Shown piece after piece: positions 1 to 58,536 of a stretch of 58,536 bases of DNA. The stretch covers positions 1 through 58,536 of the forward strand of contig NIVC01004138.1 of assembly GCA_002269645.1 (NCBI GenBank), given 5' to 3'. The position numbers and the translations under genes were made by a program. The notes beneath the pieces are model-generated. The model saw only the letters and a program-made list of their open reading frames with translations, was not told where the DNA came from and did not search any database. Each line of letters opens with the position of its first letter. Positions within the stretch are counted from its first letter, which is position 1. The DNA comes from Macrostomum lignano. Its lineage: Eukaryota.

Positions 1-112
1 GCCAGTGCAAACCCAACCAGTGCGGCAGTCAGGAGGCGAGCAGACCCGACAATAATTACGCAGAAGTTCCTTTTCCTCTTTTTTAATTCTAATCTGATCT
101 GAGTGTTGGTGG

Positions 113-345
113 CCCAGGCTCGATTCCAAGTGCTGTTACATTAACGATCTGGAGAGCCAACCCAAGGCCGGTGAAGTGTACATTCTTAATAAACGATGAA
201 TAAAGTTAGGGCCGCTGTGCACTCCTGTGTGAGTATGCGCCTGCTTAGGGAAGTCGGCGGAATGGGCAGTAATGCCTGTCGCCGGTTGTACGACAATATC
301 GCTTAAAGTGCGCCAGGATGCACACAGCCCACCCACCTGCTTCTA
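113..345 (+). mobile_element. SINE family A copy, 5'-truncated
   Basis: Aligns by eye with 22444-22800 from CCCAGGCTCGATTCCAAGTGC through GAAGTCGGCGGAATGGGCAGTAATGCC to GCTTAAAGTGC. Confidence 0.7.
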
Positions 346-2326
346 AAGCACATGGCAGTACATATCTCCACTGCTGATGGATGGCCGTATGAATATGAGC
401 AACTCTAGGAAAAAAAACATGTTCTAAAAATAGTATTTTCTCGGGTCCTTTGCAGCTTCACAATAGCAATCCAGCTTGCTCAAGGTATCTAGCCCCGGAG
501 GTAAAAGGTTAGATGTTTTACAAACTTATTCACGAACAGGGTTTTTTGCCTCAAATTTTCAGCTTGGGAGGCTGGAAAAGTACGCCGATCTTTCTTCAGA
601 CGTTTTGCTTAATTCACCTAAAGAAAAGAGAATGACTCATAGAGGGGGGTATGTGTCTAGCGGTTCTGCTCAATCTAAGCCTCGCCTCCACAACACCCAC
701 TCGCTCAGCTCAGCAGAAGCCGCGCAGACGTTAATACTCGGGATAGCATGATGCATTGCCGGTTTGGGAATTCGACCGAATAGCCTCCATCCCATCGCAG
801 CCATTTTGGCCGGCTCCTTCTGGCTTTGGGACTCGCGTTGGCCGCGGTTAGTTTTTAATTGGAGAGCATTTGCTGGGGACTTGAGAGAATTCTTGGGGAG
901 CTCACAAACTGACGCTGAGCAGGGATTGGAAGGGGATCGAAGCTTGAAATTGCTATATCAGATTTTTTTATCCTAGATTATAATTCTTATTTATCTGTGA
1001 CGAATCCCAGTGAGTCACCGTGTTCAAACCTTTACATGCAATTTCAAATGGCAATTTCTATAAATTGCGGGCCAGACCAGAAACATTTGATAAATTGATC
1101 GGAAGAAAAGGAATTCTATCATTCAGACTCCAATTCATTAACAATAGCCCCTTTGTCCGTGAATATGGATTACGTAACAATCTGTCACAATGTGGAAAGA
1201 CCTTAACAGAGAGGTTCTGTACTCAATCTTTCTGCTTTTAGCTTGATATTAGATAGAACCGTATTAAGCCGCGCAGTCAAACCGAATTCGAGTACCTAAA
1301 AAGCCACAAAAACTTAAGGTTCGCTTAGATTTAGAAAGTGAATTGTAATACACGTCACCTTTGCCAGACAAGTGACGTCACCGGTACCGGTAACCCATAA
1401 TGATATAGTTGTAGAGACTGTACAACCAAAACAGCGCGCTAGCAAGTAGAAAGTGTTGAAGAATAAAATCTGGGACAGGGGTTCAATGTCATGGAGACAC
1501 GCTACCCTATACTAGTGAAGATGTCTCCGTTCTCGTTGGTGCAAACAATCTAAAACTATACAGGATGGATGAGCTTCCACCAGGCTGTGACAACTGACAG
1601 AAGCTGTGGATCCGGACCTCCAGTTCAGGTGCTAAGCGAGCGATAGTTGTTAGGGGACAATTTCGGAAAGAGGGGTTTGAAACGGAAGGAGACAGAGAAA
1701 AGCTATAGTATTCGGGAAGCTGGGACAGAGTTAGAAGAATTCTCATACCCATGCATAATACAGAAACTTGATTTACAGTCGGTGCGAACATCGAGATACT
1801 ATGGGTCCAGGCCAGCAACAGCCATGCAGCCAGCTTCGGTACTAAAAAGATGCCAGAAGCAAAACTGCCTTCTTCAAGAGCCTCGTGCAGCGTCGTCCAA
1901 AAATTAGAATTTTTTCTAGGCCTTTCTTACCTTGGAAGGAGCCAGGAGGAATCTGCTCTGAATGCCTGAAGATTTATTGGGGAGCCTACGCGACAATGCG
2001 CCCTCTGCCAGCAGATCCGGGTTGCCACCTTAGCAACAAGACAGGAAAAAAGCGTCCACCTCAACCCCCCCCCCTACCGGCTTCGATACCGCGTCTCCGG
2101 GACGGGCCAATGTTTTCATTGGGAATTGGGACCGGCGTTGCCTAAGCTAAACATGCTATTTGGCAAATTATGGGGAATGCGGCATAAGCGGCGTAAATTA
2201 CTGGGGCCTACAGCCACATTTTGTCAGGATTTATTGAGGCGGTCTGGGCTCCACGCTTTTTAAGGAGGCCCGCAGCTTTTTCAATTGAATTCTAGATGCC
2301 TGGGAGTCTGGGGCTAATGTAACTTG

Positions 2327-2816
<490 letters not shown>

Positions 2817-4196
2817 AATCTATCATCTATCCATCTATCAAGTAAAACCATCACACCAACACCGGTTTCCATAATTAAAACTGAAGCGAGAGCCACAGGG
2901 TGCCTCTCTGTCCAACTTTACAACTCCAGACAGCGGGTTATCAGACGCGCCTCGTCGCATTTTTATTGTTGAATCGCTTCCGCCTGTCAAGGCGCGGCCG
3001 CCCGCCACCAATGATTTATGCGACAACTGTGACCCCGGCCAGCCATCCAGATGGGGGGACCCGTGTTGGGTCAGGCGCCCGCCGGTCTTGGGGTCACCAG
3101 CTCGCACTGAATCAGAGATACGGTCTCGGATTAGTCAGTCAGTCAAGTCAAGTCAGTCTCTTTGTTGTCCACTTTTCTTCAGCGAATTACTGGAATTACG
3201 CACGCGCAAGCAAACACACCTATAGGGTCGGTCGGTCCTAGGTGAGGCATGACAGGCGGCAGGTTTTTTAGAGGGTTGGGGAATTTATCCAGTTGATTGG
3301 TGTTGAGGAACACAATCTAAAATTCTTGTTAAATATCCTTCTGGGTCTCAACTATTTCGTTAAACCTCTGAGAACAGAGCAATTATATTTGGGTAGTATT
3401 GAAAACAAGCAGTTCCAACTTCTGTTTCCTTGTTGACCTTCACTGACCCCGAATAGCTGAGGGCAACTCTAAGTGACTTGAGTTCTGTATCTCTATCTCT
3501 CAATGTGTGTGTTTCGGGCAGAGGTCAAGCCAATTAAGTCTACTAGGCCCTTGGGAAAGGCCTTATAAAAGCGATTTGGTTTTGAGTAGCATCTGGAAGG
3601 CAGTTGCCCTGCTGCTGTAGCGGATGGTAGTTTAGACTCGAGTTGGAACGCACGAGTTGGAAGGCCTTGCGATTTTTTCAGAAAGAAAGAAAGAGGGGGG
3701 TTAGGAGATCGATAAACATTTTATTACGCCACAGAGATTTGGCGGCACCAAGGGGGGTCAGACTGAAGCCTTATACCCCCGCCTGTCATGGGATTATAAT
3801 TTATGACTGTGATACACCGGCCCTCTCTTCCCTATACTCTGTCCTAGTCAGCCATTTTGGAATGGATTGCGCAATCAATTGGCTGGGTCGGCGTGTGTTT
3901 GGGGTTCTGCCCGTGGGGAGGCACATGCTGTGCGGCTGTTGCCAAGTCAGACAGGCGGACAGGCAGACAGAGTTTCAGAATTCAGAGACATAAAACCCTC
4001 AGCCACAGAGGCCTTCAGTCAACGTGTCTTGCCGGTTGTTGTAAGGCAAACGGCAGCATTGAGAATGAATGCAACGTGTCTCGCAGGCCAAACAGGACCA
4101 TAAAAGGCATTATACTAAGGCTTATATAACTGAAAACGTAACAAAGACAGACGGAAATAACAACGACGTTTAGGAACCAATGCCCCGTCGCTGTCT

Positions 4197-4581
4197 GGGG
4201 TCGCCATCATAAGCTCGAAAAATCGCATCGTTGAAAACTGATTTAGCAGCCACCATCACAAACCCGAAAAGTCATAAGCTCGAAAAATCACATCGTTGAA
4301 AAGTTTAGCAACCACCATCATAAGCTCGAAAAGGCACAAGCTCTAACCCTAACCCTATTCGAGCTTGTGATGGTGGTTGCTAAATCACTTTTTGACAATG
4401 TGATTTTTCAAGCTTATGATGGTGGTTGCTAAAATTTTCGACGATGTGATTTTTCGAGCTTATGATGGTGGTTGCTAAACTTTTCGACGATGTGATTTTT
4501 CGAGCTTGTGATGGTGGTTGCTAGACTTTTCGACGATATGATTTTTCGAGCTTATGACTTTTCGAGCTTGTGATGGGCCCC
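4197..4581. mobile_element. Small foldback MITE with GGGG...CCCC termini
   Basis: Starts GGGGTCGCCATCATAAGCTCG and ends CGAGCTTGTGATGGGCCCC. Internally repeated inverted arms. 8-bp TSD CGCTGTCT at 4189-4196 and 4582-4589. Confidence 0.85.
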
Positions 4582-5469
4582 CGCTGTCTGCCCAGGACGG
4601 AAAATTCGCATCTCTGACAGCAAGGAAGCAACCTTTAGCACTGAATGAACTCAACAAGCAGTGGAGCATTCGAAACAGACCAGAGAAATGAGCTATTCTG
4701 CCTAAAAAAAATACGACTTGGAATAATTATATTGACAGGCCGCAGAGGGGCAAACATAGACTTGTCAATCAAGACCAGTTTGGGGGGGATTGCTAAAGTT
4801 CTTCCCCTACCCAAGAGAACAAGGGTGAAAAAAAATCATTTCTGAATCTGAGATTGTAAACACAGACTGTGCAGGGCCCCAGGGTCTCAGAGATTTGCTT
4901 TTAATTTTAATGCCTCCCCACAGGCTGGGAAATGGCGCGGAATGGAAGGGATAAGGAACAAAGACCCGCAATCAGTCACTTACCACAAATTACGGAAATG
5001 CAATGAATGTTCGTCGTTACTCGCGAAACAGCGAGTATGGCACTTAAAACGAAATTTTCCTGCCACTCCTTACCTTTGCCCCTCTTTCCTAAATACGCTA
5101 TTCTTATTCCACAAGTCCCGTGAAGCCGCAGACAGGAAAACAGACAGGCAGGCGGGTGTGTTTTGACTGTCCTTAGAGAGTTGTACAAAACCAGAAAGAG
5201 GACAACTGTCTTACTAATTCCATCGTTTTCAATTCTTGCACCCCCCCTCCCCTCATCCCCAAGTCATTTCCTGTCTGATAAGTATGAAATTGGCATCATT
5301 TCCTGTTCGCTAATGATTATTACCACAATATTAGCCACTTGATTATAGTTTGTTCTGTTCTCGCTCTCGCTCTGCAAAAATATGTTAACTATTTTAATTA
5401 GACTTGAAAAAAAACTAAAAACAAGCTTTTTGATTCGCACCTGCCCATTGGAGACGCAAAAATATAAAA

Positions 5470-5730
5470 TTTCTCTATTCTCCTCTCTTCTCTCCTTTCC
5501 TTTACTTTCGTCTCCTCTCTCCTTTCTCACCTCTACTCTATCCTACATTCTCTCTCATCTCATCTCACCTCTATCCTCTTCTCCCACCTCTACTCTCACC
5601 TACCTTCTCTCTTCTGTCCTTTCCTTTCCTTTCCACTCCTCTACACTCAACTATATTCTCACATCTCCTCTCTTTCCTCTCCGTTCCTGTCCTCTTCTCT
5701 CACCTCTACTCTCCCTATCCCCTCTTCTAT
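5470..5730. repeat. CT-rich low-complexity tract
   Basis: Degenerate (CTCT/CTCCT)n. Confidence 0.8.
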
Positions 5731-6504
5731 TCGTACGTCAGGACAACTGACAAGGTCAGGATCGTAGCAAGCGTTTCAAAACTGCATCTAATCTGACTGA
5801 GATGTCAGGCTTGCAGAACGGTGAGACGGATATATATAGAGGCTCGTATAACGTATATATATATAGATATAAAGCAAACAGAGCAGCTTTATATCTTGGC
5901 TGCAAGCTTCGCATGAGTCACTGACCTGAATCCTTTTCCTTATGGTTGAATTCGACGCAGAGCCGTGCGGATCAGTGTATCAGTAACAGAAAAATTGCTA
6001 TATTATAAATTAAAATAAACCATACACTTTAAGTCGCTATCAAGCCATAGAATGGAACAAAGAGTCGCTGACAGAACCCGCATGACTTGAGTCTCACGTT
6101 CTCGCTTCGACGCTCATAGTTTCGTTGGATAGGGAATGCTTTTTTTTCTATCTATAGCTCATTCTCAAATCCCTACGGGGAACCTGTTTCAAGTGCTGAT
6201 GCACGCTTCAGTCAATTTCAATTTGACTCTTTGTTTCATTTACCATCGGCTCTAGATATGATAGGTCGCAAATAGAATCATTGTATCTACTAAAAATGCG
6301 AAACACTCCCGTTTATTAAATTGGCCTAGTAAATCCTATACTATAACCATCTGTTCGAGAACAAAGACTAGAATTCGTTAAATCATTGTTGGCTGTATTT
6401 TTTAGACCAGGGACGCCCTTGTTTTTTTTGAGCAGCTCAGTGGCAAACGCTCTGCTCACGACTCTCGCGCCGTGACCCCCTGCTTTGATTCCGGGAATGC
6501 GCGG

Positions 6505-6660
6505 CCGGGAGAGAAGAGGAGAGGAGAGGAGAGGAGAGGAGAGGAGAGGAGAGAAGAGGAGAGGAGATTAGAGAGAGGGGAGCTGAGAAGAGACACAAAC
6601 CCTGAGCGGGCCGGATTGCTATTGTGAAGTTCAAACGACCCGAGGGCCGGATAGACAGCT
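6505..6660 (+). repeat. Interspersed GA-rich repeat
   Basis: (GAGAG)n followed by AGAGACACAAACCCTGAGCGGGCCGGATTGCTATTGTGAAGTT...GACCCGAGGGCCGG; a similar segment occurs at ~53021-53145. Confidence 0.65.
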
Positions 6661-7459
6661 TTTGCGAGCCTCGATTTGCCGACCTGTTCGGCCAAACAAT
6701 ACAGAAGTCAGGACAAAAGCTTTAGAGTGACTGACTTGTCCACTTCGATATGGGGCTTCTATTATTTCCATATTGAATTAATGTAGAAAACGATATTACT
6801 ACCACGGATTAGAATGAAATTTTTGTAGGCACAGAATAACAGATTCTTTGACTTTTACTATAAGACCGGTAAGGGCCCATTGAATTGTTTTAGCACCAAT
6901 TAAGCGCCATATACAGGTTTTATTCATGGAAACGTGGTGATAACTAAGGGCTAACACCGAGCGAACGACCATCCGCCTCCATTTTCTGGATGGGGACACC
7001 GGCACCACCGAATCTCAGGTGCACAAGCCGGTACACCAGCCACCCGTGGTCGCAAAAGCATAAGTCTTCAGGGTTCAAATCAGACTTCTCTCCCACTTCT
7101 AGGAGGTTTGGCTGCTTCGGCTTTTTTGGGCTCTATATAATAACGAATTTAGCAGCCAAATTATTCATAAAGAGGGCCGAGAGTACCGAGACTGAGCGGG
7201 AGGCAGATTGGGGTCTTGGGGCCAGTTTTTCCCTCCCGCTCTCGCTCCCTCAGCTCCGCAGCCCAAACGGTGAGTTGAGAGGAGAGGAGAGGAGAGGAGA
7301 GGAGAGGAAAGAAAAGGAGAGGAGAGAAGAGGAGAGGAGAGGAGAGGAGAGGAGAGGAAAGGAGAGGAGAGGAGAGGGTTGAGCACAAGAAAGACGGTAA
7401 ACGTTTTCATTTGGGCGCAAAAGTCTACGGTAAGCATTCAAACAAAAATAATCTCTTAC

Positions 7460-7678
7460 CAGCAGGAGGTCGCGTTTATTTGAAGCCGACAGACTCAACT
7501 GCAACGCCTGTCGATGAAGCTCCAGCAGGCTGAGCCGACAGGACTCGCAGCGCTGCTGCTGCTGCTGAGGCGGCTGTCGAGGTGCCTGCGGTGGCGGCGG
7601 CTGCTGCTGCTGAAGCGGCGTCGGCGGCAGCGGTATCTTTGATCGGTCAGCAGCCACGGGAACGCGACTTCTCTTCAT
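7460..7678 (-). CDS. Probable first coding exon of a host gene (Q/P-rich, CxxC), function unknown
   Basis: ATG at 7678 gives MKRSRVPVAADRSKIPLPPTPLQQQQPPPPQAPRQPPQQQQQRCESCRLSLL...DLLL, then a GTAAGA donor in phase 0 (219 nt). GC-rich relative to its flanks. Confidence 0.5.
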
Positions 7679-8289
7679 TATCCGATTCAATTTTCGAAAT
7701 TGATAGATACTAGGTCTAGGATATAGATCTATAGGTCTAGATAGATGGAAGCGCCTGTCTCTGGAATGTTGGAATTGAAGTCTACGAATAGAATTCAATA
7801 ACAAAAGTAGGGGGACCTGCTGGTCCTCCTCTGCTTCAATTAGTAGAGCTTATGCTGCTTCTCCGTGTCTCCCTCCGGACCTCCAGCTGCCGTATAACAG
7901 GCCGAACATATAGAACAGCCCCAACCCCCAAAGGCCTTAGCCCACATGGCGATGGGGCAGTCAGCCAATGAGAGAGCTGGGAAGGGGTGGGTGTTGAGGG
8001 ACAGAAAGGCAGTCAGGAGCTGAGCATGGGCCTTTTCTAAAACTAAAAACTTCGAGTTTCTAAAGATCTAACTTACATTACTAACTAACTGACTTTTATA
8101 GAGTAATGCAAGTTGATAAACAGATTAATACAGTTTAGTGTTAGTATATTAATTAAGCGCCTACATCGTAAATAACCTAGAAAATTAAATTAGTACAGTC
8201 AGCCAAGTGCACTAACTATTTATAATTACATGATAATAGAAAGCCAGGGGTTGCTTCAAACTTGAAGCCAGCCCATACTATTGCAAAGT

Positions 8290-8600
8290 CAAATCACAGA
8301 AGTCAAACCTCAATGGAATCAAATCTCAGGGGAAGTCAATCAAATCTCAGTGCCTCAGGGGAGTCAAATCTCACTGCCTCAGGGGAGTCCAATCTTAAGG
8401 CCTCAGGCTCAGAGTGTTAAATCTCAGGGGGTCAAAGCTAAGGGGGTCAAATCTCAGGGGAGTCAAATCTCATGGGAGTCAAATCTCATGGGAGTCAAAT
8501 CTCAGGGGAGTCAAAATCTCAGGGGTCAAACCTCAAGGGAGTCAAATCTCAATCTCAAAGGAATCTGAGAGTCAAATCGCAGATTGAGCCAATCTGAAGT
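8290..8600. repeat. Degenerate ~15-bp tandem repeat (GGGGAGTCAAATCTCA-like)
   Basis: Repeated GTCAAATCTCA core. Confidence 0.8.
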
Positions 8601-9251
8601 GAGCGTAATCTCAGAGGGGGTGGATCAAATCTCACTAAACAGAGAGCGAAAAAACAAGATTGCCATTCAGTTTGGTCATCCATTTTAATTTTAACTATCG
8701 GTAGGTGAAATTTATTAAGGTAAGCCAGCCAACCAAACCAATCAAGATGGCTTGCCGCTTATTGTCTGTCAAAATTAATCCCGGCTGAGTGAGAGAGTGA
8801 CGGATGGATTGATGGATAAGCTTCAATGCCCACACCAACACCAGTCTCTTCAGTCACATGTCTCTTTGTTTCTAAAACGTTTCCATTTTTTGCCAAGAGC
8901 TGAACTTTACGGAGAAGTGAGTGAGTCACTGGCAAGCATATATAAACTTAATTTGGCAATGGGATGTCTCATCTAAACAGGTCTAAATTCCCCGGGAATT
9001 TCTCCAGGATAAGGCCCTAGCGATGTCGTAAATTAAGTAAAGGAGAGGCCTGGCTTTCCAGACGGCGCGAACCATTTGCTCAAACATTAATAGGGAGGGG
9101 GGCACCAACTTTGCGTAAATTCAGGCCATTTTAGAGTGGCTTGTCTGATCACGTGTTCTGAACAATTAAGTGGCTTTTGCGACGGTTGAAAATGGTTTGT
9201 GAATTCGTGGCGCAGTGTACAATGCTTTATGAGCTGGAACCATGCAGAAAG

Positions 9252-9575
9252 CGTCTGACACATTTGCGACAGTGTCTGACACACCGACACTATAGTGTCT
9301 GACACATTTGCGACAGTGTCTGACACATTTGCGACAGTGTCTGACACATTTGCGACAGTGTCTGACACACCGACACTATAGTGTCTGACACATTTGCAAC
9401 AGTGTCTGACACATTTGCGACAGTGTCTGACACATTTGCGACAGTGTCTGACACATTTGCGACAGTGTCTGACACATTTGCGACAGTGTCTGACACACCG
9501 ACACTATATATAGCATCTGACAAATTTGCGACAGTGTCTGACACATTGATATCAGTGTCTGACACAGAAACACAG
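9252..9575. repeat. 21-bp minisatellite
   Basis: Unit GTGTCTGACACATTTGCGACA. Confidence 0.95.
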
Positions 9576-9579
9576 TAGG

Positions 9580-9972
9580 TTCTGACACAGTGACACCAGT
9601 CTGACACAGTGACACCAGTATGACACAGTGACACCAGACTGACACAGTGACACCAGACTGACACAGTGACACCAATCTGACACAGTGACACCAGTATGAC
9701 ACAGTGACACCAGTCTGACACTGACACCAGTCTGACACAGTGACACCAGTCTGACACAGTGACACCAGTATGACACAGTGACACCAGTCTGAGTGACACC
9801 AGTATGACACAGTGACACCAGTCTGACACAGTGACACCAGTCTGACACAGTGACACCAGTCTGACACAGTGACACCAGTCTGACACAGTGACACCAGTAT
9901 GACACAGTGACACCAGTCTGAGTGACACCAGTATGACACAGTGACACCAGTCTGACACAGTGACACCAGACT
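9580..9972. repeat. 19-bp minisatellite, left part
   Basis: Unit GTGACACCAGTCTGACACA; the array resumes at 15785 after the LINE. Confidence 0.95.
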
Positions 9973-10253
9973 GGCCGGGGCTGTTGCCCCCAGGACCCCG
10001 GGTCCTGCACGTAATGGCGTGGTGAACTATCTGTGCAGTATGAGACTGGTATGGCCTTTATCCCAGCCAGCGATGCTCACACCTGCCTCCCCTGGCGGGC
10101 TGATAGCTCAAGAGACTCTGTCTCCTGATTTTCACCTTGCAAGGCGCACTTCGAAGGGTACTCGTCCCGTGGGTGTTAAGGCAGGCCCCCTTGGGCCCTG
10201 CCGAGCTGATTCGTTGGCGCCGGGTCCTGGTGTGACCATAAACGCACCCTCTA

Positions 10254-11969
10254 ATGTCCCAGTGTAACTCCGTGCTGATGGACGCTTGGCCAGGGAGTAG
10301 TCTGGTCGCTAACGGTTCCCCTTGCGCTTTTGGGTCCCCCGCAGGGTGGTATTTTGCTTTTTGGGGGCCTGCCGCTTGGTTTGGGGTTGCGGCCTTGCGG
10401 CTCTTTGCCTGTGTTCTGCAGGAAGTCCCACCTTTTTACTTCCAGCCAATGGCTTCTAACCGAAGAAATCAACCGGCTGTGGATGACACAGTGCCTCCGG
10501 CCTCGGCTGGGGCCGTGGACTCCTCGGCCATACCACCTGCTACCATCGGGGACGCCTCGGCGAGACCCGTGGAGCCAACTCTGAGCGGTGCCTCCGAGAA
10601 GACACCTGCTACTCCAGCTGCTAAGAAACGCAGCACCACCTCTGGAGCTGCCCGCCGTCGACTTAACAAGGCGAGGCGGGCCAAGGAGGGCGGAAGCCAA
10701 ACCGGTGCCAGGGGCCAACGGCCCGCGGCAGCGGAAGCTTCCCAGTCTGGGGCGGTGGCGGAAGAGGGCCTCGAGCCCACGGAAGCCCCTGCCCAGGATA
10801 GGGAGGCCGATGCAGCCGGGAGGGTGGACAGCCCACCTGAAGAAAGCTCCACTGACCCCCGGGCCTCCTACGCTGATGCGGCAAAGAGGCAACCGGCGGT
10901 TGTCATCCTGGGAAAGGACGCGCGCCTGTCTCCCGATCAGCTGAAGCAGGTGAGAAGTGCCGTTGATGGCCTCCTGTGGAAGCAAACTCTGAAGGGCACG
11001 CCTCTGAACATTCATTCGAATGCGACGAGGGACTCGTGCCTTCTCATTTGGCCCAGTGATGCTGACTCGGGTCGGCGGCTCCTTGAGCTGCTGCCCGAGC
11101 AGAGCTGGGACCTCAACCTAGCCTTCTGCAGAGAGGACGAGCGCCCCCGGACCAAGAGGCATCGAATCTGGGTCCCGGCCAGGAGCGTTGTTACCTCTGC
11201 TGACGAGCTCCGGAAAGGACTGCTAGCAGTCAACCGGGAGCTTCCCGCCGCGGGCCTAGTGGTGCATGACACCCTTAAGCGCACCGACGGCACTGGCTTC
11301 ACAGCCATCCTGGGGCTGTCGGACGCCTGGATGAGGCGTTATCCACACGGCAGCTTCATCAACGTCGGCCTTTGGAAGCTGCGCATCCGCTCCTACGAGG
11401 CCGACCCTCCCCGTGGCAGTGAGCAGGGCGGGCGGGATGCGGAGGCGGCCGGGGCCGAGGCGCAAGCCTCTGCTCAGACTGCCAAAGCAAACCGCCCTGC
11501 CCGGCAGCACGGCCGCGCGGGCAAAGCTGAGCGCGCTGCTGAGGGCGGAGGCGACCGACGCCCGGCGCGCAGCACCAAGCGGCGCGGCCTGTACCAGCGT
11601 GCAGCTGAGGCAGTCCGTACCGCCAAAATCTCCCAGCTGAGGCGAGAGGTCGCCGGGACGCCTAGGCGCACCAGTTCGTCCAGGGAGGGTGGGGACGTCC
11701 CAGCTGGGCCCAACCCCTCGGGGCAGGGCCGACTGGAGACGGACCCGCCTGCCCAGGCGGCTGGCTGCTCCAGGGCATTGGGCCAATCTGAGGCGGAGGA
11801 CCCCATGGATGGTGGGCAAAGGGCGGCGAACGCTGCCTACTGCCTTCCGGCCAATCGGGGGCCTTTTGCTGAAGAAGAGCCCATGGACACCGGCGACCCC
11901 GACCCGAAGCCGGTGAGCGCCGAGGAGGAGGAGGAACTCCTGGCGGCTGCAACATCCGATCTGCAATGA
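10254..11969 (+). CDS. LINE ORF1 (gag-like, DUF4780-like); real start may be the ATG at 10449
   Basis: 571-aa ORF directly upstream of ORF2. RPRTKRHRIWVP...ELRKGLLAVNRELP resembles the DUF4780 region of LOA/R1-type ORF1 proteins. No CCHC knuckle seen. Confidence 0.8.
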   Translation: MSQCNSVLMDAWPGSSLVANGSPCAFGSPAGWYFAFWGPAAWFGVAALRLFACVLQEVPPFYFQPMASNRRNQPAVDDTVPPASAGAVDSSAIPPATIGDASARPVEPTLSGASEKTPATPAAKKRSTTSGAARRRLNKARRAKEGGSQTGARGQRPAAAEASQSGAVAEEGLEPTEAPAQDREADAAGRVDSPPEESSTDPRASYADAAKRQPAVVILGKDARLSPDQLKQVRSAVDGLLWKQTLKGTPLNIHSNATRDSCLLIWPSDADSGRRLLELLPEQSWDLNLAFCREDERPRTKRHRIWVPARSVVTSADELRKGLLAVNRELPAAGLVVHDTLKRTDGTGFTAILGLSDAWMRRYPHGSFINVGLWKLRIRSYEADPPRGSEQGGRDAEAAGAEAQASAQTAKANRPARQHGRAGKAERAAEGGGDRRPARSTKRRGLYQRAAEAVRTAKISQLRREVAGTPRRTSSSREGGDVPAGPNPSGQGRLETDPPAQAAGCSRALGQSEAEDPMDGGQRAANAAYCLPANRGPFAEEEPMDTGDPDPKPVSAEEEEELLAAATSDLQ

Positions 11970-14900
11970 TGCCAGCGACTACCTGGTGTCTGCAGATCAA
12001 CACCCAGCACTGCGTGGCGGCGTCGGTCAACCTGATGCGCACGGCAGAGCAACAGCTTCCGGGCCTGGTCTTCGTACAGGAGCCCTGGATGACTAAAGGT
12101 AAGCCAAATAATGTGCCATCTGGCTACCACTGTTTTTGCATGGCGGGCTCTCAGCCTCGCCCAAGATCTTGGTCTTTGCTGCAAAAGCTTTTGAGGCATG
12201 GATGAGACCTGATCTCTCGACTGGGGACATCTGTGTTGTTCAAATCAATAACCTCATTCCCAATAAACCTGTGCTGGTAGCTTCTGCCTATTTCCCGGGC
12301 GATGCCCCAGTTGTCTGCGACGCGTTAGTCAACCTTACTGACTATGCTGCGTCCCATCGGTTCGAGCTGCTCATTGCAGGGGATGTGAACGCACACCACC
12401 TGCATTGGGGCAGCAAGAACATCAATAGCAGAGGCGAGGAGCTGCTGGCCTATGTCAGCAGCACTAACCTCAACTTCTGTAACGTGGGCAATGCACCAAC
12501 GTTCAATAATGGGCGGTGGGCCGAAGTCATCGACACCACCATCGCCTCACCCGGACTGCTTTCCGCAGTTACGGGCTGGCGAGTGTGGGACGAGGACTCG
12601 CTCTCGGACCACCGCTTTATCCGCTTTTGCATTGGGCCGACCAAGCAAAAGCCTAAGGTCACTTGGAGTCGGAACGTCAGGAACACCGATTGGGCCGCCT
12701 TTGGCTCGAAGCTGAGCCGCGGCCTTCGGGATCTTGACCCCCCCAGTGACCTCTCTGACTGCCAGGTGGTGGACGATCTCGCCTCCTCCCTGGGCGGGGC
12801 GATCACCACTGCCTTTGAAGCAGCCTGCCCCCTAAAGGCCTATAAAGGCAAGAAATCTGCTCCCTGGTGGAACCCAGAGCTCGGGGCCCTTCGGCGCCGA
12901 GCCAGGACCCTCCAAAGGCGAGCGCTCAAAACCAAAGACCCATCTGACAGAGAGGCCTATACCCGTGCGATCCACGAGTTTAAGGGCCAAGTCAGAAGGG
13001 CCAAGACGGCCAAGTGGCGCCAATATTGCGAAGGGCTTGAGGGCTCTCGCCCCGTAGCCCGCGTGGTTAAGGCACTCACTAATGACCGTTTTTCTAAACT
13101 CTCTGTTGTGAAGAGACCTGACGGCTCGGTCACAGAGAGTTCGGAAGAGACTCTAGAGCTCATGCTCAACAGTTTTTTCCCTAAATCTCCGACTCAGCAG
13201 GGCCCGCCCGACCACACAGTGGGAGGGCAAGGCCTAGCAAAGTCTATGATCACCAAAGACCGCATTATTAGAGCGGCAAGGTCCTTTAACCCGTTCAAGG
13301 CGCCTGGGCCCGACGGCATCTACCCAGCGTTCTTGCACGAGGCGGTGAAAAACCACCGCTTCCTGGACCTGCTCTGTCGTCTCCTTCGAGCTTGTGTGGA
13401 GCTGGGCTATGTACCAGTTGCATGGAGAGAGGCCCGGGTGGTCTTTATCCCCAAGCCTGGAAAGAGCGACTACCAATCGGTGAAGGCCTTCAGGCCTATC
13501 AGCCTCACTTCTTTCTGCCTCAAGCTCCTCGAGAGACTGGTGCTTTGGCGCCTACTTTCGGTCGAGCTGAAGCGCTTCCCACTCTCGCAGAACCAGCACG
13601 CCTTCCGCGCGGGCAGGTCAACCGAGAGTGCTCTCCATGTCATTGTTGACTTCCTGGAGAGGGCCGTTCTTGGCAGCGGCTTTGCCCTCTCGCTTTTCCT
13701 GGACATTGAGGGGGCCTTCGACAACGTCATCTTCGAGGCCTTTTGCAGAGCCCTGGAATCCAGGGCCACGCACCCTCACCTTGTCCGGTGGATCATGTTC
13801 ATGATCCGAAACCGCACTGTTGTGGCCCACCTGAGCGGCAGCTCTCTTTCGGTGCCTGTCCTGAAAGGGGGCCCCCAGGGCGGCGTTCTCACCCCCGTTC
13901 TCTGGAACATGGTCATGGATGAGTTGCTTTGCAGTGATCTCCACGACCCCATTCTCAAGGTGGGCTATGCCGATGATGTGACCGCGATATGCGCGGGCCC
14001 CTCGGTTGATACCATCAGAGACCTTCTGCAGGGCTTTCTGGGACGAGCGGAGCGTTGGGCAGACCAATGTGGCCTTAGACTCTCAGAGTCGAAAACCACA
14101 GCAGTCATGTTTACCAACAAACTGCTCTGGACCATTAAGCCCCTCACCCTCTATGGAAAGAATATTTCCATGGAGAAGCAGGTCCGCTGCCTGGGCCTCA
14201 CTCTGGACCACAGGCTTAACTGGACTCCGCACATTCAAACTAAAGCCAAAAAAGCCCTGGCTGTACTGGCTCAGATCAGGCGCGCCGTGGGCACCACCTG
14301 GGGGCTCACCCCCAGGAAGCTGTGGTGGATTTACACTGCCATCATCCGCCCCTCGATCAGTTACGCCAGCCTCGTGTGGGCTAGCGGCCTGAGCGTCAAG
14401 AGCAACCTCGACGCTCTCTACAAAATCCAGGGCAGAGCCTGCCGCATGACTATGGGCGCTCCACCCTCTACTCCTTTTGAAGGCATGAATGCCTTCCTCT
14501 GTGCCCCTCCTTTGGATATTTATATCAAAGGAGAGGCGGCGAAGAGCACCCGGCGTCTTCTGGATGCTGGGGTGGCCTTCAAGAAAGTGCGGGCCTTTAA
14601 GAAGCGGTCGCTTATCCCGCACTCTGACCTCTGCCTCAAGGCTCTCGAGGAGTGTGGCGGGCTCAACATCCTCACGGACTCGATCCCAGCCACCCTTCTC
14701 CTGAGCCAAAGGTATAAGGTCACCATTCAGCCTCGACACGAGGCGAGTGACAGCTGGAGCGACTCTGAAGTCCACTGTTACACTGACGGCTCTATGAGGC
14801 ATGGTCTTTCAGGCTTCGGAGCTTGCGTCTTCTTCAAGGGAGAAGTGGTGTGGAACTACTCCCAGCACACTGGGCTCAACTCCAGTGTTTTTCAGAGCGA

Positions 14901-15669
14901 GGTGCTTGCCATCAGCTCCTGCGCGGCAGAGCTGCGCCGAAGGCAGCTTAGCGGCCGGAAATTTATTTTTCACTCTGACAGCCAAGCAGCCCTTCGGGCC
15001 CTCTGCCGCAGCACCGCCAGCTCCAGGTCCGTCCTGGACTGCAACACCCAGCTCAACGGGCTTGCGCTAGGCAACCAGGTGGAGCTCAGATGGATCCCGG
15101 GCCACGCCGGCTTCCTCGGCAACGAGCGCGCTGACCTGCTGGCCAAGGCTGGCTCCGCCGGCGCGCTATTGGGGCCGGGCCCGGGTGCCCCCATCCCCGC
15201 CTCGGTGATCAATTCCCGCGTTAAGCGCTGGGCTGACTCCGAGCATCTCCGCAGGTGGCACGACACCCGGAATTGTAGGCAATCCCGTGCTGCCGTCCCC
15301 TGTCCCTCTCCTCTCCTGCGTAGAGCCCTCCTCAGGCTCAACCGCAGAGACCTCAGAGCAGTTAGCATGGCCCTCTCCGGGCATGGCTGCTTCTCTCGCC
15401 ACCGCTTCCTTCAGGGCCAAGTACCCGAGGAGCGGTGCCCCTTCTGCCGCTCAGGCAGTGAAAACGCCGAGCATTTTATCTGCCACTGCCCGGTTTTCAC
15501 CAGGGCCAGGCTTACTCACCTCGGGCCAAACCCGGTTCTCTCCGACGTTTGCAGGCCCGAGAGCATCCCGCTGCTCGCCCGGTACCTCAGGGACACCGGA
15601 CGAGCTGATTTCTTCCCCACCGTCGGTGAGGAGGACCGCGCTGCAGGCGAGACCGACGGGTCCCCCTGA
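11966..15669 (+). CDS. LINE ORF2: APE endonuclease, reverse transcriptase, RNase H, C-terminal Cys/His motif; one frameshift near 12160
   Basis: APE: LQINTQH, FVQEPW, GDVNAHH, SDHRFI. RT: KAPGPDG, FRPISL, QHAFR, LDIEGAFD, PQGGVLTP, YADD. RNase H: YTDGS, SVFQSE, SDSQAA, WIPGH, GNERAD. C-terminus: CPFC...EHFICHC. Confidence 0.95.
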
Positions 15670-15784
15670 GCGACACCACTTCAACGGAAGTCGTTGGTCG
15701 CCAGGGGCTAGCGGAATGGGCGGTCTCCTCCGCCTCCTCGCTGCATCCGCCGGACGCCCCCTGCAGCTAAGTCAAGTAAGTCAA

Positions 15785-15890
15785 GACACCAGACTGACAC
15801 AGTGACACCAGACTGACACAGTGACACCAGTCTGAGTGACACCAGTATGACACAGTGACACCAGTCTGACACAGTGACACCAGTCTGACT
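15785..15890. repeat. 19-bp minisatellite, right part
   Basis: Same unit as 9580-9972. Confidence 0.92.
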
Positions 15891-16431
15891 GTGTCATACT
15901 GTGTATGACCCTATGACTCTTATCTGCGACCCAAAGCATCTAAAGAAAGTTTTATTACGAGCATAATAAAAGCTGAGGTCCTTTATCAATTAGTCTCGTG
16001 TTAAACTTCATGGTGCAGCACTGAGTCAGCCGGGCACATTGCTGAGGGTGACGGGTTGGCGGCAAAACCAATAAAACTTTGGCTGACACAGGATTAATGC
16101 TTTCGTGCAGTTGGGGGAGGGGGGGCGGCAAGGCAGTTCCCTCAAGACGAATTAACACTTGATTCGTTTCCGGCTCCAACAAACCCTTCGGCTTAGAGAA
16201 GAGGAAGGCAGCTTCGAAACAGAAAGATAGCATCGTAAATTCGAGCCTGCACTCGCAATAAAATTCTAATATGCAAAATTGGGATTAATTATTTTGAAAG
16301 CGAACGAATCTAAGCGGTTGAGTAGTTAGTTTTAGGCCCCTGTTCTCAGACTCAAAATATGGATTATGGCCAGTTCAAGGCGTATGTGCGAATCCTAAAT
16401 GCTTTGTTAGTTTAAGCTCTTAGCTAGAGAT

Positions 16432-16905
16432 GTGCCTTCCCTGAGAATTGTCAGTGTGTTCTCCCTGAGATTTGTCAGTGTGCCCTCCCTGAGAATTGTC
16501 AGTGTGCCCTCTCTGAGATTTGTCAGTGTGCCCTCTCTGAGATTTGTCAGTGTGCCCTCCCTGAGATTTGTCAGTGTGCCCTCCCTGAGATTTGTCAGTG
16601 TGCCCTCCCTGAGATTTGTCAGTGTGCCCTCCCTGAGATTTGTCAGTGTGCCCTCCCTGAGATTTGTCAGTGTGCCCTCCCTGAGAATTGTCAGTGTGCC
16701 CTCCCTGAGATTTGTCAGTGTGCCCTCCCTGAGATTTGTCAGTGTGCCCTCCCTGAGATTTGTCAGTGTGCCCTCCCTGAGATTTGTCAGTGTGCCCTCC
16801 CTGAGATTTGTCAGTGTGCCCTCCCTGAGATTTGTCAGTGTGTTCTCCCTGAGATTTGTCAGTGTGCCCTCTCTGAGACTTGTCAGTGTGCCCTCTCTGA
16901 GACTT
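16432..16905. repeat. 24-bp minisatellite
   Basis: Unit CTGAGATTTGTCAGTGTGCCCTCC, about 20 copies. Confidence 0.97.
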
Positions 16906-17589
16906 GTACACAAAGTCGTCCTGAGATTAAATTCCTACCTGAGATTTTCAATTCCCTCACGTCGCCCTGAGACTTAACTCAGACTGTTTTTTTAAATTGG
17001 CTGCCCCCTAAAGCGCTTTATAGACAGCAGTTCTATTATCTTAGCCTATCAACCCTGTACAAGACGATACCTCCTTATCTATAAAATTTTTTTTACATCT
17101 GGAACCTTATCTATTCTATCATATCTTTCTGCGTTCTGAACTCAGATTATTGCTCATAAGTTATCCATGATAGCAAAGTCAGTTTGCAATTTTATTACTA
17201 TACGCTGGATTTGAGACAGGGCTCAAATGAAAGACAAAGCATGGATTTCCGGATGAAGAATCTGGAGTTCTGAATTATTTTCCACATCGAAGAATTCTAA
17301 AACCGGCAGGCTAAATTCTTTCGATCAGCATTTAATTTCCAATCCAGATCGCTATTGTCAGCAGTCCATGCTCACGCCGCGTCAGCTGTACAGCGCAGTT
17401 TCTGATTCCGGGGTTCACGCTCCGAGAGAGCTTGTCTTGCCTTGAAATCTGAAGCTGAGGGCAAACTCGACCCCACAGTTCATCATGGGCTTTCGGGCCT
17501 TAGAGTTTTATTGCTTCTACGCATGAATTTCAACGCTGAAAACTGGTTTTATGGTTAACTTTGTCTCTGACGGGGCCTTTTCCTTGCTG

Positions 17590-17965
<376 letters not shown>

Positions 17966-19714
17966 ATCTAAAGTTATACAGCGTTTTGAAACTACGTTTA
18001 GACTACTGTAAGTAGTTAAATGCTAACGCAGCTTTGAAGTGAGGAATTATTTTTTAAGTCAACAGTTCCGACCAGAATGGTAGAAACGTTCGAACAAAGT
18101 AAATTTTTAATAGTAAAGAAAGAAGGAATGGTCCAAGGAGCTGCGTATCGACATCAACTCAACAAAAGAACTGAGTTCTGTCTTTTCTCAAGGGTCCAGC
18201 GAGCGATTTCCTTTCCAACGAGGCCGCGAACATAGAAATGGGGTGTAGGTATGACAATCAGGGTGGAGGCCTCCAAAAGATTACACGATCTTTGAGCCGT
18301 CCTGTTATACAGCAGTTAGTGGTCCTTGGAGTGGTCCTTGAAAATTAATCTGAGGGGATCGCGGGTTTGCAAAGGAGATGGTGCAGCTTATAGGCAGCCC
18401 GAGACAGATTATATTAAACAGAACCTTCTCAATTCAGTCAGAGCCAAAGTGTCTATGGACAAACCTGCATGTTCCTAACCAATTGAACTATTCATACAAA
18501 GTATAATCCTGTGCTAAAAGGACCTGTGCTGGACCTTTCATACACAAAAGAAGTCCGAACGAGACTGACCCTTTCAAATCAAACATAATGGCTGATGGGA
18601 GGGAGGGAAGACAACAGAGGAAGAAGTGTAAGACGAACCGCTTGAAGAGGAAGGCGAGGAGGCTAAAGATGGTGAAAATCGAAAAAAGCTTGACGGAATG
18701 CTTGAGAGACTAGCTGAGGATGTCCAGCAGTTGAGGTTTGTTCGCTATCGAGGCTTGATCAGCGAAACTTGAGAAATTTGCATCAATGTGTTCATAGCCA
18801 CATGGTGCCACCTGTTGAAGGTCCAGTGACCAACGAAGTCAGAGCTGATGCATGCAGACACATGTGGTCGACGTGTAGATGAAATTTGGAGGCTTGTCAA
18901 GTCTGCACTGAGGCGCAGTGCTGATTAGCTCACAAGGGTGTGCTGAATACACTAGCGCTTATGGGAAAAATCCTACCTTCTGGCAGAATCGTCGAATATC
19001 TCGACGGTCCGAATGGGTGGGCGACTTGATTCTTGCTTGAGAAGGTGCGCAACAAAAAGTCTGTCCGTGTTCTGGAATTTCGTGTGCCTGCGTTGCTCCG
19101 TTCCGGCGCAGCAAGACAAATTGTCCCCCCTCTTGGTATCTCGACGGGCGGAAAAATGGCTCCGTACTCCTACTTTTAAGACAAAATCCTCACGTCTGCA
19201 TCAGTGTCTGAATTGATGTTCCACTTGTTTGAATAAAAATGGAGTTTTCTCAAAATCGGAGTTAAACAGGTGCATTTCCTCATTGGGATCTATAGCCACT
19301 CTCTAGCTGTGGCACTCCACAGCCAACAACAACATCAACAACCAGGGTTCTATCCATCTACGAGGGCTACATGCACGAGCTAGTTAGTACAGAGTGCAGA
19401 CTGCATGGTCCGCCACCCGAAGGCGTACAAGTGCGCACTAAGATTGTGTGCGAGTGATCGCCAGGGAACGCTATATTAGGGAGAAAATTGTTTTCTATAT
19501 AAGTATGTATTCAGACACTGAGGAGGGAGCGGGGTATGCGGAACTGATTAGTACTTGTTGGTCTGAAATCCCCATCAAACGCGTGGGTTGTCTACACGTA
19601 TAGCTAGGTAGTGGTGAATCAGTTTGCTGTCTACCTGCACAAGAGATTAGTGGGATTTTATAGTGGCACTTCAATTTGGCTTCCCCAACGCCCACACTCT
19701 CTCTGACACCTACA

Positions 19715-20630
19715 ATGTGGCTCTCAGTGGCTCTCTGTGACACTGTGGCTCTCTTTGACACTGTGGCTCTCTTTGACACTGTGGCTCTCTTTGACACTGT
19801 GGCTCTCTCTGACACCCTCACTGTGGCTCTCTTTGACACTGTGGCTCTCTGTGACACTGTGGCTCTCTTTGACACTGTGGCTCTCTTTGACACTGTGGCT
19901 CTCTCTGACACCCTCACTGTGGCTGTCTTTGACACTGTGGCTCTCTTTGACACTGGCTCTCTTTGACACTGTGGCTCTCTCTGACACCCTCACTGTGGCT
20001 GTCTTTGACACTGTGGCTCTCTTTGACACTGTGGCTCTCTTTGACACTGTGGCTCTCTCTGACACCCTCACTGTGGCTGTCTTTGACACTGTGGCTCTCT
20101 TTGACACTGTGGCTCTCTTTGACACTGTGGCTCTCTTTGACACTGTGGCTCTCTTTGACACTGTGGCTCTCTTTGACACTGTGGCTCTCTTTGACACTGT
20201 GGCTCTCTCTGACACCCTCACTGTGGCTCTCTTTGACACTGTGGCTCTCTGTGACACTGTGGCTCTCTTTGACACTGTGGCTCTCTTTGACACTGTGGCT
20301 CTCTCTGACACCCTCACTGTGGCTGTCTTTGACACTGTGGCTCTCTTTGACACTGTGGCTCTCTTTGACACTGTGGCTCTCTCTGACACCCTCACTGTGG
20401 CTGTCTTTGACACTGTGGCTCTCTTTGACACTGTGGCTCTCTTTGACACTGTGGCTCTCTCTGACACCCTCACTGTGGCTGTCTTTGACACTGTGGCTCT
20501 CTTTGACACTGTGGCTCTCTTTGACACTGTGGCTCTCTTTGACACTGTGGCTCTCTCTGACACCCTCACTGTGGCTCTCTCTGACACCCTCACTGTGGCT
20601 CTCTGACAACCTCACTGTGGCTCTCCTGAC
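19715..20630. repeat. 18/24-bp minisatellite with higher-order pattern
   Basis: GACACTGTGGCTCTCTTT units interspersed with GACACCCTCACTGTGGCT variants. Confidence 0.97.
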
Positions 20631-22168
20631 TCCCCTGAATAACCATCAAAGTTTTCTTACCTTCGAAGTAAACTCGAAAAAATCGTATAGCTCGTAATTG
20701 TCGTCGCGAATATCCAGTGAGTAAGTTGCAATCCCCTGGTCGAAACGGAGACTTCAAACAAAAAAACTCGAAGACAGGATTTTTGCCCCACCCTGGGGGT
20801 GCGAAATCGAGAGAAGATCTCGAGAGAAGAGAAGACGCGCAGGTGAATTCTAAGCCGAAAGGATATTTTTCCACTTGTTCGCTCTGCTTTTTACGGTTTT
20901 GTTTTCACAGGTATAGAAGCGAAGTTAGTCGAACGAACGGTCCAATAGAAACTGAGGGGAAGGCATGAAAGGGTCAGAGGGGGAGGGAAGAAAGGAAGCA
21001 ATGTTGAAATGAAACTGGATACAAATATTCGCCGTCACGGATTCTAACAAAATTCAACCCAGCGCAACCAGTGGACACTTGCTTTCATGGAGCGCAAGTC
21101 GAACTTACATTTGGAGTGACTCTTCGTTCCTGCGAATTACTTTCGTCTCTGGTGAAACACTCTCTAGATTTAGAACTCCATGTCGTATCTTCCAACGCGT
21201 TGTTCCACCACATATTGGCCTAATTAGCTCCCGTAGGCTCCCTTAGGACCTGGCTTGGGCATTCATTCGTCATAAATTCCCATTTTGCCTGTCGGAGGTC
21301 AGCAACGGAATTGAAGGTCGGTGCCGGTGCTTTTGTATTTCCTCGTCGCTGCGGCAACTGTCCAATCCAATTTTCCTGCGCTGGAGGGAGCCAACCAAGA
21401 TTCACTGGCTCGGACTTTATTCTCGTTTTACTTTGACCTCGGTTGGCTCGGCTCTCGCCCTGCGCGCGGCAATCCAGGTTCTAATTGCTATGGTCATAAA
21501 AAAGTCGAATGCAGAATGCAATGTACTTGAAGAAAAATGTTATAACCGCGTCGCTTCTGCTTTGAAGTTTCACAAATTACTATTTACTAAGATTATCAGT
21601 GCGTACATCTGTTTTTGTTTTGTTTTTCAAGGGGTTATTAACTAACATAATACATTCTTTTTCTTATACGAGCTAAATTCTGTAACAAGTCGCTATTTTA
21701 AGGGTGTTAATCAATAGAGTCAAACACTGATAAGTAATCGATAATGTCTTGATTGATTTTTATTAAATTTAGCGATATTAATCGCAAATTTAATTTGATT
21801 TTAAAGTGCTCGAAGAAATTTATTTCACTTTTTGTAAGTCGCCACTTTGGCCACTGAAACAGCAATTCAAATTCCGTTTATAATTTTTGGCATTATCTCA
21901 GGTGCAAAAAATATTTAGATCTAGTCACGTTCTTTCATATAATCATTAAATCCTACAATTGAATGTCTTGGAAAATTCACCACTTTGATGCATCATCGAA
22001 TGGACGAGTATTACTCTTCTAGCCTTCGAATAGGTGTCTAAAGACTTTGAGCACTATTGTTGAGCAGTCCGTATGAAGAACGCCATTTTGGAATCGACAT
22101 TAAATCTATCCAAATATGGAACTGCCGCAGCTGATTCTTTGCTTAGAATGTTTAGAACCTTTGCTTAC

Positions 22169-22329
22169 TTCAACCCGTGTACTAATTAGGTCAGCCTCCG
22201 TGTACATTCGCCCACTGGTTATTAGTTGAAAACTTTCATCCACTGACAGATTTTGACAGAAATTCCCGTTAAAAAAATCACCAAGCTGCCTTGCAATTTC
22301 CTGTACTACAGCGGCAAAATCCCAGTAAT
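22169..22329 (-). CDS. Probable internal exon of an unknown host gene
   Basis: TTGCCAG acceptor and GTAAGC donor; 161 nt, phase 1 to 0; YWDFAAVVQEIARQLGDFF...STRVE. Phase-compatible with 22931-23453. Confidence 0.5.
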
Positions 22330-22443
22330 CTGGCAAAGAGGCGTGATAGTACGGAGGTGACAGGAACATCAGAGGTAGTAGGATGACGCGGTTCGTTCTG
22401 TCGCTTGCAACGACAGTAACTTGAGTAGACAATAGAGAAGAGG

Positions 22444-22800
22444 GGGGCCGTAGCCCAGCGGTAGCGCAGCTGCTCTCGTGTGCCAGCGACCCAGGCTCGA
22501 TTCCAAGTGCAGTCACATTAATTTGGGGCTAAATTGGAATCTCGGCTTGGCTCTGCTCGTGCAATTAACGGCCTTGAGAGCCAACCCCCCAAGGCGCAGT
22601 GAAGTGTACATGCCTAACGATAATATAAAGTTAGGGCTGCTGTACACTCCTGTGTGAGTGTGTGCCTGCGTACGTATCCGCGCGCTTGTATGCCTGCTCA
22701 GGGGAGTCGGCGGAATGGGCAGTAATGTAATGCCTCTCGCCGGTTGTGTGTCTATGTCGCTTAAAGTGCACACAACCCCCCTGCCTCTAATAAAAAAAGA
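22444..22800 (+). mobile_element. tRNA-derived SINE family A, full-length, intronic
   Basis: A-box-like TAGCCCAGCGG and B-box-like GGCTCGATTCC, A-rich end; related copies at 113 and 25730. Confidence 0.75.
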
Positions 22801-22930
22801 CAATAGCGAAACAAAGTCGAAGCAGGTCCGAACTCTTGAGCTATTAAGCGGAGCAATAAGCCCGTACTGCTGACTGGCTTTAAGCGCTATGACAAGCGTC
22901 CTACCAAATGATCTAACTGCTTTGACGTAC

Positions 22931-23453
22931 GAATTTCATCTTCGAGTCTACCGAATTCTTCAGCAGCTAGCCGAAGCTGCTGTTTAAAGTCTGAGCTATC
23001 CCATTTTTCCCAAGCAACTTCAAATTCGATTATTTTATCGTCTGCAGATAATGTTTTGCAAGCTCTGGGCGAACTATTGACAATCTTATCGGTCAGAAAC
23101 TGCTTGAACTCGTCCTTTATTGGCAAGGCGTAGGTCTTGCTGTACATGTTTGAAACAACGGGTTCTAGGTGCTTGCTAGTCAGTTGGATGCATCCAACGG
23201 AATTTAAATCGCGGCGCAGTCGCACAGAATCGCGTTTTGTCACGCCCTGGCCAAAAAGATTCTGTCTCAGGCAATGCGGAAGAAAGTCCCTAAAGCCAAC
23301 CAACCAATCAAAAGTCAGAAACGCAACTTTATCAGACGCCAAGTCGCCTCCGGGCAATTCGTGATCCTTAAAATAGTTTACAAAGCCAGTCGCGACAGCT
23401 GGGTTTTCCAGATGAACTATTATTTGACTCACATCATCCTTGTCGAGCAGCGA
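22931..23453 (-). CDS. Probable exon of the same unknown host gene
   Basis: TTTCAG acceptor and GTACGT donor; 523 nt open (SLLDKDDVSQIIVHLEN...RLEDEI); ends in phase 1. Confidence 0.5.
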
Positions 23454-23644
23454 CTGAAACAGAATTAACCATGAGAAGTATCGATCTTCACTGGTCTTGG
23501 CACATCGAGTGATATTTTCAAGGCAACAATCTTGGACCCGAATGCAAGAGTATTATTTAGTTGTCTCAACATTTGAAAATGTATCCAATATGAGGCATGA
23601 TTTTAGGAGTGGCTTTCTCTGCTTCGGAGGGGACAAAGAAAGGG

Positions 23645-24075
23645 GTTGGGCGCTGTCCATTTGGGGGGGGGGCGTTGTCCTTAGGGGCGCTGTCTTCAGG
23701 GGGGCGCTATCCTTAGGGCGCACTGTCCTTAGGAGGGGGGGTGCGCTGTCCTTAGGAGGGGAGCGCTGTCCTTTGCAGGGGGGACGCTGTCCTTTGCAGG
23801 GGGTGCGCTGTCCTTAGGGGGGAGGACGCTGTCCTTAGGAGGGGAGCGCTGTCCTTTGCAGGGGGGACGCTGTCCTTTGCAGGGGGTGCGCTGTCCTTAG
23901 GGGGAGGACGCTGTCCTTAGGAGGGGAGCGCTGTCCTTTGCAGGGGGGACGCTGTCCTTTGCAGGGGGTGCGCTGTCCTTAGGAGGGGAGCGCTGTCCTT
24001 TGAAGGGGGGACGCTGTCCTTTGGAGGGAGGACGCTGTCCTTAGGAGGGGAGCACTGTCCTTTAGGTTGGGGGCG
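23645..24075. repeat. ~20-bp G-rich minisatellite
   Basis: Units like GGGGGACGCTGTCCTTTGCA and GGAGGGGAGCGCTGTCCTT. Confidence 0.9.
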
Positions 24076-24594
24076 CTGCCTAGCCGCCTAGATGATGTGT
24101 AGGACAAGTGACAATCGACATTAGACATTGGACATTATACACTATATGCTACTTGACAAAGTAGCTTAAAATAACGTACTTTAAATGGCAACTAGTGCCG
24201 AATAATTTCTGCTGTAATCATTCAAATTTCCCTAAAATGCTACCCGTGTATTTGACCGATGTTCTTGCATGCACAAGTTGTAATGAGAAAAAAACAATAT
24301 TGAGTTCACAGGATGAGCATCGAGTTGCAAAAAAAGTACGCACAGACCGTGAAATTTGTATTTTTAACCGTACGAGCTCGTAATTTGACTGTACGAGCTC
24401 AAATGATTGCAAACGCAGTTTCAGCCTGGAAACCCCGACCTTTTTTAGTATTCTGCTATTGTTCTAGGGTAGCACATGCTTGGAAAGATTAGAAGTATTT
24501 TTATGCTTGCGATTTTAAAATCGCAACGTAGAACCGGTCTCGGGTGAAAAAACTCGCACTATTTCATGGTCTAAAATAAAACAAATAATAAAAT

Positions 24595-24900
24595 AATTGA
24601 TTACACCTGTCCTAATAGGCCGATATGCAACCGACAGCTCAGCCGCAGCTATTGCAGGACGTACCTGAAGGCTGCGTACGGCTGTTCAGTCCAAGGACTG
24701 GGGGGTCGCCACACACACCCTCAATTACCTCAATTACCCCAGCTAATGCTGGCACCCATTTTACAACTGGGTGAACTGAAGCAATGCAGAGTTAAGTGTC
24801 TTGCTCAAGGACACAAATTATTCAGAGTGAATCGAGAATCGAACCCCCGACCTTTCAGTCGCAAGTTCGACGCTCAAACCTCTAGGCTACAACCTCTCCT
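24595..24900 (-). mobile_element. tRNA-derived CORE-like SINE family B
   Basis: Minus strand shows a tRNA-like head (GGTTCGATTC), then TGTGTCCTTGAGCAAGACACTTAAC...CTTCAGTTCACCCAGTTGTAAAATGGG. Three copies in the window. Confidence 0.8.
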
Positions 24901-25032
24901 CAATGGTCTAAAAATGGATTAAAACCTACTAATAAAATAATGTAAGATGGCGCGTAGTTTGACTTATGCAAAAAAGATAAGCAATTCCAGTGGTTCCAAA
25001 CTGGTAGAAGAATCAAAGCATGAGTAAGCTGA

Positions 25033-25575
25033 TTAAACGTAGCTGATGACAGCGTCGGATCCGCTGCGACAGTCGCTCGCCATGCGAGCCGGCAGTGTCG
25101 AGGAGGCGACCGAGCGAGAGAACGCCGACTCACTGAGCTGCCTGGTCAGCAGCGGTTGAGTTGTTCCATCGGCCGACACCTGCACTGCAGTACGACGCGC
25201 CTGTTGCTGCAGAGTCTTCACGGCCACAACTCGCCTAGCCGTGGGACCGACGTTGATCGTTGATCCTCCTTGACTGCGCGGAACGCCGTCGACTGCAGAA
25301 GCGCTGAACGTCTGTCCAAGCGGCGTCTTTATTGGAGGTTGCGGCAGCTGCGGCAGCTGCTGCAGATTGATGCCGCCCTCGGCAACAACAGCGTAGGTTG
25401 GCAACCGTTGCGGGCTGATGGCCTCCAGCGTGTGGTGCCGGTGGAATGGCTTCGGCGGTTTTGGCCGCATCGGGCGGAGGCCACACAGCTCCGCGCTGCC
25501 GCCCTGCTCCTCGATGGCTTCCAGTTCGCGTTCCAGTTCCTCGGCGTACAGGCGCTGAAGATGCGCGATTCTTGC
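25033..25575 (-). CDS. Last coding exon (cytoplasmic tail) of the FN3-TM host gene
   Basis: TTGCAG acceptor, phase 0, 543 nt to the stop; ARIAHLQRLYAEELERELEAIEE... joins 28777-29045 in frame. Confidence 0.6.
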   Translation of the reverse strand, partial: ARIAHLQRLYAEELERELEAIEEQGGSAELCGLRPMRPKPPKPFHRHHTLEAISPQRLPTYAVVAEGGINLQQLPQLPQPPIKTPLGQTFSASAVDGVPRSQGGSTINVGPTARRVVAVKTLQQQARRTAVQVSADGTTQPLLTRQLSESAFSRSVASSTLPARMASDCRSGSDAVISYV

Positions 25576-25729
25576 CTGCAAGTTGTTGGTGGAAGATTCT
25601 CTCATGTCATTTGCTAACTGACCAAAGGACTTCTTGAATTTTTGGCGTCTAGATACTTCCGATTCTCTAATTGTTATAAAAACTTGTCAGATTCTTCCTC
25701 GGGTAGCGACAAAAGTAGTTGAAAACAGC

Positions 25730-25826
25730 AGAGGGACTGTGTGCATCCCAGCGCACTTTAAGCGACATTGTCACACAACCGGCGAGAGGCATTACTGGTA
25801 CTGCTCAGGAAAGTCGGCGGAATGGG
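25730..25826 (-). mobile_element. SINE family A fragment with an internal inversion
   Basis: 25730-25797 is the SINE 3' part on the minus strand; 25798-25826 is the adjacent upstream segment in the opposite orientation. Confidence 0.7.
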
Positions 25827-26049
25827 AACAATGAACCATCAAACTACGAGCTAGAAGAAAGATTCTACACACGAGAAGTTCCCTTAGGGCTGTTTTTGGC
25901 TGGGGCCGATTTCATAAAAAAGCTAAAAGTGATAAGTGACAAGTCGACAAATGACAAGTGACAAGTGTCAAGTGTCAACGATTTTGGTTTCAAAAACATG
26001 GGTCCATACTCGTGTTGAAAATAACTCAGCTTTATGCCTATGGTTGAGA

Positions 26050-27684
26050 GGGGTGCTTTCACAAGGTCGAAATTTCACAAGGTCGAAATTTCACAACATC
26101 GAAAACTCTAGCAGAAGACTTCATAAGGTCGAAATTTCACAACATCGAAAACTCGAAAAGCAGCCACTTTCATAAGGTAGAAATTTCAGAAGGTCGAAAT
26201 TTCACAACATCGAAAACTTTAGCAAGAGACTTCATAAGGTCGAAATTTCACAACATTGAAAACTTTAGCAAGAGACTTCATAAGGTCGAAATTTCACAAC
26301 ATCGAAAACTTTAGCAAAAGACTTCATAAGGTCGAAATTTCACAACATCGAAAACTTTAGCAAAAGACTTCATAAGGTCGAAATTTCACAACATCGAAAA
26401 CTCTAGCAGAAGACTTCATAAGGTCGAAATTTCACAACATCGAAAACTCTAGCAGAAGACTTCATAAGGTCGAAATTTCACAACATCGAAAACTCGAAAA
26501 GCAGCCACTTTCATAAGGTAGAAATTTCAGAAGGTCGAAATTTCACAACATCGAAAACTTTAGCAAAAGACTTCATAAGGTCGAAATTTCACAACATCGA
26601 AAACTTTAGCAAAAGACTACATAAGGTCGAAATTTCACAACATCGAAAACTCTAGCAGAAGACTTCATAAGGTTGAAATTTCGGGGGGGGGGGGTTTCAC
26701 AAACTCGAAATTTCACAACATCGAAAGCACCTTCTTTCACAAGGTCGAAATTTCACAAGGTCGAAATTTCATAACATCGAAAACTCAAATAGCAGCCACT
26801 TTCACAAGGTCGAAACTTCACAAGGTCGAAATTTCACAACATCGAAAGCTTTAGCAAAGGACTTCATAAGGTCGAAATTTCACAACATCGAAAACTCTAG
26901 CAGAAGACTTCATAAGGTCGAAATTTCACAACATCGAAAACTTTAGCAGAAGACTTAATAGTTGTAAGCCTTCGAGGCTTTTCTATATTCTATTGTTGTT
27001 TAGTAGGCCTATATATGTTGTAGGTGTTTTTCTGTTTGTCACTTAGTCTAATTTATCCTAACCAGTCATTGCCAAAGGGCTTTTTTCTCTTTTCAAAGTT
27101 TTTCTCTTTTCCCCTAAATTTATCCTACTTCTGATACCAAATTTTAGGTGCTTTTTACTGCTCAAATTCCAAAATGCTTCCCAACTATATAGCTAAACTT
27201 ACAGCTTATGTAAACTAACCCATCGTCCCAGTAGTCATAAGACACTTAGCAGAGCACTCAGCACTCCTTGACGTTGAACTACTTAAAGAAGAGGTGATTA
27301 AAAACTTCTCTGAACCAAAGCTATTAATTATTAAAACAAAAAATAATAATATAAACATTGACACACAATAAAGACTTTAGTTTTCTACATTGTAAAATTT
27401 TGATATTTTCATACTTGAAGCTGCTAAATTCTCAGTTTTTACATTGTAAGATTTCGATCTTATGAAAGTGGCTGCTATTTGAGTTTTCGACCTTGTGAAA
27501 TTTCGACCTTATGAAGTCTCTTGCTAAAGTTTTCGATGTTGTGAAATTTCGATCTTGTGAAATTTCGACCTTATGAAGTCTCTTGCTAAAGTTTTCGTTC
27601 GATGTTGTGAAATTTCTACCTTATGAAAGTGGCTGCTTTTCGAGTTTTCGATGTTGTGAAATTTCGACCTTGTGAAACCCCCCC
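26050..27684. mobile_element. Foldback-type non-autonomous DNA transposon
   Basis: GGGGTGCTTTCAC...GTGAAACCCCCCC termini; arms built of AAGGTCGAAATTTCACA repeats in opposite orientations; 8-bp TSD GGTTGAGA at 26042-26049 and 27685-27692. Confidence 0.88.
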
Positions 27685-27721
27685 GGTTGAGACACCATAT
27701 GAAATCGATCCAGCCTTTAGA

Positions 27722-27853
27722 CAGGGAAGCCTCTATGGTCGCTGCGCTCCCAGGAAGGGACACTAGTTTAGGCAGCATACAAGTATAGCGGAGTGGGGTG
27801 GGGCGGGTGAGTGTCCCTTCCTGGGGAGCGCAGCGACCATGGAGGCTTCCCTG
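27722..27853. mobile_element. 132-bp hAT-like MITE
   Basis: 43/44-bp near-perfect TIRs with CAGGG...CCCTG termini; CTTTAGA duplicated on both sides (7 bp seen, 8 expected for hAT). Confidence 0.75.
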
Positions 27854-28776
27854 CTTTAGACCACAAACCACAATTTTAGGATCTGTGTTTTAGACAGACT
27901 TGCTTTACGAGCGTAAAGACGGTTCTTCTCGGGCTTGAATACACAGCTTTAATAAAGCTACAAGTGTCACAGCGACTTGTCGAAAACACAAGACACAGAA
28001 GCATCCTAAGCACAGTGCATGTCTATGGACGTCACCCCGAAGAAGCGCTTGTAATTTGTCAAATGTTGCTTGTCACTTGTCACTTGGAACTTGTCGATTT
28101 ACCTGTCTGTCGAGCTAGGTCGAGACTGTCGAGCTACAGTCAAGTTGTAGCTGTTTTTATGAAACGAATTATTTTGCGGAATTGTCACTTGTCACTTGTC
28201 ACTTGTCGATTTGTCAAGTTGTAGCTGTTTTTATGAAACGCATTATTTTGCGGAATTGTCACTTGTCACTTGTTACTTGTCGATTTGTCAAGTTGTAGCT
28301 GTTTTTATGAAACGCATTATTTTGCGGAATTGTCACTTGTCACTTGTCACTTGTATGACAAGTGCTTTATGAAATAGGCCCCTGGCAAAATGCATTATAT
28401 AGGTAGAAGGTTTGCAGTCTTCGTAACGATCACCTTCGGAGCTTTCAAATTGCAAGAGACAAAAAGATGCATCTCAAAAATCAGCTTCCAGAAATATTTT
28501 CAAGATTGCGAGGGTAGCGTCTTGCTTTAGCCGCTGAACATGTTTCTACAAGGACCTGCTCAGTAAGGAAAAAGGCAAGAGCTTTAATTACAGAGGCTTT
28601 TTGCCCTTAAATGGGGGTCGCGTTGACTCTCCTTGTAATTTTACAACTAAAGCAGATTGTATAGAAAGATTTGGAAATTTAGTGCTTTACAAGTGCGTTT
28701 TCAGACTTTCCAGTTTGGTTCCATTTTTATTGACTACGCCACTTCTTGGTTCATTAACGTAGATGAATGTGTATAC

Positions 28777-29045
28777 CTGTCTCTCCTCAAGGCAGACGGA
28801 CATCCGGGATCCGCGAGCGTACTCCCGATAGATGACCGTGTCGCTAGGCTCTTTGCACACCTTCACTTTGTCGATGTTTTTCGGTTTCAAGTGTCTCACA
28901 GAGTCGCAGGTGCTGCGAGATATCTGCAGATTGCCGAGCTTGTGCAGGAATAGAGCGATAGCGGCGGCCCAGCCAGTCAGCACTAGCAGGAAAATCATCG
29001 CGTCGGTTATGGTCCAGCGGGGCATCGAGAGCAAAACCGACGAGC
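28777..29045 (-). CDS. Transmembrane exon of an FNDC4/5-like gene
   Basis: CTTAG acceptor (phase 1) and GTATAC donor (phase 0). DAMIFLLVLTGWAAAIALFLHK resembles the FNDC5 TM segment EVLIIVVVLFMWAGVIALFCRQ. Confidence 0.7.
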
Positions 29046-30494
29046 CTAAGGAATCATTGTATCAATTTAGAAACTTTCTAGTTAAACCCAATGTAAATTA
29101 CAACCATAGTTATAAGGGCTGTTCGTTGGGATTCTGATACTGACTGATTTCGATCTGACTACCTATCGAGAAGGCATGGAGCTGTCCAATTCCCTGAGCC
29201 GAAGTGGGCGAAGGTGATCGCCTAAAGGTGAAATCGCAATTCATTTTCTTGGTCCTCGTCACTTGAAGAGCCGTGCCGCAGCAACGAACTGACCTAGAGA
29301 AGCTTTCCAACACTTCACTGAATCATTGAATGTTGCTCTTAAATGTGGTAGTAAAAAATTACACGCAAACTATCACTAATCACCATCCCAACGAACAGCC
29401 CTAGATATAACCTTTAAATGTACTAATCATTGAGCATAGAAAACTGCACTCAGGCATAGAGCCAGCGGCGCAGTAAACTCAATTGCAGATTAATTGATAT
29501 TACAAATATAACGCAGGAAAAGCAATTTGCTTATTTTATGAGCATCAAATAGATAAGCGCGAGGCTCTTATCCTCGTGCACCAACAGATCTACTGGTACA
29601 AATACGCTGTAGCAAACTGAGATACTCAGATTAACGAGGCTCGCCGAGTCTTTGCGAGCGCAATCAGCTAAACCTGTTTGCCCAAGGTGCATTAAATCCC
29701 AGGTAAATTTAGGAGCATTTAATGGTCGCAGTCTCATCTCATCCGACCGCTTCCGAAATTTTTTATACAGCCACAGGGCACTGGCAGCAATTTATGCGAA
29801 AGCTATTATTATTCCTACAGCTCGACTGATAGATAGACAAAGCTGAAGGGGGAGGATGGTTAATAAAGTAAGCCAGCTATGAGAGAGGGAGGAGCGCGGC
29901 TCAGATTTCTTCAACGTTTCAGTCGACTGAGAGATTAGGCCAACTGAGGGGACAGGATTTACATCCCATAGCGCACGAATGCTGAGTAGCTTTGCCAAGC
30001 GTATAAAGTTAGAGCTAGAGGAGGGGGGGGCGGCTGCAACGGGGGAATCTCTGTCGATCTTTTTTTAAGCAACAGGGGTTAGCCATCGCCAGTGGAAGTG
30101 CTCCTGATGTTCACCAGCCAAATTTAGGAGCCCGTTGTAAAACAACAATAAAGAGAGCCCGGTCAGGCTATATAGTCAGGATAAAAGCTGCTGTTTGAAA
30201 TAGTTTACGGACAGTGGCAGTGCGCAGGCATTGGAAACGGTGCATATGGCGCTGCAGAAAGTTGCAATGGGCTGAAGGCATTGCCTTCCATTTTTTACGA
30301 CTCTTCTCAGCTTACCATTACACCATGCGATGGGTACACGAAGTTTTTAAATAAATTCAACAACAAGAGAATAAAATATGTTGTTGTTTGAGAACTATTT
30401 GAGATGAATTTTTGGTAAACTTGGCGTTAATCCTTGGCGCTCCAGTGATGATAAAAACTTGGAGATGTAATTCATAAATACTTGTTGATAATAA

Positions 30495-30805
30495 TTAAAA
30501 AGAATAATTAATTACTCGTACAATTGCCCTATTGGCAGATGTGCAAACGAGAGCTCAGCCGCAGCTATTGCGCGGCGCATCTAAAGGCTGTGTACGGCTG
30601 TTCAGTCCAAGGACTGGGGGGTCGCGACACACACCCTCAATTACCCCAGCTAATGCTGGCACCCATTTCACAGGTGGGTGAACTGAAGCAAACGCAGAGT
30701 TAAGTGCCTTGCTCAAGGACACAAATTGTTCTGAGTGGGTCGAAAATCGAACCCCCGACCTTTCAGTCATAAGTCCGACGCTCTGACCACTGGCCTAGTG
30801 GTTGT
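30495..30805 (-). mobile_element. CORE-like SINE family B copy
   Basis: Aligns with 24595-24900; A-box-like TAGGCCAGTGG and B-box GGTTCGATTT. Confidence 0.8.
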
Positions 30806-30903
30806 TGATAATTAGATAATGGACAACCGGGGCCAAATAAAATTAGTTTGTTCGCTTCCTGCCGCGCACACTCAGTAGATTCACTCACTGGAATTAGTCC
30901 TAC

Positions 30904-31293
30904 CTCCGGGGACTTGAGTGTCGTTTCCCATCACAAAGACCAACGTCTGCGCCTCGCGACAATAGGTGCCTGTCGGTTCCTCTAGCACCGCGAAGTCGAC
31001 TCGATAGCGCCTAGACCAGACCAGGCCGCGCAGCGGGTGCTGTTTGGCGTCGCAGGCCAAGTACGCTAGACCGTTCGCCCCGCTCAGACGGCTGAGATTT
31101 CCGCGTTGAGCACCGACCGCGAAGACTCGCAGCTCGAGCTCGCGACAGCCGTGACGGTCAGTCGACGGGATGGCGTCCCAGCGGAGCAGGCCGGTTGTGG
31201 CGTCGCTGTTGGTTGCCTCGACTCGGGCGTTCAATCGGTGGGCGCAGACTGGGGAGACTTCAGGGCTGCTGGCTGACTCGCTCGGAGTTGCTG
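30904..31293 (-). CDS. Probable fibronectin type III exon of the same gene
   Basis: CACAG(CAG) acceptor and GTAGGA donor; 390-nt phase 1-1 exon; LLRWDAIP and GLVWSRRYRVDF give the FN3 W and LxxxxxY spacing. In frame with the TM exon. Confidence 0.55.
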
Positions 31294-32130
31294 CTGTGGG
31301 GTGATGGAGTAAGCAGTGTCTTGCTTTTGTACTCAGCTATGTCTGTAGATACGGAGTCCGGGAATTATCCGTCTGTCTTCCCTCAATCTCTGCCCAACCC
31401 GCTGTCGAATAGAAATCTTTTGTAGCTCTGCTACCCTGTTTTGCACAGTTCTCACCTGCACTCGGCCGGGCCACACTGAAAAGCTTATAATAACTCGGGC
31501 AGAAGGATTCAAAGAGCAAAAGCTGAATTCACTTATGCAGATCCGAGTGGACTGCCTGTCCGTTGTAGTGTTTCCTTTTACTTTTCTCCTCTCTACTGCT
31601 CCATAGGGAACTGGACATTTTCTATCCCCTCGCACTGAGCTTCTCCGGCTAGCGCTCCACCCTGGCAACCCAGATCGTATTGGCTGCTTTAGGCTTGCCA
31701 GCTTGATTCGCCAATGCCGACATGGACACACGATTGACAAGAAAACCAGTTCTCGACAGCATACCGTAATAATGAGGATACAGCATGGGACAATGAAGCA
31801 CTAACTTAGTCCACTTTCCTTTTTTGGATCTTGATTTCGTAAAGATTTCGATAGGCAATACAGTAAAACAAATGCAAACGAAAGAATAAGACGGAAATAC
31901 GATCGTCTCTGTCTAAGGCTTCGATCACTAGGCTGTGCATCTCATTACCGATATTTGTCCAATATCTATGTTTTTGGCTTGCGGGCTGTCCCCCTCTGTT
32001 CGTCTGGGAGCCGTTTCATAGCCAGTGTCGCTATCATCATCTTCACAGCTTATATTGTTGCTGATTTGTAGGTTAGATAGCTATGGTTAGCCTTTAGTAG
32101 AAACGAGAGGACTAAGTGCTAATGCTCCAA

Positions 32131-32398
32131 AGTAGTAGGAAAGTGGTACCCTCTACCGCCATCGCACGGGATTGGCCGGGGCACCCGGCCAATGAGGGGA
32201 GAGGGCGCCCCGAAGACGCCCACCCCGACGCCAAACCCACCCCGACCCCCAAACCCACCCCGACCCCAAACCCACCACCGCCACGCACCCAATCCCGACC
32301 CCAAACCCACGCACCCACCCCCGACCCCAAACCAGGCCCCCTCCTGTCCTACACCCCTCCTGTCCTGCACCCCGTGCATCCCATACCAAGACCCCCTC
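32131..32398 (+). repeat. Polinton left TIR, followed by ~39-bp tandem repeats to ~32650
   Basis: Reverse complement of ~42840-43105. Confidence 0.95.
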
Positions 32399-33136
32399 CT
32401 GTCCTGCACCCCGTGCATCCCATACCAAGACCCCCTCCTGTCCTGCACCCCATGCATCCCATACCAAGACCCCCTCCTGTCCTTCACCCCTCCTGTCCTG
32501 CACCCCGTGCATCCCATACCAAGACCCCCTCCTGTCCTACACCCCTCCTGTCCTGCACCCCGTGCATCCCATACCAAGACCCCCTCCTGTCCTGCACCCC
32601 ATGCATCCCATACCAAGGCCCCCTCCTACGCCTTGCCCCATCCCATGTAGCAAGGTCCTTCTATCCTGTACCCTAACCAAAACCAATTCCCCCCTCCTAA
32701 TTCCTAAACCCAAGTCTTATTACCTGTCTCACTTACCGCCTTTAAAGCTAGCCAAGGCAAAACCCTCATTCCATGCTTTGGTTGTACTGTATCTTGCTGT
32801 GGCGGGTACAGCGTGAGGTCGTTAGACCTAGAACGCTACTTCTTGGCGGCCAGAGGGCCGCAAGAAGGTCCCGCCACCTCCTGTTACGTTGATGGCTGAG
32901 ACTTTGTTAAGGCCCGAGTTCCTGCGAAAGGGCTGCTGTGTGGGGGTTGGATTTGGGGTTCGGATTAGTTATTGCTATGGAACAGGAGCTGGTTTCTAAA
33001 TGGCTGAGTGGTCCCCGGAAGGGCTCCTGATTTGCCGAGAGTTCCTGCGAGAGGGCTGTTGTGTGGGGTTGGATTCGGGGTTCGGATTGGTTATTGCTAT
33101 GGAGCGGGAGCTGGTGTTACTTACCAACTCTCGTCG

Positions 33137-33143
33137 TATATAA
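33137..33143 (+). promoter_or_regulatory. Candidate TATA box of the PC4-like gene
   Basis: TATATAA about 40 nt upstream of the ATG at 33183. Confidence 0.45.
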
Positions 33144-33182
33144 TCTCGCACACAGCCGGAAGGAAAGCTCACAGTGAACAAA

Positions 33183-33824
33183 ATGAACTTCAAGACATTA
33201 TCGAACAGATTTCGAATCGGCGTCAGGTCGCACTCGAAGTGCATCAGCATCAGAAAGTGGTACAAATTTGATGAAGAGTATCGACCAGGTCTGCCTGGCA
33301 TGGAGCTCACCGTCCACCAGTTTTGCCACTTGGGCAGCCTGAAGGAACGACTGGAAGAGTTTGCAAGAAAGTGTATCGATGCGCAATGCCTTCTGGGTGG
33401 CAACAGGCAAGTGGTTGTGCAAAATGGCGTAATCACACTCTGGCGCCTTCCAACTGTACTCGGACCGCCGGTGCACCTAAGGCACGCCTTACCGCTTCCT
33501 ACAAAACTTTGGCGCGAAGTCTGGGCTCAAAAGCATTGGGTCCTAGACAAAATTGACAAGCGAGAACCTCCGGTCAAGCCACCGATCGGCGATCCATGGT
33601 GGATGGGATACCACCCTACGGAGCCTGAAGAGTGTGCAGCATGGGCAGCAAGGCTTACATTGATGCAAGTACACCTGACAGGCAGCCGGCAGAGTGGGAC
33701 GACCACTGGGAGGCTTTCCAGGCAGTTCAGGCTGAATTTAGAAAGAGATTTGCATCCGAAACTCTGGAAGAGCCATCAACAGCTGAGAAGAACCAACAGC
33801 CTTCATGCCACCAGCCACCAATGA
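33183..33824 (+). CDS. PC4/Sub1-like ssDNA-binding or coactivator domain protein
   Basis: CISIRKWYKFDEEYRPGLPGMELTVHQFCHL aligns with PC4 [38 protein letters not shown] at 34109 downstream. Confidence 0.7.
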   Translation: MNFKTLSNRFRIGVRSHSKCISIRKWYKFDEEYRPGLPGMELTVHQFCHLGSLKERLEEFARKCIDAQCLLGGNRQVVVQNGVITLWRLPTVLGPPVHLRHALPLPTKLWREVWAQKHWVLDKIDKREPPVKPPIGDPWWMGYHPTEPEECAAWAARLTLMQVHLTGSRQSGTTTGRLSRQFRLNLERDLHPKLWKSHQQLRRTNSLHATSHQ

Positions 33825-34310
33825 AGCGACGCGCAATGCATGAAGCGACAACTGGTCATTTCGTCAAGTAACTTTTTTTTAAATATAGTTTTGAACCATA
33901 GTACTGATCATGCACTGTTGTATATACTGCTTTGTCAATACTGGCTATAATATTGCCCCATGATGCTTTAATTTCTTGCGATAATACCTGTTTTGTAAAT
34001 ACAGGCGACGGGCCTTAATACTGCCCTTCCATTCTTCATAAACTTTTTTTTTGTGCTAATAGGAGCTTTTAACATGTAATTTTATGCTTTGCAATCCATG
34101 GACCTGCCAATAAAATAAACAAAAAAAAACGTTTCATTTTTGTTAGCATTGTTGCACAAACATAGTTGCATTCGCGTTTATTTTTTCTTATCTTTTGTAC
34201 ACAAAAAATACAGAAGTAAAGTTATAGGAAAAATATTATTATTATTATTATTATTATTATTACTCAGTGCATAGGCAGATCTCACTACTACTGTTATGCC
34301 GTAGAGGAGC

Positions 34311-34908
34311 TCAGTCAGAGTCCAGCAAAGTAGGTTCGGATGCTTGGTCTGCATGCAAAATGCGGGAGAGGGCATCAGCTGCAGTCTGAGCCTCAACCAC
34401 GCTGCGAGCACCAGCTATTATACAGCGATATGAATGAAACAAAATCAACTTTACAGAGCAGTAAACTCGAGCACAAGTCCGTTAAACATTTCCGGCTCGT
34501 AGGTGGCCCGATGCGGCCATTTAGACTTGACTTCCCCCAACCGGAGTGGATGCCGACCCGCGGGAAAGGCGTCACAGAGGTAATAGTCTTGATGCGAATC
34601 TGGGGCAGACTGGTCAATCGCAAGAAGTCCGCACACAGCTTCACAATCTTCTCTGTCTCTGCGAGAGCTTCCTCCATGCTTTTGGCTCCACAGACAGACA
34701 CTTGTCCGGTCGGATACACCAGCGCGGTTACTCGATGCTGCCCGCTCTTCATCACCACAGCCAGTGTTCGAGGATGAACCAGGCGATGGCGGATTGTGTG
34801 ATACTGAGGCAGATGAAGAGTCAGGAAATTCGCTAGTTGTGGCAGACCCACCCGGGTCGCCAGGTCGGCTCCTGTCACGATGTTTGTTACGCGAATTGTT
34901 GCGGCCAT
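34311..34908 (-). CDS. TATA-binding-protein-like gene, two -1 frameshifts as assembled
   Basis: Repeat 1: VTNIV...LAVVMK...TALVYPTGQVSVCGAKSMEEA. Next frame: ATYEPEMFNGLVLEF. Third frame: SVKLILFHSYRCIIAGARSVVEAQTAADAL. About 199 aa once joined. Confidence 0.8.
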
Positions 34909-34953
34909 CTTTAGACAATCGAGAGAAATGCCAGTGCCTGCTGCAGATCGCTA

Positions 34954-34961
34954 CTTTTATA
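34954..34961 (-). promoter_or_regulatory. Consensus TATA box upstream of the TBP-like gene
   Basis: TATAAAAG about 45 nt upstream of the ATG at 34908. Confidence 0.55.
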
Positions 34962-35417
34962 GACCCGTAGCCGCGAGGCCGCAGCCAATCAGCGTACAGC
35001 GCCACCTTGGCCAGGGCGCAGGGTAGCACGTACTTCGAGGCACTCGGAAAGGCCAGGTGTGCGAGGTCGTAGACAGGCTGTAGCAGCAGACGCGACAGGA
35101 ACTGGCACTTGACATCCCCCTTGCTAATATCGGGCCTTGCAAGTGGAGATATCGCTCCAGAGACAAGAGTAGGGTCGGAACCCACTCCTGTCCCAGTCTA
35201 GACCGTGCCGCTTATTGGTGAGCCAGTAGCAGGTTCGTCGCTGTCCTCGATCAAAGAGCTCAAAGCTGTGCGGCGGTCGGTAGCAATAGTAATGAGCCGT
35301 CGTTTGACCGCATGCAAACTCAACCCATGCAATTTCCTTAATCACAAAGTCCTCTGTTTTGTAGAGGTGCGGAAATCCTTCAAAATCAATGACAATCATC
35401 TTGGCCACTTGATCCAC
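34957..35417 (-). CDS. Stand-alone DEDD/DnaQ-like exonuclease, frameshift near 35130
   Basis: VIDFEGF...FVIKEIAW...RPP...WLTNKRHGLDW, continuing in the next frame as SKGDVKCQFL...VYDL...CALAKVALYADWL. This pattern is familiar from Polinton-associated ORFs. The 3' end is uncertain. Confidence 0.65.
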
Positions 35418-35992
35418 TTGCCGTATCCTTTCTGAGACTGAGTCTTCTTATAGCCTTGCAGTCGAGGTTTTTTAGGACTGGACTTTTCTTCCCGAGGCTT
35501 TTCCAGCAATTTTGTAGTGTTCAGACCAACTGCAGACAGAGGCACGTGGTTTTCTTGAAGACACGTAACAAACTCATTAATCCCATTCGGTGGCTGAAGG
35601 TACTTAGAGTACGTATCTTTAACTATGAAATGCAGCAGGTCCACGATATTTGAGTTGTACAACGGTTTACCATTGACAGAAACTTCATACGTATCATCTA
35701 TGCTAATCGACTTGCACTTTACGGTTATGAAGCTAATCAATGCCTGCAGACGATGATGCCATTTCTGATTCACCGTCAGATATAAAACCTCCTTCCACTG
35801 CGGTTCTTTGTGAATTACTGGAGGCTGTTCTTGGGTCGCACTTGCCTGCAGCTGCTGCACGCAACGCTCGTCCCTAATCTTGCGCAACTGTTTTTCCGCC
35901 TCTAGCTCGGGTTCACAGACTGTCTCCATGCCCCTCTGATTCACAAGTGCCTCATACTGCAACCGGGGTACCAGTATCATTTCCTTGTACAT
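35396..35992 (-). CDS. Conserved Polinton hypothetical protein
   Basis: Intact 198 aa; MILVP...VNGKPLYNSNIVDLL...PPNGINEF...L.ENHVP pattern. Confidence 0.7.
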   Translation of the reverse strand: MYKEMILVPRLQYEALVNQRGMETVCEPELEAEKQLRKIRDERCVQQLQASATQEQPPVIHKEPQWKEVLYLTVNQKWHHRLQALISFITVKCKSISIDDTYEVSVNGKPLYNSNIVDLLHFIVKDTYSKYLQPPNGINEFVTCLQENHVPLSAVGLNTTKLLEKPREEKSSPKKPRLQGYKKTQSQKGYGKWIKWPR

Positions 35993-36282
35993 GTCTTTTT
36001 ATACAGGTGAGAATCAGAGGAAGACAACGAAGGATATGCGGGTGTGAGAGATTGCGCCGAGCCTCTTTCACACTTTTGCTTTGTGCAACAAGCCGGAGAG
36101 TATTTCGATATCGCCTGAGTCTCCGCTTCAAGCTATCTTCACAACAACTTTTCCTGCTAGTAAGTTATAATACACTCGACCAAAAAGCAAATGGTGCTTT
36201 TATTTGCATAGGTAAGTATGCAGCGACGCAAGGATATAGTGCCCTCACAAAAGACAGTTATTAGTGCAATGTGTTTATCCAT
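35952..36282 (-). CDS. Small basic Polinton protein, frameshifted, missed by the ORF track
   Basis: MDKHI...RRCILTYANKSTICFLVEC / NLLAGKV / LKRRLRRYRNTLRLVA, read across three frames. Confidence 0.5.
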
Positions 36283-36312
36283 GTTTAACTCAGTGCAGAT
36301 ACTGAGCCATTC

Positions 36313-36972
36313 TTATAGATAAACTCGCTGCGGGGCCTCATCGGGGAGAAAATTGGCTCTCAGGCGCAGTTCATGGGGCGAAGCGGGGTGAAAATCAAGC
36401 AGCAGATAGCGCTGATCTCCATCTCGCACCAATCGATCCATCAGTTCTACTAGCAGAGTGCGCCGTTTGGGAAAGCATTGCTGACTTAAAGCTTGGACCG
36501 CAGAGGCGTCTCTGGGGTTGTTGAACAACACAATGTAGGTGCAATTTATGCTAATTGTGCGCCACTCTCTGCCTTTGAAAAATAGATTTTGCGTGATGAG
36601 AATGACAAAGCAGGGCTTGTGGTGGGCCTCACGGGTGAACAGATGTCGTAGCTCTCGACTTGCAGCTGCTTCATCCAGTAAATCGTCAATCACAATCAGG
36701 TCATGGGGCTGCAGATCCAAATTCGATAATCCTTCACATACTTGCACTCCTAGCCGCCGCAGAGTCGCGTGGAGTTCCGGCTGCGGGCATCCGTGATACC
36801 AAATCATCCGCTTGGGAGGTTGGTCGAACAGAAGCAGTCGTTGGGACAGCAACCGCAAACAGAATGTTGATTTTCCCGCTCGAGAAGGGCCCGAAACCAT
36901 CATGCAGCCTCCCATCCGCAGTCTGGAATCAAACACCTTGCAACTGATTTTTGAGTCTGAGTATGATTGCAT
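36313..36972 (-). CDS. A32/FtsK-like DNA packaging ATPase
   Basis: Walker A GPSRAGKS, Walker B LIVIDD, ITQNLF, RTISINCTYIVLFNNPRD. Confidence 0.93.
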   Translation of the reverse strand: MQSYSDSKISCKVFDSRLRMGGCMMVSGPSRAGKSTFCLRLLSQRLLLFDQPPKRMIWYHGCPQPELHATLRRLGVQVCEGLSNLDLQPHDLIVIDDLLDEAAASRELRHLFTREAHHKPCFVILITQNLFFKGREWRTISINCTYIVLFNNPRDASAVQALSQQCFPKRRTLLVELMDRLVRDGDQRYLLLDFHPASPHELRLRANFLPDEAPQRVYL

Positions 36973-37401
36973 CGTTTTGAGCCACAGCTGCCGGGTGCAA
37001 AACCTTGATGAACAAGGCATTATATGACATTCTCTTATGCAGTCGATGGATCAAGTAAAAAATGCAATACCAGCCGCAAGAGTTGACGAACTGGGCTGAA
37101 CAGGGACCGTATTCCATTGTAGCACCATCCGCGTCGGTTTAGTTTTCTTTAACCAGCTCTTCATATTTTTACTCAAGCCTCCCAAAGAGTTGAAAATTTC
37201 ACAATGCACTTTACTGGTTACTACTCCAGCAATCCAGTGACCGCACTCATCATTCCATGGCTCATACAAAATGAAGCAGCAGGGTCGGCAGGTTGAATCG
37301 AAAAATGGTGTCACTGTTCCAACTGTAAAAATTCCGCAATAGGCATCCCGCACAGCTGTGGGGCAGCGAGAAATGAACGCTTCCAACTCTTCGGAATTCA
37401 T
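36929..37401 (-). CDS. Adenain-like cysteine maturation protease, one -1 frameshift near 37075
   Basis: GHW, IFNSLG, QPSSSTL then CGWYC in the next frame, giving the H, (D/N), Q, C order. Confidence 0.85.
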
Positions 37402-38669
37402 GCTCTGCGATAATCCAGCAGCACATCCCTCTCTTTAGTGATTTCCATGCATGAATCATACACGCACAAGCAGATGAGTGTGACTGGCTGTGCGAGAGCG
37501 TTGGAAAAGCGAATATCCAGTCGTAGTTGACCCTGCCTATGACCAAACCAGCTGCCTACTTCATCGCCACTTGGACTAAGGTCAAACGCAAGCAGATAGG
37601 CACTATTTCGAAATTCATCAAAGCTTATGCAATAGTTTCCACCGAGACTGCGGGCAAACTGCAAAAATTCGGATGAGGGCTGCTGCTGTGGTTCTATGGG
37701 CTGCCCAGTAATTGGCTCTCCATTGACAAACAGGCTTAAACTATTCAACCCAAATGCTTGGAACCAAAACGGGTTGTGGTGCAGAGATCCATTGAAAGCA
37801 GTCTGGCTGACCATTCCAAGGAGCACAAATTTTGGCAGCTGACCATGCGTGATTGAATCGAGACTCTTGTTTCTTGTCCCAACAGAAAATGTGAATGTCT
37901 GAAGCTCTCTTCTATCAAAGTGGTAGAGAGCATTACGCTGTGAGAGCCCCTGTTCATGTGCGAGAGCCACTGTTGGGTTTACTCGGAGACGCCTCAAAAG
38001 CAGAATAGCATTGTCGACTTCAACACGGTATTGAACTCCATTATTGGGTACCATCAACGAAAAAGCGCTGCAATGCCGGGTCAATTTGACCTGCAGGCTG
38101 ATTTGGTTTAGCAGATACTGCCGGATTGAGAAAATGTCTGAAAACAACGGGCCGGCATATTGCACAACAGCAGAAGCCTCATGCAATCTCGCACGATTTG
38201 TGAATCCATGATTTTGCTCCCCAATGGTGTCACTCTCTCCAGCGGTGTCTGGATAATAACCTGCGGCCGCCAGTTCTTGAAGCTGGTTGGCATTGCTGCT
38301 GGTCAGCACTTGAAGCATTGCTCGATATGGGTAGAGCTGGTCCCCACCACTCACAACCCGCTGGTTGAGTTTTACAGTGACATCACGAAACAGGCTGGCA
38401 AGCGGGAGATTCGATAGTCCGACATGGGCATCATCTTCATTAGTCAGCTCTGCATTGTTTATCACACGAGTTATCCGGCAAGTGACTTGCAGCACTGTGG
38501 CGTGCAGATCGGTGTAGTCCTCAGAGGAGGCGTGGCAGTCGAATTCAATCGGTGCATCAGGAGTCGTGAGACTGCCGATGGGATGAAAGTCCGTGAAGTG
38601 AGACCTATCCACTCCAATTTCATGCGTCATTGGCTCAAACAGATTGAGCCGTGGATTTGTCCGATACAT
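37398..38669 (-). CDS. Major capsid protein (double jelly-roll, hexon-like)
   Basis: Intact 423 aa; FHPI...PIEF, LASLFRDVTVKLN, YPYRAML, GQLPKFVLLGMV, NPFWFQAF, LRLDIRF. Lies in the virion gene block. Confidence 0.88.
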   Translation of the reverse strand: MYRTNPRLNLFEPMTHEIGVDRSHFTDFHPIGSLTTPDAPIEFDCHASSEDYTDLHATVLQVTCRITRVINNAELTNEDDAHVGLSNLPLASLFRDVTVKLNQRVVSGGDQLYPYRAMLQVLTSSNANQLQELAAAGYYPDTAGESDTIGEQNHGFTNRARLHEASAVVQYAGPLFSDIFSIRQYLLNQISLQVKLTRHCSAFSLMVPNNGVQYRVEVDNAILLLRRLRVNPTVALAHEQGLSQRNALYHFDRRELQTFTFSVGTRNKSLDSITHGQLPKFVLLGMVSQTAFNGSLHHNPFWFQAFGLNSLSLFVNGEPITGQPIEPQQQPSSEFLQFARSLGGNYCISFDEFRNSAYLLAFDLSPSGDEVGSWFGHRQGQLRLDIRFSNALAQPVTLICLCVYDSCMEITKERDVLLDYRRA

Positions 38670-38917
38670 TATGAGAGTGAATCGAGCACTCGGTTGACTG
38701 TTTTTAACGGTATCTTGCGCTTTTTTGTGGGCACTGGCTTGCTCTTCTTTGGTTTGATTTTTGGCGTTTTCTTATGTTTTTTCTGCGATGGAGGTGGTAT
38801 GCGGGAAAGGAGAACTGCATTTTCATGAGTCTCAGGGGGCAGTCGAGATAGCAGCGATGTGGGATATCCGTGCCCATGAGGAAGTTTGAAGCAACTGCCT
38901 CGATAAAACTCGGTCAC
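38669..38917 (-). CDS. Small Lys-rich putative core protein (GTG start)
   Basis: YRG...HGHG N-terminus and KKHKKTPKIKPKKSK tail; overlaps the penton stop and the capsid start. Confidence 0.5.
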   Translation of the reverse strand: MTEFYRGSCFKLPHGHGYPTSLLSRLPPETHENAVLLSRIPPPSQKKHKKTPKIKPKKSKPVPTKKRKIPLKTVNRVLDSLS

Positions 38918-39678
38918 TCACGCAGCTCAAAAGTCAAGACTGTGGGTCCAAAGAGTAATCGGATAGATTCGATACAGTTGATCGGTCGTAGCCGTATTTG
39001 CATGTGTGTTAAGCGGTGGTTTGCTGCTATTGGGAAGAACAGCTTATTCTTATAGATGAGTTCCGACCGGTGATCCTGCAAAAGACCACCAATATTCAAA
39101 GTCTGCAGTGCTGGAGTAAACTGATTTCCAATACAGCGCGGGCTAATCTGATCGCACTCAACAAGCAGCAAATCCGTATTCCAGGCCGGGTTCATGCCAG
39201 GTCGTTCAAAGCATCCTGCCTGCTCGCTATAGGTTGTCTGCGCAGCACCAAAGATTTTCCCCATCTGGCTGTTTTCTGGAAACATAAATCTCTCACAGAT
39301 CCCAGCCATTTGATAGTATACATAATGGCTAACTGAATCAAGGGTAAATTTAATTAGATGCACATTTATAGGTGTTTCGCCAATTCCAGACTCATCAAAA
39401 TCTTTTACAATCAGTAAAGCATTTACTGCATCAATCAGCTCATTCAAGTCATTGTAGCGCCCAGCTGGAATTTCAGCACATTGCATTGAACCCTCAAGCT
39501 GATAATATAGCGACAATGGATGAGGGATCGTGTAGATGCAGTTGATAAAACTGATTCCAAGCAGACCCAACTCATAGTCCAAAGCAGAATCCAGCAGCAC
39601 AGGATGCAGCAGCTCAGCAGTAAAGTTGGCCGGGTCATCATCGGGGCCGGACATTACCTGAAATCTTTGCCTTTTCAT
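38914..39678 (-). CDS. Minor capsid (penton) protein
   Basis: Intact 254 aa; NFTAEL..PVLL...YELGL.GISF, IPAGRY.DLNELIDAVN, LLVECDQI. Confidence 0.8.
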   Translation of the reverse strand: MKRQRFQVMSGPDDDPANFTAELLHPVLLDSALDYELGLLGISFINCIYTIPHPLSLYYQLEGSMQCAEIPAGRYNDLNELIDAVNALLIVKDFDESGIGETPINVHLIKFTLDSVSHYVYYQMAGICERFMFPENSQMGKIFGAAQTTYSEQAGCFERPGMNPAWNTDLLLVECDQISPRCIGNQFTPALQTLNIGGLLQDHRSELIYKNKLFFPIAANHRLTHMQIRLRPINCIESIRLLFGPTVLTFELRE

Positions 39679-40893
39679 ATTTTTCTTAAGTCTTTTTCGT
39701 CAATCCAACTGGGTTTTTCTGAATCGCGCCACTGAACCAAATACCGAATCTTTCCACTCTTCAGCTTCTTAATGTTGAGAACCTTGTCGATGATCCACAG
39801 CTTCTTGTTTCCTGTCACTTGCTGCATTTCCGGCTCGTAAAACTTGCCTTCCAACTCTTCACCTCGGGCATCGATCAGAGTGTACATGTATGGATAATGC
39901 TTGGGGTGGAGGGACTTGACTTCAAATACTTCCTCACTCCATCCCCTTGTGTATCCCTTGGTGAATGGGTTGGCCAGATTGCGAAGAGAGATTCGCACCA
40001 TCATTCCTGCCTTGAACTTTGGTCTGGAGACCTTTTCACGAGTCTCAGGAAGCTTCCCATCGTAAAGCCGGTGCCAAATTTCCATCTCGTTTGACTTGTC
40101 GACATCAACTGGTCGGCTTTGAATACTCCGATGAATACTCTGGTTGTATGCCTTTGCTAAGGGTTGAAGCACATCGGTCCAGGTTAATGTTGACTTGTGA
40201 CGGAAGTACCGCCACATTCGGGATTTCAGTGTGCGGTTCCATCTCTCAATGACTGCGCATTTCTGGTCACTACTTGATGTGAATGCATGAATTTTGTGGT
40301 TTACGCAGAGGGCTCGGAACTGGGTGTTACAAAACTCTTTTCCACGGTCGGTCCGAACTGCTCGTGGGCATCGAGGGTGAGCTCGATTTAGGATCGCTTC
40401 GAATCCGGCTGCAACCTCCTCGGCTGTCTTGCGGCGCACCGGCTGAGCCCAGGCAAACTTGCTGAGCACATCAATGCAGCATAAAATATATCGTACGCCG
40501 CCATTGTACTTGGCAAACGGTAGCATTTCAACCAGGTCCAGTTCCCACTGGTCATCCATGCCCCGCGCCACAATCGGTGCTCGACGAAAGTTTTTGCGTT
40601 TATCTCTATGCAGTGTGTAGACATCTTGGTCTTGGAGCCACGTTTTTACCTTTAATTGTAAAAACTGGAAATTGCTAGCTAGTGGATAAAACTAAAAACC
40701 TAAGCTGGAATTTTCTAAAAAATCATTGGTTTAGAAGTATATCGTATATACATACCTGCCCTACACTAAACTTGGGTCCGTGCTGTTTGTGCAACTCTCG
40801 TTTTAATGCCTGATAGCCGCCATAGCTGCCCGGTCTACTGCAGTCAAAATAAATACCTGGCAGAAGGTTTGAAATTGCCTTTTTCTTTTTCAT
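39675..40893 (-). CDS. Retroviral-like DDE integrase with C-terminal chromo-like domain; two exons (40756-40893, 39675-40649), 370 aa
   Basis: D (ELDLVEM), D (RTDRGKEF), E (IERWNRTLK); YLVQWRD chromo motif. Exon 1 YFDCSRPGSYGG joins VKTWLQDQDVYTLH in phase 0. Confidence 0.93.
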
Positions 40894-41461
40894 TTTACCA
40901 AATTTCTAGTACCTATCATTTTCTTATGCCAAACACCTGCTTGAAAAAAAAAATAACTGCCCACCCCCACCAGTTTCTGCGGATTTAGCGTTTCTAGCCT
41001 CTGTTGTGCGCGAAAAAGCATGCATGTTTGCACAAAATACATACATTTCAATGGGAATTTTTACCCGAGTGTGTGCACAAAAAACCTCAACACTTTGCAT
41101 ACTTTTTAACACTGTGCACGAAAACTTGCATACTTGTGCACAAAATACATGTATTTCAATAGGGATTTGTAACGAAAACCTGTGCATGAAAATTGACGCA
41201 TTTTGTCGAAAAATTCACGCCGTATTGCATACTTTTAATCACTGGACGAAAACTTGCATACTTGTGGATAAAATACATACATTTCAATGGGGATTTTACC
41301 CCAGAGCTGTGCACAAAAAAATGACTAATTATAGCAAAAATATTTTTGTGAAAGAGCATTTTTCTCTATTTCTGCGTATTAGATATCATAGAGTAAAGCT
41401 TGTATTTATTATTATTCAAAATATAGTATGTTCGTATTAAATTTACATGCATATAGTTGTT

Positions 41462-42267
41462 TTAAATCAGATATTTACAAAGAAAAAAAAATTGTGGGAA
41501 AAAGAGCTTGCTAGTGTCCAGATCGCACTGGCCGATATACACTAGCCTGTCGAGCACAACATTCGTCTTGAGAATGTGCACCAGAACTAAATCCCGGTTG
41601 AAAATCTTCTGGTCGCGGAATGCTGACTTGGCCACAGGCTTTGAATTGACCAGTCGGTAGCTCACTTGCTTGCGAACATTCTCTAGGGTCTACAGGGAGT
41701 TGTTTAGCGGCCCGTTGTCTTTCTTGAACTCATTCTTGGCCTTTTGCACGACGCTCCATGCGGTAGATAATAAACAGCGGTCGACACGTCAACACACCGA
41801 GTGGTCCTGATTTCCCAGCAACTGGCATTGCGTAGGTACTTCTCTATCCGGTTGAGGATAGTCTGCATGTCGTCAGAGAAGTATTGCTCCTCCTCACTCC
41901 GAATAAGAGAGTGGACCTTGGCAGCAAACCAGGCGGTGTTCTCGGCGGCGCAGCGGCCATTAATGATGCGCTGCATCAGGACCCCGAGGCGCAGCTGAAC
42001 CTTGATGGCGGTTCCTGGCTGAAGTTGATGCTGGGTGATCAAGTCAATGAAAGCTTGACGAGTGCTGTCCAAAAAATTCCTCGGGTCGCCGCATGCACTG
42101 GCCCGGTAAAGTTGGGACCTGCCATTAAACGCCTCCTTGATCAGTTGAAAATGAATCGCTGGGGAGTCATCTGACTCAAACAGTGCTGGTATCGCAGGAC
42201 ATACCGCATAGTGCTCCTCAATGCCCCCGATTACTGATGACTCGCAAAAGTCGCAAGTTATTTGCAT
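41462..42267 (-). pseudogene. Internally deleted protein-primed DNA polymerase B relic
   Basis: N-terminal block (IEKYLRNASCWEI...Y.LPHGAS) fused to a degenerate motif-B region (AKNEFKKD..LNNSL*TLENVRK...IFNRDLVLVH.LKT.V.LDRLVYIG..DLDTSK). Exonuclease motifs, motif A and YxDTD not found. Confidence 0.75.
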
Positions 42268-42326
42268 TTTCGTTGTATTTTTAATTTAATCTAAAATAAA
42301 TAAAAAATCTATGGGGCCGAGGTGCT

Positions 42327-42336
42327 TTATTTATAA
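42327..42336 (-). promoter_or_regulatory. Candidate TATA box of the polB unit
   Basis: TATAAATAAA about 60 nt upstream of the ATG at 42267. Confidence 0.4.
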
Positions 42337-42839
42337 AGGGTACTGGAGCCCTTCTCCCGCAGGGTCCAAACCAAATCGTTCATCAGGGACCTCTCGACCA
42401 ATAGAATCCATTCTCCACATTTTACTCGGAAATCACTTCAAATGCTTGCTCGACCAATAGAATCCCTTCCCCTCTCTACTCGGAAATTCCAAGCAATCGG
42501 GCCCTCTACCGGATCACATTGAAACTCTGTGCTGCGTGTCACCACACGCGGTAGGAGGACACTCGCCAATGGACACTCATTCACATCTCGATACCCACCC
42601 TTGGACACTCAACCAGACACTCGGCTGCCCGACCCCTCATCTGGCCTGCTCGACCGGCCTGCCCGACCCCACTCCTGGGCTTGCCCGACCCATTTCTCCT
42701 GCCTCCGGTATGGGATGGGGTGCTGGACAGGAAGGGGCCTTGGTATGGGATGGGGTACAGGACAGGCAGGGCCTTGGTTTGGGATGAGGTGCAGGATAGG
42801 AGGAGGCCTTGGTATGGGATGTACGGGGTGTAGGACACG

Positions 42840-43105
42840 AGGGGGTCTTGGTATGGGATGCACGGGGTGCAGGACAGGAGGGGTGTAGGACAGGAGGGGG
42901 CCTGGTTTGGGGTCGGGGTGGGTGCGTGGGTTTGGGGTCGGGATTGGGTGCGTGGCGGTGGTGGGTTTGGGGTCGGGGTGGGTTTGGGGGTCGGGGTGGG
43001 TTTGGCGTCGGGGTGGGCGTCTTCGGGGCGCCCTCTCCCCTCATTGGCCGGGTGCCCCGGCCAATCCCGTGCGATGGCGGTAGAGGGTACCACTTTCCTA
43101 CTACT
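42840..43105 (-). repeat. Polinton right TIR
   Basis: Reverse complement of 32131-32398. Confidence 0.95.
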
Positions 43106-43336
43106 CTCCAAAGATTAAGTTTTTGCTAACCAGTCAAAATTTTGAGACAAGATAAGGGGCAACAGTTGTCTTGAGTAAAGCCATCCGCTCTTTCTAAATT
43201 TAGTCAACTGCTCCTAAGCTACAAATCTAAATGACCGTAAAAAGTAAATATTCTATGGGTTTTTCGGTCGGTATTTCACTTAAATCCCGAGAGCCGGCTC
43301 TGATATTTTATCTATATCAGTAATATAGTGTAATCT

Positions 43337-43671
43337 CGTATAAACCATAGACATAAAGACTTTACGGGATATTATTGAATATTACCAAATAAAATCCCGG
43401 AGAACGCAAATATTGTCACGGAAAGTCCAGGGACTACTCAATTGAGTAGTCCCTGGGAAAGTCTTTATTTCTATGGATTATAGAATTTTTCACTCAAGTT
43501 GATCCTAGGAGCTTTTAATTTAATTTTAAATAGGAAATTAAAGCTGATAAAAATCGAAAAAACTTAAGTCTATGGCCCAAACCCATAAGCACACAAACCC
43601 ATAAGTTTCTTTACACTTTCAGGCTTGAATTTCGTATCTATGATTAAATTAAAAGCTCCTAGGATCAACTT
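43337..43671. repeat. Cluster of inverted repeats, possibly MITEs
   Basis: Perfect 30-bp palindrome at 43427-43456; perfect 29-bp IR at 43496-43524 and 43643-43671. Confidence 0.8.
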
Positions 43672-44235
43672 CAAAGTAAATGCTATATTTAGTCGGTATT
43701 ACTAAAACCAAAAATTGTTTTAATTGTAAATTGGTCAGTACGAGCGTCGCCACCATTAAACTGTATTGACAGGCCTTGAGAGCAATCAGCGAGATAACAT
43801 GAGATGAAATTGGGGTTTGGGAGCTTAGCGAAGCTGCAAAATTCGGGCATACAATTAGAAATTTAAGGCTTTTGAAGCTTAGGGCCGGCTTATTAAGTAC
43901 TTAGAGATATAAAGCACTTCTACTAAGTGCTTAGGGATAAAGCACTGTTCAGGCGCTGATAAAAGAATTCGTGAGAGCGCATCCGCGGCAATAAATTTCT
44001 TGACTCCCAATTAGTTCTACTGACAAAAGTAGTGCGTTTAGAAGCATATTATTTTGAAAGGATTTTTTGCAGTTTACTATGTTTTCAAGTCATATGGAAC
44101 TAATTCAAATTTTATAGCACGACTGCAATATATGCAAATATAACGAGCATATGAGTAGGATTTATCAGTTCAAATGTACGAGCGTGCGAGTGCGACTCCG
44201 GCAAGGATACCGCATTTTAGAGTGAGCACACTTTA

Positions 44236-44424
44236 AACAGATTGCACCCTGCCCAAATCAAAAAGTAAAGCCGTCTGTGAGGAGAACCAGCCCCGCGCAG
44301 ATTTCCCCGCGGCCACTACAGGGCCATCTATTTTTTTCCAGCTGCCCTCCCGGGAGTTGGCCGACACAAAATCAGCTGATTCAATCAAGCCAATTGCTTT
44401 TGCGAGATCAGGGCAGCCCCAATC
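44236..44424 (-). CDS. Possible discoidin (F5/8C)-like exon
   Basis: CTGCAG acceptor; GC...IG..SA...W...LLFDLGRV resembles discoidin WLQVDLG. Weak similarity. Confidence 0.3.
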
Positions 44425-46306
44425 CTGCAGAGTATTTTCATAGAAGGGAAAAAGAGAGCAGGGAGCATCTGCCTTTCCCATTCGTCTGGTATTTTGGAGG
44501 CATTACATTTAGCCTGCCGCTTGTGTGTGAGATGGTGCACTCTTCCAGTCATGTGATTCCGACATGCTTTCGGCTCTGAGTTCGAACTCTGATAGATCTA
44601 TTGTGCTTTTTAGACAACCAACAAGCTCTCTTGTGTTTTCACATGGCTCAAGCCTAAGACAAAATGGTAAAAATCATGTAGCAGCTAAGCTTTATACAGC
44701 TCCTGCTATCTCCTATAAGTACGCTCATGTTCTATCCTTAAGTGGTACCTGCTCTTTCACTGCCAATTACACCCCCAGTTATACTGCTTTCTGCTGCTAT
44801 TGTTTTGAAAAAAAGAGTTTGACCTTCCATGTATATTTCTCGCCAGTTGATATTTTACTCTGATTAGTCAGCAGATCTAGCGAAGAAATGTTGAAGTAGC
44901 TAACTAAGCAGCTAACAATTTAACGATGTCTGCAGTTGCTGATTGCGAAGCGACTACAACTAACATGTCGACGAATGCGACGGGCCATGACCTCTCAAGC
45001 ACGGATTCTGAAGATGAAGTGTCCCTGAGTACGGCAGAGCTCCTGCTGTCAAACTTTCAATGCTCAATCCTAATTGCCAAGAGTTGGAAGTTGGAAGGCC
45101 TCTCAATATTCCAGTGTTAATTTTTCGGCTTAAGCTTAATTTCTGCCGCATTCGCGTGTCCGCAGTCTTCGGCTAATGTAGCAGAGCTTATATCTAGCAG
45201 TCACGGAATCGTTATGCTATTTTGAGAAGCTACTCGAAACTAGAAGCCATCAGTTAGCCTTCAAACGCATATCTCGTACAGATATGGTATTTCTAGCAGT
45301 CAAATTAAGCATAAAATTAGCAGAAAGCCAGTCGATGATGGCCCTGAAGACAGATGTTACTTACGAGTAAAGCCCAATTGTATAAATCTGTACTAGCCAA
45401 GACTAATAGCATCTGCTAAAGCACAGGTTTTATCGACTAACACTCCCCACCTGAACCTCACATGCAGGACATTTGCAGTGTCAGATATTGCACTTACTGT
45501 TAGGGAGTTGCAGTTTGGGAAAGAATTGGGCAAATCGGTAAAATATTGTTTGCTAATAACCATAAATAGATGATGGAGTGATTGATTTGCTGATAAGAAC
45601 CAAGTATAACAAAAGTAAATGAATGCCAAGCCAAGTTAGAAGTCAGAAAGAAGTGCTTCAGCCTGCAACTCTGTTTGCCAATGCTTCTCTTACGGCTGGG
45701 GTCAAATTATTACAAGATGAGACGACGGAAACTACGCCATGTCGTTAGCAAATACGGTGGGAATCAGGAACGGAGAGGCAGATAGCCAAATTGGATTAGT
45801 GAGCCTGCTTTGGATATTATTATAGAACTAATTTGGTCATATCTGTTGGCACAGAGGTCCTTCTAACCTCTCTCATAAATTACTTTTCATCTTCAATGCA
45901 TTGATGAAGCGACAGGATGTCTAGCTTGAATGTCCTTTTTTAGTCTTGTCCTCGTCTCATTGATTTTCAGTCCACTTAACAGATTAGACTTGCTCTGAGG
46001 TTGAGAAGGGCCTTTTTTGTAACAACTGCTTCGTTATAGTTTAGACTAGATGGTGACAGAGAGTCAGGATAGACCTCTTCCTGCTCTTCCAATCAAAGAG
46101 ATAACCATGTCGCTCATTTGCACGCATCGCTCGTAAGAGTACACGTAACTACCGTATTATATCTTTCTGCTTCCCAACCTACGGCTCATGATAACACTGA
46201 AGCAACACGATCGACTGCAAGCTGCCTACAGAACTCTACGTGAACTTTCAAGTACGTATTTAAAAAATAAACAACATAAACCATTAAGTGCGTGAAGTTT
46301 ACTTAC

Positions 46307-46355
46307 CAACTGCAAATAAGGCAGCAATCACGCGTATCAAAATAAAGTTTTTCAT
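46307..46355 (-). CDS. Candidate signal-peptide first exon
   Basis: MKNFILIRVIAALFAV followed by a GTAAGT donor. Confidence 0.35.
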
Positions 46356-48425
46356 TCTAAAACTTATTGTAAAAAAATCGATTTTTTTAAAAAGTGTTGA
46401 GAAGTGAACTTTTTAGAAGTGTATGTATACTGCCAGCGCCTCTGGTGCACCACAGTTACACGTATTTGGCTAATGTCAAAAAAGTCTGTAACCTAACTGC
46501 GTGCCGGTTGGTCATGGAACGGTTGAGCGAGGAGCTTGGGACGTAGGGAATCTCACGATTGGGTGGGTGGTTTGAGGGTCGAGAAATTGTTCTAGCGTTC
46601 CTGACCTATATAATCTTGCTGGATGCATACATATGAGGGGGCTTCTGCCTGAATGGAAGCTATAAAGTCACTCTATGATTGGATACGCGGGGCTAACGCA
46701 TAGAAACAAAACTAACCTGTAGATGAGACATTGCTCTATCATGCCAGGTCAAGAAATACGAGCCTTTGAGCTTTGCTGCTCAGGACTAAGATAGCTGTGA
46801 GTTCGACATCTGTAAATAAATATTCGAGCTCAAAAGAAAACATTACAAGAAATTGAACAGCTAAATTGCGTGACACGATGAGAGGTTTATCGACATACAT
46901 TTTAAGGCTTCATTGGTTAAGAATACTCTGGGTACCCGAACCGAAAAATAGCTCCTTGTGCTATAAGCTCTCCAGTTGATGCAAAAAGCTGACATACTGA
47001 AAAAAGTGCGATTGCAATAATTTGTCGTTTCACAAGTATTGATGAAATTTGATTATTTTGTTACCTTTGCTTATTCTAAGTAAGCACTGAACCTGACTGT
47101 TCTTCCACCCACCCACACACAATAGTGAGGCCTTCTTTTAGCTAAGAAGAATGGCTAAGCCTATATTATATTGTTTATACTGGTGCTTATGAACAACACA
47201 CGGATTGCATGACAACAGAAGCATTTTTTGCTGAGCAGATGAAAGCAATCGGTTGTCTTGCAGCGAGATCCGGTGTGCACAGTCCGCCCCCCCCCCGAAC
47301 CTCCTTTGTCGGGTTTAGCGACTGATCCCTAAATCCTCATCTACAAGGAAGCAAGCAACTTGAGCCCGCATAGCCGCACCCAAAGCGGACGGAGAAATAA
47401 AGTCATGCCTTTGCCGCGACAAGCATTTAGCTTCTTATGGGAATTCCTTACCGTTTCCTCTGCGATCATTGATTCGCGCGAAACGGAGATATGCGGCGAG
47501 AGAGAAAAAATGAAAAAAGCATCCTCTATTGTGCGGACGACAATACTGGATTTGTCCCATTCGATTCTTTTTCAGGCTTTTTGCATTTTGCTGTATAGAT
47601 GTGGAATGGATAGGGTGTGCGCGATTTCCTACACTAAAATTGTACTGCACTATTAGTAGTCCGTGAACAGCCCAGGTCGCCCCCAAGGTCTCATGCTGTG
47701 AGAGATCACAGCTGTGCCCAGAGCCCGAGCTGGCGAAAAACTCAAATGGCAACGGAGTCTTTCTGCTGTTAGAGTTCCCAGCTGTTCCACGCGCGGCGCA
47801 CCGAGGAGAGAGAGGACTCCCAGACAGAAATTTGGTCGCCACAGAAGTGCGCAACTGCCTGCGGTCTACTAGCCACTTCAACGTATTTAATTGGGTTTAC
47901 TGCACTGCTTTTGTAAGTCACACTAGGGCAAGATAAATGGAGCGTGATGGAAAAACATGAATTTTAGGAGGGTTTGAGGGGAAGAGGGGCAGCTACGACA
48001 CCACCACTCCACCAGCCAGCCAATCACAAGCCGCCGAAGGGGAAGGGCTCAGGGCAGAGAAGAAAACTGGGGTAGGGCGCAAGCGCGAATTGGGAGGGGA
48101 GTGTGCAGAGCGTAGGCCAGGCCAAGGTGAGGCTTATGTCCCTAAACCCCAGTTTGACCCACATTCTCACTAGAGCGAGGAGGAGAGAGAGAAAAGGAGA
48201 GAGAGGGACGTCGAATGACGCAACAACATTACACTGCATGTATATCTCAGAATGTTGGCTCAGAATGTTGGCCCCAATACCCAATGCATGTATCCAAAAA
48301 TGAAATAAAGAAACAAACGCCTTAGAGAATAATTGTTAGGAACTCTAAAAGTATTTTATTTCACATTTTCTATCAGTCACCAGAGCGCATTTAGAGAGCA
48401 ACAACACAGGTTTCAAACAGCATAT

Positions 48426-49250
48426 CTAGCACCTGTAGAGGGCGCGGATCTTGGCGACGTCCAGGCTGGTAAGGGAGCTGCCACCAACGCTGCCACCGCT
48501 GCGGGTGGTGAGAGTGCTGCGGCCATTGCAGGAGAAAGCGCCACTGCTGTAGTGCATAACTGACTTGTAATCGTAAGCCGGGAATCCGGACGGCAGGGAG
48601 CCCTGCTTATAGAAGTTGTGGCACTGCTTGTTGTTGATGTTACCCCAGTGGACGGTAACGTATCTGTCACGGTCGGACCTGCTCTGCTCGTGGAACAAAC
48701 CAATGGCGTGGATGAACTCGTGCTGGATGGTTCCGACGGAGTAGCAACCATTTGACTGCAGGGACATCTGCTGCTTGCCACCAGTCCTGCCGACGTAAGA
48801 CCAGCAGCCGGAGCCGCTGAACACCTCGATGTAGTCCCTTTCGCTGCCACGCCTCTTGAAGCGGATGCAGTTGCTAAGACGAGACTGCAGAGAGGCCAGA
48901 GCGCTGTCGACGGCGCTCGGATTGCCAGAGACGACGGTGTAGGGCACGATCTTAGTGGTCCACAGGTTTCTGACGGTGTTCCTCAGGCCCAGCAGTTCGA
49001 GGAAGTTGTTGCTGGTGAGCCGCATGTCGCCTTCGTAGAGACCGGTCTCGGGGTCAGCCTTGGGCAGACCGTTCTCGTCGCTGATCATCTAAAGGAGAAA
49101 TTTCAGAGTCGCTGAATACAAATAAGTTTCTATGGTTTCTTAAAGTTGTTATTAAAATTTGCAAAATAAAATTTCTCTTACCGAAGGCGAGCAGCCACAT
49201 TGGGCGTAGGCGAACGCCACCAGACAGCTGAACAAGACGACGCGAAACAT
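48426..49250 (-). CDS. Secreted astacin metalloprotease A (exons 49182-49250 and 48426-49088), 243 aa
   Basis: Signal peptide MFRVVLFSCLVAFAYA; YEGDM prodomain switch; HEFIHAIGLFHEQSRSDRD; SVMHY Met-turn; GTAAGA..TTTAG intron; AATAAA at 48355. Confidence 0.95.
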
Positions 49251-49964
49251 TTTTTGGCTTGCTGTTTCTTTTTGGACTTCGAGTTACCAACTTCAAGCAG
49301 CTTGAGTCGGAGCCTTCATATAGATTTTGAAATTTATTATCGTCGTGGGAACTTGCGACATGGTCTGGCTGACCAAAGCGGTTTTGCAGATAGCGAAGCA
49401 GCATTTTCAACTTAGTATCAGAGATCTCTGCCGAATTCCGACACCCAATTACCTGGTTTTAGCTTATTTTCGATTTTTTTATTCGCGTTCGAACGTGGAA
49501 TCGGTTCGTGACTTTTTCAGTATTTCGGGTAATGCTGAGGTCGGAATGAGTGACGAATTCTTTTAGCACAGATTGAGTTTTATCGGTCATGTTTCTGTCT
49601 TATTCAGCTCGTATCTGTCTTTGTAGAATTTTTGCGACTTTTTTATGCAAGTTATCGTTATGAACTGTTACGAGAAATATGATTTTTCTTGCAACTTCAG
49701 GTAAAGTTTTTGCGTTTATTGTGGATCTATCATCTATCTAATATGTCCTATTTTTTGCCTTACGACGGGCTTTTACGTTTATTGTGCTTATAAACGCAGA
49801 AGTTACTATTTTATATCCTAAAAGTTTTGCTCGCATTTGAAGTTTCGCTTTGATAAGATTGCGGTTTTACAAGTGCCCCGTTCGACCCGTCATTTTTTAG
49901 GCGTCAATCAGAACTTGAAAGGCAGGGCGGAGGTCTTAAAAGACGTTTCTTCGTGACGCAGTCT

Positions 49965-50480
49965 CTGTCAGCTGTTTGTCTACCTCGGTGGTCTGGTGCC
50001 TGACGTTCGCGAGGATCTGTGACGTCGCCGTGGACTTGCCTGAGCTGCCTTCCGTTCCGTGAGGTCAGTCCTGCAGTCCGAGGCCCTGTCTAACCGCTAA
50101 TAGGGCGGCGTTGTTCCAGGCGGTGATCGAGACCGTCCGGTTGCACAACGACGAGACCTGGACGCTGACAGAATCGCTCGAACAGCAGGTCGATGTGGCA
50201 CACGCTGGCCTGCTGCGCGCCGCCTTCAAGATGGGCTACGAGCGAGTCACCGCACCGGCCTGTTCCGTCCCTGCGCCCTCGGCGACTCCAGCTGGCAGGC
50301 CATATTATCCGAGCCGAGTCGTACTGCCCACAGTCGGTGCAGGAGGTGCTGCTCCTGACGCTGCAGGCCCCCTACCTGCAGCTCGCCGTCGGTAAGCACT
50401 CGGCGTTTCGTTGACTGCCTGCTGGCTGATGCCGGCGTCTCGGACACTGCCGGCGGTGCAGCCTATGTACGCACCCGGGC
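49965..50480 (+). mobile_element. Degraded RTE-clade LINE 3' fragment
   Basis: YLGG...DL*RRRGLA*AAF, LFQAVIETV..ETWTLT, RRLQLAGHIIR, interrupted by stops and frameshifts. Confidence 0.8.
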
Positions 50481-50889
50481 CTTGAAACCCGCGCTGTGAC
50501 ATTTTCCTACGCCTGACTGGCTGACAATGTATTTTGTTGTTGTTATCCAGCATGGCGAAAAATCATCGATGGTAAACAATCAGAGTCCGCGACCTTCCAG
50601 AAGCCCAAGACAGCAACCAGGATCTGCTGTTGGGTCAGCGCAGCCTAGAAATCCTCGCAGTTGCAATATCCTGCAATAAAGACGCAACCTTTACTGATCG
50701 AACCAAAGCAGGATATCAAGGTAAGAGTTTCAAAACCTTGAGCGTAGTTACACCTAAATACAGCTCGTAGTCTATTATTTTTTACATCCGTCTAAGATCA
50801 ATCTTAACTCGCTTCATCATCCAGATGCGGTTTTTTCACGATGCTTCTTGCGGAATTCTGCGGCAAAATTTGGTACTGAAATCCGCATC

Positions 50890-50966
50890 ATGAGACGACG
50901 GAGGATGCTCTCAGTTAAGGTTATTCTTATCGTTTTAGCATCAGCTCTGCTGTCCATTGCACGCAC
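50890..50966 (+). CDS. Candidate signal-peptide first exon
   Basis: MRRRRMLSVKVILIVLASALLSIAR followed by a GTGAGT donor; no downstream exon identified. Confidence 0.3.
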
Positions 50967-51974
50967 GTGAGTCTTCTTTTACACTGCCATCAGAAAAGCT
51001 AAATTTAGGTGCAATCTACGCTCCTAGGTTCCAACTTAGGCCCGAGGTTAGGATTTAGGTGTTTCACAAAATTCTGGCTGGGATCCAAGTTAGGCGCGAC
51101 TCAAAGAGAGAAACGATTCAACTAAGAGTAAAACCCCATAATGTCGGTCTCAACTATGGGACACATAACGTCGAGTTGTCCTAACTCGTACAGCATCTAA
51201 TCCAATGGATATTTGATATCGCTCGTATTTATCAGTTCTATCGATGGTTGAACCCCTCATTTATGCTCAAAGTAACTTAAACTTCTTCCATACGGTGGTT
51301 TGTCTTTGGCCAATCCTACTCCAAACCGTATCCCCACCCAGAAAGCTCACTCTCAGCTGGCATGGAAGTTATGGAAGTTAAAAGTGATTCGATTTGTGAA
51401 ACACCTTCCTGGGCTAATTTGGAGAATTTAGAAGTGACATGCATGCATGAATGAAAGATGGCCGAAGGAAGGAAGTATTCCTTCATCCATACATGCATGC
51501 CTTCGATTTGCAATCTGCAAACAAAAAACAAAAACAAAAAATCGGTTGAGTCGTTCTTTCTCTAATCGATCACATAGATATACACACGCAGACAAACCAT
51601 TTTTAGTATATGGATTGTTTTGAGGTATTGCCATATTATTGACAATTCATCAGGCAAGATTGGTAAGTTTGTTTATAACAGGGTTCGGCAGACTTTCTTA
51701 CCTCAAGGGCCAGACAAAGAATTTGGAGCATCACTGCAGGCGAGCGGAGGGGAGAGGGGAGATGCTCAGAGGGAATAGAGAAGATAGAAGAGATGTAGAA
51801 GGAAGCATAGGCGAGGGAATAAAGGAGAAGAGGGAAGAGACGAAACAGGAGAGAGCAGAGGAGAGGATAGAAAAGAGAAAAGAGGAGAGAAGGGAAAGGA
51901 GAGGAGAGAATGGAGAGGAGGAAGAGGAGATAAGGAAGAGTAGGGAGAGGATAGGAGAAGAGAGGAGAGGAGAG

Positions 51975-53020
51975 GGGGTGCTTTCACAAGGTCGAAACTT
52001 CACAAGGTCGAAATTTCACAACATCGAAACCTTTAGCAAAGGACTTTATAAGGTCGAAATTTCACAAGGTCGAAATTTCACAACGTAGAAAACTCAAATG
52101 GCAGCCACTTTCACAAGGTCGAAATTTCACAAGATCGAAATTTCACAACACCGAAAACTCTAGCAAGAGACTTCATAAAGTCGAAACTTCACAAGGTCGA
52201 AATTTCACAACATCGAAACCTTTAGCAAAGGACTTTATAAGGTCGAAATTTCACAAGGTCGAAATTTCACAACGTAGAAAACTCAAATGGCAGCCACTTT
52301 CACAAGGTCGAAATTTCACAAGATCGAAATTTCACAACACCGAAAACTCTAGCAAGAGATTTCATAAAGTCGAAATTTCACAAGGTCGAAATTTCATAAC
52401 ATCGAAAACTCAAATAGCATCCACTTTCACAAGGTCAAAACTTCATAAGCTCGAAATATCACAACGTCGAAAATTTAATATAACAATAGCTATACAATAG
52501 TTTTCTACGTTGTGAAATTTCGACCTTGTGAAATTTCGACCTTATGAAGTCCCTTGCTAAAGTTTTCGATGTTGTGAAATTTCGACCTTGTGAAGTTTCG
52601 ACCTTGTGAAAGTGGCTGCTATTTGAGTTTTCGATGTTCTGAAATTTCGACCTTGTGAAGTTTCGACCTTGTGAAAGTGGCTGCTATTTGAGTTTTCGAT
52701 GTTCTGAAATTTCGACCTTGTGAAATTTCGACCTTATGAAGTCCCTTGCTAAAGTTTTCGATGTTGTGAAATTTCGACCTTGTGAAGTTTCGACCTTGTG
52801 AAAGTGGCTGCTATTTGAGTTTTCGATGTTCTGAAATTTCGACCTTGTGAAGTTTCGACCTTGTGAAAGTGGCTGCTATTTGAGTTTTCGATGTTCTGAA
52901 ATTTCGACCTTGTGAAGTTTCGACTTTATGAAGTCTCTTGCTAAAGTTTTCGATGTTGTGAAATTTCGACCTTGTGAAGTTTCGACCTTGTGAAATTTCG
53001 AGTTTGTGAAACCCCCCCCC
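51975..53020. mobile_element. Foldback element of the same family as 26050-27684, almost fully palindromic
   Basis: GGGGTGCTTTCAC...GTGAAACCCCCCCCC; ~500-bp inverted arms with a ~25-bp spacer; TSD GAGGAGAG at 51967-51974 and 53021-53028. Inserted in a GA-rich repeat. Confidence 0.88.
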
Positions 53021-54534
53021 GAGGAGAGGAGGGAGAGAAGAGAAAAAAAAAGAAGTTATTAGAGAGGAGAGAGCTGAAAAGAGACACAAGCCTTGAGCCA
53101 GCCGGACTGCTATTGTGAAGTTTCAAAGGACCCGAGGGCCGGAGGCTTCGCGGGCGGGAGCTTGTGCCACCAATCAAGCACCAGTAGGATTCAACAGCTT
53201 GTAAAACGCAAACGCTGCGCAAAACAAAAACTTTCCTGCTTGGCTGAAGCTTGCTAGGCCAAACGTGGAGTTTCTAACTTGTTTTAATAGGCCTAATAAA
53301 CTGACTAAAATTTTAATTTTAATGAAGTGTTGACAATTCCGACCTTCGCTTTTTCTAGCTTCTTCTAGCTTTTTCGCAAATCTTTAAAAGTATATGTATG
53401 TGTGCGTTTGTTTGATCAAGCATAAGCTATAGAACAGCTTCGACTCTTTTTTACAATGAAACTATTTTTCTCTGTTTACTATAAGTAGCATGGACTGCGT
53501 ATTTTATATATCAGATTATCGAACTTAAAAAAAAATACCGAAGACCTGATTAAGACCATGGACTGTAGCTTCCTCTGCTGTCAAGCATTACTTGTAGCAG
53601 CAGCAGTAGCTATAGTGTCTGTGGCCCAACCCCCCCCCCAGGGTTTTTGGAGCCTTGGAGACGGCTACTAATTACATTAGCAAATGCTGGAGTGATACAT
53701 CTCGGTAATATAGAAATTGTGGCAGAACCTGTCGGAAGACTAAAAGACACAAATACTTTCATTTCCTAGAAACGCCAACGAGCATGGGCGCTGGTGAAGA
53801 GCGCTCACCAATTTCGTCAAGATAAGAAACTAATATCCGATTTCTAATTAAAATTCTGTCGCGGCTTTTATATCGACAAGTTACCACAAAAGCGACAACC
53901 TGTCTTTTACACTGTACTGACCACATGGCCTGGCCAAGATGGTTAGGAACAACTCTTGACAGAGGCTAAAAAATTCTCGCACCTTTTTCACTACAGTTCC
54001 GTAAGTTATTTGTACTTCAACATCAAATTGTAATCGCACTACATACCAAAAATTATGTCATAGAAGTCACATTTTAAGAACCTTACTGCAAAAGATATAG
54101 TACATTATACATATTATACATGTATATTATACATGCAACCTCATGACTCAAGCCTAGTTGGAAAACAACTTCAGGAATCTTTTGTTTTTAGACTGCAAAG
54201 GCGACTAGCCATCCATGAAGTAATGAACGATGTACTGAATTTTACCATCTAAATGATTAATTAGAAAAGAAACGGGTAACTTAGTAAAGAAGAAGAAATG
54301 TCTAAGACTTGATTTCAGACAAGGTGTACTTACAGAGTTACAGTTCCAACGCAAAACTTACGTATTTTAGCTGTAAAGTAACTAAATTACGAGTACTTTG
54401 CTTTAGAACCAACCTCTGCAGCTACGAACATGGCCATACAATAGTCGATGTGTTAATACGCACACAAATAATGCATTTATTCCCGAAACTTGTTGCATAA
54501 AACTTGTTCTAGGAGTTTATTCTTGTTTGTTTGC

Positions 54535-54850
54535 TTAATAATAATAATAATAATAATAATAATTAATTACATCTGCTCCAATTGGGCCCGATGTGCAACC
54601 GACAGCTCAGCCGCAGCTATTGCGTGGCGCATCGAAGGCTGCGTACGACTGTTCAGTCCAAGGACTGGGGGGTCGCCACACACACTCTCAATTAACCCAG
54701 CTAATGCTGGCACCCATTTACAGCTGGGTGAACTGAAGCAATGCAGAGTTAAGTGTCTTGCTCAAGGACACAAGTTCTTCCAGTGGGATCGGGGAACCGT
54801 ACCCCGAAAGTCGTGAGTCTGACGCTTTAATCACTAGGCTACAACCCTAC
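54535..54850 (-). mobile_element. CORE-like SINE family B copy with (ATT)n tail
   Basis: Aligns with the other two copies; (AAT)n at 54538-54563 on the plus strand. Confidence 0.8.
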
Positions 54851-55033
54851 TGCAGATTCTTACAAACTAGATTCATAAGCACTATACTACTGTACAAGTA
54901 GTATTCGACTGTCCTGGTGGCAGTTCAAGACAAAAAGGCAAACGCAAAAAATTACAAGAGTTTTTTTGGCCTAAAGATGTTCCGATTTATTTTCTTTTCT
55001 AAATTAAAATGTCACATTTTAAAGTTAGCGAAC

Positions 55034-55872
55034 TTAGCACCTGTAGAGAGCGCGGATCTTAGCAACATCAAGGTTGGTAAGGGAGCTGCCACCAACGTTG
55101 CCACCGCTGCGGGTGGTGAGGGTCTTGCTGCCGTTGCACGTGAAGGCCGTAGTGCCGTAGTGCATGACAGACACGTAATCGTAAGCCGGGAATCCGGACG
55201 GCAGGGAGCCCTGCTTGTAGAAGTTGTGGCACTGCTTGTTGTTGATGTTACCCCAGTGGACGGTAACGAAGCTATCGCGGTCGGACCTGCTCTGCTCGTG
55301 GAACAAACCCAGGGCGTGGATGAACTCGTGCTGGATGGTTCCGACAGAGTAGCAACCGTTCGACTGCAGGGACATCTGCTGCTTGCCACCAGTCCTGCCG
55401 ACGTAAGACCAGCAGCCGGAGCCGCTGAACACCTCGATGTAGTCACTCTCGCCACTGCGCCTCTTGAAGCGGATGCAGTTGCTCAGACGAGACTGCAGAG
55501 AGGCCAGAGCGCTGTCGACGGCGCTCGGATTGCCAGAGACGACGGTGTAGGGCACGATCTTAGTGGTCCACAGGTTTCTGACGGTGTTCCTCAGGCCCAG
55601 CAGTTCGAGGAAGTTGTTGCTGGTGAGCCGCATGTCGCCTTCGTACAGACCGGTCTCGGGGTCAGCCTTGGGCAGACCGTTCTCGTCGCTGATCATCTAA
55701 CGGGAAGTTGAAATAAAGTGACATCTCAGCATTTTGTCTTATATCATTCGTCAATTGTTACTTTAAGTATTATAGAACTTTTCTGACTGAGTTTGTTTCT
55801 TACCGACGGCGAGCAGCCGCACTGGGCGTAGGCGAAAGCCACCAGACAGCTGAGCAGGACCACGCGGAACAT
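55034..55872 (-). CDS. Secreted astacin metalloprotease B (exons 55804-55872 and 55034-55696), 243 aa
   Basis: Same structure as A; HEFIHALGLFHEQSRSDRD and SVMHY. Confidence 0.95.
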
Positions 55873-56499
55873 GGTACGGTCTTGTCTCTTGGCGAGTGAG
55901 GAGAGAGTTCGGATATTTTTCTTCGCTTTGTTTAGGATAACGCAGCATCTGTCTCATATTTATACTGTTTTTGTGGCTGTTTTTTTTAAAGATAAGTTCT
56001 CAGTGTCGTAACTAGCTACGGCATGGAACTGATGAAATGTCACGTTTGCGCAGAACGTGCCGTCGCTAAAGTTTGTCAAAAAGCTTGTGGCTAGTGATGT
56101 GACTAGTGGAACTGGTTCTTTTGCTTCTGAAAAAATCAGAATACCGAGTGTTGAGTTTCGTATGAGAAAAAGGCAACCAGTGGCACGATCCGACTATCTT
56201 GAGGGCGGTTTTGCCGTAAAATTGCGGTTGCTGCAACAAACTCGTTGGGCCCGAAAGAGATCTATCAGCACGTGACTTCAGTACCGGTGTTGGAGTGCAT
56301 TGGGCACGAATTAGTATTCTTTCTACTTTATCGCTGCACAACAAACTGATATTACTCTATTGTGTTCCAGTGGAGGCAGTACTTTCAGTTCTCTGCAAAT
56401 CTTCTTTTTTACTCTAATCTTATGCAAAATCTACCTTAGATCTTTCATTCAATTTGTTGTCTTGAGTCAGGCAATTGACCTTTTTTTAACTTTTGACAC

Positions 56500-57555
56500 T
56501 TGGGTCATGACATCTCAGCTACTAACCCTTGAGTCATGGCATATCAGCTACTATCCCTTGAGTCATGGCATATCAGCTACTATCCCTTGAGTCATGACAT
56601 CTCAGCTACTAACCCTTGAGCCATGGCATCTCAGCTACTAACCATTGAGCCATGCCATCTCAGCTACTAATCCTTGAGTCATGGCATCTCAGCTACTAAC
56701 CCTTGAGTCATGACATCTCAGCTACTAACCCTTGAGTCATAGTATCTCAGCTACTAATCCTTGAGTCATGGCATCTCAGCTACTAACCCTTGAGCCATGA
56801 CATCTCAGCTACTAACCCTTGAGTCATGACATCTCAGCTACTAACCCTTGAGTCATGGTATCTCAGCTACTAATCCTTGAGTCATGGCATCTCAGCTACT
56901 AACCCTTGAGTCATGGCATATCAGCTACTATCCCTTGAGTCATGACATCTCAGCTACTAACCTTGAGTCATGGTATCTCAGCTACTAACCCTTGAGTCAT
57001 GGTATCTCAGCTACTAACCCTTGAGCCATGGCATCTCAGCTACTAACCCTTGAGTCATGGCATCTCAGCTACTAACCCTTGAGCCATGACATCTCAGCTA
57101 CTAACCCTTGAGCCATGACATCTCAGCTACTAACCCTTGAGTCATGGCATCTCAGCTACTAACCTTGAGTCATGGCATCTCAGCTACTAACCCTTGAGTC
57201 ATGACATCTCAGCTACTAACCCTTGAGTCATGGCATCTCAGCTACTAACCTTGAGTCATGGCATCTCAGCTACTAACCCTTGAGTCATGGCATCTATGCT
57301 ACTAATCCTTGAGTCATGGCATCTCAGCTACTAACCCTTGAGTCATGGCATCTCAGCTACTAACCCTTGAGTCATGACATCTCAGTTACTAGCCCTTGAG
57401 CCATGACATCTCAGCTACTAACCCTTGAGTCATGGCATCTCAGCTACTAACCCTTGAGTCATGGCATCTATGCTACTAATCTTGAGTCATGGCATCTCAG
57501 CTACTAACCCTTGAGTCATGCATCTATGCTACTAATCCTTGAGTCATGGCATCTC
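56500..57555. repeat. 29-bp minisatellite, about 36 copies
   Basis: Unit GAGTCATGGCATCTCAGCTACTAACCCTT. Confidence 0.97.
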
Positions 57556-58039
57556 GGACTCTCCTTGATGCTTGCATCAAGGCTTAGTGTTGGCATTCTT
57601 GCCTCGGAACTAATGCTGATCATTTATCTTCAACAGTAAACCTGAGCCCAAAAGCTTAAAAGCATTAATTCAATATTTTTTTTAACCTTTAAAGAGTCTA
57701 ACGAGTGCAGGACAGTACGATTGTCGATAAACTCTTTGCATTGCCAGGCTTGCATTGCCAGAAATGCTGCAAGAGCAACCCCTAGAAAGACCACGTAGAA
57801 AGAAACAGTAGAAAGACCACGCTATTTTTCCCCATGGGGAAAGACCACGAGGGGTGTATTATACATACACGACCCATTTCACGATAGCTCGCAAAACAAA
57901 TTACCGATTTTCGTAAATCCCACCATATGGATCAAAAGTTTCGCCTTTCCGACGAACTAACGTTCAAAGTCATCGACGTCATCATCGTCGAGATATTCAA
58001 CGATTCTTGTCGAAGACACTGGTGGCAAGGACAACCAAC

Positions 58040-58536
58040 ACTACACTGTATAAACCTTTATGGTGAATCCATATTGGCTCAATAATCTGGGTCCATCTGT
58101 CGTAGAGGCCTTTGTTCTCACATCCCAGGCACCAGGGTCCCCTTCATCACCGTCTGGAGCATCGGCGCGACCATCGGACCTTCAACAAAAGCACCCGATT
58201 GGCATCTCAGAGACGGCTGCGTTCCCAAAACTGAAATAGTGCCGAGAATGCCGAAACTGCCCTCAACCACGATTCACCCGGAGGAGGAGCCATGGAGTTG
58301 CGCCGACCACCCCGCGAACTCTTGGAGTGAACGTCCTGTGCAGCTCAACCTGCACCACGCGCATCGCGCCTCGACCAATCTGACTCGGGTGGTGGACTTC
58401 TAAAAAGCCTGGATGAAGAAAGACCGGAGAATTTCTGCCAGTTTGTGCACTACCTAAAAGCTACTAGGCGAGCGACCAACCACCTCCTGCACTCTCCGCG
58501 CTGCGGACACCGGAAGTACCGGATCTCCCTGCGCGA
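58040..58536 (+). pseudogene. Degraded LOA/R1-like LINE, ORF1 end and ORF2 start, running off the window
   Basis: VQLNLHHAHRASTNL at 58338 parallels LQINTQHCVAASVNL of the intact ORF2; EEEPME lies upstream; stop codons present. Confidence 0.5.

Follow-up and report, generated by a model that had tools for sequence, protein, structure and literature searches.

In this study, we analyzed a 58,536-nt stretch of the Macrostomum lignano genome (contig NIVC01004138.1, here called the window) and found an 11-kb Polinton whose polymerase gene, pPolB, is largely deleted. The same polymerase-deleted form occupies about 17 independent sites, and a sister form with the same ends and a different polymerase probably replicates it in trans. 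The element spans positions 32131 to 43105 of the window, with the TSD CTCCAA on both sides. An initial annotation had located a Polinton at 36313 to 42267, which was correct for the kind of element and too narrow for its extent. The features of the element are as follows:

32125..32130, no strand: left TSD, CTCCAA
32131..33175, plus strand: left TIR of the present-day type, first letters AGTAGTAG
33183..33824, plus strand: PC4-like ORF (PF02229, E = 5.6e-5, under the Pfam cut-off)
34393..34908, minus strand: TBP-like ORF (PF00352, E = 5.6e-9, above the cut-off)
34520..35447 (3' end approximate), minus strand: ORF of 309 codons from stop to stop in other copies, no Pfam hit
35396..35992, minus strand: open ORF of 198 aa
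36313..37020, minus strand: packaging-type ATPase, open (Walker A GPSRAGKS; AAA-family Pfam hits below the cut-off)
36929..37401 (3' end approximate), minus strand: Ulp1/adenain-like protease (PF02902, E = 0.008, weak and below the cut-off)
37398..38669, minus strand: MCP
38669..38917, minus strand: short Lys-rich frame
38914..39678, minus strand: probable penton, open, 254 aa, adjoining the MCP
39675..40649, minus strand: main exon of an rve integrase, open, with a C-terminal chromo-like stretch (PF00665, E = 1.9e-13)
40650..40755, minus strand: predicted 106-nt GT-AG intron in the integrase, with the upstream exon at about 40756-40860
41297..41298: divergence point between the deleted and polymerase-positive forms (7 of 10 fetched long-type contigs stop matching at 41297)
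41483..41753, minus strand: dead pPolB scrap containing one stop and an eroded motif B, truncated near 41490 by a second deletion
41704..42267, minus strand: 187-aa ORF comprising the TP domain of an old pPolB (residues 1-171) and an out-of-frame tail
42290..42712, minus strand: interior of an old-type TIR, on the right side only
42713..43105, minus strand: right TIR tip of the present-day type, on the old arm
43106..43111, no strand: right TSD, CTCCAA

The element shows the traits of Polintons/Mavericks, namely, TIRs of several hundred nucleotides with a short terminal repeat, a 6-bp TSD, an rve integrase, a double jelly-roll MCP, and an ATPase and Ulp1-like protease, the latter two recognized by weak hits plus motifs. 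An intact protein-primed pPolB, the mark of an autonomous Polinton, is absent from the window element and present only in the sister form. The TIRs and TSD had been described as nearly pristine, and the first 185 nt of the two TIRs are indeed identical; the match covers 389 nt versus 415 nt at 90%, with gaps within a tandem repeat. Along its entire length, the left TIR matched the right TIR of polymerase-positive copies; compared with the relic-type TIR, it gave no match. The integrase, penton, capsid, and ATPase genes are all open, as initially annotated, the integrase in its main frame. Since this gene is predicted to be split by the 106-nt intron, its ATG ORF at 40559 is only a part; contigs of three runs presumed to be RNA showed no splice joint for the intron, which speaks neither for nor against splicing. 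Modeling of the MCP yielded a double jelly-roll (pLDDT 83.5; Foldseek E = 2e-15 against the mavirus MCP). Antibody domains, to which the sole PDB sequence-search matches of the MCP pointed, were rejected as relatives because these matches were judged to be chance. The Atlas clusters nearest to the probable penton are unnamed and about half viral, and the penton has no Pfam hit.

In the window copy, the maturation protease is frameshifted near 37080, where 24 of the 26 covered contigs differ from the window; a 157-aa ORF is present in the two other copies checked. Two window-private 1-nt breaks each were found in the TBP-like ORF (near 34458 and 34570) and in the ORF at 34520..35447 (near 35126 and 35146). 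The 3' end of the PC4-like ORF is in a frame unlike that of all 26 other covered contigs. The window-private breaks in the protease, the TBP-like ORF, and the one further ORF resemble assembly errors, which are many in this assembly (17 unshared 1-nt indels in 7.7 kb between two same-site contigs).

The pPolB remnant extends on the minus strand from 42267 to about 41490 (about 780 nt), in line with the earlier description of a polB cut to about 0.8 kb with a stop and an eroded motif B. It aligns, in different frames, with residues 4-185 and 950-1044 of the 1,236-aa sister pPolB, with real homology of the first block ending near residue 170, and lacks everything past about residue 1044, motif C included. 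The motif-B scrap is interrupted by one stop, and its Lys and FGK end are missing. The large internal deletion that had been proposed was confirmed (junction at 41753), and a second, C-terminal deletion is also present. Protein identity between the remnant and the sister pPolB is only 45-58%, which rules out a simple deletion of the partner's pPolB and does not fit a defective-interfering genome that arises by deletion from its helper. The remnant thus appears to derive from an older, different pPolB. Only 6 contigs, representing 2 loci, contained the middle of this old type. Those copies that were examined are broken by stops or frameshifts, and genome searches, which give lower bounds on copies, did not find an intact one.

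Apart from the window contig, 19 contigs run across the 41753 junction at 21 young places. Of the relic contigs, 6 cross it and 4 are split there. Contigs of the public runs X17 and X18, from two studies, also bridge it, so it is neither unique to the locus nor an assembly artefact. After merging 3 same-site pairs, we counted 17 independent young insertions of the deleted form, 14 with perfect 6-bp TSDs (7 of 8 for the full form), and the junction also occurs in two older relic loci. Sharing of one junction by many insertions with different TSDs supports the earlier proposal that polB decayed before this insertion. Divergence between independent deleted copies can be as low as 0.17-0.35% over 6-7 kb, and 0.17-0.6% for the right arm. 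This approaches the 0.11-0.18% seen between same-site duplicates (two other pairs, 1.5-2%) and points to a recent burst from a deleted source. With the same lesion at several independent insertions, as is typical of non-autonomous derivatives, the deleted form is best read as non-autonomous, and it is commoner than the polymerase-positive form (17 versus 8 insertions). The mosaic nature of the copies and the many 1-nt assembly errors could also suggest that full copies were later shortened in place by ectopic gene conversion or that the assembly mixed repeats. This is hardly credible, because the junction is bridged in two studies and entire deleted copies with unrelated flanks are nearly identical, which requires a common deleted source.

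A deleted sub-lineage present at 2 or more sites also lacks the penton and the last integrase catalytic motif. Its copies have a common 38918-40313 junction with filler, which is a loose end in run X18 too. The spread of this damaged sub-lineage is a direct indication that proteins act in trans in this Polinton family. Inverted, fold-back-like copies were also observed (C862, C592, and C1016).

The autonomous partner with the same termini that had been anticipated corresponds to the polymerase-positive sister form with its full-length pPolB, a gene seen on 11 contigs that represent 8 insertions. Both forms have the same ends and are 95-99% identical in the capsid/integrase arm, so that a same-ended partner with the missing enzyme resides in the same genome, a further trait of non-autonomous derivatives. 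The sister pPolB carries TP, vOTU-like cysteine, and polymerase motifs and is 99-100% identical among the youngest copies. A single open full-length frame was found on only 1 of the 11 contigs, in a copy without MCP and penton; two more contigs cover the whole pPolB with one frameshift each, maybe due to assembly error. All five virion/integrase genes are retained at ≥90% length in 5 of the 7 full-form insertions examined. We infer from these sequence comparisons that the deleted form uses the sister polymerase in trans. The helper could also belong to another pPolB family, as many with long open frames exist in the genome (119 rows; 91 of 974 candidates scored). The M. lignano genome yielded no family that could have donated the new pPolB, and the nearest protein outside it is 63% identical.

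On three left-arm trees, deleted and polymerase-positive copies are interspersed, and the two forms thus belong to one common recombining gene pool. A one-clade topology for the full form was rejected for 3 of 3 left-arm segments (p-AU = 7e-74, 0.002, and 0.0008), changes of the deleted/full label on the trees were no fewer than in shuffles, and four-gamete failures among copies reached 22-35%. The intermixed trees also rule out the deleted form as a single clade with its own capsid genes. Repeat polishing can generate false mosaics, but the same-site agreement (0.11-0.18%) argues against this. All 18 right arms examined carry 200-500 nt of the new-type tip, and at least two breakpoints are seen among them; old and new tips are identical at 18 of the first 19 nt. 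A relic carrying old-type tips (one locus, 4 contigs) already has the deletion, suggesting that the deletion is older than the present termini and that the dead arm gained new tips later. The direction of the polymerase swap is read from one relic locus, where substitutions amount to 6.5% and 20.5% in two left-arm stretches and 10.3% in the remnant.

Multiplication without any helper, i.e., by integrase cut-and-paste combined with host replication and gap repair, would be compatible with the open integrase frame, its purifying selection in the pool (9 N:23 S among shared variants), and the similarity of the tips, which would suffice for an integrase. We nevertheless regard it as unlikely, since it explains neither the repeated grafts of 200-500 nt of new TIR nor the dense recombination among dispersed copies nor the fold-back copies, and copies lacking part of the integrase core have spread, which requires some supply in trans anyway.

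All five virion/integrase genes are kept at ≥90% length in 11 of the 17 deleted insertions (window counted), and pairwise pN/pS among deleted copies is low (MCP, 0.31; penton, 0.22; integrase, 0.25). Together with the lack of MCP and penton in the sister copy with the single open pPolB frame, this would fit mutual complementation, with the deleted form giving capsid, penton, and ATPase and borrowing the polymerase. The purifying signal, however, sits in variants common to both forms (27 N:60 S), whereas deleted-only variants, though few, show no departure from neutrality (16 N:8 S versus 92:33 for private variants; P = 0.47). Moreover, most full-form insertions (5 of 7) possess a capsid set themselves, and the penton-less sub-lineage spread, making such complementation improbable. 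Selection on capsid genes, initially proposed as a check, is therefore seen in the pairwise ratios and not in the deleted-only variants. The accompanying view of a separate lineage that keeps or supplies virion genes under its own selection is not supported by these data and the intermixed trees. A capsid lineage of its own under its own selection, as in satellite viruses, was not found for the deleted form, and its capsid genes are best read as riding along from the common pool, with no payment to the helper.

The deletion breakpoint lies 3-4 codons past the last TP-fold strand and about 25 residues short of the vOTU cysteine. The low-confidence TP model (pLDDT 56, built from 3 sequences) shows a four-stranded sheet, two helices, and a Ser in the loop preceding the last strand, as in a PRD1-like terminal protein (D1). 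Y-family little-finger domains account for 7 of its 9 top-ranking matches (best Z 8.7; rmsd 3.1 over 108); their fold has been proposed as the source of such TPs (10.1101/2024.03.18.585575). Including the window, 12 of 20 young places have the ORF uninterrupted up to about 188 codons, one of them without ATG, and the ORF has 1 shared indel in 514 nt versus 6 in the 274-nt scrap. These features would fit selection of the deletion for leaving a stand-alone, adenovirus-like TP gene used with a borrowed catalytic polymerase, an explanation we consider very unlikely. Of 18 contigs, 7 (6 insertions, among the youngest) share a stop at TP codon 144, ahead of the predicted priming serine, indicating that an own TP is not needed. 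Changes in the GSGW loop affect the window as well as 4 further contigs, and pairwise pN/pS of the ORF (0.59) is on par with the scrap (0.63). Variants of the ORF (shared, 26 N:14 S; private, 25:6) do not differ significantly (P = 0.19), which together with the shared stop leaves selection for its retention unsupported. An Atlas search with the ORF gave no usable hit, and the 6 proteins obtained in a representative search did not suffice for a deep alignment.

A history consistent with trans replication by the sister polymerase would begin with an older family losing most of pPolB at 41753 and the C-terminal part afterwards. Another branch would have swapped its right arm at 41297 for a foreign pPolB and a new TIR; the dead arm would then have recombined into this new backbone, taking new tips at least twice, and spread on while the old polymerase type decayed in the genome. 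The TP-vOTU-pPolB polyprotein of the sister would prime and copy excised linear copies, with segments exchanged during replication and reinsertion by integrase in cis or in trans. We see about even chances for the broader view that the dead arm outlived its own polymerase family and switched helpers. Once a foreign pPolB and new termini had come into the lineage, the arm would have acquired the new replication origins on two or more occasions and grown into the predominant form of a freely recombining proviral population. The dispersed copies in this animal would then act as a single co-replicating virus population that harbors a long-lived cheater.

To our knowledge, Polinton replication has never been observed. 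Insertion of polymerase-less, TP-null, penton/integrase-damaged copies with the tips of the helper provides sequence-level evidence for trans-acting proteins, and adoption of these tips by all young copies suggests that termini decide which DNA gets copied. If helped in trans by its rarer sister, the deleted form would be a natural test of Polinton replication. Our data also caution against reading purifying selection on a defective copy's capsid genes as a sign that the copy must be using them, since recombination with a helper can supply the signal.

Non-autonomous DNA transposons and defective-interfering genomes keep cis-acting ends, lose the replication enzyme, and outnumber their helper; unlike these, the deleted form retains 9 kb of genes in constant exchange with those of the helper. 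Non-autonomous Polintons reportedly appear in Repbase and in the 2006 description. A search limited to openly accessible literature found no polymerase-deleted, capsid-retaining Polinton subfamily, nor is one described in the accessible portions of PMC6431247, PMC4028283, 10.1101/2022.07.12.499685, 10.1101/2024.01.15.575659, and PMC12166617. According to PMC8097293, many vertebrate Mavericks have a broken pPolB with purifying selection on morphogenesis genes, and amplification of defective Mavericks in axolotl and tuatara is called unexplained. The breaks described there are stops and frameshifts in fossils, whereas here one common deletion is older than many insertions, which offers one possible answer to that amplification. 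In nematode Polintons, pPolB swaps were inferred from a sharp drop of identity at pPolB only (10.1101/2023.08.22.554363), and both cases feature two polymerase types on otherwise closely similar elements. Unlike in that account, the displaced polymerase persists here as a still-mobile dead arm that outnumbers its replacement 17 to 8, and relics order the steps. The Eupolintoviridae/adintovirus-like Polintons (10.1101/2024.03.18.585575) share the short-repeat TIRs, 6-bp TSD, integrase, ATPase, protease, and MCP, and the sister form has the full TP-vOTU-EXO-PALM pPolB known from them. The deleted form differs from these elements in keeping only the TP domain and a dead scrap and in having TBP-like and PC4-like genes and a predicted integrase intron.

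Inverted repeats bound a Polinton at 32131-43105 of the window, which encloses the feature of the initial annotation and has the 6-bp TSD CTCCAA. From left to right, its genes are PC4-like, TBP-like, two unassigned ORFs, ATPase, protease, MCP, probable penton, rve integrase and a pPolB remnant, and a structure model of the MCP has a double jelly-roll fold. The host-like TBP and PC4 genes lie at 33183-35447, where the following same-strand ORF overlaps the TBP-like frame by about 390 nt. A predicted GT-AG intron (40650-40755) would split the integrase N terminus; the relic integrase of locus L006, from another family, reads through this place with no gap.

Compared with the 1236-aa pPolB of one sister copy, only residues 1 to ~170 (45% identity) and 950 to 1044 (58%) remain in the window element, in different frames. 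The second piece, carrying motif B, has one stop and has lost the Lys; motif C is absent. A low-confidence model of the first piece (pLDDT 56) has a four-stranded sheet, two helices and a Ser loop preceding the last strand. The piece matches Y-family little-finger domains as well as adintovirus and bidnavirus-like polymerases. These features fit the terminal-protein (TP) domain described in 10.1101/2024.03.18.585575.

A search of the genome with 41500-42300 gave 36 rows. The deletion junction at 41753 was crossed at 21 young places on 19 contigs besides the window and in 6 relic contigs, i.e., contigs with older, decayed loci; in 4 relic contigs, ~1.7 kb separates its two sides. Comparison of 36 flanks revealed matches between contigs only for C2126/C5126 and one side of C1131/C1769. 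C2079 and C3493, with one end each and an identical hexamer, were merged too, leaving 17 independent young deleted-form insertions, 14 of them with perfect TSDs. The junction is also spanned, with over 31 letters to the left and to the right of it, by contigs of two public sequencing runs (X17 and X18). It is neither unique to this locus nor confined to one assembly. Since the junction is common to independent insertions, the closest pairs of which differ by 0.17 to 0.35% over 6 to 7 kb, the polymerase lesion is older than these insertions, as initially proposed for the window copy, and the deleted form was mobile recently. The window element is a real, multicopy, non-autonomous Polinton form.

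When the capsid gene and the element tip were used as queries, a polymerase-positive partner with the same termini was found. Sister copies lack the remnant and match window 32131-41297 at 95 to 99%; beyond 41297, their pPolB is full-length and of a different type, and their right TIR matches the entire left TIR (32131-33175). The sister pPolB occurs on 11 contigs, representing 8 insertions after three pairs were merged. On one contig, which lacks MCP and penton, it is open throughout (1236 codons in one frame), and on two more the whole gene is present with one frameshift each; the others are deleted or decayed, among them L065 (C110), a full-form copy with a separate in-frame deletion of residues 153 to 692. 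At L067:1379-5086, motif C reads GGDTDS; usually, an aromatic residue precedes DTDS. Part of the sister pPolB shows 99% identity to a UniRef protein labelled as from the flatworm Macrostomum lignano, making this animal or a near relative the probable host. Because a metagenomic protein shows 63% identity to the sister pPolB versus 40 to 55% to the remnant, the two polymerases split long before the common arm diverged. Similar pPolB swaps among nematode Polintons are reported in 10.1101/2023.08.22.554363. The genome searched is rich in young Polinton-like elements, with many further pPolB families (open frames of 850 to 1480 codons).

The deleted and full forms draw on a single gene pool. No left-arm site with enough coverage distinguishes them, and 22 to 35% of informative site pairs failed the four-gamete test. 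Trees on three segments comprised 19, 19 and 17 rows (4, 4 and 6 of 22 insertions dropped for low coverage; C1016 and C1863 excluded). The form label changed 5, 5 and 4 times, not below shuffles; a single clade of the full form was rejected on all three segments, and the nearest neighbours of the window copy differ segment by segment. Inverted duplications or internal inversions were seen in C862 (L058, L020, L060), C592 (L030, L031), C1016 (L052) and C1277 (L038); C862 has a left-type end at both sides, its TSD nonetheless being perfect.

Three relic loci were examined:
Relic locus 1, 4 contigs: old-type tips, related left arm, longer decayed pPolB of the remnant type
Relic locus 2, 2 contigs: 41753 junction, longer C-terminal part; tips not found
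Relic locus 3, 4 contigs: both deletions and an old-type tip

Relics differ from the window by 9 to 13% substitutions in the TP part and 13 to 21% in the dead motif-B stretch. Sequence from the middle part of the old-type pPolB was detected nowhere but in the relic with the longer decayed pPolB and one further decayed locus. All 18 young right arms examined have a present-type tip of 200 to 500 nt fused to an old-type interior, with one breakpoint common to most and another in C746. The relic with the longer decayed pPolB follows the deleted form without a break at 41297, which suggests that the full form was the recipient of a new arm. The simplest history from these few relics would be a deletion in the old pPolB, then arrival of a new polymerase together with new termini, and finally capture of these termini by the dead arm.

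Besides helper dependence, the initial annotation had proposed that the deleted form supplies virion genes in return. For N:S counts, the window copy served as reference, and same-site pairs were merged. In virion and integrase genes, the counts were 27:60 for variants common to both forms, 92:33 for those seen in just one deleted copy (Fisher p < 1e-6 versus both-form variants) and 16:8 for those shared only among deleted copies (p = 0.47 versus private variants); in the TP part, they were 26:14 for shared versus 25:6 for private variants (p = 0.19). Purifying selection acts on the capsid genes within the family, but the signal lies in both-form variants and is not assignable to the deleted form, leaving reciprocal supply unsupported. 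Private 1-nt indels cannot be relied on, since two same-site pairs are 17 and 16 indels apart, almost all of 1 nt. The protease, TBP-like and unassigned ORFs of the window are broken by indels of this class.

C460 and C1131, with unrelated flanks, have a common extra deletion (38918-40313, identical filler) that takes out the penton together with the final catalytic motif of the integrase, and a stop at TP codon 144 is common to six insertions. Thus, copies without polymerase, penton, whole integrase or whole TP reached new sites. Judged from sequence, the deleted form probably depends on a helper.

Non-autonomous elements and pPolB swaps are of kinds already known; in the literature outside subscription journals and Repbase, we found no case of a displaced dead polymerase arm that persists and makes up the majority of a recombining family.

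The flanks of C460, C592, C1277, C255, C2485, C254 and C1978 place these insertions within tandem repeats or microsatellites. The window itself also contains the following (array ends approximate):
10254-15669: LINE-like retroelement (endonuclease, RT, RNase H); both of its ORFs, of 571 and 1155 aa, are open
26028-27684, 51981-53018, 4207-4582: fold-back elements related to one another, each consisting of inverted arrays of 16/46-nt units
2173-2900: tandem array, 8-nt unit
9200-9990: tandem array, 19- to 21-nt unit
16311-17027: tandem array, 24-nt unit
19631-20480: tandem array, 18-nt unit
23660-24124: tandem array, 21-nt unit
56354-57508: tandem array, 29-nt unit
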